Shown here piece after piece: positions 1 through 64,000 of a stretch of 64,000 nucleotides of DNA. Both the position numbers and the translations under genes were made by a program. This DNA comes from a virus. Within the stretch, counting starts at the first letter, position 1. Each line of letters begins with the position of its first letter. Below the pieces are notes generated by a model. The model made no database searches. It had not been told where the DNA came from and worked only from the letters and a program-made list of their open reading frames with translations. The stretch lies in IMG/VR virus record IMGVR_UViG_3300035204_001665, positions 1-64,000 of that record; one strand, written 5' to 3'.

Positions 1-985
1 CCGGTTGCCGTAAAGAGGGACTGTGTCGCCGACGCGGTTGGAGTAAACGACACGGTTTGTGACGGTGTAGCTGTTCCTGATCCCGTAGCCGATCCGGTTG
101 CCGTAAAGAGAGACTGCGTCGCCGATGGTGTCGCTGTTGATGACGCCGTGGCGCTCTCCGTAAATTTAGTCGCAGTCGCTGAGGCAGTTTCTGTGCCGGG
201 AGAAGATGTCGGTGTGGCAGTCGCTGACGCGGAGGCAGTGAAGGTCCAACAACAATTACATTGACGCCAATACTGATCTACGGTTCCGCTGCCGTCTACG
301 GGGGGCACGGACTTATCATTATTAACCCCTGCCTGATCATAAACTTTATAACACCTCTCCTCTCCTATCGTGGGAGGTATATAGCTTCTAACATCATCGT
401 TCGAATAATTCGAAGATTGGTTCGCATACCAAAATTTTTCTGGCACACAGCAAGCGTCTGTCTCTGTGGCTGATGCCGTCGCCGTCGCGGAGGCAGTGAA
501 AGTTTGACAGCAATTACACTCGTTCCAGTATCCAGTTAAATGTGGACGAACTAGGTTATTAGATCCGCTGTTATAGGTTGCCCAATTACTAGCGTTAAGC
601 TTAAAGCATCTTTCTTCCCCCACTTCCCCGTCACCACTGTAACCATTGTCTATATCGTTCTGGGTAATAACGACGCTTACAACATCATTCTGGCTCCAAG
701 TTAGTCCCGAAGCCCAAAATCTTTGAGGTAAACAGCAAACATACGTATGGGTTGCCGATGCGGTTGATGACGATGTGGCTGTTCCTGATCCCGTAGCCGA
801 TCCGGTTGCCGTAAAGAGGGACTGCGTCGCCGATGCGGTTGGAGTAAACGACGCGGTTTGTGACGGTGTAGCTGTTCCTGATCCCGTAGCCGATCCGGTT
901 GCCGATCCGGTCGCCGTAAAGAGAGACTGGGTTGCCGATGCGGTTGGAGTAAACGACGCGGTTTGTGACGGTGTAGCTGTTTCTG
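1..985. repeat. Intragenic ~93-bp tandem repeat units encoding the Ser/Thr linker
   Basis: The unit gctgttcctgatcccgtagccgatccggttgccgtaaagag... starts at 778 and 871 (period 93; the next unit has a 12-bp insertion) and recurs at about 1-123. A separate exact 65-bp duplicate lies at 130-194 and 1714-1778. Confidence 0.9.
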
Positions 986-2192
986 ACGCAGTAGATGTTG
1001 CTGTAGAGGTCCCGTCACATTCATTGAAACTAGACGATCCTGACCTATGGCTAGAACTTGCAGGACTAAAAGTCCGATGGATACCGACGATGCCGTCGCA
1101 CTCATGAATCTGTTTTAAATCCGGGTAACCCGAAGCGATACCTTCATTGTTCCACCAACCATCAGAAGAGGGGGTAGCCGTACTCGCGGAAATAATATAA
1201 TCTGGACTACCACTTGAGTGAGGAGACTTGTCACCAGCATTACAGTCACAATTGGCCGAGTCAAAATCACTACCCCATTCGCAATCGCTCAGCGGAGTGG
1301 AGTCTTCGATGTCTTCGATGTCTCCGCTTGTATCTAGGTTGGGCTCCCAGTCTGCATAAAAACGCCACCTCTCTATCCAGTGGGCATTAGAGGAGCTACT
1401 TCCGGGAAATAAACTAGACGAAGCCCAAAATCCCGCAACCCCGTGACCATCTGTGGTATCATTTTCAGATACCCACTTATTCCAACCTGCGCCGGGCTCC
1501 TTCTTACAGGTACGTTCTACAAACTCTATCTTGGGTAAATTATCTAAGGCAGTGCTACAATTAAATAAGCCACCGCACTCAGAAGTATTACAGCTTGTAT
1601 CGGTCGGATACTTTAACCAATCTTGAGCAAAACAATCCCAGTAAGCCTCCCAAACATAAGTACATTTAAGGGTATTACCACTACTATCTTTACAGGCTGA
1701 GCCATAAGTCTGCGTCGCTGTTGATGACGCCGTGGCGCTCTCCGTAAATTTAGTCGCAGTCGCTGAGGCAGTTTCTGTACCATCGGCAGACTCTTCTACA
1801 CAAGACGCTGGCGCGGAAATAATTTGACCACGAGTCGAGCCGGATAGGCCCACCTCGATAACTTGCTCGTTCGCCTCGTCCCAAAAAAATCGCCCCCCAC
1901 AATCACATATCCTGTCTTCTCCCTCTGAGGTACAGTAGTCGTTGCCACTATCTTGACAAACGATATTGACGCTCCTAGCTGAGTCGGCGTACAACGCAGT
2001 TGTGAGTTCAAGATTACCAGTATAGTAAACTGTAATTGAAAAAGACGTCGTATCTTGACCACCTGATTCGTCACAAGCGTTTGCCTTGCTAGAATAACCT
2101 TCAACGGTGCTACAGATGGTAGGATCATACTGGTCGCCATCACCGCAATTGCTGCTGTCTGCTAGAGCTCCGTATAGTACTATTGACGCCAT
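1..2192 (-). CDS. Large Cys-rich, Ser/Thr-linker modular protein, probably virion-associated (partial; runs off the left edge)
   Basis: Absent from the ORF track because it has no stop in the window. Manual translation from ATG at 2192 (MASIVLYGALADSSNCGDGDQYDPTICS...) showed no in-frame stop in the stretches read. It has TPSQTASFTPTASATQSLFTATGSATGSG repeats and two related CCxP..FW..GEERC..YWxxCNCCxTF modules. Same architecture as 53137-57414. Confidence 0.8.
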   Translation of the reverse strand, partial: MASIVLYGALADSSNCGDGDQYDPTICSTVEGYSSKANACDESGGQDTTSFSITVYYTGNLELTTALYADSARSVNIVCQDSGNDYCTSEGEDRICDCGGRFFWDEANEQVIEVGLSGSTRGQIISAPASCVEESADGTETASATATKFTESATASSTATQTYGSACKDSSGNTLKCTYVWEAYWDCFAQDWLKYPTDTSCNTSECGGLFNCSTALDNLPKIEFVERTCKKEPGAGWNKWVSENDTTDGHGVAGFWASSSLFPGSSSSNAHWIERWRFYADWEPNLDTSGDIEDIEDSTPLSDCEWGSDFDSANCDCNAGDKSPHSSGSPDYIISASTATPSSDGWWNNEGIASGYPDLKQIHECDGIVGIHRTFSPASSSHRSGSSSFNECDGTSTATSTASETATPSQTASFTPTASATQSLFTATGSATGSATGSGTATPSQTASFTPTASATQSLFTATGSATGSGTATSSSTASATHTYVCCLPQRFWASGLTWSQNDVVSVVITQNDIDNGYSGDGEVGEERCFKLNASNWATYNSGSNNLVRPHLTGYWNECNCCQTFTASATATASATETDACCVPEKFWYANQSSNYSNDDVRSYIPPTIGEERCYKVYDQAGVNNDKSVPPVDGSGTVDQYWRQCNCCWTFTASASATATPTSSPGTETASATATKFTESATASSTATPSATQSLFTATGSATGSGTATPSQTVSFTPTASATQSLFTAT

Positions 2193-2218
2193 TTTAAAAG
2201 GATACTACCTCAATGTAA

Positions 2219-2635
2219 TTATATTAATATTTTCATATTTTTGACTAAAAAATCTTCAGATAAGCCATTAACTTCTTCAGTTGATAGCTCTATCAATGTA
2301 TATTCATTTAGCTCAAGCCATTTTGCCTTTTGGTAGTCTCTTTTAATTGACTTTAAATAATTAAGTCTAGACTTTTTGTGAAAAAAAGAATTAAATGAAT
2401 CGTGTTGAGGGCCGTTGACTTCTATCGCCACCTTTTTCGTAGCATTTAGGAAGTCTACTTTCATTTTTGTCCCATAGACAGGGAACTCCTCGTAGACTAT
2501 GTGATTTTTCCAGTAAGTCTGGAAGAACCTTTTAGCTTTAGTTTGTAGTTTGGAGCGAGAATTCTTGCGCCAGTCTATTAAATACTTTGTAACATTTTTA
2601 GACTGCAGCCTTCCATGTATATTCTTCAACCTCAC
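2219..2635 (-). CDS. PD-(D/E)XK endonuclease, DUF559/Vsr-like
   Basis: Motif pattern EEFPV...VDF...VAIEVNGPQH...D..K..WLE. Confidence 0.7.
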   Translation of the reverse strand: MRLKNIHGRLQSKNVTKYLIDWRKNSRSKLQTKAKRFFQTYWKNHIVYEEFPVYGTKMKVDFLNATKKVAIEVNGPQHDSFNSFFHKKSRLNYLKSIKRDYQKAKWLELNEYTLIELSTEEVNGLSEDFLVKNMKILI

Positions 2636-2641
2636 CCGCTA

Positions 2642-2670
2642 ACGTTAACATCTTTCTGTTCATAAATCAA
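2642..2670 (-). promoter_or_regulatory. Sigma70-like promoter, leaderless
   Basis: TTGATT-17 bp-TAACGT, 6 nt before the GTG start at 2635. Confidence 0.55.
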
Positions 2671-2689
2671 TTTAGTGTATTCAATAGTT

Positions 2690-3403
2690 ATGGGCAAGGA
2701 AATTCTAGTACTTACCGCCAATACCGACGATTACAGCAGGCTTAATCCTCCAGCGTTTGTATCTAATGATTGCGATTATGTTGCAGTCTGCAGTAACCCA
2801 TCTCAATGGTACCAAGACAATGGGTGGACTCCTATAAAAAGTATCCCGTTCTCGAACATAGACTCATTTAAGAGTAGAAGAGATGCCAAAGTATACAAAA
2901 TCTTATGTTCCATAATCTTTTCAAATTATAAATATATAGTATGGCACGATGCCGCCTCGAGAATACTCTCCGACCCAAAGCTTTTTATAGAGACCCATAA
3001 AGAGTTCGACATACTTATAGGAAAGCATCCATCAAAAGACTGCGTCTATGAAGAAATTAAGTCAGTAAAAAGTCTAAAGATAGACTATCCCGAAACCATG
3101 GACGCGCAAAGGGATTTCTATATTAAAAATAAAATGCCAAAAAAATTTGGTTTATGGTTGGGATCATCTTTCGTAATGAAAAATACAGAGTCCGTTAGAG
3201 AGCTGCAGTTGATGTGGTGGGAGCAGGTGTGTAAATTTAGCTCAAGAGACCAATGTAGCTTGCCTTATTGTATATATAAGATGGGAGACCGCCTGTCCCT
3301 GAAGACTGAAAAAATAACGGGAGCTCTGGTTTCACAAAATACTACAGCAAGAAAATGGAGACGAAAGTATATCTTGGGCGGCGTCCCCAAGTCCTATATA
3401 TAA
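2690..3403 (+). CDS. DUF616 (TOD1/MUCI70-like) glycosyltransferase-like protein
   Basis: Motifs K.YKIL, VWHDA, HP.KDCVYEE, WWE and RDQCSLPY. ATG 2690 is preferred over the GTG at 2675. Confidence 0.7.
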   Translation: MGKEILVLTANTDDYSRLNPPAFVSNDCDYVAVCSNPSQWYQDNGWTPIKSIPFSNIDSFKSRRDAKVYKILCSIIFSNYKYIVWHDAASRILSDPKLFIETHKEFDILIGKHPSKDCVYEEIKSVKSLKIDYPETMDAQRDFYIKNKMPKKFGLWLGSSFVMKNTESVRELQLMWWEQVCKFSSRDQCSLPYCIYKMGDRLSLKTEKITGALVSQNTTARKWRRKYILGGVPKSYI

Positions 3404-3406
3404 TGA

Positions 3407-4018
3407 TTAGTTCTTATATCTCAACACCATCATGTCGTCAAGGTTCGCATCGTTCTTAGTGTTATCGTGTAGGTCTACTATAAATAGATTAAAGTCGTGC
3501 TCGTCTCTTAGTTTTTTAACTTCTGGCAAGTAAGAATATTTAACGTCTTCGCAGACTAGAAGGCCACCGTCATTTAGCAGCTTGTAATAATTCTCAAAAA
3601 AGAACCTCTGCGATTCCCACGTATGCGGACCGTCATCAATGATGATATCAAAGCCCTCATAATTCTTAGACAAAAAACTAACAGTGCTTTCTTCGTAAGC
3701 ATCCATCGTGTGGAACCTGCATCTCTTCTCGTCGTCCATGAGAAGTCTATATGCCCTTCTTCGTTTATCATCAACGTCTATAGCAACGAGCTCGCGCAAA
3801 TGATTAGAGTCTAATTTGAGAAAAACTGCCGTCGACCCCCCGAAGTCTATTCCTATTTCTAACATGGACAGGGGCCTATTTAGATTATGCTTTTGCGCAG
3901 AAAAAATTAAATCATACATTCTACCATAAGAATGATAAGGGCGGTGGGGTCTCTTGGGCGCAGCTTTGTTCGTCCATCTCCCCATATTTAGGAAACATTC
4001 TTGTAAGCTGACGTTCAT
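3407..4018 (-). CDS. Class I SAM-dependent methyltransferase (sugar O-methyltransferase-like)
   Basis: Motifs HSYG..Y, LEIGIDFGGS, FDIIIDDGPHT and GGLLVCED. Confidence 0.8.
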   Translation of the reverse strand: MNVSLQECFLNMGRWTNKAAPKRPHRPYHSYGRMYDLIFSAQKHNLNRPLSMLEIGIDFGGSTAVFLKLDSNHLRELVAIDVDDKRRRAYRLLMDDEKRCRFHTMDAYEESTVSFLSKNYEGFDIIIDDGPHTWESQRFFFENYYKLLNDGGLLVCEDVKYSYLPEVKKLRDEHDFNLFIVDLHDNTKNDANLDDMMVLRYKN

Positions 4019-4021
4019 GCT

Positions 4022-5122
4022 CTAAGCTTTTTTTAGTACGTCTCTAAATTTATGAAATAGATACTTGCCCATCTCTGGATTCTCTTCAAAATATTTTCCA
4101 AAGTTATCCATACCTTGGTGCTGCTTCTTAAACTCCAAGTTGGCCTCTTTCTTAACTTCCTCAATAATCTCATCTGAGACCGTTACCCAAGCTCCCTTCG
4201 CTGTCGCCATGTCCCAAGCCAGCATCATATCTGCCACCTCTTTTTCGACCCATATGCTTTTACCCGACGAAGCTCTATACTTAACTGGGTACCTTACTTC
4301 TATACCCGTCTTTTCATTAGAGCTTTTTCTGAAAACAATCTTACACCAGTGCCCCAACTGCTCTCCTTTTCCATTAGGTTGCGTAGTTATCAAGTCCTTC
4401 ACAAAGCGAGGTTGAAATTCTAAGATCCAATCACTGTAATGTAGCATTGCGTTTCCACCTGAAGCGTTCGTTAGACGGGGGTCGCTCTTTTCGTAGGGAT
4501 TGATTGATACCTTTGTCCTTACCTGAGATATCATGTAACAGATGTGTCCTCTCGTACCTAATCCTAGCGCCATACGCTTGAGGAAATCAGAGCTTAACAA
4601 AGAGCCTCCCGCGACTTTGATTGCTTCATCTGCGCCCTTTTCTAGATCGCCCCTAGGCACCAAAGCGTCCATAGAATCAATAATAAACATGTATCTTGTG
4701 TCAGAGGGATTGTCTTTAACCATCTGGCGCATGAAATCAATAACACTTTCATATACATTACATTTATAGACGAACCATTTATCTTCATTAGTATCTATTC
4801 CCGACCTTTCTATCATGTCCTTGGACAACCTGCCCTCAGATTTAACGTATATAACCATGGAGTTTTCCATCTTTTGGAAGTTACGTGCGAAGGCTAGAGC
4901 ACAAGAAGTTTTTCCTCCCTCCGCCACACCGGAGGCTCTAATTATGCCGGGCTTAATGCCCCCTCCCATCTCTATGTCTAATAGTAGGCTGCCACTGGAG
5001 ACAGTGTAAGTCCTTTCCTCTTCAAAGTTATAGTGATCTCCCTTATTCTGCTCTAGGTAAGCCTGAATTTGCTGCTGAGGAGTAATACCTACTGAATTAT
5101 TAGTCTTCTTTTTTCTTGCCAT
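4022..5122 (-). CDS. recA: RecA/UvsX-like recombinase
   Basis: SSGSLLLDIEMGGGI, Walker A GVAEGGKT, Walker B FIIDSMDAL, SQVR, SGGNAMLHY and KGAW. Likely start is MARKKK at 5122. Confidence 0.88.
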   Translation of the reverse strand: MARKKKTNNSVGITPQQQIQAYLEQNKGDHYNFEEERTYTVSSGSLLLDIEMGGGIKPGIIRASGVAEGGKTSCALAFARNFQKMENSMVIYVKSEGRLSKDMIERSGIDTNEDKWFVYKCNVYESVIDFMRQMVKDNPSDTRYMFIIDSMDALVPRGDLEKGADEAIKVAGGSLLSSDFLKRMALGLGTRGHICYMISQVRTKVSINPYEKSDPRLTNASGGNAMLHYSDWILEFQPRFVKDLITTQPNGKGEQLGHWCKIVFRKSSNEKTGIEVRYPVKYRASSGKSIWVEKEVADMMLAWDMATAKGAWVTVSDEIIEEVKKEANLEFKKQHQGMDNFGKYFEENPEMGKYLFHKFRDVLKKA

Positions 5123-5465
5123 TTCTGATAAAGTCCAAGACGGTGAGATTCTTCTTCGGATACCTTTTGTCTTTACCAACCTTAGCACCCAACCCGATAT
5201 TTGTAAAGGGCTTTTTGGATTCTTTAGTTCTCATTAGTTTATACTTTTCCTGTATGAATCGAGTGCCGTCTTCAGTAAGAAAAAAGTCTAAAGTAGGGAG
5301 CTTAAAGCTACAATTTATAATCATCCAGTCCCAAAACTCTGGGTCAGGGTACTTATCATATATCTTTACTGCTTCATTTAGTTTGGCACCGTACGTCCCT
5401 TTTTCAAAATCGCAGAAACAATTTACGATCAACCTATGATAATCAAACTTGGTTTTCGATGTCAT
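5100..5465 (-). CDS. Hypothetical protein
   Basis: 121-aa ORF overlapping both neighbours within the operon. Confidence 0.6.
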   Translation of the reverse strand: MTSKTKFDYHRLIVNCFCDFEKGTYGAKLNEAVKIYDKYPDPEFWDWMIINCSFKLPTLDFFLTEDGTRFIQEKYKLMRTKESKKPFTNIGLGAKVGKDKRYPKKNLTVLDFIRNGKKKED

Positions 5466-6492
5466 GTCTTACCATCTTCTGTACAAGTGTATCAAAGCTC
5501 CCTTTGGGACGCCAGCCTAAATTTTCAATCGCGTCTGTGGGGTCGCCCATTAGAACCTCTACTTCCGCTGGCCGATAAAATTTAGGATTGACTTTAACTA
5601 GGGAATGACCATAGGAACTGTCCCTGTGAAGATATGTCTCGTCCACCCCCTGATAAGCCCAGTAACCATTTATTTCCGCATACTTAAATGCTTTTTCAAC
5701 GAATTCTCTGATAGAATGTGTTTCCCCGCTTGCTAGGATATAATCCTTTGGCTCGGGCTGGTTTAACATGAGCCAAACTCCATTAATAAAATCTTCGCTA
5801 TCACTCCAGTCTCTTTTCGCATCTAAATTTCCTAATTCGATAGCAGGTGGGGCCTCTATCGTCATGTTTGTTTCCAAATGTTTTTTAATAGCTGCAACGC
5901 CTTTAGAAATTTTTCTAGTTACGAACTCCTCTCCGCGTTTTGTCCCCTCATGATTAAATAATATACCATGAACAGCATAAAGACCGTGAGACTCGCGATA
6001 TACTTTAACCAGATGCCTTGCTGCCGCTTTGGAGGCTCCATAAGGGCTTCGGGGTTTTATAGGGTGCTTCATGTCCTGTGGGCTGTAGTCTACGTCTCCG
6101 AACTCCTCGCTACTTCCTGCACTGTAAAACCTACATTCGGGCTTAAATTTACGTATAGCCTCGAGGCATCTTAATACTCCCGTGCAATTTACGTCCATCA
6201 CCTGCTCGGGCATATCCCATGAACAGCCAACGAAACTATTAGCTGCAAAATTAATAAAATAATCAGGCTGGATATCTCTAACCAAGTTGTCTAGGCTCAC
6301 GTCATCAGTGAGATCTCCATAAATAAATTTAAATCTTTCACTGTCTTTGAATTTTTTTGTATTAATAAAGTTAGGATTGGCTGATCGCCTCATCATTCCA
6401 TATACTTCATACCCCGGTATGCGAATAAGTTTTTCTGCCATATTCGCTCCGTCCTGACCGAGTACCCCTGTTACTATAACTTTTCTTATCAT
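5443..6492 (-). CDS. gmd: GDP-mannose 4,6-dehydratase
   Basis: TGVLGQDG, GDLTD, PRSPYGASK, GILFNHE, RGEEFVTRKI, LGNLDAKRDW and YRPAEVE. Confidence 0.95.
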   Translation of the reverse strand: MIRKVIVTGVLGQDGANMAEKLIRIPGYEVYGMMRRSANPNFINTKKFKDSERFKFIYGDLTDDVSLDNLVRDIQPDYFINFAANSFVGCSWDMPEQVMDVNCTGVLRCLEAIRKFKPECRFYSAGSSEEFGDVDYSPQDMKHPIKPRSPYGASKAAARHLVKVYRESHGLYAVHGILFNHEGTKRGEEFVTRKISKGVAAIKKHLETNMTIEAPPAIELGNLDAKRDWSDSEDFINGVWLMLNQPEPKDYILASGETHSIREFVEKAFKYAEINGYWAYQGVDETYLHRDSSYGHSLVKVNPKFYRPAEVEVLMGDPTDAIENLGWRPKGSFDTLVQKMVRHDIENQV

Positions 6493-6493
6493 T

Positions 6494-7171
6494 TTAAAAT
6501 TCTATTAAAGCATCGTATCTATAATGCGACATGTATGATTTGTCATCTATATCTATTATCTTACATTCTAGTCCTAAATCAGCGCAAGTTTTTTTTATGT
6601 GCTCTTTGTTCCACCAAGTCCCAATAAAGGTCTCGTTGTTGTCTAAGCAATCAAAATAGGACGCCTTGTCTTCTTCATTTCTCAGGAAGGTGGGGAGTCT
6701 TTCTGCGTCTAAAATTGCCCCCACTAAGAATTTTGTGCCCACGTTTAAGATATCTCTTATCCTCTTTAGGCCATACTTAAATTCAATGTGGCTAAAGTGA
6801 AATTGGGCATCATACATATAAACCTTATTATAATCCTTGTCTTTGTAGTGATAATCTAATGCGCTTCCCGTTTCGTAAGAGGCATTAAACGCGGAGTTTC
6901 TTCGGGCAATATTTATTAGGTCTTCGTGGATATCTACGCCCTTAACTGAATCAACATAATGTGCTGTTTTATTGGTTAAGAGACCATTACCGCAGCATAG
7001 ATCTAAAACTTTATCTTTTAAATTTAAATTTAAATTATTTTTAATTGATCTCGATATTAATTCTACCTGCTCCTTCTCCACGGCCTTTCCGTCTACGGTC
7101 TTGCCTACTTGATACATTAGATCGCCATTACTTTCTTTAATATTTTGGGAGTAATAATTTTGGTCTAGCAT
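6494..7171 (-). CDS. Class I SAM-dependent methyltransferase
   Basis: Motif I VLDLCCGNGLLT. Paralog of 7837-8544. Confidence 0.8.
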   Translation of the reverse strand: MLDQNYYSQNIKESNGDLMYQVGKTVDGKAVEKEQVELISRSIKNNLNLNLKDKVLDLCCGNGLLTNKTAHYVDSVKGVDIHEDLINIARRNSAFNASYETGSALDYHYKDKDYNKVYMYDAQFHFSHIEFKYGLKRIRDILNVGTKFLVGAILDAERLPTFLRNEEDKASYFDCLDNNETFIGTWWNKEHIKKTCADLGLECKIIDIDDKSYMSHYRYDALIEF

Positions 7172-7836
7172 AATTTATATCTCTCCATCATAAGGCTTAT
7201 ATCTTGAAGTGTGTTCTTCATCAGAACGTCCAGAATGGATGAGCTAGGGTTGTCATCGTTCATCTGAATAAAATTTAATTCAAGATTGCTCTCTCGAAAC
7301 CTATCCTTGTTATATAGAAGTTTTCCTCCGATTGGGTTTATATATACATCCGCACCTTCTCTGACGCATATATCTATGATTCTTTCTTGGCCCTTAAGTT
7401 CTCCCTTTGGGTATATAGATGAGCTCGGAACCAGCTCTGCTCGTATGTCAAGTAGCTCTGCTATATTACAGATAGAATTAAATAAAAATGACGACAGATT
7501 TCTCGCGTCGGTTAATATTATGTCAGATACAAGCTTCTCAACGTCATGGTAGTAGGGCGCCTTGGAGTACGTGTGTTTTATTTTTCTTATTAATTTAATT
7601 TTCCAGTTATGCTCTTCTGATAACGATAGCTCTCGTATTAATTTATTTCTGCTGCTTTTTTCGATACAAACATTAATTTGCTCAGGCCTGCCTTGAGCAA
7701 TGATATTGTTTCTATGTATCCATCCTCTTTTTATAAAATTCACGTCGTCCAAGATAACGAATTTATCCACAGTATTTATAAGTTGCCAGTATCCAATGTA
7801 AGGAAAGAAGTATGGTTGCATTATGCCTATTTTCAT
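7165..7836 (-). CDS. wbqC: WbqC-family protein (putative glycyl transferase for amino sugars)
   Basis: IMQPYFFPYIGYWQL, DDVNF...GWIHRN, YSKAPY, YINPIGG..LY and SILDVLM. Confidence 0.9.
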   Translation of the reverse strand: MKIGIMQPYFFPYIGYWQLINTVDKFVILDDVNFIKRGWIHRNNIIAQGRPEQINVCIEKSSRNKLIRELSLSEEHNWKIKLIRKIKHTYSKAPYYHDVEKLVSDIILTDARNLSSFLFNSICNIAELLDIRAELVPSSSIYPKGELKGQERIIDICVREGADVYINPIGGKLLYNKDRFRESNLELNFIQMNDDNPSSSILDVLMKNTLQDISLMMERYKLC

Positions 7837-8544
7837 CTATCTGCTTTTTAATAGAACGTCCATCCTGTAGTCGTAAAACTTTTCTTTTCTTATATTGTAT
7901 TCTAGGTCCAGATCGGAGGCAATCTTAATTATTTCTTCTGTAGTCCACCACCTACCTATCCCGCCATTAAACCCCTGATCATCTTTTGAATACTTGTCTG
8001 ATTTATCGTTCGGTACCGTGGGTAAGTAGAAGGTGAAATCATTATTTATATTCTTGATCTCTGAAATTATGTGCTCTAGGTCTTTGGGAGAAAAATAACC
8101 AAGTGCGTCGCTCATTAAAAACTTAGCAGAGTGTGTACTCGCTAAATCTTTAGAAAACTCATGCTTGGCGTCGTTAATAAAATAGATTATATTGTCTACG
8201 CTTTTGCACCCCTTAGCCATGTTGATTAAGTGTTCCGCAAAATCAAACGCATATATACGCCCTACTGCTCCTGAGAGCCTTTTAGTTAGCAGTCCATTTC
8301 CACAACATAACTCAATTAATGTATCGCCCTTGCTCAAATCAAGTGCATCTATAATGTCTTCAGCGAGATCATTTAAAAAATCATTACCCACTGGCTTTCC
8401 GGTGACCCAAGCTATCCCGTCCGGTTGAGCGAGACCTACACCGAACATCTTACCTACTGTAAAATACAGCTCCTCCTCTGTTCCTACCCTCATGTCCCCT
8501 TTGGGTAAGTTATTGTCGCATGTCCAATACTTCTTCCAATTCAT
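7837..8544 (-). CDS. Class I SAM-dependent methyltransferase
   Basis: LIELCCGNGLLT. Shares VGK..GK.V, G.WW and YR.D motifs with 6494-7171. Confidence 0.8.
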   Translation of the reverse strand: MNWKKYWTCDNNLPKGDMRVGTEEELYFTVGKMFGVGLAQPDGIAWVTGKPVGNDFLNDLAEDIIDALDLSKGDTLIELCCGNGLLTKRLSGAVGRIYAFDFAEHLINMAKGCKSVDNIIYFINDAKHEFSKDLASTHSAKFLMSDALGYFSPKDLEHIISEIKNINNDFTFYLPTVPNDKSDKYSKDDQGFNGGIGRWWTTEEIIKIASDLDLEYNIRKEKFYDYRMDVLLKSR

Positions 8545-9143
8545 TGTGTGTATACTTCATATTTTGAGAGGTCTTGGTACTCCTGCGTCACATCTTTATT
8601 CTTATCTTCCATGCCCGACATGAGTAGTAGCCCTCTGGCAGCTGCATCTGGAGACATATACATATTCCAGCCCAACATATCAAATTTGTCAGAGATGTGT
8701 GCTATAGAATTTCTTCCATTATACCTTGCTCTTTTAAACCACTCATAAGCTCTCTCGTTATCGGTAAGGATCGCTCCGCCTTTTCCCAGTTTTAAAATTT
8801 TCTTGGGGCCAGAAAAAGAAAGACACATATATTGCCCCTTTTTATACATATTTTTTGTAAATCTAAGCGAACTGTCCCAAACGGGAGTAGGTTTGAGTCT
8901 GTATGCTCCAGTAAGCCGCTGGGAAGACTTCTCAAATTTAACTTTACCGCCAGCATGTATGATAGAGCAGGGCACAGACATGTATGTATGGGAGGGTATA
9001 CTTATTTCCCTGCGATTTAATCCCAAGTATTTTAAACAAAGAAACAACGCGTTCGTGCAGCAATCTACGACTACTGCATGTGGGCTACCCGTGTAGGAAG
9101 CAATGGCCTGCTCAAAATCTGACGTAACTCTATGCGGATTCAT
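8541..9143 (-). CDS. Short DegT/DnrJ/EryC1/StrS-family PLP aminotransferase
   Basis: FE..IA.Y.G..HAV.VD.CTNAL.L, P.HTY.SV, SF.GPKK....KGGAILTD, R.NGR and GWNMYM. Only 200 aa. Confidence 0.8.
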   Translation of the reverse strand: MNPHRVTSDFEQAIASYTGSPHAVVVDCCTNALFLCLKYLGLNRREISIPSHTYMSVPCSIIHAGGKVKFEKSSQRLTGAYRLKPTPVWDSSLRFTKNMYKKGQYMCLSFSGPKKILKLGKGGAILTDNERAYEWFKRARYNGRNSIAHISDKFDMLGWNMYMSPDAAARGLLLMSGMEDKNKDVTQEYQDLSKYEVYTQ

Positions 9144-9867
9144 CCTGTATCTCTTTCCAATTTATAGCGGGTGACAGGTACTCTTTTATACAGTGTGTTG
9201 ATAGTCCGGGTACGGCGCTAATTAATGATCTCCCCTTCTCTTTGCGTAAGTGGGTAAATAGTTTATGGTCCTCTGATATGTCATAGAAAACTTGTTTATC
9301 TTCTAGGAAAGTAGAGACCTTAAAAGCCCAAGACCCACATGTAGACGGTACTGTTCTCCAATGGTGAGAAGCACTGACGAAAATCTGCGAGTGCAAGTCT
9401 TTATGCAAGGACTTTTGTTTTCTTCTCTTGTCCGCGTGGTAATACTTATCTAAGTGGTCGTACAGGGAAACATAGTCAAACTTTATGTTGGAATCACTAA
9501 GCTCTAGTATCTTTTCGTCCCAGCCTTTTACGTGAAGATAGTCGTTCTCTAATATATATACCCAATCATCATTCGGCAGGGCACTGCGTGTTATCAAGTC
9601 GTAAATAAAAAGGGCGTTATATGCTCCCCTTGGCTTCTTTTCGAAAGTATTAGGTATAACCTCAACGCTTCCCCATTTTTCGTGATTTCTGAATCTGTCT
9701 ACAAATTCCGATGGGTCTCCGTCGAAAGATACTGTGACTCTTGTGCTGTCCTGATTAAGGGTAGAAAGGAAATTATTAAAACATTTATCGTGACCGAACC
9801 AGTCTGGACGCCTAGAATTTATGCTGGCTCCAGTATTATCTGTGTGCATATAATAAACATTTATCAT
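9130..9867 (-). CDS. Putative GT-A fold glycosyltransferase
   Basis: VYILENDYLH (DxD-like), YVSLYDH.DKY and PGLSTH. Located in the sugar cluster. Confidence 0.55.
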   Translation of the reverse strand: MINVYYMHTDNTGASINSRRPDWFGHDKCFNNFLSTLNQDSTRVTVSFDGDPSEFVDRFRNHEKWGSVEVIPNTFEKKPRGAYNALFIYDLITRSALPNDDWVYILENDYLHVKGWDEKILELSDSNIKFDYVSLYDHLDKYYHADKRRKQKSLHKDLHSQIFVSASHHWRTVPSTCGSWAFKVSTFLEDKQVFYDISEDHKLFTHLRKEKGRSLISAVPGLSTHCIKEYLSPAINWKEIQDESA

Positions 9868-10160
9868 TATTTGTTGTAATAGTTACCGTCCTCGGGTAAC
9901 TGGACCTCGGCCTTCGTAGCCTCTCTTTCGTAATATTCTGGGTAGTCAATATTCTCCTCCCCGCCCAGTTCTTGACTTAAGATTTGGGTCAATACTTTCT
10001 GTATGACTGCGTCCTCTTGAGAAAGACCGTCGTTCATGGAGCTCATCTTTTTTAAATCTTGCCAAACTTGTAGGCAAATTCCTAGCTCCGTTACCATCTC
10101 GTCGGTAGAGCTGACTAGATTCTTAATTCCATTGTCTAATCTTACGGTATATTCTTTCAC
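9867..10160 (-). CDS. Hypothetical acidic protein
   Basis: 97-aa ORF translationally coupled to its neighbours. Confidence 0.6.
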   Translation of the reverse strand: MKEYTVRLDNGIKNLVSSTDEMVTELGICLQVWQDLKKMSSMNDGLSQEDAVIQKVLTQILSQELGGEENIDYPEYYEREATKAEVQLPEDGNYYNK

Positions 10161-10522
10161 TTGTTCTTATCCCTTCTTACATTGGCTGGGGCCAACTCCT
10201 TGCCTTTGCGTTTTTTCTTCTCTTTTTTATTATACTCTTTGAGTACTGGATCTTCCCCCGCTACCTTTTCCCTTTTCTCGCTCATCTCTGCGGACATATC
10301 CCACAAGTCTCCCACACTCATTTTTTTATCCCTTGTAGCATCCGCAAATGCTTTTGAGGAGAACGGGTCTACGTTTGTAGCGTCTACGCCGATATTGGAC
10401 GTAGTAAAAACCCTCTTCCACTCAATACCACTCTCATCAATATAAAGATGCTCGTCGGTCATACCTTGAACCTCTTCTCTGACTTCTCCAGTCTCAGGAT
10501 GTTCGTACATATAAACAGGCAT
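10157..10522 (-). CDS. FmdB-like small protein lacking the zinc-ribbon cysteines
   Basis: N-terminus MPVYMYEHPETGEVREEVQGM...WKRVF resembles the FmdB MPxYxY pattern. Confidence 0.5.
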   Translation of the reverse strand: MPVYMYEHPETGEVREEVQGMTDEHLYIDESGIEWKRVFTTSNIGVDATNVDPFSSKAFADATRDKKMSVGDLWDMSAEMSEKREKVAGEDPVLKEYNKKEKKKRKGKELAPANVRRDKNK

Positions 10523-10530
10523 GATCTGTG

Positions 10531-11616
10531 CTATCCTTCTAGAACCCTCTTGATTCCGTCTAGTGTCTTGCCGTAGGTAAAATCTTCCTGTAACTTCATA
10601 CCTGCCTCATTTACCCTGTTAGACTCTACTCTTTTCACTGCCTCTTCACAGGCAGAAATAAAATCATCTTCGTCCCAATCAAACATTTGACCTTGATTAA
10701 ATGGGTCCCCCTTTCTAAAGAATAGGCCGTCTATACAGTCTACTTTTCTAGAGGGCTCGACTAATACCGCATTATCCTTGTTCGCCCAGTCTTTATAGGC
10801 GTGTGCGTTAAGTATCACGGCATGCTTTCCTAGAGCGACCGACTGAAATTCGGGCAGCCCCCATCCTTCGCCACCGGACATACCGATAGATATGTTACCC
10901 GAATTAAGATAATCGTTATACTCTGAGTTCTTCTCCATTGGCCCCAAGAAACTCATGTTGAAATATTTTTTATGATCTAATGACCTAGCAATTAAATCGT
11001 TATTGTTCTGGGCATTTAAAAATGGATTAAATAAAGCACACTGAAGAAAATATTTGTTGTTGTCGCCGAATTTTTCGGCCCATGCTTTTAGGATTTTACC
11101 GTGATGTTTCCTGAACTCGAATTTTCCAGACAGGGTGAATACTACCCTGTCGTCATCAAAGTACTGCTTGTCTAATACTTCAAAATTATTGGTGTCAAAC
11201 CCCAACGGAACAAAATGGGCATTTACTCCTTTCGCTTTAAACACTTCTGTAGAGTAAGTGGAGGAGAAAATAACTTTTCTATTGTTCTTGGCAATATTTA
11301 CCTCTGATTCCGTCGGGCTATCTAGCTCATGAAAAGTAAAAAGCGCTTGGTTGTCACTAAGAAACGTATTTGAGCCGTTTAAGTGCCATAACTTAAACGC
11401 TGCGTCCTCTCTCTTGTGAGTCTTGTTGAAAGACTTAACTGCCCCGTCTAGCCATTTCGAAAATTCGACGTCATCTTTCTGAGAGAGGAGATCAATTTTA
11501 TCGCCAATAGGGAGAATTTTGACATCCTCCTGTCTCTTGTGGAGCTCCTTTAGGAGCGCCACAGATACTTGGCCGAACGAAACGGAGTTGACGGGACAGT
11601 TAATAGAGAGGGACAT
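10531..11616 (-). CDS. GT-B fold glycosyltransferase (GT4-like)
   Basis: SFGQVS, VPLGFD, GKFEFRKH and SGGEGWGLPEFQSVALGK. Confidence 0.8.
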   Translation of the reverse strand: MSLSINCPVNSVSFGQVSVALLKELHKRQEDVKILPIGDKIDLLSQKDDVEFSKWLDGAVKSFNKTHKREDAAFKLWHLNGSNTFLSDNQALFTFHELDSPTESEVNIAKNNRKVIFSSTYSTEVFKAKGVNAHFVPLGFDTNNFEVLDKQYFDDDRVVFTLSGKFEFRKHHGKILKAWAEKFGDNNKYFLQCALFNPFLNAQNNNDLIARSLDHKKYFNMSFLGPMEKNSEYNDYLNSGNISIGMSGGEGWGLPEFQSVALGKHAVILNAHAYKDWANKDNAVLVEPSRKVDCIDGLFFRKGDPFNQGQMFDWDEDDFISACEEAVKRVESNRVNEAGMKLQEDFTYGKTLDGIKRVLEG

Positions 11617-11619
11617 AAC

Positions 11620-11883
11620 TTACAGAAGTTCCTCCTGTGCCGTCGAAGCAGTAGTTTCTGTCTCTCTTGAGGATTCTCCTTCATTCCGGTCTTTAGAGCG
11701 ATAAACCCTAAAGTCCGGTTGATTGTCCTTAGATTTGTGCTTATTCATAAACACAACTACGTTTACTTCCTTACCGTCGACTTGAATTCTGCCGGTGAGG
11801 TATTTCTGATTGGGGCTTTCCCTTTTCCAGAGAGCGCCTAACTCCCTTTGGGACCATTCGCTTTTTTGTTCTGCGTTATCCAT
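11620..11883 (-). CDS. DUF736-like small protein with acidic tail
   Basis: LGALWKR...YLTGRI...N..K..DNQPDFRV. Start MDNAEQ at 11883 lies just downstream of a promoter. Confidence 0.6.
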   Translation of the reverse strand: MDNAEQKSEWSQRELGALWKRESPNQKYLTGRIQVDGKEVNVVVFMNKHKSKDNQPDFRVYRSKDRNEGESSRETETTASTAQEELL

Positions 11884-11892
11884 ACTTCCGTT

Positions 11893-11921
11893 ACGATATA
11901 GCCTATCCAAACTTTTGTCAA
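11893..11921 (-). promoter_or_regulatory. Sigma70-like promoter
   Basis: TTGACA-17 bp-TATCGT, 9 nt before ATG 11883. It would drive the minus-strand operon containing the sugar genes. Confidence 0.7.
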
Positions 11922-12526
11922 CCCTTTTTAAAAATATTTTTTGAATCCATTTGCTTTTTTATAGCCGCCCTTCCTTTTCCGTGAAGATTAATGATCGTCT
12001 GCGGTGTTAATTCGAATTTCTCAGCTATGTCTTTCCAAGTAAGTTTTGCTCCTCTTCTGAGATACCTCAGCTCAAAAATTCTAAATATCCTTTTATCATT
12101 TAATTTCTTTAGTATATCAAATGCTCGAGATATATCATTCTTATATTCTTCAACTGGAGCGAAGTCTTCTACTGATTTTTGATCGAAGAAATGATTAATT
12201 ACGCTTTCCTCTGTATTGACATATTTACTATTACTCTTTATATAATTTAAGCAATGATACCTAGTAAAGTTACCCAGCCAAGTAGAAAATTTCGCTTTTT
12301 TCTCTATTTTAAATGACAGAACCGCTTTAAAGAAAACAAAATCTTTATCTTTATAAATTTCTTGGATGTCTAATCTGTTTGCGAACTTGTTACATATAGA
12401 ATAGAAGAGGTTCGAATGCTTATCTCTGAGTTCTATAAAACTAGGGCCACATTTATTTTTAATTATTTTTTTTAATAAAATTAGATCCTCGTCACCTGTT
12501 TTAGTTTTCTTTTTTGGTTTTTTCAT
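11918..12526 (-). CDS. Phage RNA polymerase sigma factor (sigma70 family)
   Basis: Region-2-like FFKAVLSF....AKFSTWLGNFTRY and region-4 HTH LTWKDIAEKFELTPQTIINLH. Confidence 0.8.
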   Translation of the reverse strand: MKKPKKKTKTGDEDLILLKKIIKNKCGPSFIELRDKHSNLFYSICNKFANRLDIQEIYKDKDFVFFKAVLSFKIEKKAKFSTWLGNFTRYHCLNYIKSNSKYVNTEESVINHFFDQKSVEDFAPVEEYKNDISRAFDILKKLNDKRIFRIFELRYLRRGAKLTWKDIAEKFELTPQTIINLHGKGRAAIKKQMDSKNIFKKG

Positions 12527-13130
12527 TATACCACGAGACAAATTTATCTACCTCATTGTTAAGATAGTCATTATCTAGTGGATTGTCATGTTTTATTTTC
12601 TGCCATTTTACCAAAAAGTCAGCATTTTCCTTTAAAATGGGATTCATTCTCTTCTCCTCTTCGTTAACGGGAGGAAGCTCATATTGTTCACACTCCCAGC
12701 CGTGAGTCGGAGTAGTGTACTGGGTGATGTGTACGAGCACTCCATTCAGCTCGTTCTTTAACCAATGAACCTCATCTGTTTCATACTCTTGATACCGAAT
12801 ATCCGTTATAACTGGCGTGTCTTCCGTCTGAGCATTGATCAGGAAACCCTTCACGTCAAAATCCAACTTATCTATCCAGTGCCTACCGTTAGATAGTTTT
12901 CGCTTAGACGTCCCGTGAAAAACGAGGAACTCTCTGATCTTATCCTTGTCTTCTCTGGAGCATTCGAGGGGATCAATATCATAGTGTGTGTAGCACCAAT
13001 TTGCGCATTCATTTTTTAACTTATCTGCCAAAGCAAACCGCCTTACCGGTAGTTTTTTACTTAGTAGATTGAAAAATAAATCCTTCCCCGCTCCTGCTAC
13101 CCCGCTTAAACCTATTACTGTCCGCTCCAT
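12501..13130 (-). CDS. Deoxynucleoside monophosphate kinase-like P-loop protein
   Basis: IGLSGVAGAGKD, FALADKLK, R..L...G and VITDIRY..E. Start MERTVIG at 13130. Confidence 0.75.
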   Translation of the reverse strand: MERTVIGLSGVAGAGKDLFFNLLSKKLPVRRFALADKLKNECANWCYTHYDIDPLECSREDKDKIREFLVFHGTSKRKLSNGRHWIDKLDFDVKGFLINAQTEDTPVITDIRYQEYETDEVHWLKNELNGVLVHITQYTTPTHGWECEQYELPPVNEEEKRMNPILKENADFLVKWQKIKHDNPLDNDYLNNEVDKFVSWYNEKTKKEN

Positions 13131-13137
13131 CCAAACG

Positions 13138-13166
13138 ACCATAAAAGGCGCCCCCAAAAAAGTCAA
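13138..13166 (-). promoter_or_regulatory. Sigma70-like promoter, leaderless
   Basis: TTGACT-17 bp-TATGGT, 7 nt before ATG 13130. Confidence 0.55.
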
Positions 13167-13191
13167 GATTTTTTTTGTGTAAATACTAGAG

Positions 13192-13905
13192 ATGAAGAGG
13201 AAAATTAAATACCAACCAAAATTAATTAAATGCTCTTTCAGCATTAACCAAGATCAGAAAACGATTGAGATAAACGGGGAGACCTATTATCCCGTCGGCA
13301 ACGCGGCTTGGCAATCAGGCACAAGAGAGGGATGGGAAACCCATAATCGCGAAAAGAAAAAGATTTTCGACACAGGGAAAAGGAACCTTTGGGCATGGAC
13401 GAGGGGGGAAGATTATGGGTATAAGATATTTACGCAAGGAAAATACAACAAAAGAAGAATTGAGAAATACTTGTGGCACAGAAGCTACGACATTTTCTTG
13501 AGGCACAACATAGGTAAAAGTCTCGTCTATGCAGTGCATAAACTGCAAAATATACTTAATAATTATAAAAACACGAAGATTACTCCAGAAAGTAAGGCAA
13601 TTGTCGAGTTTAACGGGGGAGATTTCTACGGACTAAAGATAGAAAAAATAAACGAAGGCGATAAACCGGAAAAAGATGAGCGCATAAACTTCAGAGAACA
13701 AATCAAGTGCGCATTTTTGGAATTGGGGCACGTGCCTTGGAGGGGAAGGTCTTTCATTTGGGCAGACTTTGCTGCAGGTGGGAATGTTCTAAGATGCTCA
13801 AAAACAGGCGAACTGGTGCTCGTCGATATAGATTTCCTGCACGTCCGCAACTTTTCGCCACCAACGTGGACACACATTTGTCGAACTTTTGCCCTTAAAA
13901 GTTAA
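13192..13905 (+). CDS. Hypothetical protein, possible protein-kinase-like fold
   Basis: GYKIF, ADFAAGGNVL and LVLVDIDF resemble the beta3-Lys, catalytic-loop and Mg-binding motifs. Confidence 0.4.
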   Translation: MKRKIKYQPKLIKCSFSINQDQKTIEINGETYYPVGNAAWQSGTREGWETHNREKKKIFDTGKRNLWAWTRGEDYGYKIFTQGKYNKRRIEKYLWHRSYDIFLRHNIGKSLVYAVHKLQNILNNYKNTKITPESKAIVEFNGGDFYGLKIEKINEGDKPEKDERINFREQIKCAFLELGHVPWRGRSFIWADFAAGGNVLRCSKTGELVLVDIDFLHVRNFSPPTWTHICRTFALKS

Positions 13906-13918
13906 CAAGAAACGAAGC

Positions 13919-14797
13919 ATGCCTTACAAAACAAAATATTATAGACCTAGAGTCGCAAAAGTCATAGCCCTATGGGGCGGAAGAAGACAATGGCAGGAGA
14001 ATCCTCATAAGATTTTTAATGAGCACAACCTCGAGCTATTAAAATGCCTAATCAAACATGAAAAAACGATAGATAATAAACATAAAATGGATTTATTTTT
14101 GGTGAACTCCACTCCATGGAACCTTAACCCAGACTACGTAGATTATTTAAACAAAATTAATGGAGACTCGACCAAAAACGGTAAGATTATTGTCCTTCAT
14201 AGGAAAAACTTCGGTCTTAGTCTCGGAGCCTTTGATTATGCTTTTCAAAAACACGCAAATGAATATGACTACTGGTTCTTCACGGAAGACGATTATATAA
14301 ACGTCGCAGAAGACTTCGTAGTGGGTGCAATAAATCAAATAAATAATTCTAACACGGGTTTCGTAGCAGCAAAAAAAATGTGTGTTACAAAAATCACGCG
14401 CTACGCTAGGGGAGGTACGGGTATGACTTCGACAAGTATCCTAAAAAGAGTCTTAGGACTCGGACTCAACAAAGACAGTAACGGTACTCCTCACCTACCT
14501 TTTCACAGGGCGGAGACTTACGTTCGATCTGGGGTAAATGGCGCCGCTAAGAACTTCTACAAGGCCGAAAGAAATTTCACAAACGTCATATATAAATTTT
14601 TAAAACTAAGACTAACATCACCCAAGATGAAAGGGATACAACTGCAGAGGAGCACGTGTACGAGCATTAATATCTATGAATTTATGGCGTATTTCTATCC
14701 AAATTTAGTCAAAAAGCATTTTGGAAATGAACTCAACGAAAAAAGAAAGCAAACGAAGGCTGAGGTAGGAGAATTCATTAATTGGCTTAGGAAATAA
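13919..14797 (+). CDS. Putative GT-A glycosyltransferase
   Basis: RKNFGLSLGAFDYAF...YDYWFFTEDDY. Likely start is MPYKTK at 13919. Confidence 0.55.
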   Translation: MPYKTKYYRPRVAKVIALWGGRRQWQENPHKIFNEHNLELLKCLIKHEKTIDNKHKMDLFLVNSTPWNLNPDYVDYLNKINGDSTKNGKIIVLHRKNFGLSLGAFDYAFQKHANEYDYWFFTEDDYINVAEDFVVGAINQINNSNTGFVAAKKMCVTKITRYARGGTGMTSTSILKRVLGLGLNKDSNGTPHLPFHRAETYVRSGVNGAAKNFYKAERNFTNVIYKFLKLRLTSPKMKGIQLQRSTCTSINIYEFMAYFYPNLVKKHFGNELNEKRKQTKAEVGEFINWLRK

Positions 14798-14844
14798 ACT
14801 AATCGTTTTTCTATGTGAATTACATTTTTCTAGAACACAAGACA

Positions 14845-14870
14845 CAAAACCCCCACTAAGGGGGCTTTGC
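14845..14870 (-). terminator. Rho-independent terminator
   Basis: Minus strand GCAAAGCCCCC-TTAGT-GGGGGTTTTGT followed by T-rich sequence. May be bidirectional. Confidence 0.75.
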
Positions 14871-15195
14871 GAAAAGTATATGCGAAACATTTTTCTTAGA
14901 CCCTGTGATTTTGTGCTGATGGGGCGTTCAGCGACATATACGCAACTCTTTCGAGAATCATCTCCCTTGTTACAGGGTGAGAAACTGTGCTTGAAAACTC
15001 ATTACAATGATTAACCTCAACACGCTGGGGCATTGCGGCGGGAATTACCCACCAGTTTTTTCAGAATGTATATATTCTGTAGCAGTTCTTTCCCTTTGCT
15101 GTGGACCCATACTACAGTCCTGATGACGCTTCATCTCACTTAGGAAACCTTATCCGCTGTCCTCTCGGCAGGATGAAAGAGATTCACACTCTTTC
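14846..15195 (-). ncRNA. Candidate ~350-nt structured non-coding RNA, class not recognised
   Basis: About 12 consecutive hairpins, GNRA tetraloops and G-U wobbles that work only on the minus strand. Has its own promoter and terminator, and no long ORF. Confidence 0.65.
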
Positions 15196-15200
15196 GAAAA

Positions 15201-15229
15201 ACTTTACTCCTCCTCCTTAAGATTGTCAA
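15201..15229 (-). promoter_or_regulatory. Sigma70-like promoter for the candidate ncRNA
   Basis: TTGACA (15229-15224), 17 bp, TAAAGT (15206-15201), embedded in the 3' end of the upstream gene. Confidence 0.75.
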
Positions 15230-15629
15230 GCTCATCTTTGTTGCTCATGAGGTTGGTAATGAAAATAAGATTTTTAATATCTTGCTCTGTGATATTCGTC
15301 GCATCGCATGTCTGTTTTTCATCGCCGATAATGTCACAGAACTTGTTGATCATAAGCGATACGGTTAATGCCACATCCGCGGAAATACTCACGCTTTGCT
15401 CAAAGGATGCAAATGACTTTCTTAAAATCCAATATTCGGTGTCTTCGTGACTGCTACCCGCGATTAGGTGAGCTTCTTCCAAGTCCTTCAGTGCAGATAA
15501 TATTGCTGCCCTGTCCCTCTTGGGACTATCTGTTATAGGTATGATTTTTAAGAAGTCTTTTTCAAGGCAAAAGGAATCATTTTCGGAAAACCATTGATAC
15601 AGGGTCCCTGAAGCTTCTAATACTGTCAT
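15204..15629 (-). CDS. Hypothetical protein
   Basis: 141-aa ORF with TATAAT immediately upstream of the ATG. Confidence 0.65.
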   Translation of the reverse strand: MTVLEASGTLYQWFSENDSFCLEKDFLKIIPITDSPKRDRAAILSALKDLEEAHLIAGSSHEDTEYWILRKSFASFEQSVSISADVALTVSLMINKFCDIIGDEKQTCDATNITEQDIKNLIFITNLMSNKDELDNLKEEE

Positions 15630-15669
15630 ACTTATTATAGATTAAAAAAAATTTTTAAATAAAAAATAC

Positions 15670-15698
15670 TTGCCTTGTTTTAGGTAGTGATGTAATAT
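15670..15698 (+). promoter_or_regulatory. Sigma70-like promoter, leaderless
   Basis: TTGCCT-17 bp-TAATAT, 7 nt before ATG 15706. Confidence 0.55.
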
Positions 15699-15705
15699 TT
15701 GTTCT

Positions 15706-15993
15706 ATGGAAGATACATCATATACATTCGAAAGCAATCCAGTTGTGGAAGCTGTAGTCGCCCCACGGAATAACGCTGTTGAGGAATCAAGCCGCCGTCG
15801 CGGCAGACCGAAGATTAGTGTACAGTGGCCAGAAGGTAGGTTCACCTTTGAATTACTTCAAACTAAGAACGTTTTGTCTGCTTCTTCACTCAGGAAGAAG
15901 ATGAGGGTCGAACTAAAGCGGGGCGGATTAGTGAAAGTAGATACGCTTAAAACGGCCTTTGGGCGCCCACAAAATATTTACGAAAAGGCCTAA
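15706..15993 (+). CDS. Small basic putative DNA-binding protein
   Basis: AT-hook-like RRRGRPK followed by a winged-helix-like segment ending GRPQNIY. Confidence 0.55.
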   Translation: MEDTSYTFESNPVVEAVVAPRNNAVEESSRRRGRPKISVQWPEGRFTFELLQTKNVLSASSLRKKMRVELKRGGLVKVDTLKTAFGRPQNIYEKA

Positions 15994-15995
15994 CC

Positions 15996-16403
15996 TTGAG
16001 GATCGATTGGGAGACTTACGCTCTCAAGCTGGCTTTCGTAGCTTCAGAAAGAAGTGAAGACCCATATGTAAAGGTCGGAGCCTGCGCTCTTAGGGAAGAC
16101 AACAGTGTAGCTGGATTAGGCTATAATGGCGCGCCCCCCGGTATAGAAATTAATTGGGAGGATAGGGACGAGAGACGAAAAAGGGTAGTTCACGCAGAGG
16201 TGAATGCACTTAGATATGTTAAACCCGGGGAGTGTACCCTCCTAGCCTCTACACTTTTGCCTTGTAATGACTGTCTAAGGATGATATCTTCCTACGGAAT
16301 AAAGAAAATTATCTTTAAAGACAATTACGACAGAGATTCTTCCTCCAGAGAGCTAGCGAGTCTATTTGGTATAGAATTAAAAAACATTGATCATATATTA
16401 TGA
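15996..16403 (+). CDS. dCMP deaminase
   Basis: RSEDP..KVGAC, GYNG.P.G, HAE.NAL and PCNDC zinc motifs. Confidence 0.9.
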   Translation: MRIDWETYALKLAFVASERSEDPYVKVGACALREDNSVAGLGYNGAPPGIEINWEDRDERRKRVVHAEVNALRYVKPGECTLLASTLLPCNDCLRMISSYGIKKIIFKDNYDRDSSSRELASLFGIELKNIDHIL

Positions 16404-16744
16404 TAGAACTATTTTCAATATCTTGTGGCGTAGCGCTAGTTTTACTTGTGTGGATGCACAGTGAAGCATTCCTAGAATACGCGACCTTTATAGGGGGCAG
16501 TAGATTCTTTTTAATTGATGATTTCAAAGATAAACAGAAGAGCAACCCAGCGCTAGATTACATTGAGTATCTACAGTCCCACCACAATACTTTCTTTATA
16601 AGACTCATCACCTGTCCGTTGTGCTTCTCAGTGTGGCTAACCCTTGCAGCATGTCTTTTTACAGATAACTTGCTTATTTTCCCTATTTGCAATATATTAT
16701 CGTTGATCATTTATAAGATAACAATAAAAACCCTATGGAGTTAA
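16400..16744 (+). CDS. Small membrane protein, DUF1360-like
   Basis: Hydrophobic segments plus LITCPLCFSVW. Confidence 0.55.
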   Translation: MIELFSISCGVALVLLVWMHSEAFLEYATFIGGSRFFLIDDFKDKQKSNPALDYIEYLQSHHNTFFIRLITCPLCFSVWLTLAACLFTDNLLIFPICNILSLIIYKITIKTLWS

Positions 16745-16745
16745 C

Positions 16746-17939
16746 ATGCACTTGGTAGAATCATTCGCATTAAATACGGGGCTACAGATAGATAAGCCCT
16801 ATATATATGATAAGTTCGTGCCCCTATCTTTTAAGGGCAGGTATATAACTCTTCAGCCCTACGGTAAGTACGAGTCCAGAAAATACGATTATTGGGATGA
16901 ATTCATGGATGTGATCTCCCCGACGCTAAAGGAAGAAAACATTACAGTTGTCCAGCTAGGGCTGGCGGACGAAAGAGCAGTTCACGGATGTTATGACATG
17001 CGAGGGAAAACAGACTTTAACCAAACGGCATATTTAATTAGACACGCAGATCTACACGTGGGCATTGACAGCTTCGGTATACATTTTGCTTCTGGTTTAG
17101 ACAAGAAAATGGTCGGACTTTATTGTAATATGCTACCCGATAATTCTGGCCCGTATTGGAGCAGCAAGGATAAAGCAATAATATTGCAACCAGAAAGAAA
17201 AGAGGGAGAAAGACCAAGCTATTCCCCAATAGAGGTAGAAAAATCCATCAACAAAATCACGCCAGAGAGGGTAGTTAAATCCGTATGTAAATTATTAGAC
17301 CTGAACCCAGATTTTCCATACAAAACAATAAGAGTGGGTAAGGAGTATCACGCTAGAAAAGTAGAACTGATACCTGCAACCCATATAGAAAACCATGAAG
17401 AGCTAGGTGTAGAATCTATCATCATAAGGATGGATGAATACTTTAACGAGGGCGCTCTGCAACAGCAGTTACTAAGGTGCCCCTGTTCGATCGTTACTGA
17501 TAAACCAATTAACTTAAATTTAATTAAAAAATTTAAAAATAATATAAATGAATTCGTATATTTTATTGATGACGCTGCGGATCCAAAGTATTTAGATCTA
17601 GTAAAGAGAACTGGAGTTAAATTATATCTTTTATCCAAACTGGGAGACGAAGATTTAAATAAATTAAAATTAAAATTCCTAGATGTAGGAGGCATCATGC
17701 AAAAGCCTCAATATTCTGCAGACAACATCAAAGAGCTTGAAGGCAAAAATCTAAAAAATATTTACTACAAGAGCTGTTCCTTTAGTGTGTTTAAAAATAA
17801 TATTTACCAGAGCAGCGTGTTCTCTGAAGATAACCCGCCCGTAGAGAACATAAGAAATGTAACCCCTTCTCCAGTAATCGATGACCCAGATTTTTGGGAT
17901 CAACTAGACAGCTATTTACTACTGGAGAAAGAAGACTAA
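16746..17939 (+). CDS. GT9 (heptosyltransferase-like) domain protein with C-terminal extension
   Basis: VVQLG, DMRGKTDFNQTAYLI..ADLHVGIDSF..HFA and SINKITPE.V. Confidence 0.7.
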   Translation: MHLVESFALNTGLQIDKPYIYDKFVPLSFKGRYITLQPYGKYESRKYDYWDEFMDVISPTLKEENITVVQLGLADERAVHGCYDMRGKTDFNQTAYLIRHADLHVGIDSFGIHFASGLDKKMVGLYCNMLPDNSGPYWSSKDKAIILQPERKEGERPSYSPIEVEKSINKITPERVVKSVCKLLDLNPDFPYKTIRVGKEYHARKVELIPATHIENHEELGVESIIIRMDEYFNEGALQQQLLRCPCSIVTDKPINLNLIKKFKNNINEFVYFIDDAADPKYLDLVKRTGVKLYLLSKLGDEDLNKLKLKFLDVGGIMQKPQYSADNIKELEGKNLKNIYYKSCSFSVFKNNIYQSSVFSEDNPPVENIRNVTPSPVIDDPDFWDQLDSYLLLEKED

Positions 17940-17966
17940 TAGCTAGATATTTTATCAAAAATAGTC

Positions 17967-17995
17967 TTGACCTTTGTCGGGTCCTTTTTTACAAT
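17967..17995 (+). promoter_or_regulatory. Sigma70-like promoter, leaderless
   Basis: TTGACC-17 bp-TACAAT, 6 nt before ATG 18002. Confidence 0.7.
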
Positions 17996-18001
17996 TAAGA
18001 T

Positions 18002-18688
18002 ATGAAACTAATCAAACGGAATGATCACGGTTTACTTGATGATGTAGACTACACATACACAAACGAAGGATTAATCGATTGGAGAAAAATGATTAGCTCA
18101 GAGTTCCTTGTGGCAAACAAAGAACGCTCCAATGGAGAAACAAATGTCTCTAAGCTTAAAGACTACCAATTAATTATCTTGCTGGGAGGTATTAAAGAAC
18201 TAGCCCAAGTAAGAGGCTTCACAGATGTAAGGTATGATGTACACACTCCATCACCAGATTATGTCGTAGCGACTTGTAGTATTACTTGGATTCCGAATTA
18301 TGAAACGGAAGGTAGAGAGGTAGTATTTTCCTCAGTAGGAGATGCTTCCCCACATAATACCAAAAGTTTTGCTAAATTCTTCTTGGGTCCGATAGCAGAA
18401 AACAGAGCATTCGTTCGCTGCGTTCGAAACTTTTTAAAAATTAATATCGTTGCACAAGAAGAACTGGGTAACGTAAAAATTCAAGACGAAGAGCCCTCAG
18501 ATAATTCTCTTGACCCTAGAAACATGCTCTCCTCCCTAATGAAGGAGAAAGGCATATCCTTTGACAAGCTCCGAATGAAGCTAGCCAAAGAAGATTATAA
18601 AAAATCAGATGACCTAAACTCTCTTAATGATATATCCAAAATTAAAGTCTTTGAGCTAATAGAAAGACTCAAGAAAGTTAAAAAGTAA
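18002..18688 (+). CDS. Putative Rad52/Rad22-like single-strand annealing protein
   Basis: GGIKELA..RG, GDAS..N and AENRAFVRCVR.FL resemble the AExRA..RA.R helix of this superfamily. Confidence 0.5.
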   Translation: MKLIKRNDHGLLDDVDYTYTNEGLIDWRKMISSEFLVANKERSNGETNVSKLKDYQLIILLGGIKELAQVRGFTDVRYDVHTPSPDYVVATCSITWIPNYETEGREVVFSSVGDASPHNTKSFAKFFLGPIAENRAFVRCVRNFLKINIVAQEELGNVKIQDEEPSDNSLDPRNMLSSLMKEKGISFDKLRMKLAKEDYKKSDDLNSLNDISKIKVFELIERLKKVKK

Positions 18689-19763
18689 TACCACCAGTAA
18701 CTAAGAATCCAGTGGGAGAAGACGTCCGCATTCCATTCGTGATCAAATGCACTGGGGCCTTGTATCCAGAAAACGTCTCGCTGGGTACATAAAAATTTAC
18801 TTCTGTTGAATTAAATTCTGATATTTCGCATGGGAATTGACCTAACATTACTTTTTCTACGCCTACGAAATTATTTCCTTCCAATTTCACCAAGTCACCC
18901 GTGTCTCCAGAATCTGGAATCATATCCGTAATCTCTGCTTCTTCTCCAGCAAACACGCCCATGTTAGCTTGTCCCATTTTAATTTCGGTAGATATAATAC
19001 CCCCTTCTCCCTCGGATACCGAGATACTTTTGTCTCCTATTTGCGCGTTAAGAATAAAAGACTGCTTTAAATTTCCATTTTTATCATTTAAATTAATTTT
19101 ATAGTTTTCTCTAATCCCCGTGGCCAACAAGCTTAGGTCATAGTTATATATTACGGCAGAAGCTTCTATTCTTTCTGGACCAAACACCATATCTGCAGGT
19201 GTCTTTTTGTCAACATTGTACGCTGGCTCAAAGCTGGAATTGTAAGTATAATTAAATGACCCTAACTGGCCGGATTTAATATAAATCCCCTCGTCTATTG
19301 TGATATCTGAGGCATTCAATGGCTGTATATCATCGGGCAAATCGCTTGTTCCATATGAAATCTCCCCCAGTATGGGTTCATAAAAACTAAAACTTGCCTG
19401 CGCGACTAATGAATCATAAGAATTAGTATCTACCTGATAGGAAGAAAGGTAACCGGATTTTACATGAAACCCACCAAAATATAACTCATGTGGGTTTTTT
19501 CTATTCCTAAAGTCTGCCAGAGGATCAACTCCAGTTAAAAGATACTCGATAGACAAGGTGCCCTCGGGGTAATTCTCCCCAGCTAAATTGAAAGAGTGCT
19601 GAGAATCAGTGTTAAATGCTGGATTAAAAGAGGCCTGAGTATCCAGACTTGCATCTGTGCAGTATACCCCTGAGTTATTTATCTTAACGTCGAGATCCCT
19701 ATATGAGATGGGAGGACGGCTCCCGAACCCCAATGCCTGCATTAAATATTGAAATGTACCCAT
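18678..19763 (-). CDS. Tail-tube-like structural protein with C-terminal IPT/TIG Ig domain
   Basis: Beta-rich N-terminal part with an internal repeat (ASFNPAFN / SSFEPAYN). C-terminal ITDMIPDSG.TGD.V.L.G.NF.GV..V..G IPT pattern. Confidence 0.55.
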   Translation of the reverse strand: MGTFQYLMQALGFGSRPPISYRDLDVKINNSGVYCTDASLDTQASFNPAFNTDSQHSFNLAGENYPEGTLSIEYLLTGVDPLADFRNRKNPHELYFGGFHVKSGYLSSYQVDTNSYDSLVAQASFSFYEPILGEISYGTSDLPDDIQPLNASDITIDEGIYIKSGQLGSFNYTYNSSFEPAYNVDKKTPADMVFGPERIEASAVIYNYDLSLLATGIRENYKINLNDKNGNLKQSFILNAQIGDKSISVSEGEGGIISTEIKMGQANMGVFAGEEAEITDMIPDSGDTGDLVKLEGNNFVGVEKVMLGQFPCEISEFNSTEVNFYVPSETFSGYKAPVHLITNGMRTSSPTGFLVTGGITF

Positions 19764-19798
19764 CTATCTAGCTACCTTTTTTTAATTTACATTAGTAA

Positions 19799-19817
19799 TT
19801 ACACTATTATAGTGTAA
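19799..19817. promoter_or_regulatory. Palindromic back-to-back late-promoter-like motif
   Basis: TTACACTAT-T-ATAGTGTAA is a perfect 9-bp inverted repeat that places AGTGTAA on both strands between two divergent tail genes. Confidence 0.6.
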
Positions 19818-19841
19818 ATAAGATGCAAGGGTACAAGGAAT

Positions 19842-20372
19842 ATGGCTTCAATATATAATATAGCTGGCTGGGTAGATACTAGTAAAAAATACTATGTAAA
19901 TGATATCGTCTCTGTGGGTGATAGATTTTGGTACTGCATTAAAGATCACACTAGCTCTGCCGTAAACACTCCAGAGATAGGATCAATATATTGGGACGGC
20001 AGCGTCAATATTACCATTGCAGGTGCCTCCAAAACTTGGCCCCTGTTTATCTGGAGTCCCTCCTACAATCTAGGGATAGCTCATGAACCCAGAGTTCTAA
20101 CTATTCAGTTTGGGGATGGCTACGAACAAAGGCTAACTGACGGAATAAATAATGATAAGCTAAGCTTTACGCTGAACTTCGATAAAAGAAACAAACAAGA
20201 AGCCACGGCCATAATCCACTTCCTTGCATCTAAGTCTGGAAGAGACCCGTTCTTCTTTAAAGCTCCAGAACCATATGGAGTGATGAAAAAATTTATATGT
20301 ACACAATGGAGTTCCACGCTACAATTTGATGATAATTATACAGTTTCTGCGACGTTCAGCGAAAGGTCATAA
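19842..20372 (+). CDS. Lambda gpM-like minor tail protein with N-terminal CBM5/12-like module
   Basis: P.V.TIQFGDGYEQR..DGIN, FL....G..PF.F..P. N-terminal W.....Y.V.D.V......W.C...H.S.....P.....YW. Confidence 0.8.
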   Translation: MASIYNIAGWVDTSKKYYVNDIVSVGDRFWYCIKDHTSSAVNTPEIGSIYWDGSVNITIAGASKTWPLFIWSPSYNLGIAHEPRVLTIQFGDGYEQRLTDGINNDKLSFTLNFDKRNKQEATAIIHFLASKSGRDPFFFKAPEPYGVMKKFICTQWSSTLQFDDNYTVSATFSERS

Positions 20373-20374
20373 AG

Positions 20375-21550
20375 ATGCCAGATAAGATCAAGCCAGATAC
20401 AGCAAAGACTACGGTGCAGGAAATTTCCAAAGAGGTTCATGCCCTAGAGGCAGATGCAATTATTTCCCTATATGAAATTGACATTTCAGAAATCAAAAAA
20501 AATCTTATACTAGGAAGCACACTAGTACTCCAAGATAAGCTCCGCTTCCATAACATGGAAGTGTTAAATAGAGAAAAAATTTATTTCAAAAATGAAGCCT
20601 ATCACGCTCTCCCTATACTTACCGAAGGATTTGAAATCAGTTCCAGCAGTGATCTACCAAGACCAACAATTACATTCGTCCCGATGAAGGGGATAGATGA
20701 CAAAGGGGCAGACTACAACTTTACTTCGCTTAAGCAAGCGATCATATCCCTAGATAACATGGCCGGAGCCAAAGTCACCAGATGCAGAACATTTTTAAAA
20801 TATCTAGACGCGAGTAACAATATCCCCGGAGCAGGGCAACATACAGGAACCAATCCAGAATTCCCTAGGGAAATTTATTATATAAATAGAAAAATTTCAG
20901 AGAGTAAAAGCTCTATCCAATTAGAACTCTCCTCGGTTTTAGACTTAGAAAATTTTAAAATTCCCAGCAGGCTTTGCCTTTCTAACCGTTGCCCATTTTC
21001 CTACAGGGGAGAGGGCTGTGCATACGAATACAGCGCAAGCGATCCGCCGCCTAATAATAGTTGTGAGAATTGTCCTTCAGATATATCGAAACAAAAAGAA
21101 AGATTTGGAAATACAGCGATACTCCCCCAATTCGCTCCGCCCATAGCGGGAGACGACGACGTTCAGATAACGGGATTCGGAGAGCCAGACGGGGCCTCAT
21201 GGGTCGGCTACGCGATAGGAGAGGCACACACTAGGATATCTGGAGAATATCAAGGAAACATAAATTATCCTACGGGAGCAATAGTTTTTGTAGAAAAGAA
21301 TGATATCAGATATTACTATATGTCCAAAGGTAATTCTGCAGCGAGTTATGGGCCAATAAAAAATATACCCCCGCCTAACTCAGCCTATTGGTATGCAGAC
21401 AGATGTTCTAAAAGTATAGCTGGGTGCAAATATCGATGGGGTAAGACCGGCGCGGCAAAGTACCTAGAAAATAACGAATATAAACAAGCCAACAACTTCT
21501 TAATGTTTGGAGGCTTCCCCGGAACCAATAGCAAAACGAGCATACAATAA
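20375..21550 (+). CDS. Lambda gpL-like minor tail protein
   Basis: LYEID, P...EGF......PRPT, GAKVTR.RTF.KYLD, CPFSYRGEGC...DRCSK...GC..R and FGGFPG. Confidence 0.9.
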   Translation: MPDKIKPDTAKTTVQEISKEVHALEADAIISLYEIDISEIKKNLILGSTLVLQDKLRFHNMEVLNREKIYFKNEAYHALPILTEGFEISSSSDLPRPTITFVPMKGIDDKGADYNFTSLKQAIISLDNMAGAKVTRCRTFLKYLDASNNIPGAGQHTGTNPEFPREIYYINRKISESKSSIQLELSSVLDLENFKIPSRLCLSNRCPFSYRGEGCAYEYSASDPPPNNSCENCPSDISKQKERFGNTAILPQFAPPIAGDDDVQITGFGEPDGASWVGYAIGEAHTRISGEYQGNINYPTGAIVFVEKNDIRYYYMSKGNSAASYGPIKNIPPPNSAYWYADRCSKSIAGCKYRWGKTGAAKYLENNEYKQANNFLMFGGFPGTNSKTSIQ

Positions 21551-21888
21551 TGGACCTACTGACAACAAAAGTAAAATCTAAAATTAAAGAACATTCCCTG
21601 TCTGAATTTCCAGATGAATGCTGCGGCCTAATAGTCTTAGATCAAGATAACTCTATCGATTCGATGAAGTGTAAAAATATAGCAAATAACAAAAGTTCCT
21701 TTTTTGAGATTGACCCGCTAGATTACCTAAAAGTATCTGAAAAGGGAGACATAAAGGCATACTATCACTCGCATACATCAGACAATCATTCTTTTTCTGG
21801 AGCAGACAAAGCGATAAGTCAAAGTAGTAATCTTCCGTTAATTATGTACTCGGTAAAAATAAATAAATTTTCAGAATATCATGGATAA
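21550..21888 (+). CDS. Lambda gpK-like JAB/MPN domain protein (no NlpC/P60 domain)
   Basis: PDECCGLI, C.N.A, F.IDP.DY and YHSH......S..D. Confidence 0.85.
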   Translation: MDLLTTKVKSKIKEHSLSEFPDECCGLIVLDQDNSIDSMKCKNIANNKSSFFEIDPLDYLKVSEKGDIKAYYHSHTSDNHSFSGADKAISQSSNLPLIMYSVKINKFSEYHG

Positions 21889-22516
21889 GAAACTAACAAA
21901 AATAGTATTACATGGTACCCTAGGAAAGGCAGCGGGAAGAGGGGAGTGGGACCTACAAATAGATAGCGCAAACGAAGCACTGCACGCAATAAATGTCCAA
22001 ACACATGATTCACTTAGAAGATATTTTTTAAATACCAAAAACGCTTACGGCAGATATAAAGTCCTAGTTAACGAAAAAGAAATTTCTCCGGGGTCAAAAT
22101 TTTCAGAGTTAAATGAAATGGCGATCATCAGGGGAGACTTTAAAAGACTAGATATTATACCGGTTCTCGAAGGATCAGATTGGCTAGACATGGTTGGCAC
22201 ATTCGGCGGATTCTGGATATTCGCTGGAGCTGAGAACCCTTACACAGCGATGATTGGACTTATGCTTATGAGTCTCGGCGCTTCGAATCTGCTGGCGCAG
22301 CCTCCTGCTATGCCGGATACTAGGCAGATGCTCAATCCTAGTTCAGACCCCCAAGCATTAGCAAACTCTTATCTTTTTGGCGGGCCGGTTAACGTAATTA
22401 ACGAGGGCGGACCAGTTCCAGTGGGATATGGAAGATTAATTGTCGGCAGTCAAGTAGTCATGTCTTCGTATGATGTGGCATACGCCAAGGTAGACGACGC
22501 AGGAAAGGTAGCGTAA
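21881..22516 (+). CDS. Lambda gpI-like tail assembly protein
   Basis: LHG.LG...G, IIPVLEGS and SYLFGGPVN...EG.PVPVGYGRLIVGS.V.S. Confidence 0.9.
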   Translation: MDKKLTKIVLHGTLGKAAGRGEWDLQIDSANEALHAINVQTHDSLRRYFLNTKNAYGRYKVLVNEKEISPGSKFSELNEMAIIRGDFKRLDIIPVLEGSDWLDMVGTFGGFWIFAGAENPYTAMIGLMLMSLGASNLLAQPPAMPDTRQMLNPSSDPQALANSYLFGGPVNVINEGGPVPVGYGRLIVGSQVVMSSYDVAYAKVDDAGKVA

Positions 22517-22521
22517 ATAAA

Positions 22522-25500
22522 ATGTCAATACAAAATGATAATTCATTTATAAAAGGCAGGACGGTTACGAACACGTCCACCGACCCTTCTTTAGCTGGCA
22601 CGAACGATCAGGTTTATGGTGTAGATACTGCAGCACAAAACGCAGAAGCATATTCTGATTACGACGGCTATCAAGATATCGTCTTTTCTAATAGAACTGG
22701 AGAGGGGGTCTTTTCTGGTTACGCTACAGACGGAACAGAAACATGGGTTACCTCCAGAGGAATAATAAAGACCTTAGATTTAATTTCTGAAGGGGAGATT
22801 GATGGAATAGTTAGTGGCGAATGGGTTCCCGGAGGCGACAATTCCGAAGGCCAAGTGGGCTGGAGCGAAGTTAATTTTCAAGCTCACGGAGATTGGCCAG
22901 AGGCTATACTTAGATCAGTTTTTCTTAATGACACGCCAGTAGTAAACGCAAACAGTCAATACAATTTTCAAAGAGCAGTAGTTTCCTTCTCTAATGGCAG
23001 AGCAGAAGGAGTAAGAGAAGGCGATAATTTTTTAAAGGTAGGATCAGATCAGGGGTTAGAAAAGACTAGAACGATTAATGAAAGGTTGAGGGGTCCAGAT
23101 GTCAATGATCCAGAAGGAGACGGAACCGATGTCACTGGGGGAACGATCGATAATCCATTCTTTTATCACCCCAAGGTCTACAGTATTCTTAATCCTCAAT
23201 TGGAAAAGGTAAGAATCAACTTAAAAGTAGGCTCACTGACTTATCAAAAAACCATGGACGACTTCGAAGAAGGTACAGAGGTCGATCAAGCTATACTGGA
23301 CGATATGGCAAATTTAAGAGGAAGTAAAATTAGTTTTCGATATAGATATAGGCCCATATATGTTGATGACGCTGGGTTTATGGACTTAAATACCGCTAGA
23401 GATTGGTACCCAGAAGACGGAGCGATTGAAAACGGAGTAGAGGGACTCATTAGGAGCGCATACTTAGCGAAGCAAGAGATAACGGTAGACGACAGTTTAA
23501 AAACGGATCAACTCGCGGGGTGGGAATTTGAAATAACCAGAGTCACGTTGGATTCCATAGAAAGTAATGTAAATAACGAGACCTACATAGATTCTATTAC
23601 TGAGGTTTTCGAAGATACGTTCTCCTATCCTACCTCAGCCATGGCGGCCATGAAGTTTAACGCTGAATACTTTTCCCAAGTTCCAACTCGAGCCTATGAC
23701 GTTAGACTGCTTAAAGTTAAGGTACCTGCGGGTAATGGAGGATATGAGCCACTGACAAGAACATATAACGAACAACCTTGGGGCGGAACGTTTTCGGAAG
23801 AAAAAAAATGGACCGATAACCCAGCTTGGATCTTTTATGATATACTCACCAACGATAGATATGGAGTAGGCAAGCACATCGACAAGAGCCTCGTAGATAA
23901 GTGGTCTCTCTATGAAATAGCTAAATATTGTGACGTATTGGTCGACAATGGAGAAGGTGGATTGGAGCCCAGATTTACAGCAAACGTATTAATTAACACG
24001 AGAGAAGACGCGTATAAAGTCTTAAAAGATTTTGCTAGTGTTTTCAGGTCAATACTTTACTATGGCCTAGGCAGCATACACACCGTACAAGATAGGCCAA
24101 AACCAGAAATAGCCCACTATACTAACGCTAATGTAGAGGGCGGAGACTTTACATATAGTTCGACTAGTAGCAATATCAGGCCGACCGTATGCTTGGTCAG
24201 ATATAATGACAGAACGAACTTCTACAAACCGGCGATCGAATACGTAGAGGACACAGAGGGCATAAGAAAGCATGGAGTTATAGAAAAAGAGATTACTGCA
24301 TTCGCATGCACTAGCCGGTCACAAGCAGTAAGACTGGGAAGATGGATACTAACCACCGAATCAGCTCAAGCAGAAACAATTGGCTTTACGATTGGTCCGG
24401 AAGGTATGCTCTTGCGCCCGGGAGATATTATTAGAGTCGTAGACGAAAATAGAGACGCCGATAGATACGGCGGTAGAGTTATTAACTACGATTATTACGA
24501 TGACGAAAAGCACGTTAAGGCCATAACTCTAGACAGGGTGCCCACAATAAAGGAAGAGACAGAATATACCTTATTCTTAAATACCCCATCATACTTTTAC
24601 GACACATCTTTGGTAGCGGGGGCAGATGAGGTTGATGGCGGATTAGATAGTTCAGACGTGAAGGACATAAGAAAGCCCCACATACAGTCTTTTGTTTTTA
24701 ATGAGTCATCATCTAATATCACCATAGATAACACTATCAATATCGGCCCAGAAGGTATTGGTAATAGCAAGGGGGATATTTTCGGCACAAAAATCGCTCA
24801 CGCTGGAGACGTTTCGCAAGGAGAATGGATGTTCGAAAGCTCGTTAAATTCGGGCACGATCGTAGATAACGCTACTTGGACACTGGTAGACAATGCGTAC
24901 GCGAGTAACCAATATACTGTCATATCCACAAAGGAAGAAGAAAAGTTCAAATATTCTGTACAGGCCCTAGTGCACGAGCCACGAAAATATGACTATATAG
25001 AGAAGGGGTTAGTATATTCTCCCCCGACGGGGCCTGACAATCCAACGGCGGCTCCACCGGGTCCGGACGGGGTCTCACTAATTGTCGGTAACTATAATCT
25101 CAGCACAAGTAATACGAAGAAAATCAACATCACGGTAGATAAACCCGATGATGATACCATAGGAACGACCGTAGGGTACAGAATTTATGTTAAAGAAGGG
25201 TCTCAATTTGATTCTGACGATACCGTATCTCCCGGATCATCCATTCCAAAGAAAGAGTTCTTAATGAGAACCCTTTTCTTAACGGACCCAACAGATAATA
25301 ACGATAACCCTATTACCTACTATATCCCACCGAGAAATAATAAAACCTATTATTTTAGAGTATTTGCAGTTAATGCTGTTTCCGTTTTGTCGAGTGCGCA
25401 CAAAGACAATAATATTCAAGTAACAGACCACTATCCTATCAAAGATATTAAAGTTCATTCCCTGAGACTAGCTACGGACTCTCCGATTCTCAATGAGGAA

Positions 25501-27675
25501 AAAGACTCCGCCGAAAAACAATTCTATTCAAATTTAGAAGATAAAGACGCGGCAGTGAGTTGGGAGTCGACCTTCCTTAACGAAGTAGACATACCCATTA
25601 TTTTAAAGTATAAAATTACAATCAGAAAAGTTAGCCCGAATTCTAGTCCGGCAGATTTGATAACGTCTTTTGAAACTAATTCAAGCTACTTCAACTATAC
25701 CTTTGCCCTTAACGCAGCGACGACCGGAGGACCCAGAAGACACTTTGATTTAGTTGTAGAAGCTTTGGACGAAAACGGGCAGAGCTCGGCTGATAATTAT
25801 GCATCCAATGGAGAAGGGTGGGATATTATTGAGGTAAACAATCCGAGGCCATCGAATTACTGGTTGACTCCGAGAAAAGACGGTGGGAAAAGACCGGGCG
25901 ATCACGTATGCAAAACGGTTAATGGCGTGGCCGACGTATGTGAAACGATAACGACGGAACAGTTCATAACTGCAGATGGGCATATTAAACTCAACCTTAT
26001 AAATAATTCGTTTTCAGACCTAGCGGGAGGATTCTTATACTTGTCTAAGCATCCTTTTTCTGGGGCAGATTTTACCCCGGATGGCAGACCCAAGGACATA
26101 GCCAATAGGCCTAATATAGAATTTGCAGCGCACGAAGTATCTAAAAAGCCAGATTTTAGAATTATTGAAATCCCCTTCGAACGAGGAGTAAACGACGCCC
26201 AACTTCCTTCACAAATTACCCTCAGTCCTCCAGCTGGGGAAGACGGATCTTCTTACGTCTTTAATTATTCCAACGCCTACTATATGGCTCTAAAACTATA
26301 TGATAGCTACGATAAAGAAATTAAAGATAAGAAACTCAATCCGTGCTACGACTCTAACGCGGACCGTATAACCGATTGTTGGGAAAGCGGTATGCACATA
26401 GGATTTGCTAGGGATCACAGAGTTAACAAAACATCCGATTGCGACCCATGCGGAGAGTCTACCCTCTCTGGAATGTATAGATTTACCAGTCTATCATCAG
26501 GATGGTACGTCGGGGATCACGATCACCCGGATGGTTTTTCGACGATATCTCCCTCACCATCAACGGGAACTTTTGCTTGCCCAGTTTATCCCACTCAATA
26601 TTACAGTGCGAGTGCAGAAAATGGCTTTAAATATTGGTTAAGAATGAACGTAAATGGTCAATGGGAAGGTAACGGAATATCCCATGTTCGAGTCCTTACT
26701 CATCAAGACGTTGAAGAACTATATGATTACCAAGGTTACTACGAATATACATGTAGGATGTCAGAGAAAGTCACGACAAGTTATTATGTTTACCCTAATG
26801 ACATGGATTCGATAAGTAGATGTAGATTTAGACAAGGGAAACGCTCATCTTCGGGGGGAATTTATGATGTAGATAGATCTACGATTTTCGCTGGACCAAT
26901 CCCTGCGTTAGGAGCACCGAGTGGTCCGTTTACGTGGACCACTGGGGCGACTAGGCCACCCGCTGGTAGCGATCCAGCAGGTGGAACTTGGGTCCCGTTG
27001 CCTAGGGCAGGAATACCTTACGGCGGATGGGGAAGGCAGTACGATGGCCCAGCAGATAATGATACCCTAGCAAGTCCAGACGTAGACAAAATAGATTCTC
27101 ATAACTGGAGGGGTCAAAAAATTGAAGGTAAAAGCAGGCCGCTTTACGGTTTCAGAAGATTTAGAGTATACTTCGATCCGAATAATTTACCCCCAGAACA
27201 GGAAAAGTCGCAGTTATCTTCTTACGCTATCGTAGGACTTAATTCTTGGAACGGTCCATATGAGGCCTATCCCGGCACTACAGATTATTCCAAGAGTCTA
27301 CTAACTGCGAAAAATGACCTTGGGACATTTCCATATAGTGTAAGACAATGGATGAAAGAGGGCGATGTATTTGAAAATATTCCCGGAGTTTGGGACCATC
27401 ACCCAGCGGGTTTCGGCGCTGGTTACGGAGGGCTCGTAAAAACAGACCGATATTTTGATGTGCACATGGGCAGGTTAATAGATGATAGTTATTTAAATGA
27501 AGGCTTTTTTGGGGTGGTCGCTACGAATGATTACTCTATACTAGATTCCACGGTAAGGACTCCAAGCGCATACGACCAAGAAACGAAATTACATGAGTCC
27601 ACATGGGACACAAACGCGTTCGTTACTTTACCATTTGCCGCCGGGGGAGACGGTACGAACCCATATAACGATTAA
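22522..27675 (+). CDS. Lambda gpJ-like tip attachment / central tail fibre protein
   Basis: DLISEGEIDG, WTDNPAWIFYD.LT..RYG, D.WSLY.IA.YCD, EPRF..N, AF.CTSR.QA.R.G.W and PGD.I. FN3-like repeats and a divergent C-terminus. Confidence 0.92.
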   Translation: MSIQNDNSFIKGRTVTNTSTDPSLAGTNDQVYGVDTAAQNAEAYSDYDGYQDIVFSNRTGEGVFSGYATDGTETWVTSRGIIKTLDLISEGEIDGIVSGEWVPGGDNSEGQVGWSEVNFQAHGDWPEAILRSVFLNDTPVVNANSQYNFQRAVVSFSNGRAEGVREGDNFLKVGSDQGLEKTRTINERLRGPDVNDPEGDGTDVTGGTIDNPFFYHPKVYSILNPQLEKVRINLKVGSLTYQKTMDDFEEGTEVDQAILDDMANLRGSKISFRYRYRPIYVDDAGFMDLNTARDWYPEDGAIENGVEGLIRSAYLAKQEITVDDSLKTDQLAGWEFEITRVTLDSIESNVNNETYIDSITEVFEDTFSYPTSAMAAMKFNAEYFSQVPTRAYDVRLLKVKVPAGNGGYEPLTRTYNEQPWGGTFSEEKKWTDNPAWIFYDILTNDRYGVGKHIDKSLVDKWSLYEIAKYCDVLVDNGEGGLEPRFTANVLINTREDAYKVLKDFASVFRSILYYGLGSIHTVQDRPKPEIAHYTNANVEGGDFTYSSTSSNIRPTVCLVRYNDRTNFYKPAIEYVEDTEGIRKHGVIEKEITAFACTSRSQAVRLGRWILTTESAQAETIGFTIGPEGMLLRPGDIIRVVDENRDADRYGGRVINYDYYDDEKHVKAITLDRVPTIKEETEYTLFLNTPSYFYDTSLVAGADEVDGGLDSSDVKDIRKPHIQSFVFNESSSNITIDNTINIGPEGIGNSKGDIFGTKIAHAGDVSQGEWMFESSLNSGTIVDNATWTLVDNAYASNQYTVISTKEEEKFKYSVQALVHEPRKYDYIEKGLVYSPPTGPDNPTAAPPGPDGVSLIVGNYNLSTSNTKKINITVDKPDDDTIGTTVGYRIYVKEGSQFDSDDTVSPGSSIPKKEFLMRTLFLTDPTDNNDNPITYYIPPRNNKTYYFRVFAVNAVSVLSSAHKDNNIQVTDHYPIKDIKVHSLRLATDSPILNEEKDSAEKQFYSNLEDKDAAVSWESTFLNEVDIPIILKYKITIRKVSPNSSPADLITSFETNSSYFNYTFALNAATTGGPRRHFDLVVEALDENGQSSADNYASNGEGWDIIEVNNPRPSNYWLTPRKDGGKRPGDHVCKTVNGVADVCETITTEQFITADGHIKLNLINNSFSDLAGGFLYLSKHPFSGADFTPDGRPKDIANRPNIEFAAHEVSKKPDFRIIEIPFERGVNDAQLPSQITLSPPAGEDGSSYVFNYSNAYYMALKLYDSYDKEIKDKKLNPCYDSNADRITDCWESGMHIGFARDHRVNKTSDCDPCGESTLSGMYRFTSLSSGWYVGDHDHPDGFSTISPSPSTGTFACPVYPTQYYSASAENGFKYWLRMNVNGQWEGNGISHVRVLTHQDVEELYDYQGYYEYTCRMSEKVTTSYYVYPNDMDSISRCRFRQGKRSSSGGIYDVDRSTIFAGPIPALGAPSGPFTWTTGATRPPAGSDPAGGTWVPLPRAGIPYGGWGRQYDGPADNDTLASPDVDKIDSHNWRGQKIEGKSRPLYGFRRFRVYFDPNNLPPEQEKSQLSSYAIVGLNSWNGPYEAYPGTTDYSKSLLTAKNDLGTFPYSVRQWMKEGDVFENIPGVWDHHPAGFGAGYGGLVKTDRYFDVHMGRLIDDSYLNEGFFGVVATNDYSILDSTVRTPSAYDQETKLHESTWDTNAFVTLPFAAGGDGTNPYND

Positions 27676-27676
27676 A

Positions 27677-28411
27677 ATGAAAACTGGAATTAATAGAATT
27701 TTAATGATCATATTAAAAAATGAGAAAAGATATGTCTACTCCGTTCCGTCAGACCGGTCGCCAGAGGTTATGATGAACGATGTTATCATGTCAGATAGGA
27801 TCGACAGAAATGAAATAAAATCAAATTACTTCTTTCCCAATACTTTATATTCTATTCATGATTATTTGTATTACTTTAATGAAGATACTAAAAAAGTTGA
27901 TGATGTACTCCTTGCTATAGATTTTAAAATAGAGGAAGTGAAAAAGCATAGACAATCATTTTTTTCTGTGTTAGACTTTGAATTTATGAAGTCCCTAGAG
28001 GAAGGGAGCAAGAGTTGGACAGAACATATAACTAAAATTAAGAACTACCTAAGAGATCTCCCTCCTGAAATAGAGCCTTACTGCAAAAATATGCCAGTGG
28101 ACCAAATAGTTAAATTTAATGGCTTTAATAACATTTTTGATATACATATAATAAATGGAGGCAGCGGATATACTAAACCACCGAAGGTTATCATTGAGGA
28201 TCCGAACGGATTAGATATGTCTGGGTTTAAACTCAAAGCAGTTGCCACCATTAAAGACGGAAAAGTGGTGGAAATAACGGTAACGCAAGTTGGTAGCGGG
28301 TATGACAGGGCTCCGTCGATTAATATATCTCCACCGGATGGAGAAGGTAGCGTAGCTGTAGCAGCAGCTGCTCTACCAGAAAACGATATTCACTCAATAA
28401 AACAAAAATAA
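27677..28411 (+). CDS. Tail-associated protein (fibre-assembly-like N-terminal part, GSGY..AP repeats)
   Basis: LRDLP motif and repeats IINGGSGYTKPPKV / VTQVGSGYDRAPSI. Directly follows gpJ. Confidence 0.55.
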   Translation: MKTGINRILMIILKNEKRYVYSVPSDRSPEVMMNDVIMSDRIDRNEIKSNYFFPNTLYSIHDYLYYFNEDTKKVDDVLLAIDFKIEEVKKHRQSFFSVLDFEFMKSLEEGSKSWTEHITKIKNYLRDLPPEIEPYCKNMPVDQIVKFNGFNNIFDIHIINGGSGYTKPPKVIIEDPNGLDMSGFKLKAVATIKDGKVVEITVTQVGSGYDRAPSINISPPDGEGSVAVAAAALPENDIHSIKQK

Positions 28412-28423
28412 AGGTATAAAGAT

Positions 28424-29314
28424 ATGGCAGTAATGATAAGAAAAAAATTCGGATATACAGTATCTGTTGTAAATGGTTCCAAAAGAATAACGGCTTGTTC
28501 CAAAGCTGACTGGATACCAATAAAAGATGGTAGCTTTATAATTATTGACGGAGATAATGAATACTATAGATTATCACATAAAAAACAATTCCTTTATGTA
28601 AAAGAGGCCCGAGTAGATTCCGCGAATAAATTAGTTATAGATGGGATAGCAGAAAGCGGATCTATATCTGCTAATGATTCGTTAGAGTTTACAGCAAACG
28701 AATATCAGATCACAAAAGTAGACGTGGCTGATGGTGGCACAGATTATGTCGTCGGAGATATTATCTCTTGCGCTGGACCCCTTAGTAAACTTAATTCAAG
28801 CGATGATACTCAAGAGCACGCAAGGGTAGAGGTAAAATCTATTACCGAAAATGGATCCATTGAGTCAATAGAGCTGATCTCGAACGGTACATATATTGCT
28901 GCTTCCGAAGAGGGTGACATTTTCAATATTAAAGATGGCTCTGGTTCAGGTGCGTCCCTTTCTTCTCGGTATACTCTGTCAGCTAATAAGCCAATAGAAG
29001 AGAGAAGCATTTCTGGAATAGAAAGGAAAGACAATAAAACCATAATCTACTTGTCTTATCCGTTACCGATAAGTATGATCTCTGGCAATGTCTCTGTAAA
29101 AAAATGGGAAGCCGTTTTGGATTCTCCGTATCTAGGAGTGACTAAGGCTGGCGCATCATACGAAATAATAAAAGACTTTACCCCTAATCTAGACCTGCCC
29201 CTCATAAAGGGAGAGCTAGCGTCTACTCCCTTGTTGTATAATGAGTCAATGGTACTAATTGATAAAAAAATCAAGGAATTAGAAGAGCAGATCGAGTCAC
29301 TTAAAGGAGAATAA
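28424..29314 (+). CDS. Putative virion structural protein
   Basis: VADGGTDYVVGD / ISNGTY / GSGSGA beta-motifs and a C-terminal coiled coil. Confidence 0.5.
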   Translation: MAVMIRKKFGYTVSVVNGSKRITACSKADWIPIKDGSFIIIDGDNEYYRLSHKKQFLYVKEARVDSANKLVIDGIAESGSISANDSLEFTANEYQITKVDVADGGTDYVVGDIISCAGPLSKLNSSDDTQEHARVEVKSITENGSIESIELISNGTYIAASEEGDIFNIKDGSGSGASLSSRYTLSANKPIEERSISGIERKDNKTIIYLSYPLPISMISGNVSVKKWEAVLDSPYLGVTKAGASYEIIKDFTPNLDLPLIKGELASTPLLYNESMVLIDKKIKELEEQIESLKGE

Positions 29315-29341
29315 ATCCACTTATCAAGTGTAATAAGTAGT

Positions 29342-30499
29342 ATGCAAGACCCGGTAGACGTAAACGCTTATAATAACCCAGATATTCCTGATATTTCCTT
29401 GCCAGACATTCCAATGCCTGAGCCAGAAGAGGTAGTCGTAAAGGAAGTGAAAGACGAAATGGACGCAGCCTTCAAATTTGCTTTTGTAGGGGCTGGCCAA
29501 GGCGGATCGAGAATCGCAGAGACATTCCACAAATTGGGGTACAGAAAAATTGCGGTTCTCAACACTGCTCAACAAGACTTAAACACTGTTAACTTGCAAA
29601 ATAAACTTCTAATTGGAGAAGGCGGTGCCGGGAAAGATCCCGCATATGCAAAAAAAGTATTCGCCGAAAAGAAAGAGGAAGTAGTAGATTTCATGAGATA
29701 TTCGTTCGGCGAAGAACTGGATAAAATCATGGTGTGCGCAGGTGCGGGTGGAGGAACAGGGTCAGGTACAGTGACTTCCTTAGTCCTCGCTGCGAAAGAA
29801 TTACAGGATACACTCGGAGCAAAGACTCCGAAGGTCGGTGTCATTTTAGCCTTACCCAAACATTCCGAAGGAAAAAAGGTTAATGCAAATGCCCACAAAT
29901 GTTTAAATGACGTTTATAAGTTGGTGGAAGAAGGTATAGTATCTCCTTTCGTCATCATTGATAATGAAAGGATCGGTAAGCTGTATCCCAACTTGGTTGT
30001 TTCTAAATTTTGGGATACCGCTAACATGAGCATGGCTGGTCTGTTTCACTTATTTAACTTAACTGCTTCTAGAGACAGCTCTTATACGGCTTTCGATTCT
30101 AGTGATTATAAGTCTGTACTAGATTCTGGATTAATGATGTTCGGTGCTGCCCCAGTGAAAGACTGGGAAGATCCGGTTAGTATTTCCAGAGCGATAAGAG
30201 ACAATTTCAAAAAAGGTTTACTTTCGGGAGGTATCGATGTTTCTACGGGTAATTGCGCCGGAGCAATTGTCGTAGGAGGGAAAGAACAACTCGACAATAT
30301 ACCTCAATCCAGCCTCGATCAAGCATTTGACCAATTATGTAGGATGCTTAAGCCGGGGAACGTCGTCCACAGGGGCATTTACAGCGGCGACAAGCCCTCT
30401 CTGACGGTTTATACGGCCGTTGGGGGTCTAGGTAAGCCTGTAGACAAACTGAGCGAATTAATGAAGCTCGGAGACATGGTTCCCCTCGAAGAGGACTAA
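29342..30499 (+). CDS. Tubulin/FtsZ-superfamily GTPase (CetZ/TubZ-like)
   Basis: VGAGQGGSRIA, NTA..DL, GAGKDP, signature GGGTGSG, LP..SEG, IIDNE and T7-like FDSSD. Confidence 0.92.
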   Translation: MQDPVDVNAYNNPDIPDISLPDIPMPEPEEVVVKEVKDEMDAAFKFAFVGAGQGGSRIAETFHKLGYRKIAVLNTAQQDLNTVNLQNKLLIGEGGAGKDPAYAKKVFAEKKEEVVDFMRYSFGEELDKIMVCAGAGGGTGSGTVTSLVLAAKELQDTLGAKTPKVGVILALPKHSEGKKVNANAHKCLNDVYKLVEEGIVSPFVIIDNERIGKLYPNLVVSKFWDTANMSMAGLFHLFNLTASRDSSYTAFDSSDYKSVLDSGLMMFGAAPVKDWEDPVSISRAIRDNFKKGLLSGGIDVSTGNCAGAIVVGGKEQLDNIPQSSLDQAFDQLCRMLKPGNVVHRGIYSGDKPSLTVYTAVGGLGKPVDKLSELMKLGDMVPLEED

Positions 30500-30505
30500 A
30501 GAGCC

Positions 30506-33500
30506 TTACCCCCTATTTTGTGTGGATTGATGGAGTATTCCTCCCTGTCTTTTCTGCTGTACGATAGTCTCTACTACGGTTTGTTTGATAAGTGTTCCAA
30601 GCGATCTGGCCTTTTCGAGAGATATCCCTTCTCCTCCAGTATTTACGTCGGTCGTTATCCCTCCGTTTTCGTTTAGATTTACGTTAATTGTAATATTGTT
30701 TGTTGTATCCCCATCAGCGACAGAGGGCTCAGACATTATTCCTTTGGCATTTTTCTCTGATCCCTTGCTTGATCGTAGACCATTTCCGCCCACGTACCCG
30801 CCCGAAGCAAACGCAGGGACATTCCCCTTGTTCAGTTGGGTAAAGAAATCTGAACCGTATTTTTGTACTGCACTTCTATTGACTACGTATTCTCCGCCCA
30901 TTAACATGGCTGGGATAGCGTCGCCGATTAGTCCGCCCGTGGCCTTCCCGATACCTCTACTGGTTACCGCTCCTCCCGAAGCTCCACCTAGCCAGCTAAA
31001 GAAGTTGCCGCCGACGGTGCCTTGCGCTCCGGGCATGCCTAGCCCAGCGCCACCTGTTAATGCACTTATGCCTAATGATGCCGCAGCAGCGATCATGGAG
31101 TACTTCATTCTCTTCTTCTTCGCGGCCTTCCATTTTGCTACTGCTTCTGCATGGGCAATTAGATCACTTGCTCTATCTTCGTAGTAGCTATAAAGTTTGG
31201 ACACCTTGTCTTGTCTAATTTTGTTCCTTGGATTGTCACTGTCGGCAAGTGCTTGTCTAGTTAATCTAGGATCTATTGAAAAGTAACTATGATCAAGCGA
31301 CGGGAACTTATCACTATCGTAAACAAATGCATTTCTTAAATTATAATCTACCCATCTTCCCTCTCTCCCATGTTTTATATTCGAGACCAGTCCTTCTTGC
31401 GGATCGGCGAATGCGTTTGCCTCCCATTGCGCTTTTAACTTAGCTATGTCTTTGGTAGACATTCCTAGTCCACCGTGCGTCGTGGGCTCAGACAAGTGCG
31501 TCCAGTAATCTACCTTATAGTTCTTTTTTCCAAAGAAGCTGGGGTCTGGATCTGTGTGTTCATATTGAGGTAGACCTCTTTGTCTTCTTAAGGCGGTCAT
31601 TTCTGACACTAAAGTTTTGCTGCCGTCAGGATATAGAATATATGCCGGCTGGCCTAATTTTGGATCTCCGACAATCTTTCCGGGGCCTCTTCCTGCACGG
31701 ACGCCTGCACCGACTCTGCCTCCGGTGGCATATTTATTTACCGCCCCAAATCCCTCATTATTAATGAGATCAATTAGAGAAACTCCATACTTTTTAACCG
31801 CCGCTTTTCTTAGTACATATTCCCCTTGTTGTAAAAATGCAGGCACATCGTCTTTGGTTCCTGACCCTCCTACAACTGGTCCACCTCTAGCAAATTTTTG
31901 AACACCATTATTAGTAATCAAGCCACCCGTTGCTGCTGGAGCAGCCTGCGCGAACGAGCCTATTACTCTATTTACTGTCATCTGGAGTACTTGATCTAGA
32001 GCATAATCGGCCAACTTTAGGAACATGTCACTGAAAGCTTCCTCCAAAGTCTTAGTTCCCTTAATCGCTTCGCCAAACGCAGAAGCTATTCCGCTTCTGA
32101 ACTCCATGCCAAATGTAAATAATGCTTCATCAGCATCGATCATCATTTCTTTGGTTCCGTAGTGCCAAGCGGCGAAGAGATCCTTGAAGGTCTGCTTCAT
32201 TTGATAACTTCCGTCCTTAATAGACTTTCTAGTTTCTTCCCTTCGAGCTTCTATTGTTTCCCGACTTAGTGTTCCCGGGTCGAGCATGTCTAAATTAATT
32301 TGTTCTCTTAGGTCGGTTAAATCATTTTTTAGTTTCTTTATTTTTATATTTTTCCATGCTTCCTCTAGACTCTTTCCATCTTTCGCCATTTGTTCCAGCA
32401 ATTTTGCTTGGTGTTCATATTTCTTGGCCTCCTCAGAGGCCGCTAGGGCTCCTTCCACATCTTCGCCTAACATCAAGGTATCGTGTTTAGCCCAAGCTCG
32501 CTTTGCTGCCACTTTCATATTTTCGATTACTGGAGCTATGGGAGTAGTAATACCCGGTTGGATTTTGCCCGGCATTAGATCTGGATGATCCTTAAGAAGA
32601 GACGCGGTACCCACTTGCCACGCTGCCCTTCCTGCTTGCCAAGTTTTTTCCTCTTGTGCAGAAATAGCTGAAGGCATTGCCCCAGAAGCCTTCATCAAAT
32701 AAAGAGTTCTTCTTTCTAGTTGGAACCGATTATCGTGAGCCTCCTTGGACATTTTGAGACTATTCTCGTGAAAGTTCTTCTGAGCCTTTGTCATCGCTAA
32801 GTAAAACTCTCTTATCTGCTTAGGCGTTAGCTTCTGACCGCCAAGGTCTAGTTGGGTTAGCTCGTCAAAGAGCCGCTTTTGTACTTCCGGGCTTTGCCCG
32901 GGACCAAATACATCCTCCGAGGTACCAAGGCTACCCTGAAGATATCCATGAAGCACTCGGCCACCTTGCTTATTTAAGCCAAATTTCTTTTCTAAATCTG
33001 TTATCCATTTTGGGCGTTCCCCCTTTCCTTGTATGCCCAAAGACGCAAGCAGCCCTCCCAGCTTTTTCTTAAGGGGGCTTTTACTATCTGACCAGTAAGG
33101 TACTCCCGGAGCCTCGCCGCCCAAGGGCCTAGCATCTATACCGGCTCTACGGGCCGCCTCAGGGGTTTGGTTCCACCCTATGTTCAAGCTCCTCCAAGAA
33201 TTAGCCGGGGCCTGTCCGGCTTGGATAAGCCTAGATTGACTAGGAAACAGCCCAAGCGGCGCATACCCGGGCCTTTTGCCCCCTGAAGAAGTATCAAGTC
33301 CCAAGCGTTTTTTGATCGTATCAATGAGGTTCTGGTCCTTGCCGCCTCCTCCAGTTCCAAACATAAACTGCTCTAAACTTTTTTCTATTCTCTTCTCAAG
33401 GCCGCTGGCCAATTGTTGCAAGTTGTCAGATGTCGCTGGGCCACTTCTCAATTGCAGGATTGAACGATCTAGTTCTTTTATCTCCGCGTCCAATTGTTGA

Positions 33501-36500
33501 AGCTGTAGGTTAAAGCCTTCTTTTAATAATTTTTGTAGCTCTTTAAGTGTGTCTCTCTGTGCGTCTGTAGCGTCCTCCATCACTGACCTAATATCTTCCA
33601 TCACTAACTGGGTACCTAATTGTTCATTCGGGGCAAGTATTTTTCTTATTTGTTCATCTAATTTCTTCTTCTTGGCGGGCATCCTTTGAATTGCATATAA
33701 AGTGGGGTCGAGACCTTCCAGCCTTATCTGGTCTGTTAGACCACCAATCAAATCATCAAGATTGTCTACTTGGTCCTCGACATATTGTTTTAATATTTTA
33801 TCTACTTCCTTTTGGGCAATCTGGATATCGAGATATCTCTCACGAATTACAGAGTCTGACTGCATTGCTGCTTGCCTTAATGCGTTAGCTTGCGTTTTGT
33901 AATGTTCGTATTTGGCCCTTAGTTGTGCTATTTTTTTCGGGTCCTCTTCCTGCGCCTCCATAATCTCTAGCTCTAGTCGCATTTCCTCTGCCATGACCTT
34001 GGTTTGATCAGATTCCTTCAATCGCGCATTTCTCCAAGCGGTCGCAGTTGGTCGGGTAGCCTGCGCTGCACTCGCTGCACTAGGATCTCTTGTCGCCGCT
34101 CCCCAGAAATCGAAACCGGTCGATTGACCTCCTTGGTATGCCATACTCGCATAATTTTTCCTCCAAGCGTCCATGGATAAACCTATTCGCCCACTACGCA
34201 TTTCTCTTTGTCCGGCTCTATTAGCGGTTGGTGTAAGTGACGCCTCGAAAATTCTTCTATTTAATTGACTTAAGTCTTCATTAGCTTGATCTGCATTCTT
34301 TAATTGCATTTCAAATAATATTCTTCGACGTTCTGTCTTGGCTGCTTCGTCTTTAATTTCGTTGTCGTAAATTTTAGCAAATTGGCTTTCGTATTTTCTT
34401 ACTCTTAGTTCATTTAAATTAGCGAGTGAGGTTATTTTTTCCTGAACCGTTTTCATTGGGGATAATTGAGTATCCAAGTTATCTAACATGGCATTTTCTA
34501 AAGCATCATTGAGATCAATCATTTGATCCTTTATATACGTTTTCATCTCTTCGCCCAGTGGGCCCTGTTGGGCTTTAGCTAAGTGTCTCCATCCGCCAAC
34601 GCCGAACATCTGACCTCCCACGCCAGAGAGTCTTCCCGCCTGATCCCAATTTGATCCGAGTTCAGGTTGCCCAAATAATCTGCCTATGCCGGGTTGATGC
34701 ACGGAAGTTCTAAGCATGGAGCCTCTATCTCCTATTGGAATACCGGCAGCAGTAAATTTTTCTTCTGTAGCTTTTCTTCCTCGTCTCCAATCCCCCACAG
34801 CCGAAGCGTGCTCTGTTGCCATTTGTTTTTTCCATTCTACATGTTTTTCCGCTGGAGTCAACCCGGCCCATTTTGCCTTGGCATTGTCGCCGTATTTTTT
34901 AACGTAGTGTGCTGGTGGAACTGTCTGAGTGTCAGCTGGCATCGCCCCCCTTCTCGGCGCGGGAGCGTCATAGCCTTTAACCTCTTCAGCTGTGATGCCA
35001 TATCTAGCCGCCTGTAAACTCACGTTGGGAGTATAACCCCCGAATTGGAGCCTTTCCATACTCGCACTATGACGCGTGGCTCGTGCAGCAGAAAAAGCTG
35101 CCCGATTGTCCCTAGTCGCAGGAAGTCTTTCGAGCTTCATCAATTTTTGTACGTTATCGTCTAGCGTGCCTTGTAGTTTTCTGAAGAAGTTCTCATGATC
35201 TTCGTCGAAAAGAACTTCTAGTCTGTCGACTAAAGTTTTTTGGAAATCTGTTAAGGCGAAGTCACCACCGAGAATCTTATCGAAATCTTGATCTCTTCCC
35301 CAGTCCGCAAATACTTCTTTAAATTTATAGCCAAGCGAAGTGTCTTTTAATTGACCCAATTCAGTCCTAGATTCAAGACCTGTAAACTTTGCGCGTTTAA
35401 AGGCCGTGTCTGCCGCATAGCCTTTTTCCATAAATTTTTGTATATCTATATCCCTCAAGATTTGAAGGGCCTTTATTTGATCTTGAAGGCTTCCGGCTTG
35501 GACGTTCGCTATGGCTTTTTCAATTCTTAGCCTGTACTCTTGGAGCTTTACGACATCTCCATGCTCCTCCCCAATCTTCTTGATTGCTTCCAAGACTCCC
35601 ATCAGCTGCGCCTGTTCCAATGCGTCCTGTCGGTCGAAATTATCAATGTCATTATCAAACTTGTCTTGCAGCTGCTCGAGTCTCGATCTTATAGAACCCT
35701 CTATTTTGCTTTCCTTAATGCCTGTCTCCAATGCCATTTGTACTTCATTGAGGACGGATTGAGGGCTACTTTCTGCCACCGCAGTCAATCCCAGACGTGT
35801 CCCAGTTCCGAAGCCCGCCCATTCCTTAGCAGTTCCGCCTCTGAAGAGCCACTCTGCCTCTTTTTGTATTCTTTTAAAGTCTGGTAATATAGCATCCATT
35901 TGCGACATGCGCTCTTGCTGCTGGTTCCACCAAAACTCTTTACCCCAATCTGTAAATAAGGACGGTCCGGCTGTCATAGGCCTTAAGTTAGGGTCACGGC
36001 CTTCATTTAGGCGTTCCCTCTCCTCGTTGTAGTATTCTTGATCTCTCAATGCTGCCAGCCTTTTTAGTCCGGTAGCTAAATCTCTTAACTCAGCATCAGT
36101 CATATCTATAGACTTCTTGCCTCCCTTACCGCCTTTGGTCCATCCGCCAACAAGTGAAGCTTTATATCTCTCGGCATCCTCTTGATCTTTGAGATTCTCA
36201 GATGCCTGCAGCCTGAAATAAGCGTCGATCGCAAGAGCACCTTGCCAGAATCTATTCTTTTTCATTCCAGACTCTCCGTACGAGCCGGCCTTCGGAACCT
36301 CTTTCCTTGCTGTCTCTTTATCTACTGCGAGCTCTATCCTCGCATCTCTCACTTTTAGTGCTTGGTTGCGCACAGCTCTTTCTCTAAAATCCCTTGCTAA
36401 ATCCGCCGGCGGCGGCGGATTTAAAGGCCCGGCCCCGGAAACTTCAAAAACTTGACCACCTTGGTCGATGGCACGTTCCTTAGCCTTAAGATTCAGAACC

Positions 36501-39500
36501 GCCTCTTGCCTGTCAATCCTTTCGTCGAGGAGTCTAATTCGTCTCCTTTCCCATTCTAGTGCATCTTTAAAATACTGTTCCTGCTTGTCGTTCGGCGCTA
36601 GATCCCATTCCTCACTCATGCCAAGTGCTTCTTTACTTAGCTTAATAGACAGTTTCTTATGACGCTCCGCTTCTGAATACGCCTTTTTGCGCTGTATTTC
36701 TAACTCGCGCTTTTCATGTTTATCGATATTGTCACGGCGCGAAAACTCCGTTATATTATCCCCTTTCAATGTCCATATATCGCCTCGCTGTCTATGAGCC
36801 TCCGCGAGCCTTTCCTTTTCAGCGATCTGAGCCCTGCGGGAGATATTAGGAAGGTCTTCGCCGTATTTCATGTATTTTTGATATGCATGTTTATAGCTTG
36901 CCAGCCAATCTTCATCGCCCCTATCTCCGGTCCTATCATTGGGCTCTACTCCCGTGTACCCCAGCTTTTTCGCCATAAACCATGCGCCTTGTTGATTTAT
37001 GACCCTATCGCCACCAGTGGTTCCGCCGAGGAGGCTGGTAAACATCTTCACCCACTGAGTTCCGGTGCCCACGTTCCTGTCAATTATTTGAGAAAGGGCT
37101 CCATACAGAGTAGCTTCCTCTCCCTTTTTATATTTCACGAAGAAGTCACCCTCGTCTGATACCCCATTCTCGAAAAAGTCGTCCCCAATGGCTGGCAGAG
37201 CGCCGCCGCCGAGTGGCACGATTCTACCCGCATCGAGCTCCTTCTGCGTATATGTTCCTCGTTTCCTATACATGCCATCCTGACTCCAAACCGTATTGCC
37301 GGCTGCATCTTTTTCCCATGGTTGCCAATTGCCCGCTTTTGCTACAGCTAAATTTGCCTGAAAGTCTGGTCCCATGTTCGCGAGCACGCCTGAATCAAAT
37401 CTTACATCTGATGGTATTTGTCCACGTGCTATTTGCTTAAGTGCTTCTACTCGTCCAGCATGACTGAGATTCGGATCATCAAATAGAGCTTGCCCGACTG
37501 ACATGAAAGCTTTAGCTTGCGCCGTCCTTGCCTCCCTTTGCGCTTTCTCAGCCGTACCCCCGGAACCATCAGCGAGCAAGTTTCCCTGATCCCACTTCAT
37601 CCAACCCATCTGCATAGCTAGATATTTTGACCGCAGATCTTTAAATTGTACATCCATCTTGCCTTGTTGGCTCAATCTTTCCTGTTCTGCGTCACTCGTG
37701 CTATTCATTAGCTGCATCGCTCTTTTTTCGTTCTTGTTAATCTCTTGGAGATTCTTCATGTACGTTTGAATTCCGAAACCAACGTTAAAAGCAGTGATGA
37801 GACGTGACAGGCTATCATCTATTGACTGGAATCCCGCTTCATTTGTCGCCGTTATCACTGTCCCGATATTGTCTATTCCGGTTTCTTTTATTGCTCGAGT
37901 AAAGGCACTTTGGTTTGCCTCCTCCAAGAATCTCCACTGATCCCCAAACATCTCCCTCAACAACTCCATATCATTTCTAATTTTGATCACATCTTCAGGC
38001 AAGGCTTTCAATTTCAACGCAGCGCTGACTTGCTGCATCGCGTCGTCTATTGCTCCTTCGCTCATTGATTTAAAGACGCCCTGCCTCCACAATTCATCGT
38101 CTGGTTTAGCGCCCCCCCAAGACCTCAGGTTTTTATCCTTAATTTTGAGCTGTTTTTGTACGTCTAAAGTCAGGCCCAGTACGGCACTAGCAATCATCTT
38201 GTCGTAAGTCGGGTCGGAAAGCTGTCCCGCGTCCATACTGAAATTTTTTGTTAGATCCTGTAAAGACTTAAAGTCCGCCCTTCCTCTATTCATAAGTCGC
38301 TGCGGTATAGTCGGGCTAAATTCCGCCTCCGCCCTTTCCTCTCGCAGACTTCTAGTCTTTTTCCATCTTTCTCCTCCAGCAAAGCTAGCTATCCCTCCTC
38401 CAAATTTTAACTGTTGTTGAAGTTCGATTAGTCTTTCTTGATTCTTTGTTTGTATTTTTTGAATCATTATCTCTTCTTGTTGTTGCTGTAGCAACTTCAT
38501 TAAGCTTTGTTCGGCCGATTCTTTCAGAGAGCCTATCTCATTCACTACGGAATCTATCTCGGTAGAACTCAATCCTACGGTATTAAGCTCCCGACGAAGA
38601 TTTTTCACTATGTTCGGCATCATTTGTTCCGGGGCAGCGGCTGATTGGTGCAGGGCTTTTCCCAGTATTTCAGAGAACGCCTGTTGAGCTCTCTCTCTTT
38701 TCTTTAATTCAGTTTTTTCAGTGATCGATAAGGGCTGGCCTTCTTTATATTGTTTTAGTTGTAGTCTTTGTACTGTCTTAGCATTTTCGTCCAGCTTTTT
38801 ATCAAGAACACCAATTATGCTGCGCTGAGTTTTTGCAACCAATAACTGCCCTGACGCTAAATATTTCTCCATAGTGGCCATCTCTGCTATCTGTTGCTTC
38901 CGCTGCATTTGATCCCATTTTCCCTCGAAAGGATCAATCAATTTCGAGTGACCCCTCGCGTTTGTTAGGACGGCCTTCCTAGAATAAGATTCTCTCATTC
39001 TTCTTCTTTCATTATGCCCTTCTACTCTTTTTCTTGCAATGTCAGTAATTGATTTAAGATTAAAATTAAAATGATCAAGCTGTTCTCCAGCTCTCTTCAT
39101 TGCTACGTTAAATACGCCAGATATCTCTTTATTTTTTCTTATTACTTCCGCCAGCTTATCTAACTCGTCTGCGGCCTCGCTTTCAGCCTTTAGGCGATGC
39201 AGAATCGCCCCGTTGAGAGCGGTCATATCATGTATTCCTTTAACTAATACCTGCTCTATCGCCTCCATCAGTTCGGGGTTTAGGCCAACCTCCGCGAACC
39301 ACTGCATATTATTTTTTACTCTCTCGTTATGCTTTATCCCGGGTCGGGTACCGGCCATCAATTTTCTTCTGAGCTCTTTGCCCGCAAAACCCTGAACGTC
39401 TTCCTTCTCTAACCTCCTCATGACAGAATCCACCACCGCATCTCTCGCAGCAGCTGCATTAAATCTCTGTTTTCTTGCCTGTTCAGCGCCACCCGCTGCA

Positions 39501-42500
39501 GCGGCTCCTCCACCGAATCCACCTTCTACACCTGTTTTGTCACCGCCCTGATGGCCCCAGAACCACCACCCAATTTCGTCACGCTCCTTCCTGCCTTTTT
39601 CTATAGTTCCCGCAGCTTCAATGTCTTTAGCAACATCCTTCAGGGATTTTTCGATTCTTTCGAAGGTCTTTTTGAGTTCGTCGCCGCTATGAGCAGCCGC
39701 CCTAACATCCGCAGCAAATTCTCTCGGTACATTTCTTACGGACTCGAACATCGCGTCCGTTCTCTTTTTTAATTGTTCGGGGCTGATATCTGGATCAGTT
39801 AAAGCCTGCTGGTATTCAGCTTGATTCTTAAGATACTCTTGGGAAAGATTTTGAAACTCTTGCAGTTTTTCATTTGCCCCCTCTAGGGCCTCCTTCCATT
39901 TTTTGGTTTGGTCTCTAGAAGCTTCTCCCCACTTTTCAATTCCATCCAACACAGCGAATGTTGCAGCGCCAGCCATCACCCATGGATTGCCGCTCATTGC
40001 TCCCATCAAGCCAATGCTCATGCTATCTTGGACGACCTTGGACTTCTGCTCATCCATTCCGAGCCCGGCCATTGCTCCGCCGACCATAGGCATCGCCATC
40101 ATTCCCATCATTGCCCCCTGTTGACCCCACTGTCCAACCATTCCTCCGCCGCGCTTCAACGAACCCATCATACCGCCCCCCGCCGCTCCAGCGGCGGCAC
40201 CGCCTACCATTTGCCCTGACGACATTGCATTTCTATTGTGCGCAGCAGCTTCTCTCGTGAGAGCTGCAGAATTTTTGTCATGTGCAGCGCGCTCTTCTTG
40301 AAGATCTATTTCTAGTTGCTTTCTTGTTGCTACTTCCTTATCGAGAGCTGCTCCTTCTTTTGTTCTTGAAACTTTATTCTTTTTTCTTTGTTGGACGCTG
40401 GCCCTTATTTCGTCCGCTTCTTTTTTTCGGTCTTTATTAGATTGGGTTAAAATTTTGTTTTCTTCCTTTTCCAGCTTTTCCTTTTCCTCATCAGTCATCG
40501 AGCTAGTCTTCCTTCCTTTAAGTCCAGCCTTTTCTCTAGCTTCCGATTTTTCTTTTCCGGTTAAATCGTCCCTTCCTCTTTCCTTATCTAACTTGTCGGC
40601 CTTGGCTAAATCTTTATCGTCTTTCTTTGTATTTTTTAAGTTTTTGGCAAACTCTTCTAGCGCTTGTTCTGCTTGCTCTGCGCCGTCGCCCAATTCTCTC
40701 TGCCGTTCCTTAAGATCCTCGCCCTCTGCCTGCATTGCTTCGAACCTAGTTCTAAGCTCTATGGCGGCTGAGCCTGTCTCTTTAAATTTATCTGCCAAGT
40801 CTTTGGCTCCCATAGCCATAAAGGCCAGAGCCATCGTATTTATGCCGGTGTCTACGCCGGTCATTCCTCCCCCCTCATCCTCCGCAAAGTTGGGAACAAA
40901 CCCGCTTGAAGACAAAACCTTTTGAGCAGCCTTGGAGTTTTGCACTGCCCTACCTATACCTTCTGGATGATCCCTTACTACATCAGCGAAACTACTTTGA
41001 GTTTTAGCGTCTCTTACATAAACTCCCACCCTAGGATTATAATCTAACGTCGGCTTTCCACCGAGCGCCTGCTCTGTCTCGATTGCTTCCATCACTCCGA
41101 AATTAGGAATGAAGCCCCCAGATTTTCCTTTGCCCTTTGTTCCCTTTTTACTACTTACTTCCGAACGTATTCTCCTAAATTCATTGGCTATTTTTTCAGC
41201 CATACTTTTTCGAAGGGTCGGTGAATTCTGGGCCTTGTAATCTGCATGACCAACAAAGGGTACACCAAATAAGTTTCTAACTTTTCCTGATCCTTTTGTA
41301 CCCGATCTAACATCAAATCGTGCAGTTTCTACATCTTTAGCTCTAGCGAACGCTGCGTCTAATCCTGCTTCAAATACGTTGCCAACCGCAGATTTGAGAG
41401 CGCCAGTATTAAAATATTTCCCCGGCTCAGGAGTTAAAGCAGGCTTAATTGGGTCTGGACTGAATTCCCTTGCATACGCTGTCGCTGTTTTTGTCAAAGA
41501 TTTTTCTACCTTTTTATGTAAAGAGTCCCTCCTGTTCTTGGGTATGTCTGGGTCATAAATATTAAATTTTATTCTCGTACTTTTCTTTCCTCTACCTGTT
41601 CCCGGAACTGACGCTATTGCTGAGGTCCCACGCCCAGCCCCGAGTCCCATCTCTGGCACTAACATCGCAGCCGACCGAGTAGCATCCCAAACTCCCCCAA
41701 CTCTTCTCGGCTCAGCGACAGCGAAATTAGGAATAAATCCTCCAGAGAATAGTTTTTCTTTTCTTGCCGCTAAAGCGTTTTTGGTATCAAACCCCATTAT
41801 CCTATTCATTTCGCCAAGGCTTCCTATGGCGGGAGTGCCAGAGGGAGACATCGTCCAAGTAGAAAGTTCATTACCTCTATTTTTCGTTTCTATACCTATA
41901 CGATTTTCTAGAGTACGTAAATGGGCAGCAGCCATTTGATCACCGCCCTTTATTTTTGATTGCAGCCTTCTCTTTAGGTGGCGCAAGCTAGAACTATTTG
42001 TTTCATATAAAGTTTTTTTAAAAATTTGAGCGACATATCTGGCTCTAAAAGATGGCTTAGATTCAACCGCAAAGTTTCTTCCTCCCACTCTTTCTCCCGA
42101 ATCATAAGGTAACTTGAGTTTCTGTGGGTCCATGTCTTTTGCCGCTTGACTCTTGCCTCTAAATCGACCCATTCCAAATCCTCCGTATCTTGCGGCAAGT
42201 GCGGCTTCCTGTTGTCCTCCTTTTTTCGCCGCTCTCCTTCCTGTTCCTTTCGTAAATCCGGCCCTTTCTTTTTCGGTTATTGGTTTTTGTTGACCCAGCG
42301 TATTGATGGTTACATATTCACTTCCGGGAATAACATATTTAATGACTTTGCCTAGTTCTGGGCCGACCTCTTTAGCTAGCACGTCTCCCCTAATTTTTAA
42401 TCTGCCACTAGACCCCTGTCTTCCCTGCTTGTCTACGCCAAGGCGTAGGGACGTAAGAAATTGCAAAAGGTTTGGAACAAATCCAAATGCGCTAGGTCCA

Positions 42501-44425
42501 GACGAATCCGGACTAAACCCCCATTGAGATTCGAATGCTTTCCCGTAAGATTTTCCCGCCTTGCCGGGGGGGATAATCGCTGGCTGTTTTATTCCGGGAA
42601 ATCTTTTTACTTTTTCTGCGCCGTTATAAGTCACCCTTCCTTCTCCCGGAATACTCATTGTTTTAATCCGTCCGGGTTTATAACCTGCCTGCAGAGCACC
42701 AATGTATTCGCTCATTCCGGCGTTAAAGCTAGGAACATGACCTGAACTTTTTCTGATGAGTGTAGTCGTTCCTGTAGATTTATCAATTCTCGCGCCGACT
42801 TGCGAGCCCACCGCCGGAGTCATTTGTCTTGAAAGGGACAAGAGCTTTTCTCTTGCGATAATTTCTGACTTCAAGGCTTCTAAAATCAAGTTTTCAGCTT
42901 TGAGTACGGACATCTCTCCGGTTTCTATCTTTTTAATTAAAGCTGGGTTAGACGAAAGGATACCGTGAATTTGTTGCTGAACCGCTGCCTGTTGCTGGGC
43001 AGCTTTATTCAGCCCCATCATATCTTTCGTAGACTTAGCAAGGAAAGTTACAAAGTTATAAAATAATTTACCCGCTATCGCTGTTAGCGCTATCAATCCC
43101 GGTCCAGATAAAAAGTTCCCGATAGACTGCATTACGCCCTTTGCCATCCTCCCCCCGAAATCGTTAGCTTCTTTATCGTTGAAACCGAAGAACCCTGCGA
43201 TGTCTCCAAAAAAACTAGTTTTCTCAGTCAATTTATTAAAACCGTCCAATAGAGCCCTAAACGCTGGCTCAAATGACAGTGCCCCTATCTCTGCGCCCAT
43301 CTTGGTAAGATTTTGCACAGACTCATTTGTTAGTGCCGCTAAGGTTTTATTTAGTTCTTGATTTCTACGTATGGCTTCATCAGTAGTATTAAGCGAAGTC
43401 TTAAGTGCTTGTTCATATATAGACGTTCCCTTTTTTAAATCTCCTAAAATCGCCTTTAAAATATTCATCTGATAAACACCACCGACCAGCTCTGCGGTTT
43501 GAGCCTTGGCTGCAGAACCCAAGCCATCATACGCCTTCGCGAAATCTTTCATGATTGCCATGGCTGGGCGTAAGTCTCCGTTCATCTTCTTTACTTGAAC
43601 GCCCAAAGCTTCTAACTGTTGCTGGACACCTGTCCTCTGGACTCTTGTAAAAATTGTTTTTAGGGAGTTACCAATAATATTACCGCCTCTGGCAGTTGTT
43701 TGTTGGGCTGAAGTAACCACCGCTATCAGTTCATCAAAACTTACATTTGCTCCTTCAGCGGTTGATGCGACTCTTTTTATAGCCTCAGCTAAATCATTAG
43801 TACTAACCGCGAAAGCTGCATCCACATTTGCCATTTTATTAATAATTTCCGTAGAGGTAATTGCCGTTCTATTGAAACTGTTAATAGCGGCCGTTAGAGA
43901 ATTCACGGCGGCGGTGGCATCCATACCCGATAGTCTCATTAATATCAGAGCGTCTCTTGTTCGAGTAATGGTTTTTTCCATTCCCAGACCCTGCCTAGCA
44001 AATTCTTGAGCGGCCTCACCGACCTGTTGAAAAGATTGCCCTGTATTTTTTGCTACGTCGAAGAGGTTATTACTGAATTTTTTTAAATTTGAACTTGAAG
44101 CATTGAGAATTACATTGATGCCAGCTAGAGTTTTTTCAACCTCTATTGTAGCTTTAGCCATTTCCTTAAAAGCACTAGTAACTCCATATAAAATTCCTGC
44201 CGAAGCGGTAAAGGCAATAACGCGGGCGTTAGAAGCATCTAAACTTTTTTGGAATTCGGCGATTGAACCAGTAATTTTACCAAGTGGTTGGGTGAATTTT
44301 TTAGAGTCTATGCCCTGTAGTTTTATTTGGGTACGCTCAGCCTTTCTGGCAAAATTAGCCAGATCCTTCTCCGCTCGACTAGTATCTAACCTAGCCTCTC
44401 CTTCAATTCTAAAGTCTACAGCCAT
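30506..44425 (-). CDS. Giant tail tape measure protein (4639 aa)
   Basis: TP901-type TMP core (EFARQG, AAFAV...DLAEAI.R, GN.LKTIFTR), long helical regions, and C-terminal GG.V.G.SGTKDDVPA.L..GEYV motifs. Lies downstream of the tube and chaperone genes. Confidence 0.9.
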   Translation of the reverse strand: MAVDFRIEGEARLDTSRAEKDLANFARKAERTQIKLQGIDSKKFTQPLGKITGSIAEFQKSLDASNARVIAFTASAGILYGVTSAFKEMAKATIEVEKTLAGINVILNASSSNLKKFSNNLFDVAKNTGQSFQQVGEAAQEFARQGLGMEKTITRTRDALILMRLSGMDATAAVNSLTAAINSFNRTAITSTEIINKMANVDAAFAVSTNDLAEAIKRVASTAEGANVSFDELIAVVTSAQQTTARGGNIIGNSLKTIFTRVQRTGVQQQLEALGVQVKKMNGDLRPAMAIMKDFAKAYDGLGSAAKAQTAELVGGVYQMNILKAILGDLKKGTSIYEQALKTSLNTTDEAIRRNQELNKTLAALTNESVQNLTKMGAEIGALSFEPAFRALLDGFNKLTEKTSFFGDIAGFFGFNDKEANDFGGRMAKGVMQSIGNFLSGPGLIALTAIAGKLFYNFVTFLAKSTKDMMGLNKAAQQQAAVQQQIHGILSSNPALIKKIETGEMSVLKAENLILEALKSEIIAREKLLSLSRQMTPAVGSQVGARIDKSTGTTTLIRKSSGHVPSFNAGMSEYIGALQAGYKPGRIKTMSIPGEGRVTYNGAEKVKRFPGIKQPAIIPPGKAGKSYGKAFESQWGFSPDSSGPSAFGFVPNLLQFLTSLRLGVDKQGRQGSSGRLKIRGDVLAKEVGPELGKVIKYVIPGSEYVTINTLGQQKPITEKERAGFTKGTGRRAAKKGGQQEAALAARYGGFGMGRFRGKSQAAKDMDPQKLKLPYDSGERVGGRNFAVESKPSFRARYVAQIFKKTLYETNSSSLRHLKRRLQSKIKGGDQMAAAHLRTLENRIGIETKNRGNELSTWTMSPSGTPAIGSLGEMNRIMGFDTKNALAARKEKLFSGGFIPNFAVAEPRRVGGVWDATRSAAMLVPEMGLGAGRGTSAIASVPGTGRGKKSTRIKFNIYDPDIPKNRRDSLHKKVEKSLTKTATAYAREFSPDPIKPALTPEPGKYFNTGALKSAVGNVFEAGLDAAFARAKDVETARFDVRSGTKGSGKVRNLFGVPFVGHADYKAQNSPTLRKSMAEKIANEFRRIRSEVSSKKGTKGKGKSGGFIPNFGVMEAIETEQALGGKPTLDYNPRVGVYVRDAKTQSSFADVVRDHPEGIGRAVQNSKAAQKVLSSSGFVPNFAEDEGGGMTGVDTGINTMALAFMAMGAKDLADKFKETGSAAIELRTRFEAMQAEGEDLKERQRELGDGAEQAEQALEEFAKNLKNTKKDDKDLAKADKLDKERGRDDLTGKEKSEAREKAGLKGRKTSSMTDEEKEKLEKEENKILTQSNKDRKKEADEIRASVQQRKKNKVSRTKEGAALDKEVATRKQLEIDLQEERAAHDKNSAALTREAAAHNRNAMSSGQMVGGAAAGAAGGGMMGSLKRGGGMVGQWGQQGAMMGMMAMPMVGGAMAGLGMDEQKSKVVQDSMSIGLMGAMSGNPWVMAGAATFAVLDGIEKWGEASRDQTKKWKEALEGANEKLQEFQNLSQEYLKNQAEYQQALTDPDISPEQLKKRTDAMFESVRNVPREFAADVRAAAHSGDELKKTFERIEKSLKDVAKDIEAAGTIEKGRKERDEIGWWFWGHQGGDKTGVEGGFGGGAAAAGGAEQARKQRFNAAAARDAVVDSVMRRLEKEDVQGFAGKELRRKLMAGTRPGIKHNERVKNNMQWFAEVGLNPELMEAIEQVLVKGIHDMTALNGAILHRLKAESEAADELDKLAEVIRKNKEISGVFNVAMKRAGEQLDHFNFNLKSITDIARKRVEGHNERRRMRESYSRKAVLTNARGHSKLIDPFEGKWDQMQRKQQIAEMATMEKYLASGQLLVAKTQRSIIGVLDKKLDENAKTVQRLQLKQYKEGQPLSITEKTELKKRERAQQAFSEILGKALHQSAAAPEQMMPNIVKNLRRELNTVGLSSTEIDSVVNEIGSLKESAEQSLMKLLQQQQEEIMIQKIQTKNQERLIELQQQLKFGGGIASFAGGERWKKTRSLREERAEAEFSPTIPQRLMNRGRADFKSLQDLTKNFSMDAGQLSDPTYDKMIASAVLGLTLDVQKQLKIKDKNLRSWGGAKPDDELWRQGVFKSMSEGAIDDAMQQVSAALKLKALPEDVIKIRNDMELLREMFGDQWRFLEEANQSAFTRAIKETGIDNIGTVITATNEAGFQSIDDSLSRLITAFNVGFGIQTYMKNLQEINKNEKRAMQLMNSTSDAEQERLSQQGKMDVQFKDLRSKYLAMQMGWMKWDQGNLLADGSGGTAEKAQREARTAQAKAFMSVGQALFDDPNLSHAGRVEALKQIARGQIPSDVRFDSGVLANMGPDFQANLAVAKAGNWQPWEKDAAGNTVWSQDGMYRKRGTYTQKELDAGRIVPLGGGALPAIGDDFFENGVSDEGDFFVKYKKGEEATLYGALSQIIDRNVGTGTQWVKMFTSLLGGTTGGDRVINQQGAWFMAKKLGYTGVEPNDRTGDRGDEDWLASYKHAYQKYMKYGEDLPNISRRAQIAEKERLAEAHRQRGDIWTLKGDNITEFSRRDNIDKHEKRELEIQRKKAYSEAERHKKLSIKLSKEALGMSEEWDLAPNDKQEQYFKDALEWERRRIRLLDERIDRQEAVLNLKAKERAIDQGGQVFEVSGAGPLNPPPPADLARDFRERAVRNQALKVRDARIELAVDKETARKEVPKAGSYGESGMKKNRFWQGALAIDAYFRLQASENLKDQEDAERYKASLVGGWTKGGKGGKKSIDMTDAELRDLATGLKRLAALRDQEYYNEERERLNEGRDPNLRPMTAGPSLFTDWGKEFWWNQQQERMSQMDAILPDFKRIQKEAEWLFRGGTAKEWAGFGTGTRLGLTAVAESSPQSVLNEVQMALETGIKESKIEGSIRSRLEQLQDKFDNDIDNFDRQDALEQAQLMGVLEAIKKIGEEHGDVVKLQEYRLRIEKAIANVQAGSLQDQIKALQILRDIDIQKFMEKGYAADTAFKRAKFTGLESRTELGQLKDTSLGYKFKEVFADWGRDQDFDKILGGDFALTDFQKTLVDRLEVLFDEDHENFFRKLQGTLDDNVQKLMKLERLPATRDNRAAFSAARATRHSASMERLQFGGYTPNVSLQAARYGITAEEVKGYDAPAPRRGAMPADTQTVPPAHYVKKYGDNAKAKWAGLTPAEKHVEWKKQMATEHASAVGDWRRGRKATEEKFTAAGIPIGDRGSMLRTSVHQPGIGRLFGQPELGSNWDQAGRLSGVGGQMFGVGGWRHLAKAQQGPLGEEMKTYIKDQMIDLNDALENAMLDNLDTQLSPMKTVQEKITSLANLNELRVRKYESQFAKIYDNEIKDEAAKTERRRILFEMQLKNADQANEDLSQLNRRIFEASLTPTANRAGQREMRSGRIGLSMDAWRKNYASMAYQGGQSTGFDFWGAATRDPSAASAAQATRPTATAWRNARLKESDQTKVMAEEMRLELEIMEAQEEDPKKIAQLRAKYEHYKTQANALRQAAMQSDSVIRERYLDIQIAQKEVDKILKQYVEDQVDNLDDLIGGLTDQIRLEGLDPTLYAIQRMPAKKKKLDEQIRKILAPNEQLGTQLVMEDIRSVMEDATDAQRDTLKELQKLLKEGFNLQLQQLDAEIKELDRSILQLRSGPATSDNLQQLASGLEKRIEKSLEQFMFGTGGGGKDQNLIDTIKKRLGLDTSSGGKRPGYAPLGLFPSQSRLIQAGQAPANSWRSLNIGWNQTPEAARRAGIDARPLGGEAPGVPYWSDSKSPLKKKLGGLLASLGIQGKGERPKWITDLEKKFGLNKQGGRVLHGYLQGSLGTSEDVFGPGQSPEVQKRLFDELTQLDLGGQKLTPKQIREFYLAMTKAQKNFHENSLKMSKEAHDNRFQLERRTLYLMKASGAMPSAISAQEEKTWQAGRAAWQVGTASLLKDHPDLMPGKIQPGITTPIAPVIENMKVAAKRAWAKHDTLMLGEDVEGALAASEEAKKYEHQAKLLEQMAKDGKSLEEAWKNIKIKKLKNDLTDLREQINLDMLDPGTLSRETIEARREETRKSIKDGSYQMKQTFKDLFAAWHYGTKEMMIDADEALFTFGMEFRSGIASAFGEAIKGTKTLEEAFSDMFLKLADYALDQVLQMTVNRVIGSFAQAAPAATGGLITNNGVQKFARGGPVVGGSGTKDDVPAFLQQGEYVLRKAAVKKYGVSLIDLINNEGFGAVNKYATGGRVGAGVRAGRGPGKIVGDPKLGQPAYILYPDGSKTLVSEMTALRRQRGLPQYEHTDPDPSFFGKKNYKVDYWTHLSEPTTHGGLGMSTKDIAKLKAQWEANAFADPQEGLVSNIKHGREGRWVDYNLRNAFVYDSDKFPSLDHSYFSIDPRLTRQALADSDNPRNKIRQDKVSKLYSYYEDRASDLIAHAEAVAKWKAAKKKRMKYSMIAAAASLGISALTGGAGLGMPGAQGTVGGNFFSWLGGASGGAVTSRGIGKATGGLIGDAIPAMLMGGEYVVNRSAVQKYGSDFFTQLNKGNVPAFASGGYVGGNGLRSSKGSEKNAKGIMSEPSVADGDTTNNITINVNLNENGGITTDVNTGGEGISLEKARSLGTLIKQTVVETIVQQKRQGGILHQSTQNRG

Positions 44426-44467
44426 GTCCCTTAAACCTTAATTATTAATTACACTGGTTTAATGGGA

Positions 44468-45496
44468 TTATTGATGATGAATCTCAATAAAATCATCCAT
44501 ATCCATAGTTCCCCCTCTTTTGGCTGCTTCATCAGCTAAGTTTATAGTTTGACTACTATTTTGCTTGTATCCTAGTTTTTCTAGGTCCTTTTTGGTCGCA
44601 CCGACAATTGTAGACGCGCCTTGCCCTTGCGCCCCCTTACCTTTGCTCATTTTCTCCATAGCTTCTTCTGCGTTTTTAGACCCCTCATAGAATTCAATCA
44701 GCGCGTCAGGGTCTTTTCTGATTTGCATTGGGGCTGGCGTCTTGGCGTCTTGAGCTAAATTTTTAAAATATCTACCATAAGTATATAGTTCATTTTGATT
44801 GTGGGTAAGTTGAACGACTGGTCTGCCATAAAAGTTGTATATATTATCATCACACAAATAAAAGAAATTTGTAAAAAATGTACATAACGATATTCTTTTT
44901 ATGTTTAAGTGATTAAGTAACTTACTTCTTGAACTATACGCTTGATATATAGAGGTCAGTTCCTGATCATTTAGTTCATCGAATTCCTCGGGAGAATAGA
45001 GTAGCTTTTTATATTCCTTATCCTTAAAGAGTACTTGGTGCATAAAATATTCGTTGCTTCTTTTTTCTGCGTATGCTTCTGCCACGAAACCTACTAGCTG
45101 ATTTCTTCTGTTTATTATCTCATTAAGTTTTTTAGAGTTTTCTTCAATTAATTTTCTAACCCTTTGGATTTCGGAGTCTAGAAATAACTTGCTTTTAGTT
45201 GCTTGAAGATTGTCGGTATAAGTTTTGAGCTGGGCCATTTCTGTCTCTTGTGACCTATCCCAAAGACCTTCCGAAGCTAGATAGTCTAATTGCTCTCTTC
45301 TAGTGGGTAGCCCCATACCCCTAGCTTTATCAAAAGAATTTTTGTAACATTTGTCCGTATCTATGGAGTCATAGACATTTAGATGCTTTATATACCCCTC
45401 GTTATAATCGGTTTTTATGGGGGTATAGCCATTTAGAATATCTAGATATACTATTTTTAACTCTTCCTCAGAGGGCGCTGCTTCCTTTTTGGCCAT
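44468..45496 (-). CDS. Hypothetical protein, probable tail assembly chaperone
   Basis: Helical 342-aa protein immediately upstream of the TMP. Positional inference. Confidence 0.45.
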   Translation of the reverse strand: MAKKEAAPSEEELKIVYLDILNGYTPIKTDYNEGYIKHLNVYDSIDTDKCYKNSFDKARGMGLPTRREQLDYLASEGLWDRSQETEMAQLKTYTDNLQATKSKLFLDSEIQRVRKLIEENSKKLNEIINRRNQLVGFVAEAYAEKRSNEYFMHQVLFKDKEYKKLLYSPEEFDELNDQELTSIYQAYSSRSKLLNHLNIKRISLCTFFTNFFYLCDDNIYNFYGRPVVQLTHNQNELYTYGRYFKNLAQDAKTPAPMQIRKDPDALIEFYEGSKNAEEAMEKMSKGKGAQGQGASTIVGATKKDLEKLGYKQNSSQTINLADEAAKRGGTMDMDDFIEIHHQ

Positions 45497-45506
45497 GATA
45501 AAAGTT

Positions 45507-46490
45507 TTAAGTTAGGTTCACATCTTGATTTTCTTTTTCGACTTTGGCTTCGCTTTCCGTTTTTTCTTTGTCCGCAGCTTCGCTTTTAACTTTAGCTTTT
45601 GTTTTGACCCTTTTCTTTTTTTCTTTTGCACTAGACTCTTTAGCCACAGCCACAGTTTCTTCAACTTGTATTTCATTTTCTGCTCCTTCTTCTCCCTCTT
45701 TTCCTTGTTCGAATTCTACCTCGTATTTAGAGTCATCCTCTCCTAGGTCTGCTTGCTCTGCGAATTTAATTAGTTCCTTAAACTGATCGGGATCGCTAGT
45801 CTTACTTACGTACCAGAAACTTACATAATAAAAAAACTTATTAAGTGTGCCCAGTACCCAATCATCATCGTTTTCTTCCATCTCATCATATCTAGCCAGC
45901 TTTTCTTCATAAGTGCCCTCTCCAAAATAGCTAGACTCTTTTTCTTTTTCGTCGACCTGATAACCAAGGTGGAGAACCCACCAAAGAATAGTCTTGTTTC
46001 TTGCCCTATTTTCTGCAGTTTGATCATAAAGACTAGACTGATTCGATTCAAATTCCTGTATCCTTTCTCTAGCGTTAGAAAGAAATTCCGAAATCTCTGT
46101 GAATTTTTCCTTTTCTTCTGCGGATCTTTCTTCTGTAGTTTTTAGGGCAATCTTTTGTAATTCTACTTGCTTGTCGAATACGTCGTTATATAACGCGCCG
46201 AACTCGTCTTTTTCCTTGTCACTTAAGATGCCCCCATCGTTACTAAATCTTTTTGCCAACAACGCCCTAGTTAAAAGGCCGGCCTTAATACCTTCTGATA
46301 GCTTGACCCCATAGAATAGCTCCGCATCATCATATAGTTTTCTAGTGGGCCTTCTAATGAAAAACTTCTTGTCTACAGATTTAATTACATCTTTACTGAC
46401 TGTAATATCTGCACCGTCATCGCCCTTTCCCTGAGATACCTCCTTTACCGTCTCCTCTTTAGGGAGAACAAATTCATATATTCTTTTCAT
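45507..46490 (-). CDS. Hypothetical protein, probable tail assembly chaperone
   Basis: Coiled-coil, acidic protein between the tube gene and the TMP. Positional inference. Confidence 0.45.
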   Translation of the reverse strand: MKRIYEFVLPKEETVKEVSQGKGDDGADITVSKDVIKSVDKKFFIRRPTRKLYDDAELFYGVKLSEGIKAGLLTRALLAKRFSNDGGILSDKEKDEFGALYNDVFDKQVELQKIALKTTEERSAEEKEKFTEISEFLSNARERIQEFESNQSSLYDQTAENRARNKTILWWVLHLGYQVDEKEKESSYFGEGTYEEKLARYDEMEENDDDWVLGTLNKFFYYVSFWYVSKTSDPDQFKELIKFAEQADLGEDDSKYEVEFEQGKEGEEGAENEIQVEETVAVAKESSAKEKKKRVKTKAKVKSEAADKEKTESEAKVEKENQDVNLT

Positions 46491-46514
46491 ACCTTTTTCC
46501 TTATTATTATATTT

Positions 46515-46739
46515 TTATTTGAACTTAATATCAAAATTTTCCAGACTTTCCTCGAGCTCTCTTATGGCGTCATTACCATAATCTAGTACTCTTTTCCTAA
46601 TTTTTTGATAATCTTCGGGGGGAATAGATTGATCGTGGACCTTTAAGTCTTCAATAAGAATCAGAAAGTTTTTACACAAATTGATTACTTTCCTCCTATT
46701 GTGGAATGCAATAAATTCCCTACCTTTTTTTCCGTCCAT
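46515..46739 (-). CDS. Hypothetical protein
   Basis: 74-aa ORF with AAGGA-type RBS upstream. Confidence 0.6.
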   Translation of the reverse strand: MDGKKGREFIAFHNRRKVINLCKNFLILIEDLKVHDQSIPPEDYQKIRKRVLDYGNDAIRELEESLENFDIKFK

Positions 46740-46791
46740 TAATCCTTACTCCTTACCTATATTATACAGTTCAAAAAGCCTTAATTAATAT

Positions 46792-46823
46792 AAAAAAACC
46801 CCCCATTTTTCAATGGGAGGTTT
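46792..46823 (-). terminator. Rho-independent terminator after the tail tube gene
   Basis: AAACCTCCCATT-GAAA-AATGGGGGGTTT followed by a T run. Confidence 0.85.
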
Positions 46824-46844
46824 CTGTTTGTGTTAACTAAGGAA

Positions 46845-47954
46845 TTAGCTTACCGAACCACTCATGAACAATCCTCTATCAGTTTGAGAGGATGAACCGA
46901 TTTGAGTACTAAACGTTAGCGTTACGGACTCGTTATCTCCAATCGAGCTAGTAAAGGACTGGCTGTCCAATTTAGCCTTCTTAAGGAGGAACGCGATGTG
47001 TGCGTTTGCGCCATCGTTCAGGTGAACCGTCACGTCGTGGCTACGGTCCAAATCAATGATATCCGCTAGGTTACCAGTGGTTAAGTCTCCGACCAGTGCG
47101 TCTACGGTCATGGTTACTGTCACCGGGAAGGTAATCTCTCTAGCGAATGCAAAACGGCTGCCTAACTTATTCAGCGGCTCTCTTGCGAGGTCGAAACTAA
47201 GGTTATAGTTTTGAACCTTGGCATCACTAATCGCACCTTCCACGAATGGGAGGTCAAGAGTGATGTCACCGGGTTTGATCGCGTTAACGATACTCGAACC
47301 GGTTTGAGAGGTAGCTTCAGCAAGGCTGAACTTATATTTTGTGTTCTTCAAGCCGTCTGATGGGTTAACATGAGGTGAATATCCACCCGTACCTTGAATA
47401 AAGGCCATGTTAAGGGCTTCCACAGTAGATGAAGCCGTCGGGAATCCACCGACTGCTGCTTCAGATGTGTACGAAGCCATAAATCCATTACCAACGCCGA
47501 TCACGCGACTAAGATTAGTTGGGTTGCCGCCGTCTTCGGCTTCTGCGAATCCGACTGCGTCACTACCTTCAGATACAATCCGAATGTAGTAGTTTCTCTC
47601 GTCAGCGTCGTTATCCAAAATGTCAGTCAAACAGGACTCTGTCCCGCCTCCGATTTTGAATCCCATTTTATCTTCGTTATGGAAGCTGCAGAGATACCAA
47701 GAAAAGTCCAGACTTACAGTCGGCTGTTCCAAGATAACTCTATCGATGGCGGCGAGATCGCCGTATTGGTTTACGTCTTGTCTAGCGATGTCAAAACTAT
47801 AGTTAGCGCTTTGAATTCGCTTGAGCTGGTTAGGTGCATGTGTTCCAGACTCGTGATCCCAATCTCTTGTATCAACATGATTCGCGGAGTACCGCTTATC
47901 CGGTCCGGCGTACACTGCTTGACTTTGATAAATTACTCTATTTCTAGTGGCCAT
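46845..47954 (-). CDS. Major tail tube protein
   Basis: Beta-rich 369 aa with an internal duplication. Has its own RBS, late-type motif and terminator. Canonical position. Confidence 0.7.
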   Translation of the reverse strand: MATRNRVIYQSQAVYAGPDKRYSANHVDTRDWDHESGTHAPNQLKRIQSANYSFDIARQDVNQYGDLAAIDRVILEQPTVSLDFSWYLCSFHNEDKMGFKIGGGTESCLTDILDNDADERNYYIRIVSEGSDAVGFAEAEDGGNPTNLSRVIGVGNGFMASYTSEAAVGGFPTASSTVEALNMAFIQGTGGYSPHVNPSDGLKNTKYKFSLAEATSQTGSSIVNAIKPGDITLDLPFVEGAISDAKVQNYNLSFDLAREPLNKLGSRFAFAREITFPVTVTMTVDALVGDLTTGNLADIIDLDRSHDVTVHLNDGANAHIAFLLKKAKLDSQSFTSSIGDNESVTLTFSTQIGSSSQTDRGLFMSGSVS

Positions 47955-48013
47955 AATAAATATTCCTTATTTGTTATAAATTACATTTTATTTTAATTGT
48001 TGGGAACTATTGG

Positions 48014-48868
48014 TTACCCTTCTCGAGGATATCTTTCCAGCCCCAGTTCAAAATCTATGATTGCCTTAAATACCTCAGGGTTGGCGTTCTTTAGATTTTC
48101 CATATATCCCAAGCTAAATCTAGAAACATTTACTTCATCTATATGCAATTGATTATTATTGCCAATATCTCTAGTCAAGTTGTTATAATTATATACACCA
48201 GTTTTTAGTCCCCCAAGCACATTAAATGGATAATTTTGATCGGACAATATCGGGACCATAGTTCGAGCCTGATCCTTAAAAATAGAGCACGCTGCATCTA
48301 GGTTATATTGGGAATCAGCTAATATGACACCCCGAATGCTAATCTGAGTCCTGTCCAACCCGCCGAACGCCATCGGTTGGTTAGATCCACCGTTATTTTT
48401 AATAAAAATAGCAGGGTATGTAGTTACGGACGTGGGCAAACCCTCTACTGTTTGAGAGGTACTGGGTCTTAAGTCTATTTTATTCTCGAAAAGCAGTTCC
48501 TGTTCTGCCTTTGCAGTTAAATATACATTAAAATCTTTGACAGCATAATTTCCGCTAATTGTGCTGCTCGTGGTCGAATCGAAATAGACCTGCCCTTGGT
48601 TATAGTTAATATCTACCAACGGAGACTGGCCCGTGCTTTTAAAATTATTATCAACATATACTCCACTCAATATTTTAGCGTCTGTGATTGATTCGTCCGC
48701 CACCATTTGTTTGAACGGAGCTCCGTATGCATTGTAATTATAATATAACCCATCGACAGAATAGAAATTAGATCCGTAATTAGTATAGGCGTCTCCTTTG
48801 TCCAGCAAAGTATGATCTAACCATAATAGAAAGCTAGACATTACTCTATTTTCAAATTGAGTTTTCAT
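48014..48868 (-). CDS. Putative tail terminator/completion protein
   Basis: YPAIFI motif and position upstream of the tube gene. Confidence 0.45.
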   Translation of the reverse strand: MKTQFENRVMSSFLLWLDHTLLDKGDAYTNYGSNFYSVDGLYYNYNAYGAPFKQMVADESITDAKILSGVYVDNNFKSTGQSPLVDINYNQGQVYFDSTTSSTISGNYAVKDFNVYLTAKAEQELLFENKIDLRPSTSQTVEGLPTSVTTYPAIFIKNNGGSNQPMAFGGLDRTQISIRGVILADSQYNLDAACSIFKDQARTMVPILSDQNYPFNVLGGLKTGVYNYNNLTRDIGNNNQLHIDEVNVSRFSLGYMENLKNANPEVFKAIIDFELGLERYPREG

Positions 48869-49497
48869 AATCTACCCCATCCCGTTTTAAAAGTTTTCAA
48901 TATAGCTGACATATAGATAGTTCTTGTATACATTGCTGTACGCATTTCTCTGCTGGATTGTGTGCCCTTTCCGGACCGACTAGTCGGCACTATGTAAGTA
49001 TGATATATATAATTTCCTAACCCAGAGATCCCCTTTTCTATTCTCCGCAGCCAACTTCCCGGCTCCCAAGGCATAGGGGACGCAGAGTCCAGCTGTTTCA
49101 TATCTGGAGATTTTATACGGTAAGAATAGCTCACGCTTTTTTTTCTTACGGTCACGGTCGGCTTTCTTATTAATCTTGTATTAAATTCCAACATACTTCT
49201 TACTATACTAACCGGGCTGCTCCCAGCGTCAAAACCTATAAAAGTAAATAAGTTTCCATATCCGCCCAACGTTCCGCTTATATTCGCTGCAGATGCACCA
49301 GCTTCAATTTCTTTGGTGACTGGATGGTTATTAAAATTAGAAATTAATTCATTTCTTTTTCTAATAAATGCAGCGTTTACTCTTTGATGGACCTTGCGCT
49401 CTGGCTCGGAAGAAATTTGCCTTCCTTTTTTCTTCATACCGCTGTGCATCTTCGTTCTAACAGCGGTCTTGTTAATTTTAGCTTTAAATTTTCCCAT
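48865..49497 (-). CDS. Putative neck/tail completion protein (basic)
   Basis: Basic 210-aa protein in the connector-gene position. Confidence 0.4.
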   Translation of the reverse strand: MGKFKAKINKTAVRTKMHSGMKKKGRQISSEPERKVHQRVNAAFIRKRNELISNFNNHPVTKEIEAGASAANISGTLGGYGNLFTFIGFDAGSSPVSIVRSMLEFNTRLIRKPTVTVRKKSVSYSYRIKSPDMKQLDSASPMPWEPGSWLRRIEKGISGLGNYIYHTYIVPTSRSGKGTQSSREMRTAMYTRTIYMSAILKTFKTGWGRL

Positions 49498-49937
49498 TAA
49501 AATACCTCCTCGACAAAATATACATACATTTTCATACCGAAGTAGTCTTTAACTGAAGCACTGCTAACTAATTTGAAACTTTTTTCATCTATCTCTATTT
49601 TTATGGTTTTGCCAGTGTCTATGTAGTCCTTGGTGGCCTCCCTGACCTTAATCGCCACCTCTCCTTGGGGAATATTGATACCTGCCCAAGCTTCGGTCTC
49701 TTGTCCTTGTTTTCTATTGTACTGTATGATCGCCTTGTGCTTTTCACTTCTAGGCAAGTATTCTATGTTGGCGGGGGCAGAGGTCTCATCATATCCGGGT
49801 AATAGGTGAGCATCTACAGCCACCACTTTTTTCTGTGGTTCTTTATGAACAGTTATATCCCTAGAAAATGTATCAAACAAATCCAAAACTGAATTTTGGA
49901 AAGATACCTTATCTGTATTTGACAGTAGATCAGCCAT
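49497..49937 (-). CDS. Putative head-tail joining (stopper) protein
   Basis: 146 aa, beta-rich. Positional inference. Confidence 0.4.
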   Translation of the reverse strand: MADLLSNTDKVSFQNSVLDLFDTFSRDITVHKEPQKKVVAVDAHLLPGYDETSAPANIEYLPRSEKHKAIIQYNRKQGQETEAWAGINIPQGEVAIKVREATKDYIDTGKTIKIEIDEKSFKLVSSASVKDYFGMKMYVYFVEEVF

Positions 49938-49939
49938 AT

Positions 49940-50458
49940 TTAACTAGGATTCGTAGTGGGGCGGTTGAAATCTGTTCCAGCTCCATAGTCTCCAGCCGTA
50001 GTATCGTCCCCAGCGACCTGAAGGGGCGCAGAAGCCCTACGTTGATAAGCTGCAATTAGCTTGTCTAAGTCTTCCATCTCCGTTTTCTTGGCCGTTTGAT
50101 AGGTTTGGCTTTGCTGTATTTTGTTAACTCTTCTTACCGATGTGCCGTCGGTTGATATTTCGACCCAAGTGTCTGTAGAAGCCGCGCCAAGAGACTCTCT
50201 CAATTTGACGTCGTAATGATAAATCATATACATTTTCTTGAGAATATTAGCTTCATCTACACATATTTCTAATATAGCCCCAGATTTATCTACCGTTTTT
50301 ATTTCAAAATCAGTACTATCTATGTAAAAATCGGTATTAATTCTAGAATTTAATAATCCGATGTTTGTTCTTAACCAAAAAGTTATGGGAGGGATTGATA
50401 AAGTGGATGGTTCTCCTAATTCTACATATATCTCATTTGCAACGTCAACTACTTTCAT
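49940..50458 (-). CDS. Putative head-tail adaptor protein
   Basis: 172 aa, first gene of the connector operon, preceded by AGTGTAAT. Confidence 0.4.
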   Translation of the reverse strand: MKVVDVANEIYVELGEPSTLSIPPITFWLRTNIGLLNSRINTDFYIDSTDFEIKTVDKSGAILEICVDEANILKKMYMIYHYDVKLRESLGAASTDTWVEISTDGTSVRRVNKIQQSQTYQTAKKTEMEDLDKLIAAYQRRASAPLQVAGDDTTAGDYGAGTDFNRPTTNPS

Positions 50459-50494
50459 ATCTCTTTATATTACACTTAATAATTTCTTCTTCTA

Positions 50495-53095
50495 TTAGGG
50501 AAATTCATTTAGGTCGTCTGCGCTTTTGACTCTGCCAAGCGCATTGCAAGAATGAGGAGGCTGATTAGTAATGCCCCAGCCATTTTTTTGTGTACAAGCA
50601 TTTCCCGCATTAGACCAACATTTAGAATAAAACTTATCTTCATCGAATTTAAGTCTATTATCTAATAAGCAAACGGGCGTAGGCAAAACTGCCCAAGTAA
50701 AGTCTTTCCACGCAGACACTAACTTACAACACCCTCTTCCGCTATCAATTTTCGTGTATTTTCCCAAGGCGTCTTCTACATCGCCATTATCGACATCGTC
50801 TAGGAGGTCCCATTTGTCTACGGTAGTTCCGCCCCCATTCGCATAGCGACATTCAAATTTATATCTCATAATCTTTGTTGCTACACCATTAGGAAGCATT
50901 GATTGTACGTCGCGGCAACTGGTAGCGGTACGATTGCAGTATACTTTATCGGGATTTGCATTCTTATCAGCCTTATTTGTAGCACATTGTTTGCCCGCGC
51001 TAAATGCCCACCCATCATTTGTGAAATTCTGTTTCCCCCCAGCTTGCCTATAGCAGTCGGAAAGTGTTATGTCATTTATACAGCCTCCCCCTATGGTCAG
51101 TCTGCCGAGACGTTCGGTATTCGTTCCTCCTCCGCACCTTCCTATTCTACGACACTTCGGATCGCAGCACGCCCCCTTTTCGTCTGGAGGAGCGGGGCAA
51201 TTACAATTAACCATGGGCTTGCCCTCTTTATCGCTTGGGTCTGTTATTCCAGCGGGGACAACTCCTGCGCCATTTTGGCAATCACATATAGGTTTCTTCT
51301 TACATTCAGATTTTCCTACGCCATTGGCGTCATGCCATGTAAAACAGCAGTTGTAATCCGGTTGAGGGCACCCCTTAACTCCCTTGGGTATGCCGCCGAG
51401 ACCGAGTATCCCTAAAAGCGCTGCCCACGCGCCGCCTAATCCGCAGTCTTGCTTCACCCCGCATGCACTTCCACCGGTCCATGAGGATTTTTTCTTTTCG
51501 GGTCCCTTCTTTATTTTTTCGCAAGAATCTTTATCCATGTTGTCAGTGCACGTTCCATCTCCATGGCAGCATTTGCCCTTTTTGAGATTGCACTTTATTT
51601 TTCCAGTATAGCAACCCCCCGCTTCTCCCGAGACCCCGTCATCTCTTTTCCCTCCTAATTGTTCATCTAATCCGCAACAGTCCTTTAAAGAAGCGTATCT
51701 TTTTATCCAAGCCCAGTCTCCCGACCCCACGTACAAAGGATCTTTTACGTATACCGATTGTTTTCCACTTCCACTAATGTTATACCATCTACATAAATTA
51801 AGCTGCCAGTTGCTAGGGCTCGTGATTAAGTGAGCTTTGTAGCAAAATCCATCTCTGCCGAGAAAAGTAAAACCATGTGTCCCGCCCGCCGTGAACCCTT
51901 CGAATATAACCCTCGTGGTTGGATCGGTCTCATCACCTATTCTTCTGAAAAGTATCTTACCTTTTTTTACGGCGTTCCATATTTCTGCGCAATTTGACCC
52001 GCCGGGTAGAGGATCTACGTTGTCGTCGTCTCCGCACCTTTGTATCGATATTAGCATATCATAAGCACAAGTAAGGCAGTCTTTTTTATAGCTCCAACTA
52101 CCCCTAGGCTCATCAAGATGTAAAGCATCCTGTGCATTTGATACCCCGAGGGAAACATTCCAACAGCTCCAAGTATCTTCTCCTGCCCAGAATACGCTAC
52201 CGGCGGTCTGGTAGTGATTTCTCTGTCTATCCCAAATGTTTCCGTCTTGTTGTCTTAATATCTTAGTCGTATCTAACCTGTATTTCGCAGGTAAACATAT
52301 TTCCATTTTATAGTCTAGGCCTCCCGGTGTGCATGCAGGCTTTCCTCCGGGATCAAAAAGTCCCCCCGCAATATGATGAATAATTGTATCCTTCCATCCG
52401 CAGGCCCCCTGAATATGTGCATGACATGGACAAAAAGTATAGCAATTCGGACATTGTACCCCTAGCGCTGCCCATTCAGCTAGAGTCGGTGGAGCGCTAG
52501 GCCCAGCGGAAGGGTCCATTACATTATTCGGGTCAGGGGGCGCGGGCGGATTAGGGCATTGCCATCCATCACCCAGCTCAGATGTTTTAACTTTGTGAGT
52601 AACCAATCTAAAATATTGCGCATAGAAGTCTCGGCCTTTCCTAGCGGTATCCTCTACGTCCCACTCCTGCCAGTATCCACATATTCCATTAACCAAAACT
52701 CCCCCCATATCGCCACAATTAAAATTGCTCGGAGGAAGGGGGATGAATCTTTTTAATCTCTTCATTGTCGCACATGGATTACATCCCTTACTAACGCTTC
52801 CCTCTGGACTACATAAATACCACTTACCGCATAGTCCCTTAATTCTAGTAAACTCTGCCTGAGTTGTAGCCTGCCAACTTAGAGCACATTCATACCATGG
52901 CCCATGGATAGGGGCCTGTATTTGTATTTGTACCCCGTCCGGGCGCGTATGATTAATAGTTTGTTGTGGTTGCCCATTATAGTCACAATTATATTTTGCC
53001 CTATATTCATATAGGCACCAAACGTCAACCGTTTGATCTGGATCTTCCGGTTTACCGATCTCTTCACATAATTTATTTGTTTGTGCGTCAGGCAT
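50495..53095 (-). CDS. Cys/Trp/Gly-rich hypothetical protein
   Basis: 866 aa with very high Cys content, GKCC/GACC-type repeats and one Gly-rich hydrophobic segment. Confidence 0.7.
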   Translation of the reverse strand: MPDAQTNKLCEEIGKPEDPDQTVDVWCLYEYRAKYNCDYNGQPQQTINHTRPDGVQIQIQAPIHGPWYECALSWQATTQAEFTRIKGLCGKWYLCSPEGSVSKGCNPCATMKRLKRFIPLPPSNFNCGDMGGVLVNGICGYWQEWDVEDTARKGRDFYAQYFRLVTHKVKTSELGDGWQCPNPPAPPDPNNVMDPSAGPSAPPTLAEWAALGVQCPNCYTFCPCHAHIQGACGWKDTIIHHIAGGLFDPGGKPACTPGGLDYKMEICLPAKYRLDTTKILRQQDGNIWDRQRNHYQTAGSVFWAGEDTWSCWNVSLGVSNAQDALHLDEPRGSWSYKKDCLTCAYDMLISIQRCGDDDNVDPLPGGSNCAEIWNAVKKGKILFRRIGDETDPTTRVIFEGFTAGGTHGFTFLGRDGFCYKAHLITSPSNWQLNLCRWYNISGSGKQSVYVKDPLYVGSGDWAWIKRYASLKDCCGLDEQLGGKRDDGVSGEAGGCYTGKIKCNLKKGKCCHGDGTCTDNMDKDSCEKIKKGPEKKKSSWTGGSACGVKQDCGLGGAWAALLGILGLGGIPKGVKGCPQPDYNCCFTWHDANGVGKSECKKKPICDCQNGAGVVPAGITDPSDKEGKPMVNCNCPAPPDEKGACCDPKCRRIGRCGGGTNTERLGRLTIGGGCINDITLSDCYRQAGGKQNFTNDGWAFSAGKQCATNKADKNANPDKVYCNRTATSCRDVQSMLPNGVATKIMRYKFECRYANGGGTTVDKWDLLDDVDNGDVEDALGKYTKIDSGRGCCKLVSAWKDFTWAVLPTPVCLLDNRLKFDEDKFYSKCWSNAGNACTQKNGWGITNQPPHSCNALGRVKSADDLNEFP

Positions 53096-53136
53096 TCTTT
53101 TAATTATATCATATTTTTGTCTCTATGTCTTACGGT

Positions 53137-56100
53137 TTAATTGCCGTCAATTACCCAAACTGCGCAAGTATCATCTGCGGGACTGCCACAGACCGCGGGG
53201 CAGCCACTCATGTCGTCGCAAAGGTAACAAACATCCTGATAGCATACTAAATCACCCAGAGTATAGTCGGATCCGGATGACCACGCAGGCCCGCAACTAG
53301 AATCACATCCTCCCCCGTCGCCGCAACTATCACAATCTCCATTTGCATCTACTTGCCCCGTGAACACCCATTCTGCGTCGTGAGTCGCCGAGTAATCAGT
53401 ATCATCTTCGACCCACATGCATTCATATTCTTCCGTCTCACAATTCTGAACGGTAAAGTATCCACCCTCGTTACTCGTCACAAAATTATCAGCTAGCCCA
53501 TTAATAATACATATATAATGCGTGCCCCCTGTTGGATTATTACCCGCACCGCTATCTTCACATAATTCTCCTGCGTATACCTTGGTGTTGCCTGTTTTAC
53601 ATTGGCATAATTGAGATTGCGCCCCCGAATAAACGTCCGTAGCCGATGCTGTACCGGTTTTCCAATCGCGGGAGGCAGAGGGAGTTGCGCTTATCGTGGC
53701 AGTCGGTGTCGGCGTTTCCGTTATCGAAGCGGTTGCCGTATCCGTTGGGCAACTTTGACAAGAAGAGATTATATACCTGTCTCCCGCGGCATAACTATCC
53801 TGCGCGCCATTATCGTATCCGGCCCAAGCAATACTACTGACCTCATACGTTCCCCCATTCGCGGATATTACAATATTACCATTGACTAGAATATCATTTG
53901 TGGGATGATGGTTAGTTATCTTAAATAATTGCGTAATCGTCGAAAGGTCCACCTCATCACTACAGTTACTATGTTGATTGAACCATACTCTAAATTTTCT
54001 ATTATCGTTAAAATGTTTACATGAGGTCGAAGTGACCTTCTCTGGGCTCTCTGGAGTATTACTACACCCAGCGTGCGCATCATGATTTAACTTTATTTCC
54101 CACTGCCCGCCACCGATCTTATTGCCCTGAGCACTCGTATTTCCATACCATACCGTTTTAGTTGCTTCATCACAGCCGTCGTAAGTCTTTAAATATATGT
54201 CTAAGTCTGATATTCCGCTCCAACCAAGGGAGGCTTCTACAGAGTAGTCACAAGTATCGTCTATAGCACAAGCGGTCTCTGATGCCGTATGAGTTACCGT
54301 ATACGGATTAGAGGCAGTGTGGCTTGCAGTTTGCGTTTGAGATGGAGTGGGGGTAATATCACTGGATTCCGTGGCAGATGCAGTAAACGATGCGGTGATG
54401 AAGCCAGTAGCGCTTGAGGTAGGAGATTCAGTTATTGATGCGGTTGGGGTAAACGACGCGGTTTGTGACAGCGTAGCTGTCGCCGACAAAGTAGCAGACT
54501 CGGTAGCCGTAGCACTAGCGGTTCCAGTTTTTGTTGCCGTTTCTGTGAGTTCGGAGGCTGTGGCTGAGATTGTGTGCGAAACCGATGCGCTCGGACTTGC
54601 AGAAGCAGTTCTGGTAAATGATGCACTCGGAGTGACAGATTCCGATGCAGACGGTGTAATGCTTTCAGTTGCGGATGCAGTAACGGTTCGGTGAGCGCTT
54701 GCACTTGCGGTTGCGCTGGCCGTCTCTGTCGAAGTTCCACTAGCTGTTTCTGATGGAGTTGCAGAACCTGTCCCCGTAACCGAAGGGGAAGCAGTTATAG
54801 ATAAAGTTGGCGTTACCGAGACAAGGGTCGCCGATGGGGTTGCGGTTGCGGAGACCGTAGGGCCAGTAGCACTTGGAGTAGGAGATTTACTTATTGAGAC
54901 GGTTGGTGTTACGCTATCGGTTGCAGACAAAGTAGCCGAAATAGTTGCACTGGCCGTGGCTGTATCTGTTTGGCAACAGTAACATTCAACCCAATAGTCA
55001 CTTGAGGCCGGCAAGAAATTCTGCCCTCCACCGATCATATTATACGGATGGGGCGGATTACCAGTATCCATAATGGAAGACCAAACCAATTGTGCCTTTT
55101 TCCATGGAGACAAAGGCGCTACTGCTTGGAACTCAAATGTTTGATCTAACCAGCCCCAGTCCCCGTTCCCAGCTTGGGTTATCAACGCACTAAAATCAAG
55201 ATTTTGCTTAAGCGTCCAGCATCTCTCTAGGTGGAAAGAGGCCTTCAGAACTTGCCCTGTGCCCATCGGAGAAGCCGGAGGCACGGAGCCTTCCTGATAG
55301 TCCCCAGTAAGAGGATCACGTGGAAAAGAAAACTGATTCGTATCAAAATCGTCGAAAAGCACCGGCTCGCAACAACCCTCTGACGCGGATGGTGTTGGCG
55401 AGATGGTCGCGGTAGCAGTACCGGGTGAGGGCGTGGCGCCCTCGCAGTCTTCGCAATCATCATGAGTCGTCAAATTTGGATCGACCTCGCTTAGATCATT
55501 ATGAGTAGTATGATTATTTAAAGTATCCCATATATATTGATGGAAAGGAATCAGCCCCGCAGAGTTACGACCCATATCTCTTTCTACTGAATTATTCGGT
55601 GCGCTATCTGCATACTGAGGAGAACTGGGACTGTTCTGATTATAAGTTATAAGCGGAAAATCCGTCCAAGGTTCATCTACGTGGAACTGTCCATCGTAAC
55701 AGTCTCCCGATATTTTTATTACATTATTTCCTATTGTGTCAACGAAGTTATCAGTAGCATAAGTTCCGTTTAGTAGAAAAGAAATATTTCCAACGTTACT
55801 CACCGGACAAGCTTTTAAACCTACTAAGGCCACCTGATTGTCTGGGGCAGTGAGAGAAACTGTGGCCGTCGCAGTTTCCGTAACTCCATGAAGACATTCG
55901 TGACAGTCTGTGTAAGATTGAAAGGTAGAATCATAATCAGCTAAATCGTCAAATATAGATTTTGAACCGACGCTTCTGACTTGATCATACATCTGTTGGT
56001 GTATGGGAAGCAATCCGACACGATTTACCCCTCGGTCTCTTAAGAAGTCATTATTTATTGAATCATCGCAGTATTGTGGCTGATTACTATCATCTATAAA

Positions 56101-57414
56101 AATTAATGGGACTTCCGTAATCCCGCCATGATAATAAGTTTCCCCGTTATAGCAGCCTGAGCCTTCAGATGAGCTTCCTATTTCTAAAGTAGTATTTCCG
56201 ACCAAGCTCGTATATGAAGTATTTGCGTTTGCCTTATCTAGCAACAAAGCAAAATGATTAATAGTATATGGATCTTCGTGAGGACACACCGGCAGACCGA
56301 ACAGAGCAATACATTCTTCTTCCACCGCTTCGCTGGCGCTAGCCGACGGGGTAAGCGTTGCAGACTTAGTCGCAGACGCCGTTGCTGACGCAGTCCTAGA
56401 TGCGCTAGCTGTCGCCGTTATTGTGCACGTCGGCATGGCCGTAGGCGTATCAAAAATACATTCTGAGTTAGTAAGATTACCGTCGCAGCCTTCAAAACCG
56501 ACCGCGCATTCGCCGCTAACGCCTACTATTTGTGCATCTCCATCCGAGCCAACGGCACAAGTTGAATTTAAGTTATCAATAGCCTTATCGGTTAGCTGAG
56601 TCATGGGATCCCCAACCAAATACTCTGCATAAAAAAGGTTACCAAATTCATGACTATCTCCCGCATCATAAGCGGCTTTAAATATAAAAGCACCCGTATA
56701 TCTACATGTTTGAGGGGGAGTACAATCATCCTTCTGTATATCAAATTCGTAATCTGGATCAAATTTTAATTCTGCCCATAGTTTCGCGTGGTGAACTGAG
56801 TTCGTGACATTTGGTCCGGCACATTCACAACTCCCGCCGTTCGTGGCATTTTCATCTGCCGAAAAGTCTCTTTGGTAATAGACTCCATAGTCGCAGTCTT
56901 GATAAACCCACTTAATCCAATCTTCGCCCGACCCCGCCTGATGCAATACAAAGTTATTATTTAAAACGCCATTAAGCGGAGCGTTTGGGTTTGTAAGCTC
57001 TTCTATTTTTCTATAAGCGTCATCTTGCACGCATCCCCCCGTGCACAAAATAATATTCGTAAAGTCAAGAAAGATATCTTCCGTATGTGCCTTAATGAGA
57101 TCTATAACATTTTCTGTAACTTCGAAATCCCAAGTTAAATTTGATCCCGCGCTCCATTCTGCGGCAGCAGTTGTCGTAGCCCTTCCCGGCCTTAGTGAGT
57201 TCTCTTCTATGTAGGCCGTAACGTTATAGCTGATTTGATATTTCCCTTTTGGAGTGTCTTTCGTAATCCAGACTTCCCCAGTGTCTTCATCATAGCCTGC
57301 GCCTTCCGGTAGGTTAAATACCTTATACTTATAAGACAAACCGGAACTATGATCCTCGTCACCGAGAACCTGTATCGTGTAAATCACTTTTTTTGGTATG
57401 TCGCAACAACTCAT
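53137..57414 (-). CDS. Large modular Cys-rich, Ser/Thr-linker protein
   Basis: Two duplicated ~150-aa modules, a ~230-aa S/T/A tract, a DUF2135/YfaP-like motif (LGWSGISDLDIY..WYGN..PE) and a C-terminal CBM5/12-like module (AWSSGSDYTLGDLVCY). Confidence 0.75.
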   Translation of the reverse strand: MSCCDIPKKVIYTIQVLGDEDHSSGLSYKYKVFNLPEGAGYDEDTGEVWITKDTPKGKYQISYNVTAYIEENSLRPGRATTTAAAEWSAGSNLTWDFEVTENVIDLIKAHTEDIFLDFTNIILCTGGCVQDDAYRKIEELTNPNAPLNGVLNNNFVLHQAGSGEDWIKWVYQDCDYGVYYQRDFSADENATNGGSCECAGPNVTNSVHHAKLWAELKFDPDYEFDIQKDDCTPPQTCRYTGAFIFKAAYDAGDSHEFGNLFYAEYLVGDPMTQLTDKAIDNLNSTCAVGSDGDAQIVGVSGECAVGFEGCDGNLTNSECIFDTPTAMPTCTITATASASRTASATASATKSATLTPSASASEAVEEECIALFGLPVCPHEDPYTINHFALLLDKANANTSYTSLVGNTTLEIGSSSEGSGCYNGETYYHGGITEVPLIFIDDSNQPQYCDDSINNDFLRDRGVNRVGLLPIHQQMYDQVRSVGSKSIFDDLADYDSTFQSYTDCHECLHGVTETATATVSLTAPDNQVALVGLKACPVSNVGNISFLLNGTYATDNFVDTIGNNVIKISGDCYDGQFHVDEPWTDFPLITYNQNSPSSPQYADSAPNNSVERDMGRNSAGLIPFHQYIWDTLNNHTTHNDLSEVDPNLTTHDDCEDCEGATPSPGTATATISPTPSASEGCCEPVLFDDFDTNQFSFPRDPLTGDYQEGSVPPASPMGTGQVLKASFHLERCWTLKQNLDFSALITQAGNGDWGWLDQTFEFQAVAPLSPWKKAQLVWSSIMDTGNPPHPYNMIGGGQNFLPASSDYWVECYCCQTDTATASATISATLSATDSVTPTVSISKSPTPSATGPTVSATATPSATLVSVTPTLSITASPSVTGTGSATPSETASGTSTETASATASASAHRTVTASATESITPSASESVTPSASFTRTASASPSASVSHTISATASELTETATKTGTASATATESATLSATATLSQTASFTPTASITESPTSSATGFITASFTASATESSDITPTPSQTQTASHTASNPYTVTHTASETACAIDDTCDYSVEASLGWSGISDLDIYLKTYDGCDEATKTVWYGNTSAQGNKIGGGQWEIKLNHDAHAGCSNTPESPEKVTSTSCKHFNDNRKFRVWFNQHSNCSDEVDLSTITQLFKITNHHPTNDILVNGNIVISANGGTYEVSSIAWAGYDNGAQDSYAAGDRYIISSCQSCPTDTATASITETPTPTATISATPSASRDWKTGTASATDVYSGAQSQLCQCKTGNTKVYAGELCEDSGAGNNPTGGTHYICIINGLADNFVTSNEGGYFTVQNCETEEYECMWVEDDTDYSATHDAEWVFTGQVDANGDCDSCGDGGGCDSSCGPAWSSGSDYTLGDLVCYQDVCYLCDDMSGCPAVCGSPADDTCAVWVIDGN

Positions 57415-60400
57415 CTAAGATTTATCCTCGCATTATAAACCGGATAGTAATAAGGTCTATACCATCTATATTGATACCAGTACCATTGGTAATAGTACCA
57501 ATTCCAATACCAATTACCCCACCAATACCAAGGGTAATAAGGATACCCATACCACCCATAGCAATCATTCTGCCCCGGCATGTGTGTATTAAAAACAGAC
57601 CAAGGGCTCATTATCTGAGGTACGTCAGCAAAGACTACAGAATAGGTTACTGAAGTCTTTTTTGCTCCGGCAAAGTTATTCGGGCCCGGTAGATTACTGT
57701 AAATCTCTATCGTTATGTTATGATTCTTATTCGGAAAAGCATTCCTATCGGCCATAATTCTAATGGTATTGTAATAAATAGTAAAACCTGCTCCTTGATA
57801 ATAAATGTATCCCGAATAAGGAGTATACCCAGTTAGCGGTTGACCGTCTTTAAGTATTCGATAATACGAACAAGATGTACCCCAAAAAGGATAGATACTA
57901 AAATATCCAGACCAATAAGTGGGACTATAATAATAGTATGACTCAACCTGCCCAGTCCACCAATTCCAATAACACTGCCTATACCTCCAGAATGCTGCGG
58001 TTGTTCCTCCCCAGCCAGATGATATGGTTACTGCTCGATTGTTTCTTACGTGGATGGTTGTAGATAGACGGGACGTGCCGCATTCGCTTTTGAAGTCTAC
58101 AGTAATTACGTCTCCATGCTGAGGGGTATATATATCTTTTGTTATAATTAATTTATCTGGCTTGTACCAGTAGTTAGTAGAGTATTCATATCTCGCAGAT
58201 TTATAGCTTCCACTAATGGTTATATTATCTGTATACCCTCTACGATACCTTGACATCATGGCTGCTCCCGGAGGGGTATTTCTATTTCCATAGAATTGAT
58301 AAACTAATTGGTAATCGTTATGGCAACCATTGGTCGTAACTATAGAACTTGTGCAGTAATTTCCTCTGCGTTGTGCTTGCCAATCTGGGCACCCATAAGA
58401 GACAGTCGGAGCTTGACAAGCGGGGTAATTAATATAAAATATTACATAAGTATATTTTGTTTCTGAACATCGTTTCGCGTCTTTTCCATTGCCATAATTT
58501 TTATAACTTATCCTACAATAAATATAAGTATTTGTGCTATGAGTTAAAGTAAATGTTCTACTTGGCCCTCCCGAGTGCCACACTTCTCCCAAGCTCGGGG
58601 TATACCAGTGGTATTCCAAGCCTCCTGTATTTTTTATGAAAGGATTTCGATCCAATGCGGTCACCGAAAATACTTGAGTTATACTGGGCTGAGAACTTCT
58701 GACGGTATAGTGGGCCGTCCATTGGTCATATTCACTCCACCAGCCAGTGTACTGCCTTCTTAACCATCGGGTCATAGTTAAATTACTGTTAGAAGAGGGG
58801 GTTACCCTAGTTATCCACGGAGCAAGTAGTTTTGGCGAATCCACGCACAGGCCCTTCGTAGCTGTACTAGTACCTGTCGGGCCATAAGGACTTGTCGCAC
58901 TAGGCGTAAAAGTAAGTGGAGCAGTCTTTGTCGCTGATGCCGTTACTGTCTCGGTCGCTGTGACCGTTAGTGTTCCTGTCCCCCCGCAATAACAGTCGGG
59001 GTGGAATGTGGGTGGATTGAACTCCGTGAAGGTATCTAGAGCCGTCTGCTCAATGGTACCTCCCCCATTTGGATTAGCATCCCCCCCATTGACTTCAGAA
59101 ATAATTTTCATACAATTTAACATCCCGCCCATGCCTCCATATGCGGCGAGAATAGTATATTGACCTATCGGTAACTCTATGTAGCTACCAACATATACAT
59201 AATCTGTAGGGCTACTAGAGCAATCCCCATTGAGCTGAACGTTTACTGGGATACGATTCGGATCAATACTTACGCACGGACAGAGTTTCCAGTAACGAGT
59301 ATAAGTGGTAGGTGTCGCAGAAGCTGTACCAGTGTAAGTATGAGTAGATAAGGTCTGTGTTGGAGTCGCCGAAACTGTCCCCGTCTTCGTCGCGGTCGCA
59401 GTTAATGAACTAGTTACCGTCGGAGTTAGTGAGACAGTCGCGGTCGATGTCCTCGTAAACGTTGCTGTGTGAGTCGCTGTCCCCGAGGGAGTGTCGGTAG
59501 CCGATGCAGTAACAGATCCGGTTGCTGTGTGAGTGAACTCACAGAAACACATGTAAGACCAAGCGCTAAGAACGGTGAGGTTCTCGTTAAAATATACTCT
59601 TACGAGCTCGCCCTGATGGAACCAATTTTCGACGGCACCGAAAGACGTGATTTCATAATAATAACGAGTTCCGCCAACAATAAAATAAACACAATCTCCT
59701 GTTTTATACTTGCTTACTTGATCTGCATAAACGTATATCCAATTTTTAACGCCCCGCCATCCGAGGTGCTGTGAATTTGGGTCACTCCAAGTATATTTAC
59801 CCCACCAATTTCCCGAACAATCCGGGCAACTAACGACCTTGGAACAAGAGGGCACGGTATGGGTGGCAGTGATAGTATGCGTACTCGTTCCAGATCGAGT
59901 TGCCGTATGCGTTCCCGTTTTTGTTAGAGATATGGTCGGTGTGGGAGTAGCCGTAATGGTAGGCGTGGTTGTGGCAGAAACGGTATGCGTATGAGTAAAT
60001 TCGCAGAAACACATTTCTGTAAATCGGGGCATGTAGGCAGTAGTATTAGATACTAGGTTCAAGGGAACCACAGACACCGTTCCGATGGTAGGCACGGTCG
60101 CATTAAAAGGAGCCCCTATAGAATGAACTTGATGATAGTAACGTACTCCGTTTACGGTAAAATGAATACATGATCCGTCGGGATATCTATGGGCCTCACT
60201 TTCTCGGATAATAACAGAATTTTGAGGGTTATTATTATTGTGAGCAGAAAATAATATTTCCGAACACGGAGGTACAGAATGAGTTGGAGTCGGCGAAATC
60301 GTAGGAGTTGAAGTCAGTGAAATCGTTGGGGTCACAGTAGCTGTCTTAGACAACGAAGAAGTGATACTAGCTGTTGGGGTTGGTAGATAACAGATTTTAT

Positions 60401-63400
60401 ACCCAGAGTAAAGATTACCTTGATACGCTGGAGTGACCTCTACCCACGGCCTACAGAGAGAAGCGTCCAAACAGTCACTTCCTGTCGGTTCACAATGTTT
60501 TTCTACGACGGTAAATCTGGTCCCCCCATCCACATTTTGCACTAAATTTCCACTGTTATCTATAATCTCTACGATGTCTGGAGGATCAACCCCTTTGCAT
60601 TCACTAGAGCAATCATTATTCGGTAATGGATACCCAACCCATATTCTCTTTCTCTCCCATTGAGTATAAGGTCTACCTTCTTCCAAGTATCCATCTGGAG
60701 AAGTATAAGGGATATTGCAGCAGTCTCCATATGTAGCAGTTGCCGTTACTGTCGGCGTGTCGGAAATCGTTGCCGTTACTGTCGGCGACGCGGATACAGA
60801 CGCGCTTACTGTAGCAGTTTCTGTAGGTGGACATTCACAAGCCTGTTGACATTCTTGTTGGGATTGGTGTGCCCCCATTACTATCGCGTGTACTCCGAGT
60901 AGTCCATTTTGGACCGTCGGATACTCGGTACTTTGCATACAAAAAGTGGCTTGAGATGGGTTATTAATTTGATTCCATCTATCACATATGCAATACCAAG
61001 GTCCAGCTAAAGTAATCGTTGCGGTTGCCGTTGGAGTTAAGCTTACCGTAACGGTCGAGGTCACCGTCGAAGATGGGGTGACCGTAGGTGTAACGGTTTC
61101 TGTTATTGTCGCCGTAGGCGTGACTGTTAAAGTTTCTGTCTGGGTCGAAGATGGGGTAGTCGTAGCTGTAACGGTTTCTGTTATTGTCGCCGTAGGCGTG
61201 ACTGTTAAAGTCCCTGTCGGGGTGGCAGTCAATGTATCCGTAAATGTCGCCGTTACGGTTGGAGTTTTGGTAATGGTTTGCGTTTGAGTAATTGTGGGAG
61301 TGAGAGTAACCGTTTTGGTTGCGGTCGGCGTAAAGGTTTCCGTTGACGTCGGGGTCGCAGTGATGGTCGGTGTAGAGCTTTCCGTTGGGGTTACGGTCAC
61401 AGTAAGCGTAAGAGGTCTCGTAGCCGTAATTGTCGGAGTATATGTAATTGTTGGAGTAACTGTAGCGCTTACGGTAGCTGTGGCGGGACAATCATAAACT
61501 ATAACGTCGCAATCTGCTGAAAAGTATGCATTTCCATCTGCATCTATAGCTTCGACATTAATATCTAATATATCCTTTTTTAAATCAAGAATCGTTAATC
61601 TAGAATAATGATAGTCTACAGTGCTACCCTCTTCTATTGTGTACCCGTTCCCCTGTAGACTAAAAGCACTTAGGGAATCTAGTATGCGGCGATTCCATTT
61701 CCATATAATTGGTTCCGAAGCGCACCAAGACGGCGTTAACCTTGCTTCGACTACGGGAGAACTGGAGTAGCAGTGAGCTCCGCAGTTTTCTATCGTTAAT
61801 ACTGGTTCACATCTAGTTTTATTATGAACCAAAGCCCCTTCGGCGAAGTAGTTCTCTGTGTTTTCCACAGACAAGTTATAAACGGGTATTTCTTTTTCTA
61901 TTAACCTCTTTCTCTTAACTTCGCTAAGAAGAATCTTATCCCTGTAAGGACACTCAGTACAGTCTCTTGTCCATAAATGTATGTGTAATAAATCTCCTTC
62001 AGAAATGTCCTTGACTGGCACATATTTGCCCTCACTAACATGTTCGTTGTCTTTGCAAACGAAGAACGGATGATCCTCAGTTACCTTTAAGGTTTTGGTT
62101 AATTGAACGATTTTAGAAACAATTGTATTGTATTGAATTTCATAATATCTACTTGCTGTATGTTCATGAAGCTCTTTTACTTTATTTTGTACGGCTTTGA
62201 ATTTGTTATTGTGTTCAATTCCTAAGACCTTTTCGCCTACCTCTATGTCCTCTATTCGCTTTACTCTATTTTCTTTTAGCAGGACTTGGGTCCCCTTGGC
62301 AAAACAGGGCTCGCAATAATGAGTTAAATTAACTGACCTAACAGATGGTCCCTCGACTATGCTTATTGGTCTCAACGGATCCGGACCAAACAGTACCTTA
62401 GCCGTATACCAGCCCTCGTCCGCTTCTCCAAAATCTCTAATCTTTAATTCGCCCAATCCATATTGGCCAACTATATATTTTTTATTAGCATATTCTGTAT
62501 CGGTTCCCACTTTACCGTCTTTACTTGTGGCGATATACTTCCCGTCTTTAAACCATCTAATTTCATATGGAAGTGGTATTTTTTCATGATATCTAGGATC
62601 AATAGGCGGACAAACCTTGACGAACAAGATGGGACTTTCATGACACTTAATTGGCATTTGCTCGCTCCAACAGTCATTTTCGTTTTCTATTAGAAGCTCT
62701 CTATTTCTTTGGTCGTCGAATCGTGTATCATTTTTAAATACGCAAACCCCCGAGGCTATTGGCCCATGACAATAAGGCTTTAAGCAGTGAAAAGGCTCTG
62801 GCCCATAAATGGCTTCACACCAGACCTTGAATTCATCTACCCAACCAGTGAAAAAGTTTGTTCCGCTTATTGTAGATCCAATTGTTCTAACATTCCTATA
62901 CGGTATATCAGCCTTACCCGTAATCTTCTCTGAGCAATATGTCTCTGCCGAATTAATTCCATTAACAAAAAAGTTGAGTTGCCTATTTCTTCTCACTACG
63001 GCGTAGTGATTAAATTTTCCCTCCATTCCCCACTCTAGGTAACCGTTCAGAGTTCTTTCATTGTCGTCATATGTGAACTCTTCATCGTAATAACTTAAAA
63101 CTACCGGGTCGTATGATTCTTCGCCTGCTTCCCTATGTACTTCTACATCAAAACGACCCTCTCTATTAAATAATTTTAAATTACCCCAATCGACCATACA
63201 CTCTCCGCTTGCGCCGCTAGGGATTCCATCAAATAACGCATTAAATTCTATAGTAAAATCTTCATCAAAATTGAGTGATTCAGGATCTGCCGTTAAGCCT
63301 GTACCAGATACTGCTAGTGAATCGTATCCAATTCCCGTAGCGGTTACCAAATCCGCCTTTTCTCCGGCGGCATGATTATAGTATAGATTTTCGTTTACCG

Positions 63401-63869
63401 TTATACTTCCGTTATCTGGAGCCGGCAAGGTTATTGCATTTACTGTACCAACCTCTTCATTAGATAATCCAGATGCCAACAGGACCCTATCTCCTTCATT
63501 AAAGGCACTTGGATCCCCAACATAAATTCTGTCGTTACCAGCACTAGCCCCGTACATCGGTCCAACAACTGTAGCGGGACTAGCACCAGTAACAACAAGA
63601 TGTTCACCTCTAAAACGCGCGGAAGCGGGAGGGGATACATATTTAGAGGTATCAAAAATAGGATAAGTAATTATGCGTTGACTGATAGGTACAACGTCTG
63701 GGTTTAACCCGGTTATTTGCTGAAGAGGCTGGGTTCCGGGTCTACCCAATTTAATTAAAGTTCTAGATGAATCTATGAAATTGTTTTCAAATTTTAGCCA
63801 CAAAGGGAAACAGGCAAGACGCCAATGAGCATTATTCCTCCTTAATGGTTGGACCGTGGACCGATTCAT
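57411..63869 (-). CDS. Giant modular protein: LamG/ConA-like, Ig-like, Hint, Thr-rich linkers, Cys modules, W/Y-rich C-terminus
   Basis: DFTIEF...HYAVVR...FVNG...IG....FTGWVDEFKVW (LamG); WFKDG..L.I....ADEGWY (Ig); CFAKGT...TEDHP...VHN (Hint). Confidence 0.8.
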   Translation of the reverse strand: MNRSTVQPLRRNNAHWRLACFPLWLKFENNFIDSSRTLIKLGRPGTQPLQQITGLNPDVVPISQRIITYPIFDTSKYVSPPASARFRGEHLVVTGASPATVVGPMYGASAGNDRIYVGDPSAFNEGDRVLLASGLSNEEVGTVNAITLPAPDNGSITVNENLYYNHAAGEKADLVTATGIGYDSLAVSGTGLTADPESLNFDEDFTIEFNALFDGIPSGASGECMVDWGNLKLFNREGRFDVEVHREAGEESYDPVVLSYYDEEFTYDDNERTLNGYLEWGMEGKFNHYAVVRRNRQLNFFVNGINSAETYCSEKITGKADIPYRNVRTIGSTISGTNFFTGWVDEFKVWCEAIYGPEPFHCLKPYCHGPIASGVCVFKNDTRFDDQRNRELLIENENDCWSEQMPIKCHESPILFVKVCPPIDPRYHEKIPLPYEIRWFKDGKYIATSKDGKVGTDTEYANKKYIVGQYGLGELKIRDFGEADEGWYTAKVLFGPDPLRPISIVEGPSVRSVNLTHYCEPCFAKGTQVLLKENRVKRIEDIEVGEKVLGIEHNNKFKAVQNKVKELHEHTASRYYEIQYNTIVSKIVQLTKTLKVTEDHPFFVCKDNEHVSEGKYVPVKDISEGDLLHIHLWTRDCTECPYRDKILLSEVKRKRLIEKEIPVYNLSVENTENYFAEGALVHNKTRCEPVLTIENCGAHCYSSSPVVEARLTPSWCASEPIIWKWNRRILDSLSAFSLQGNGYTIEEGSTVDYHYSRLTILDLKKDILDINVEAIDADGNAYFSADCDVIVYDCPATATVSATVTPTITYTPTITATRPLTLTVTVTPTESSTPTITATPTSTETFTPTATKTVTLTPTITQTQTITKTPTVTATFTDTLTATPTGTLTVTPTATITETVTATTTPSSTQTETLTVTPTATITETVTPTVTPSSTVTSTVTVSLTPTATATITLAGPWYCICDRWNQINNPSQATFCMQSTEYPTVQNGLLGVHAIVMGAHQSQQECQQACECPPTETATVSASVSASPTVTATISDTPTVTATATYGDCCNIPYTSPDGYLEEGRPYTQWERKRIWVGYPLPNNDCSSECKGVDPPDIVEIIDNSGNLVQNVDGGTRFTVVEKHCEPTGSDCLDASLCRPWVEVTPAYQGNLYSGYKICYLPTPTASITSSLSKTATVTPTISLTSTPTISPTPTHSVPPCSEILFSAHNNNNPQNSVIIRESEAHRYPDGSCIHFTVNGVRYYHQVHSIGAPFNATVPTIGTVSVVPLNLVSNTTAYMPRFTEMCFCEFTHTHTVSATTTPTITATPTPTISLTKTGTHTATRSGTSTHTITATHTVPSCSKVVSCPDCSGNWWGKYTWSDPNSQHLGWRGVKNWIYVYADQVSKYKTGDCVYFIVGGTRYYYEITSFGAVENWFHQGELVRVYFNENLTVLSAWSYMCFCEFTHTATGSVTASATDTPSGTATHTATFTRTSTATVSLTPTVTSSLTATATKTGTVSATPTQTLSTHTYTGTASATPTTYTRYWKLCPCVSIDPNRIPVNVQLNGDCSSSPTDYVYVGSYIELPIGQYTILAAYGGMGGMLNCMKIISEVNGGDANPNGGGTIEQTALDTFTEFNPPTFHPDCYCGGTGTLTVTATETVTASATKTAPLTFTPSATSPYGPTGTSTATKGLCVDSPKLLAPWITRVTPSSNSNLTMTRWLRRQYTGWWSEYDQWTAHYTVRSSQPSITQVFSVTALDRNPFIKNTGGLEYHWYTPSLGEVWHSGGPSRTFTLTHSTNTYIYCRISYKNYGNGKDAKRCSETKYTYVIFYINYPACQAPTVSYGCPDWQAQRRGNYCTSSIVTTNGCHNDYQLVYQFYGNRNTPPGAAMMSRYRRGYTDNITISGSYKSARYEYSTNYWYKPDKLIITKDIYTPQHGDVITVDFKSECGTSRLSTTIHVRNNRAVTISSGWGGTTAAFWRYRQCYWNWWTGQVESYYYYSPTYWSGYFSIYPFWGTSCSYYRILKDGQPLTGYTPYSGYIYYQGAGFTIYYNTIRIMADRNAFPNKNHNITIEIYSNLPGPNNFAGAKKTSVTYSVVFADVPQIMSPWSVFNTHMPGQNDCYGWYGYPYYPWYWWGNWYWNWYYYQWYWYQYRWYRPYYYPVYNARINLR
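61821..62306 (-). other. Hint (intein-like, BIL/PT-HINT type) domain, 162 aa, no endonuclease
   Basis: Block A CFAKGTQV, block B VTEDHPFF, block F VYNLSVENTENYFAEG, block G LVHN followed by Lys. Confidence 0.9.
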
Positions 63870-63893
63870 TTTATATTTTTTTTAGTATGTGTT

Positions 63894-63998
63894 TTAAATT
63901 GTAATCACAGAAGTACTTAATAAACTTTGGTCTTGGCTTAGACCTGTTTTAATATCATTAGCCATAGTACAAAAATAAAAATCATTTATCCTTGTTGC
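63894..63998 (-). CDS. 3' end of an upstream gene (partial)
   Basis: Open frame from the window edge reading ...ATRINDFYFCTMANDIKTGLSQDQSLLSTSVITI*. Confidence 0.4.
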   Translation of the reverse strand, partial: ATRINDFYFCTMANDIKTGLSQDQSLLSTSVITI

Positions 63999-64000
63999 CA

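What the first reader, a model, noticed from the sequence alone, without database searches (positions are those of the whole stretch)
14846..15229. Stand-alone ~350-nt highly structured RNA gene with its own promoter and terminator
Seen: this is the only large non-coding gap in a densely coding window. On the minus strand a TTGACA-17-TAAAGT promoter predicts a start near 15195, exactly at the first hairpin (GAAAGAG-UGUGAAU-CUCUUUC). It is followed almost without gaps by AUCC..CC-GAGA-GG..GGAU, GAUGA/UCAUC, GGAC/GUCC, AGCA/UGCU, CAGAAU/AUUCUG, GGUGGG/CCCGCC, GUG-UUGA..UCAA-GCAC, CUC-GAAA-GAG and GCUGA/UCAGC, then an intrinsic terminator. A long-range or alternative ACCCUGU/ACAGGGU pairing is possible (14972-14978 with 14900-14906). 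GNRA loops and G-U pairs work only on this strand. I saw no tRNA, tmRNA or RNase P hallmarks. Inference: an unclassified large phage ncRNA (protein sponge, anti-defence decoy, replication RNA or ribozyme), possibly partnered with the adjacent unknown proteins (15204-15629, 15706-15993).
Basis: partly seen in the sequence, partly recalled or inferred. Interest (0 to 1): 0.78.

Follow-up and report, generated by a model that had tools for sequence, protein, structure and literature searches.

The report
New folded RNA gene, marine phages
The gap holds a real gene for a large, intricately folded non-coding RNA shared by dozens of uncultured marine phages and absent from RNA catalogues; it carries one short word twice, before and after its end hairpin, and its job is unknown.

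Summary
Confirmed. On the minus strand at 15229-14811 lies a stand-alone RNA gene. It has a TTGACA-17-TAAAGT promoter and about 350 nt of branched, pseudoknotted RNA. A 12-bp hairpin with a U tract (T) follows, then a conserved 24-nt box.

I found 44 distinct homologues. All are in uncultured viral or marine metagenome contigs; none is in cultured phages or in the genome collection scanned with one core pattern.

On 35 non-redundant sequences the helices are 86-95% paired, against 30-53% when partners are slid. 59 of 93 pairs show changes on both sides. No ORF is conserved, and Rfam, tRNA and tmRNA searches are blank.

New here: a lineage-specific word of about 22 nt occurs twice, as B1 before T and B2 after it. 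The two copies co-vary in all 35 sequences. Both are complementary to the same internal segment A, so the 3' domain looks bistable or forms a three-way junction. The word occurs nowhere else in a complete 158-kb relative.

Function is unknown. My best reading is a stable trans-acting RNA with a termination-linked 3' module. Earlier notes of this scan describe what looks like the same family on other DNA, for example after a dUTPase gene. The dUTPase neighbour is confirmed here in two loci of the alternative gene order.

The parts
15201..15229 (-). Sigma-70-type promoter TTGACA-17-TAAAGT, lying inside the 3' end of the upstream 141-aa gene. Predicted start near 15194.
   Evidence: A site of at least 8 of 12 with a 17-nt spacer (16 nt in one) stands at the same place in 26 of 35 homologues.
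15055..15195 (-). 5' domain. P1 hairpin (15195-15189/15181-15175). P2 bulged hairpin (15172-15166/15156-15148). P3 (15144-15138/15099-15092) closes a three-way junction with P3a (15135-15131/15126-15122) and P3b (15120-15117/15106-15103). P4a hairpin (15079-15074/15067-15062). Invariant A-rich linker (15061-15055).
   Evidence: 87.3% of cells paired against 33-53% slid; 27 of 33 pairs changed on both sides; 0 of 500 shuffles reach the observed value.
14956..15054 (-). Conserved core. P4b hairpin (15054-15048/15042-15036). Pc (15031-15029/15016-15014), whose 12-nt loop holds the near-invariant GGCGUG (GCGUG in this window). Long-range P5 (15012-15007/14961-14956). P6 (15001-14998/14981-14978) with a near-invariant 16-nt loop (14997-14982). 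P7 hairpin (14977-14974/14967-14964).
   Evidence: 94.8% paired against 40-48% slid; 12 of 29 pairs changed on both sides. P6 and a possible GUG:CAC loop-loop contact never vary, so they are untestable.
14901..14955 (-). 3' domain, first part. Px GAAA hairpin (14955-14953/14948-14946). Segment A (14945-14933). Py hairpin (14932-14928/14919-14915), whose loop CCC (14923-14921) pairs with GGG (14903-14901) to form a pseudoknot.
   Evidence: The pseudoknot pair sets are CCC:GGG, GCUU:AAGC (L029, L057, L060) and GGCUA:UAGCC (L017).
14876..14900 (-). Word B1: a purine-rich run plus a CAUAUAC part. Its 3' part pairs with segment A (helix Pz, 14941-14934 with 14883-14876).
   Evidence: helix 2: 76.6% paired, 5 of 8 pairs changed on both sides. 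Searches show the twin-word co-variation.
14843..14871 (-). Hairpin T: a 12-bp stem plus U tract, with the form of an intrinsic terminator. The lower A-tract/U-tract pairs also covary.
   Evidence: helix 5: 94.5% paired, 8 of 12 pairs changed on both sides..
14811..14834 (-). Word B2, the second copy of the lineage-specific word, just past T. It is complementary to the 5' part of segment A and the 3' strand of Px (14948-14940 with 14825-14817).

Best explanation
This is a stand-alone gene for a large, pseudoknotted non-coding RNA of an uncatalogued family carried by uncultured marine phages. The RNA is about 350 nt when it stops at hairpin T, and about 385 nt if it runs on through box B2.

Shown: the gene has its own sigma-70-type promoter and about 13 covarying helices plus one pseudoknot. 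It has a near-invariant core made of an A-rich linker, the GGCGUG loop, and a P5/P6/P7 junction with a 16-nt loop. It ends in a terminator-shaped hairpin.

Also shown: a lineage-specific word stands both before T (B1) and after T (B2). The two copies change together in every lineage. Each is complementary to the same internal segment A.

Inferred: host RNA polymerase makes the RNA early in infection. Most transcripts stop at T and act in trans as a stable folded RNA, whose invariant core binds a conserved but still unknown partner (a protein or another RNA). The 3' domain is a two-partner module. In the terminated RNA, A pairs with B1. In transcripts that run past T, B2 offers A a second partner, giving either an alternative fold or a three-way junction with T as one arm. 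That would keep the RNA body folded apart from whatever follows it, or mark the read-through form for processing.

My odds: a real structured RNA gene of a new family, about 0.93. A stand-alone trans-acting RNA rather than a cis leader, about 0.6. The specific A/B1/B2 switch reading, about 0.3.
For: Homologues: 9 of 17 viral contigs hit by a 16-mer are true. Further scans gave 43 distinct sequences and one more distant member.

Covariation on 35 non-redundant sequences:
- 3' domain: 86.1% paired against 33-53% slid; 20 of 31 pairs changed on both sides.
- Core: 94.8% against 40-48%; 12 of 29.
- 5' domain: 87.3% against 33-53%; 27 of 33.
- In 500 shuffles none reaches the observed covariation score or the observed share of paired cells.

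The pseudoknot shows three different pair sets. No ORF is conserved, and 330 of 379 pairwise indel runs are not multiples of 3. The promoter is kept in 26 of 35, and the terminator is called by the scan. Rfam, tRNA and tmRNA searches are blank.

Stand-alone: the next gene is convergent in 13 of the 37 loci that reach that far. By my reading of the sequences, co-directional next genes have a promoter-like TTGAC..TAnnnT site of their own right after B2 in most lineages.

Twin word: the B1-B2 local score is 14.3 within a sequence against 6.9 +/- 1.6 across lineages. It is present in all 35 sequences and in L076. It is unique to this locus in the window, and the B2 pattern matches only itself in a complete 158-kb genome.

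Both B1 and B2 find their best partner along the whole RNA at segment A: about -8.4 to -8.9 kcal/mol, against -2.9 to -7.7 at the other well-sampled positions. The A:B2 helix is 73.7% paired against 30-63% slid. One of its pairs reads 16 C-G, 14 U-A, 3 G-U, 1 mismatch and 1 gap. In single-sequence folds A pairs mainly with B2 in 13 and mainly with B1 in 14 of 35.
Against: There are no expression data at all: no run on record as RNA holds the stretch. The start, the end and read-through are therefore predictions.

With narrowly cut segments, A:B duplex energies are not better than controls. A:B1 is -8.0 against -6.6 +/- 2.4 across lineages. A:B2 is -6.4 against -6.35 for shuffled B2.

The A:B2 helix has many G-U pairs. 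Its register differs between lineages, and one slid control (+3) reaches 63% paired.

The alignments are plain MAFFT, and the structure was partly derived from these same sequences. The purine-rich half of the word, which is the best-conserved part between B1 and B2, has no identified partner. If T terminates efficiently, B2 is rarely in RNA. The whole-RNA single-sequence fold has a z-score of only -1.8. No partner is known.
Confidence: 0.55

Rival explanations
1. The RNA is a cis-acting leader, that is an attenuator or processive-antitermination element. It would sense a signal and set read-through of T into the downstream operon (dNMP kinase, then a sigma-factor-like gene). B1 and B2 would then be nut-like RNA sites for a lineage-specific phage antiterminator.
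For: In 24 of 37 loci the next gene is co-directional. It is usually the dNMP-kinase-like gene, followed by a sigma-factor-like gene. Two co-varying copies of a word in one transcription unit recall lambda nutL/nutR, which co-vary with their N proteins (recalled). B2 shows covariation with segment A, which implies it is sometimes transcribed.
Against: In 13 of 37 loci the gene after B2 is convergent, so read-through would only make antisense RNA. By my reading, most co-directional next genes have their own promoter-like site right after B2. The downstream gene differs between the two arrangements. A leader of about 340 nt with about 13 helices is far larger than known attenuators. No antiterminator gene was identified.
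Confidence: 0.15
2. B1 and B2 act as DNA, not RNA. They would be two operator sites for a lineage-specific phage DNA-binding protein that flank the terminator, next to an otherwise unrelated structured-RNA gene.
For: Two co-varying copies of a word that is unique in the genome fit protein-site co-evolution. B2 lies just upstream of the -35 of the next promoter in several lineages. Several B2 copies contain short palindromes such as TTCTAGAA in the window. The upstream gene models with a winged-helix domain.
Against: The spacing between B1 and B2 runs continuously from 55 to 76 nt with no helical phasing. The two half-words are 1-2 nt further apart in B2 than in B1 in every lineage, which a rigid DNA-binding dimer should not tolerate. 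Read by eye, the winged-helix protein is acidic and its putative recognition helix carries few basic residues. Its fold matches are weak, with E of 0.03 or more. B2 is complementary to segment A with compensatory changes.
Confidence: 0.12
3. The RNA is a ribozyme or self-processing RNA. Segment A would be an internal guide that reads B1 and B2 as two substrate sites, so that the hairpin-containing piece between them is cut out or joined.
For: A large conserved core has near-invariant unpaired stretches and pseudoknots. One guide-like segment is complementary to two sites. The same genome carries a free-standing group I ribozyme elsewhere (RF00028, 71 bits).
Against: No ribozyme model of Rfam matches, even at E up to 10. 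No cleavage-site hallmark was recognised. No read data are available to look for joints. The idea rests on analogy only.
Confidence: 0.07
4. The locus is a replication origin, and the RNA is a pre-primer. The structured transcript would form a persistent hybrid at the purine-rich runs of B1 and B2.
For: The RNA sits beside a divergent early promoter region among nucleotide-metabolism genes: dCMP deaminase, dUTPase and dNMP kinase. The purine-rich runs would give stable RNA:DNA hybrids (established chemistry, recalled).
Against: GC skew only follows gene orientation, with no origin-like turn at 15 kb beyond that. There are no iterons, since the word occurs just twice. The covarying 13-helix fold and pseudoknot are not explained. 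Nothing explains why the two runs should share lineage-specific sequence.
Confidence: 0.05

Closest known systems
GOLLD, ROOL and OLE 'ornate large' RNAs (PMC12286853: outline and abstract read; Rfam accessions RF01998, RF03087 and RF01071 as given in earlier scan notes)
   Same: A large, multi-helix orphan RNA with covariation and no known function. GOLLD and ROOL being often phage- or prophage-borne is as stated in earlier scan notes and recalled, not read in the abstract.
   Different: No sequence or structure match to any Rfam model. About 350-385 nt here, against roughly 600-800 nt (recalled). Marine phage contigs only. It has the twin word around its end hairpin. Self-assembly was not tested.
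Lambda nutL/nutR and HK022 putL/putR antitermination RNA sites (recalled from textbooks; no paper read)
   Same: Two similar copies of a lineage-specific RNA element in early transcription units next to terminators. The copies co-vary between related phages.
   Different: Here both copies are in one unit and flank a single hairpin. They are complementary to an internal segment of a 300-nt folded RNA. In 13 of 37 loci read-through would serve no gene. No N-like protein is known.
Riboswitch or attenuator expression platforms (alternative pairing partners)
   Same: One segment (A) has two mutually exclusive or adjacent partners placed around a terminator hairpin.
   Different: The second partner lies after the terminator, not before it. 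No single regulated gene is conserved downstream. The body is much larger than known aptamers.
Free-standing group I ribozyme in the same phage genome
   Same: A stand-alone structured RNA, not inside a gene, in the same uncultured phage.
   Different: That one is a clear group I match (71 bits). The RNA studied here has no group I match and a different architecture.

Membership tests
Any Rfam 15 family (4227 models, including GOLLD, ROOL, OLE, 6S, RNase P, tmRNA, SRP, riboswitches and ribozymes) | A covariance-model score at or above the family's gathering threshold | tested here: not met
   0 matches in the whole window; at E up to 10 there are only 3 chance-level hits (12.8-16.5 bits, to human lncRNA pieces and UptR).
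Group I intron or ribozyme | A match to RF00028 (P3-P9 core) | tested here: not met
   No hit at this locus. The same library finds a 71-bit group I RNA elsewhere in this genome, which serves as a positive control.
tRNA or tmRNA | A cloverleaf or tRNA-like domain found by ARAGORN | tested here: not met
   0 genes in the window.
Protein-coding gene or small ORF | A conserved reading frame, with indels in multiples of three | tested here: not met
   the commonest start bin is shared by 18 of 35 sequences, with ORF lengths of 16-45 codons. 330 of 379 indel runs are not multiples of 3.
Structured RNA gene (generic) | Helices kept through compensatory changes, above slid and shuffled controls | tested here: met
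   86-95% paired against 30-53% slid; 59 of 93 pairs changed on both sides; 0 of 500 shuffles reach the covariation score.
Intrinsic (Rho-independent) terminator | A GC-rich stem-loop followed directly by a U tract | tested here: met
   (12 pairs, 7 GC). The hairpin is conserved in all 35 sequences. Read by eye, the U tracts are weaker in some lineages, for example GGGGGUAUUGU. Termination itself was not measured.
Cis-regulatory leader or riboswitch | It lies upstream of, and in the same transcript as, a conserved regulated gene | tested here: not met
   a convergent gene follows in 13 of 37 loci. The downstream gene family differs between arrangements. By my reading, a separate promoter-like site follows B2 in most co-directional lineages.
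GOLLD/ROOL-type self-assembling nanocage RNA | A homo-oligomeric quaternary structure with covarying intermolecular contacts | not testable with these tools
   This needs mass photometry or cryo-EM. No computation was done here.

The most novel reading that the evidence does not exclude
The RNA reads its own 3' end. A built-in guide segment (A) can take either of two copies of a lineage-specific word, one before and one after the end hairpin. The molecule would thereby sense or decide whether transcription stopped, or act as a ribozyme on these two sites. This would be a new kind of termination-coupled RNA device, joined to a conserved core that binds a universal host or phage target.
Probability: 0.15. 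Interest if true: 0.85.

Novelty: new variant of a known kind. Interest (0 to 1): 0.62.

Why it matters
Large, elaborately folded RNAs without known function are rare, and several have turned out to be ribozymes, ribonucleoprotein cores or self-assembling cages. This one is conserved across at least 44 distinct marine phage sequences, sits among early nucleotide-metabolism genes, and has a near-invariant core that should bind something conserved.

The twin word gives a concrete handle for experiments. It is unique to the locus, co-varies in every lineage, and both copies are complementary to one internal segment. Compensatory mutations in A, B1 and B2, together with 3'-end mapping, would show whether phages use a termination-linked RNA switch of a type not described before.

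It is not a first sighting within this scan: earlier notes describe what appears to be the same family on other DNA.

Tried and rejected
Cultured relatives: blastn (distant mode) of the locus against 50,697 phage records found no match.

Cellular genomes: one scan of species-representative genomes with a single core pattern gave 6 stretches, and none matches the family profile. This is one pattern only, so it is no proof of absence.

Expression: the look-up of sequencing runs listed no RNA holder. Read laying was therefore not used, and nothing is concluded about expression.

Partner protein: the upstream 141-aa gene has no Pfam or PHROG match. It models well (pLDDT 88), but Foldseek gives only weak winged-helix matches with E of 0.03 or more. 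I do not use it as a partner. The search for related loci with its alignment failed because no stretch was conserved enough.

Reverse transcriptase and RtcB: none in the 82.9-kb record, which is estimated 54% complete.

B as a general phage promoter: rejected. With up to 3 mismatches the full B2 word matches only itself in the window, and a looser fixed-spacing version of the word finds no further copy there. The B2 pattern matches only itself in the complete 158-kb relative. The TGTAAT inside the window's B2 resembles a motif that I saw by eye upstream of several structural genes, but it is not kept in other lineages. The 11-mer search was too noisy to use.

Origin of replication: the skew profile only follows gene orientation.

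RNAalifold on plain alignments recovered only part of the structure. No covariance model was built: a 350-nt model would probably exceed the calibration time limit stated in the tool's description.

A pattern with a mis-set gap missed the known loci and gave 5 chance hits plus L076.

Literature: three full-text searches found no description of this RNA.

Full report
WHAT IS THERE. The window is the first 64 kb of an 82.9-kb IMG/VR viral record with an estimated completeness of 54%. Between a convergent gene that ends at 14797 and a 141-aa gene at 15204-15629 (minus strand) lies a gap of about 400 nt. The scan returns a TTGACA-17-TAAAGT site at 15229-15201 (minus strand, 10 of 12). It also returns a 12-pair hairpin with a U tract at 14871-14843 on the minus strand. 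Rfam gives nothing for the whole window at gathering thresholds, and only chance-level hits at E up to 10. ARAGORN finds no tRNA or tmRNA. A single-sequence fold is unremarkable on either strand, with z = -1.8 and -1.7. The case therefore has to be made by comparison.

HOMOLOGUES. The 141-aa neighbour led to two viral contigs in which the non-coding stretch is better conserved than the protein.
- An exact 16-mer from the core hit 17 viral contigs. Nine are true homologues by blastn and 8 are chance hits.
- A second pattern added 2 viral contigs.
- One metagenome scan gave 37 stretches.
- After removing 8 contained duplicates there are 43 distinct sequences. A later scan added a more distant member, L076.
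- Forty of the 43 are full-length. Three partial ones (L046, L052, L065) were dropped, and collapsing sequences at 97% identity or more leaves 35. All counts below are on these 35.

Cultured phages show no match by blastn. A scan of species-representative genomes with one core pattern gave 6 chance hits and no homologue.

STRUCTURE. I aligned three segments with plain MAFFT and counted named helices.
- 5' domain (P1, P2, P3 closing a junction with P3a and P3b, and P4a): 87.3% of cells paired against 33-53% when partners are slid; 27 of 33 pairs changed on both sides.
- Core (P4b, Pc, P5, P6, P7): 94.8% against 40-48%; 12 of 29 pairs. P6 and a possible GUG:CAC loop-loop contact never vary and cannot be judged.
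- 3' domain (Px, Pz = A:B1, Py, the pseudoknot and T): 86.1% against 33-53%; 20 of 31 pairs.

In each case none of 500 shuffles reaches the observed covariation score. These shuffles ignore relatedness, so the slid controls are the fairer comparison.

The loop of Py pairs with the three G just before B1. This pseudoknot appears as CCC:GGG in most sequences, GCUU:AAGC in three and GGCUA:UAGCC in one (the script could define the hairpin in 24 of 35).

No ORF is conserved. The window's 29-codon ORF recurs at the same alignment columns in only 2 of the 34 other sequences, and 330 of 379 pairwise indel runs are not multiples of three. A promoter of at least 8 of 12 stands at the same place in 26 of 35, with a 17-nt spacer in all but one. 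The nine without one are one sequence cut at a contig end, three whose TTGACA fell at the edge of the stretch I cut out, and five in which no TTGAC site is visible. In seven of them the RNA directly follows another gene.

CONTEXT. The usual gene order is: a divergent block (glycosyltransferase-like gene, small genes, dCMP deaminase), then the 141-aa gene, the RNA, a dNMP-kinase-like gene, a sigma-factor-like gene and a glycosyltransferase. In 7 loci the order is instead: upstream gene, RNA, two small genes. The upstream gene is a dUTPase in the two loci I tested. The gene after the RNA is co-directional in 24 loci and convergent in 13; in 6 loci the contig ends first. By my reading of the sequences, co-directional genes in most lineages have a promoter-like TTGAC..TAnnnT site of their own right after the conserved block. 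The RNA is therefore a unit of its own and not the leader of one particular gene.

The 141-aa protein models confidently as a winged helix plus a helical domain. It looks acidic by eye, and its fold matches are weak. I see no case for it as the RNA's partner.

THE TWIN WORD. A word of about 22 nt stands just before hairpin T (B1, 14900-14876) and again just after it (B2, 14834-14811).
- All 35 sequences and L076 have both copies.
- Within a sequence the two copies score 14.3 in local alignment, against 6.9 +/- 1.6 for copies from different lineages. The words differ strongly between lineages.
- Read from the paired words printed, B1 is one nucleotide longer in its first half in the lineages I compared, and B2 is one or two longer in its second half in most of them. 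Ongoing gene conversion would erase such fixed differences, so both copies appear to track a common third constraint.
- The spacing between the copies runs from 55 to 76 nt without phasing.
- With up to 3 mismatches the window's B2 word matches only itself in the window, and a looser version finds no further copy. In a complete 158-kb relative with terminal repeats, that genome's own B2 pattern matches only itself.

WHAT THE WORD PAIRS WITH. I slid a 24-nt window along each RNA and computed duplex energies. Both B1 and B2 find their best partner at the same place, segment A between Px and Py. The means there are -8.4 to -8.9 kcal/mol, against -2.9 to -7.7 at the other well-sampled positions.
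- A:B1 (helix Pz) is 76.6% paired, with 5 of 8 pairs changed on both sides.
- A helix between the 5' part of A and the middle of B2 is 73.7% paired against 30-63% slid. One of its pairs reads 16 C-G, 14 U-A, 3 G-U, 1 mismatch and 1 gap over the 35 rows.
- In single-sequence folds of the 3' domain that include B2, A pairs mainly with B2 in 13 and mainly with B1 in 14 of 35.

Against this: with narrowly cut segments the A:B energies are not better than cross-lineage or shuffled controls. The register of A:B2 differs between lineages, the helix is rich in G-U pairs, and one slid control reaches 63%. The purine-rich half of the word has no partner that I could find.

READING. The comparative evidence establishes a real structured RNA gene of a family that is not in Rfam. 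I read it as a stable RNA, made early from a host-type promoter and acting in trans through its near-invariant core. The 3' domain offers segment A two partners. The terminated RNA can use B1. A transcript that passes T can also use B2, either as an alternative fold or as a three-way junction with T as one arm.

The lower, A:U-rich part of the T stem also covaries (helix 5). A terminator alone would not need that. It suggests the hairpin is also a structural part of the RNA.

Whether B2 is ever in RNA is unknown, because no run on record as RNA holds the stretch. The rivals are a cis attenuator or nut-like system, DNA operator sites, a ribozyme with A as its guide, and an origin pre-primer. 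They are listed with their evidence in the Rival explanations section. None is excluded.

RELATION TO EARLIER NOTES OF THIS SCAN. A look-up with a majority-type homologue found four earlier notes on other genomes that share a few short words with it. They describe a pseudoknotted RNA of 310-370 nt in about a hundred marine viral contigs, and one places it after a dUTPase gene. I confirmed a dUTPase directly upstream of the RNA in two loci of the alternative arrangement, so this is very probably the same family seen before on other DNA. Another note (e1-5975741) mentions co-evolving direct repeats in a 340-nt marine phage RNA. I had recorded the twin word before reading it (note written, look-up). 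I also confirmed the group I ribozyme noted elsewhere in this genome (RF00028, 71 bits). It is unrelated to the RNA studied here.

LITERATURE. Three full-text searches found no description. I read the outline and abstract of PMC12286853 (GOLLD, ROOL and OLE structures) and passages of PMC10690425. The latter's catalogue of IMG/VR candidates may contain this motif, but its tables are not open here.

VERDICT. This is a new family of the large orphan phage RNA kind, with an unusual twin-word 3' module. Its function is unknown.

Noticed in passing
window 15630-15705, and the gene starts at 15629 (minus) and 15706 (plus): The two divergent early genes have TATAAT-like hexamers only 5-8 nt before their ATG and no Shine-Dalgarno sequence, so they look leaderless. 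Most genes in the window lack a Shine-Dalgarno sequence and have A-rich upstream sequence.
   Followed up: partly
upstream of the genes starting at window 29342, 44425 (minus), 47954 (minus), 50458 (minus), 19763 (minus) and 15706: A motif (A/G)TGTAAT stands 8-25 nt before several structural-gene starts. It may be a phage-specific promoter element. The window's B2 contains the same hexamer, but other lineages do not keep it.
   Followed up: partly
window 11918-12541 (minus): A 207-aa sigma-factor-like gene with weak matches (PHROG sigma factors at 9e-07; Pfam Sigma70_r2 at 2e-04, below cut-off). It lies two genes downstream of the RNA in the usual arrangement.
   Followed up: no
just after B2: window about 14800, and the same point in L012, L018, L002, L032, L034 and others: Reverse-oriented accessory genes of at least four unrelated families are inserted at the same point, right after a conserved AAAACG that follows B2, in 13 of 37 loci. 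It looks like a hot spot for gene insertion.
   Followed up: partly
   Followed up: partly
window 15204-15629 (minus): The 141-aa early protein models with pLDDT 88 as an N-terminal winged helix plus three C-terminal helices. It looks acidic by eye and has no family match.
   Followed up: yes
L017, about 7530-7580: Three tandem copies of a word of about 9 nt (GATACGTAA-like) lie between B2 and the start of the dNMP-kinase-like gene. This is the one co-directional lineage in which I saw no obvious TTGAC promoter there.
   Followed up: no
window 30506-44425 (minus): A single 4639-codon ORF, with other ORFs of 2152, 1717 and 1425 codons in the same window. Earlier notes call the longest a tape-measure protein. 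I did not examine them.
   Followed up: no

Follow-up and report, generated by a model that had tools for sequence, protein, structure and literature searches.

Exchangeable basic modules between copies of a conserved linker motif in tape measure proteins of uncultured phages

Phage tape measure proteins (TMPs) are usually seen as rulers, some of which also carry a cell-wall hydrolase. The locus described here raises the question of what such a protein does with a series of modules set between copies of one short motif. It lies in a window of 64,000 nucleotides, the whole stretch analysed, which covers positions 1 to 64,000 of IMG/VR record IMGVR_UViG_3300035204_001665. The original prediction had read the gene as a TMP polyprotein, with repeats serving as processing or recombination sites and nuclease-like segments delivered into the host. 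Its TMP identity was borne out, as PF10145 matched residues 125-312 (E 3.6e-26, 92.7 bits versus a cut-off of 33.2), TIGR01760 (tape_meas_TP901) matched with E 1.6e-32 (112.9 bits versus a cut-off of 28.8), and twelve PHROG tape-measure families aligned with the N- and C-terminal parts. The ORF is a TP901-type TMP (Table 1), and its N-terminal 480 residues are 41-68% identical to those of relatives. The ten structural-size ORFs upstream of it are almost without PHROG or Pfam matches. Tail-tip genes, gpL-like (PF05100) and gpJ-like (PF13550, PF24801), are present on the opposite strand, convergent with the TMP gene. No Rfam or tRNA match was found in the window. Pfam searches of the whole protein and of the motif-bearing region, here called the cassette, found no protease, peptidase or effector domain. 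A second motif family at the C-terminus (FARGG, YATGG, KATGG, FASGG), also part of the original prediction, was recovered as six x-A-(R/T/S)-G-G copies starting at residues 4165, 4179, 4233, 4482, 4495 and 4540, with one more at residue 245. Seven copies compare with 0.79 expected, a number reached in 0 of 5,000 shuffles, and at least two copies within the last 600 residues occur in only 9 of 94 long relatives.

Table 1. Features of the tape measure gene, with positions in the window.
Feature	Residues	Position	Strand	Basis
Tape measure protein gene (TMP, P0001)	4,639-aa ORF	30506..44425	-	PF10145; twelve PHROG tape-measure families
Conserved N-terminal TP901-type core domain	80-402	43220..44188	-	TIGR01760, E 1.6e-32
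Linker motif copy 1, GHVPSF (SSGHVPSFN)	562-567	42725..42742	-	Regex; pLDDT <50 (model B residues 1-15)
Module S1, opening mini-domain, cluster c0	568-647	42485..42724	-	Clustering; AlphaFold2
Linker motif copy 2, GFVPNL (AFGFVPNLL)	648-653	42467..42484	-	Regex; pLDDT <50 (model B residues 94-119)
Module S2, rare large basic module, cluster c7	654-895	41741..42466	-	Clustering; AlphaFold2 model B
Linker motif copy 3, GFIPNF (SGGFIPNFA)	896-901	41723..41740	-	Regex; pLDDT <50 (models A and B)
Module S3, common large basic module, clusters c2/c4/c13	902-1103	41117..41722	-	Clustering; AlphaFold2 model A
Conserved S3 core: G1015, F1018, E1019, D1038, F1053, D1062, K1064, K1078	1015-1078	41192..41383	-	130-homologue alignment
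Linker motif copy 4, GFIPNF (SGGFIPNFG)	1104-1109	41099..41116	-	Regex; pLDDT <50 (model A residues 210-221)
Module S4, closing mini-domain, cluster c1	1110-1174	40904..41098	-	Clustering; AlphaFold2
Linker motif copy 5, GFVPNF (SSGFVPNFA)	1175-1180	40886..40903	-	Regex; pLDDT <50 (model A residues 288-303)
Degenerate sixth motif, GYTPNV (FGGYTPNVS), isolated	3130-3135	35021..35038	-	Regex scan, weaker copy
Cluster of six x-A-(R/T/S)-G-G motifs	4165-4543	30797..31933	-	Overlaps PHROG TMP C-terminal matches phrog_13338, phrog_24, phrog_339

A regex scan found the motif G(F/H)(V/I)P(N/S)(F/L) at residues 562, 648, 896, 1104 and 1175, in agreement with the five copies and coordinates first reported, and the distances between them (86, 248, 208 and 71 residues) are close to the early estimates of about 85, 245, 205 and 70. 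For the pattern G[FHYW][IV]P[NS][FLV], five copies were observed against 0.0015 expected by chance. When the TMP was shuffled 20,000 times, one copy arose in 35 shuffles and two or more in none. Together with the recurrence of the same motif and module order in hundreds of independent metagenomic TMPs, this refutes chance, low complexity or an assembly artefact as the source of the repeats and the ORF. The probability of such an explanation is practically nil, as the reading frame also runs for 13.9 kb without interruption. HMMs found no S1- or S4-like module beside the sixth motif, nor further S1 or S4 copies elsewhere in the TMP. The linker follows a nearly invariant consensus, (A/S)-x-G-F-(I/V)-P-N-F-A, and since its copies in the TMP differ in codons, it is conserved at the protein level rather than the DNA level. 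A DNA-level recombination repeat was rejected on the same ground. All six modelled motif positions have pLDDT values below 50 in AlphaFold2 models A, covering the S3 and S4 region, and B, covering the S1 and S2 region, so the linkers are predicted to be disordered. Such a predicted position is compatible with a cleavage site and equally with a docking site. Literal GF(I/V)PNF strings retrieved one unrelated paper only from the literature searched, and no description of the linker was found there.

Outside a low-confidence stretch of S2, the modules were modelled with pLDDT values of 70-96, and in these models they appear as separately folding units joined by disordered linkers. This supports the proposal that the motifs bracket discrete modules. 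The proposal that the segments are non-helical holds in so far as they are not coiled coils, but it was too strong, since the models are mixed alpha/beta with several long helices. The module profiles are mutually dissimilar (probability 0.1% for c2 versus c7 and for c0 versus c1). S1, modelled as a helix, four strands and a helix (pLDDT 76-85), belongs to a cluster found in 87 of 151 proteins and is the most conserved part of the cassette, and an alignment-based scan found relatives of it in 219 IMG/VR stretches. It is kept even in relatives without any large module, where a degenerate G-hydrophobic-(I/V)-P motif flanks it. At the closing position, the S4 cluster occurs in 46 proteins and the alternative cluster c3 in 37. 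S4 was modelled as a helix, a beta-hairpin and helices, and comparison with PHROGs gave just two matches (E about 0.09). Both mini-domains entered the fold searches as parts of models A and B.

The two large modules are basic, as the original prediction had stated, with 46 K/R versus 21 D/E in the 256-residue S2 segment and 39 versus 19 in the 216-residue S3 segment. Across the protein, net charge peaks between residues 601 and 1100, at +8 to +11 per 100 residues, and the rod outside the cassette is near neutral. The S3 type accounts for 70 of the 141 large modules found in the family and is present in 66 of 80 IMG/VR loci. Its AlphaFold2 model is alpha/beta with a core pLDDT of about 85. Across 130 S3-type homologues, G1015, E1019, D/E1062 and K1064 are kept in all 130, K1078 in 129 and D/E1038 in 123, and the charged signature occurs in 69 of the 70 S3-type modules versus only 3 of the 66 other large modules. 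Judged from the alignment, this E/D/DxK/K set fits an active site; the modelled fold gives no confirmation. The best ESM Atlas score for S3 (0.79) fell below threshold and is a lead only. A profile search with S3 and S4 together retrieved 146 proteins, nearly all with PF10145.

S2 is far rarer, being held by only 8 relatives among the 150 listed and by none of the 80 IMG/VR loci; a repeat search for homologues returned only three, each found before. Its conserved strings are KG..xE, P(Y/V/I)D and (V/I/M)E(S/A)K, with the E of KG..xE kept in 7 of 7 sequences, PxD in 8 of 8 and ExK in 7 of 8. Confident modelling was limited to residues 121-154 of model B and the helices at 241-303, and the PYD..VESK stretch has a pLDDT below 50. 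The best ESM Atlas score for S2 was 0.84, and a row naming LPD38 scored 0.83 with that family on 24% of its members; both are below threshold and leads only.

Each segment was compared with Pfam, PHROG, NCBIfam and PDB sequences, which gave no usable match even at E<=10. NCBIfam scores for the cassette were far under the cut-offs, and the best hit of a PDB sequence profile search was a lectin at E 0.066; a single-sequence search was likewise without a match. Fold searches gave nothing above background, neither for model A (Foldseek PDB, BFVD and VIA, including a second look) nor for model B (VIA and Foldseek PDB). Pfam searches of the cassettes of nine module-rich relatives yielded nothing convincing, only a 41-residue HIGH_NTase1_ass stretch in one of them (L062), and thus no relative's module points to an effector function.

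How widespread the cassette is, and how its content varies, was examined among 340 TMP relatives (E<=1e-3). The linker motif occurs in 141 of the 150 relatives listed out of these 340. The motif was counted 519 times in all, with a spacing of 60-99 residues in 188 of 377 cases. Clustering the 333 inter-motif segments gave 71 clusters, with a recurrent order of c0, one or more large modules, and c1 or c3. The usual arrangement is the N-terminal domain, an S1 of about 83 residues, one to at least seven large basic modules, an S4 of about 65-75 residues and a long rod. S1 and S4 are constant in this arrangement, as the brackets of the variable modules, and recur in hundreds of related TMPs of uncultured phages. 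Beside the S3-type modules, the large modules comprise 5 of the S2 type and 66 others in 52 clusters, and 92% of these others are net positive. In the eight S2 holders in which the next slot is covered, five have an S3-type module there and three have unrelated modules, and one relative (P0024) has neither S2 nor S3. Compared with relative P0004, the large modules are 39-40% identical, and the brackets and N-terminal domain 62-64%. Even the closest relatives do not share the same set of modules, and because more than 50 large-module families vary in this way, these sequence comparisons point to exchange at or near the linker. The alignment of relatives proposed with the original prediction thus gave the expected picture of different modules between the same motifs. 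A tblastn search of 50,697 deposited phage genomes gave no match to the cassette. A single-sequence scan of IMG/VR found none either, and an alignment-based scan succeeded. TMP-like proteins of about 1,000 residues that end just past the cassette were considered as cases of natural splitting and set aside, as they resemble truncated or frameshifted assemblies. We conclude that the cassette is a real, undescribed modular feature of TMPs in uncultured phages.

The original prediction went further and held that the polyprotein is cut at GFxPNF and that S2 and S3 are PD-(D/E)XK nucleases which, once set free in the host, act there as interchangeable toxic effectors. The strings on which it was based, GGQQE...PYD...VESK and GNVFE...RFD...ADYK, are indeed present. 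As in PD-(D/E)XK nucleases such as Mrr_cat (PF04471), S3-type modules strictly keep the succession helix-E...hydrophobic-D...(D/E)-x-K...K, with E1019, D/E1038, D/E1062-x-K1064 and K1078 conserved in 123-130 of 130 sequences at spacings typical of these enzymes. The P-x-D...E-x-K series of S2 is kept at the frequencies given above. The location of the motifs in predicted disordered linkers and the exchange of modules among relatives would also suit this reading. A linear E...D...(D/E)xK pattern is by itself no proof of family, however, and the assignment found no support elsewhere. Pfam hmmscan returned 0 families at E<=10 for each segment and no nuclease family at E<=1 among 43 S3-type homologues. 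PF04471 had no match in the whole record, and hhalign of the S3 and S2 profiles against a Mrr_cat alignment, a single nuclease family, gave a probability of 0.1%; this alignment held 22 of the 23 extracted domains, as one (L109) was left out because its reading frame looked wrong. The modules differ from PD-(D/E)XK enzymes in lacking a profile, profile-profile or fold match, and the AlphaFold and Foldseek comparison originally suggested gave no match to a nuclease fold for model A or B. The S3 model, with four N-terminal strands followed by helices and one clear strand bearing D-x-K, is not in the canonical alpha-beta-beta-beta-alpha-beta order, and the motif stretch of S2 was modelled as disordered. 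No protease domain was found in the TMP, and 63 of the 66 other large modules lack the signature. Literature searches combining 'tape measure protein' with 'nuclease domain' and 'ejection' found nothing on TMP-borne nucleases by title or abstract, and the same term with 'repeated motif' and 'modules' found no paper. Taken as a whole, the polyprotein-nuclease proposal is very doubtful.

We consider the best explanation to be a variable cassette of a TP901-type TMP, whose basic modules likely bind nucleic acid and whose linker is read by a partner, and we give it a probability of roughly 45%. In lambda, T5 and SPP1, the C-terminus of the TMP is at the tail tip and the N-terminus toward the head. 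With this orientation, the cassette would lie in the head-proximal lumen of the tail and would leave last, right ahead of the DNA. Nucleic-acid binding is predicted because the modules are strongly basic, and they would most likely bind the leading end of the phage DNA, as a pilot or for end protection, or host nucleic acid. Because its E/D/DxK/K set is invariant, S3 is a candidate metal-dependent phosphodiesterase. The linker would be a short linear motif recognised by a partner, which could be a protease that releases the modules or a surface for docking. Against this explanation, none of the modules matched a DNA-binding or nuclease family or fold that is known, and the cassette occurs in none of the deposited (cultured) phage genomes searched, so that it has no biological anchor. 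Three or more TMP chains with folded modules of 200-250 residues are hard to fit into the lumen of a siphophage tube. Storage in an unfolded state, or a role within the virion, may therefore apply to the modules. Their positive charge suits binding to an electronegative tube lumen equally well. An alternative is a structural or assembly role. The TMP would then be anchored at its head-proximal end through the basic modules, which would bind the electronegative lumen, the terminator, the neck or acidic tail chaperones; the GF(I/V)PNF motifs would be docking or clasp elements, and module variety would reflect weak constraint instead of a host function. We regard such a role as somewhat unlikely. 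The strong conservation of S1, including its retention beside the degenerate motif when large modules are missing, is in its favour, as are the confinement of the cassette to TMPs, the lack of a recognised enzyme or effector family and the generality of the positive charge across modules. On the other hand, a docking element that comprises one to at least seven modules, drawn from more than 50 families, would be unusual, the invariant polar and charged set of S3 is of the active-site kind, and no partner was identified. Moreover, outside the cassette the TMP rod is near neutral, which means that most of the lumen requires no charge.

Comparison with known systems places the cassette between several of them. 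Rpf-like motifs occur in mycobacteriophage TMPs. Lytic transglycosylase lysins sit in TMPs as well, according to PMC10194240. TP901-1-type TMPs with embedded lytic transglycosylase or peptidase domains share the N-terminal PF10145/TIGR01760 core with the protein studied here and the principle of inserting non-rod modules into a TMP. In contrast to theirs, the inserts found here match no cell-wall hydrolase or other known family, and they form a series bracketed by S1 and S4, with an invariant linker, strongly basic and exchanged among relatives. In MuF-fused polymorphic toxins, a conserved virion-incorporation domain is followed by a variable, C-terminal toxin that changes from one close relative to the next and usually comes with an immunity gene. 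A conserved domain with modules varying between close relatives is also what we find, but the TMP modules are internal, bracketed and multiple, and no toxin family was found. Polyvalent proteins, as described by Iyer et al. (2017, PMC5512222), are giant proteins with strings of unrelated domains, believed to accompany the DNA into the host and to split into units once delivered. Their defining features are known effector domains and an MPTase processing peptidase that is pervasive among them. The TMP resembles proteins of that description in stringing four distinct modules in one giant phage polypeptide. It differs in that searches of the TMP, its cassette and the cassettes of nine relatives revealed neither a peptidase nor an effector family, and in that the carrier is a TMP, a term ('tape measure') that occurs 0 times in that paper.

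A bolder version would make the head-proximal part of the TMP, in a widespread lineage of uncultured aquatic siphophages, a cargo rack from which basic modules of more than 50 families are freed at the linker and enter the host just before the DNA, with the S3 type as a new metal-dependent nuclease-like family. We consider this combination unlikely; if true, it would be to the tail lumen what polyvalent proteins and polymorphic toxins are elsewhere, and would have a processing signal of its own. What is new is that hundreds of TMPs of uncultured phages contain bracketed, exchangeable basic modules on one invariant linker. If these modules act in the host, they would represent a new delivery route for phage effectors or DNA-end pilots and a large reservoir of uncharacterised families, with the S3 type as a candidate new enzyme family. 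If they act inside the virion, they would point to an unknown step in the anchoring or release of TMPs in very long tails. In both cases, the linker motif provides a simple handle to find and excise the modules.

The long ORF that carries the motifs encodes a tape measure protein (TMP): its aa 125-312 matched Pfam PhageMin_Tail (PF10145; E 3.6e-26), NCBIfam tape_meas_TP901 (TIGR01760) matched aa 80-402 (E 1.6e-32), and twelve PHROG tape-measure families matched its N- and C-terminal parts. The five copies of a GF(I/V)PNF-type motif that the original prediction had placed in this protein were confirmed at aa 562, 648, 896, 1104, and 1175, with motif-to-motif distances of 86, 248, 208, and 71 aa, and a sixth, weaker copy is present at aa 3130. 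For the pattern G[FHYW][IV]P[NS][FLV], 0.0015 copies were expected compared to the five observed, and at least two copies occurred in 0 of 20,000 shuffles of this TMP. The codons differ between the five copies, thus the conservation is at the peptide level and does not reflect a DNA repeat. The two large segments between the motifs, S2 and S3, are indeed basic (46 K/R versus 21 D/E, and 39 versus 19, respectively), and the highest net charge of the whole TMP was found at residues 601-1100. A second motif family, x-A-(R/T/S)-G-G, also proved real (seven copies versus 0.79 expected, with six in aa 4165-4543), and at least two copies near the C-terminus were present in only 9 of 94 long relatives. 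The opposite-strand ORFs 40455..40925 and 42461..42745 were rejected as Ser/Leu-rich antisense readings without support, and scans of the window found no Rfam family or tRNA.

TMP aa 540-1200 served as the query for a phmmer search of 1.84 billion representative proteins, which yielded 340 relatives at E<=1e-3, including 256 at E<=1e-10. The best 150 of these 340 are mostly long TMPs of 2,000-5,000 aa, and 141 of them contain the motif; the nine that escaped the motif pattern have kept S1, with a degenerate G-hydrophobic-(I/V)-P on its flanks. Over 151 proteins, 519 motif instances gave the consensus (A/K)(A/S)xGF(I/V)PNFA, with 188 of 377 motif-to-motif spacings at 60-99 aa and a second broad peak around 240-310 aa. 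The 333 inter-motif segments fell into 71 clusters with a recurrent order: an N-domain of about 540 aa; a motif followed by cluster c0 (~83 aa, S1 in the window TMP; 87 proteins); a motif followed by large modules, numbering from one to at least seven, with a motif after each of them; a closing module of ~63-75 aa belonging to c1 (S4 in the window TMP; 46 proteins) or c3 (37 proteins); and a motif followed by a long rod. The bracketed series was always located inside TMPs. A search of IMG/VR with an S1 alignment yielded 219 coding stretches, and the majority of the 80 loci retained have motifs at about aa 540, 622, 880-910, and 955-985. The architecture of this cassette is solid and widespread. 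It was absent from the deposited phage genomes searched and present in only six MAG contigs among 185,579 species genomes, thus the lineage is known only from metagenomes; several source records of relative proteins carry TARA labels. In the largest relatives (P0028, P0030, P0044, P0050, and others of 4,000-4,800 aa), an S4-type module recurs near mid-protein and an S1-type module ~300-500 aa before the C-terminus; no such extra copies were found elsewhere in the window TMP. In L011, a related IMG/VR contig, a TMP-like ORF (4390-7425, 1,011 aa) ends 37 aa past the closing motif and is followed in a different frame by an 899-aa ORF (7809-10508); a frameshift, misassembly, or natural splitting of the TMP could explain this arrangement.

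Comparison of homologous TMPs, a check that the original prediction had proposed, revealed that the modules are exchanged, differing between close relatives within the same brackets. Relative P0004 has S1-S2-S3-S4 in the order of the window TMP, and the two are 62-64% identical in the N-domain, S1, and S4, versus 39-40% in S2 and S3. P0005, P0009, and P0015 contain S2 followed by unrelated modules, P0011-P0020 have S1-S3-S4 without S2, and P0024 lacks both S2 and S3. The 141 large modules (>=100 aa) comprise 70 S3-type, 5 S2-type, and 66 in 52 other clusters, and 92% of these unrelated modules are net positive. Among the S3-type clusters c2, c4, and c13, similarity is confined to the C-terminal ~110 aa (hhalign probability 89-96%), and S2 (c7) shows no relationship to these clusters (0.1%).

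Structures were predicted for S3 and S4 (model A, aa 888-1190; 43 sequences, mean pLDDT 68.6) and for S1 and S2 (model B, aa 555-905; 34 sequences, mean pLDDT 66.0). In both models the modules are folded and each motif lies within a stretch with pLDDT <50. S1 is modeled as a helix, four short strands, and a helix (pLDDT 76-85), S4 as a helix, a hairpin, and helices, and S3 as four N-terminal strands followed by long helices (core pLDDT about 85). The S2 alignment was shallow (about 8 informative rows), and confidence in its model is limited to two parts, a small beta-alpha-alpha-beta unit and a helical hairpin at the C-terminus (pLDDT 92-96). On these models, the cassette is a series of exchangeable, bracketed, folded basic modules on an invariant linker that is predicted to be disordered.

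S2 and S3 had been proposed to contain PD-(D/E)XK nuclease patterns. The residue pattern stood up in S3, where the E, D, DxK, and K positions are kept: G1015, E1019, D/E1062, and K1064 are invariant across 130 S3-type modules, K1078 is present in 129 and D/E1038 in 123, and the combined signature occurred in 69 of 70 S3-type modules versus 3 of 66 other modules (shuffles average 0.82). Among the 7-8 sequences that cover the E, P-x-D, and E-x-K elements of S2, 7 or 8 have kept them. The PYD...VESK stretch of S2 has pLDDT <50. The case for S2 is weaker than that for S3. Support at the profile and fold level was not obtained. No segment had a Pfam match at E<=10, no nuclease family was found among 43 homologues, PF04471 was not found in the whole record, and hhalign against an Mrr_cat alignment of 22 bacterial loci, the single nuclease family compared, gave a probability of 0.1%. 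Foldseek against the PDB found no nuclease or other known fold (best E 0.67 for model A, 2.9 for model B), and neither did a BFVD search (best E 0.06). Taken together, S3 probably contains a polar site with a function, which is possibly catalytic. Across nine module-rich cassettes of relatives, the sole Pfam signal was a short match of one module to PF16581 (HIGH_NTase1_ass; 41 residues, E 1.4e-7) in the L062 cassette (6241-10968).

The source record is linear, with 82,869 bases and an estimated completeness (CheckV) of 54%. The tail-tip genes are encoded on the other strand and converge on the TMP gene, which is unusual for the tail module of a siphophage, and the tubulin/FtsZ-family GTPase gene, also convergent, has its end 7 bases away from the stop codon of the TMP gene. 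The eight ORFs upstream of the TMP gene matched no PHROG or Pfam family at E<=1e-3 and probably encode tail chaperones, tube protein, and head-tail proteins; tblastn with one of them (46845-47954, 369 aa) found no match in deposited phages. By sequence, the phage is very divergent. The larger of two giant ORFs contains a Hint/intein-type domain (aa 520-683; PF14890, E 6.5e-10) along with a weakly LamG-like stretch, and both ORFs share phrog_15511. About 220 aa beyond the cassette, the TMP has a Gly/Met/Ala-rich, hydrophobic, almost uncharged stretch (per 100 aa: 27 G+P, 48 hydrophobic, 5 K/R, 5 D/E), a candidate membrane-inserting segment.

Features of the TMP and its genomic surroundings
Feature	Position	Strand	Remarks
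TMP gene	30506..44425	-	single uninterrupted ORF, 4,639 aa
S1	TMP aa 568-647		cluster c0
S2	TMP aa 654-895		cluster c7
S3	TMP aa 902-1103		clusters c2/c4/c13
S4	TMP aa 1110-1174		cluster c1
Candidate membrane-inserting stretch	39926-40225	-	TMP aa 1401-1500
Tubulin/FtsZ-family GTPase gene	29342-30499	+	PF00091, E 1.2e-12
gpL-like and gpJ-like tail-tip genes	20375-27675	+	gpL-like: PF05100, E 2e-28; gpJ-like: 1,717 aa, PF13550 and PF24801
Eight upstream ORFs	44468-53095	-	
Giant ORF	57411-63869	-	2,152 aa; upstream of tail genes
Giant ORF	53137-57414	-	1,425 aa; upstream of tail genes
RecA-like gene	4022-5188	-	PF00154, E 3.6e-16
Family 9 glycosyltransferase-like gene	16746-17939	+	PF01075, E 6.2e-10

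Polymorphic toxins can be borne on virion proteins. These toxins, and TMPs with embedded cell-wall hydrolase domains, are among the nearest known systems, but they have neither the S1...S4 bracket nor the GF(I/V)PNF linker. The same holds for phage polyvalent proteins as presented in the consulted sections of PMC5512222, where the account relies on MPTase peptidases and tape measure proteins are never mentioned. A description of the cassette or linker was not found in the literature searched (articles without their supplements), and the literal motif strings appeared only in an unrelated context.

The modules might work within the virion as anchors to the electronegative lumen or neck. This main rival to the reading given below agrees with the high degree of conservation in S1 and with the absence of a recognisable effector from the nine module-rich cassettes. 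However, the number and variety of the modules fit a virion-internal role less well, as does the invariant site of S3. The likeliest of the explanations is that the modules bind nucleic acid, as suggested by their general positive charge. The C-terminus of a siphophage TMP lies at the tail tip and the N-terminus is head-proximal, and therefore the cassette would be situated close to the leading end of the DNA and be the last part to leave. The exchangeable modules could pilot or protect the DNA end or, alternatively, have host nucleic acid as their target, and S3 may be enzymatic. The linker would be a short linear motif whose partner is a protease or a docking surface.
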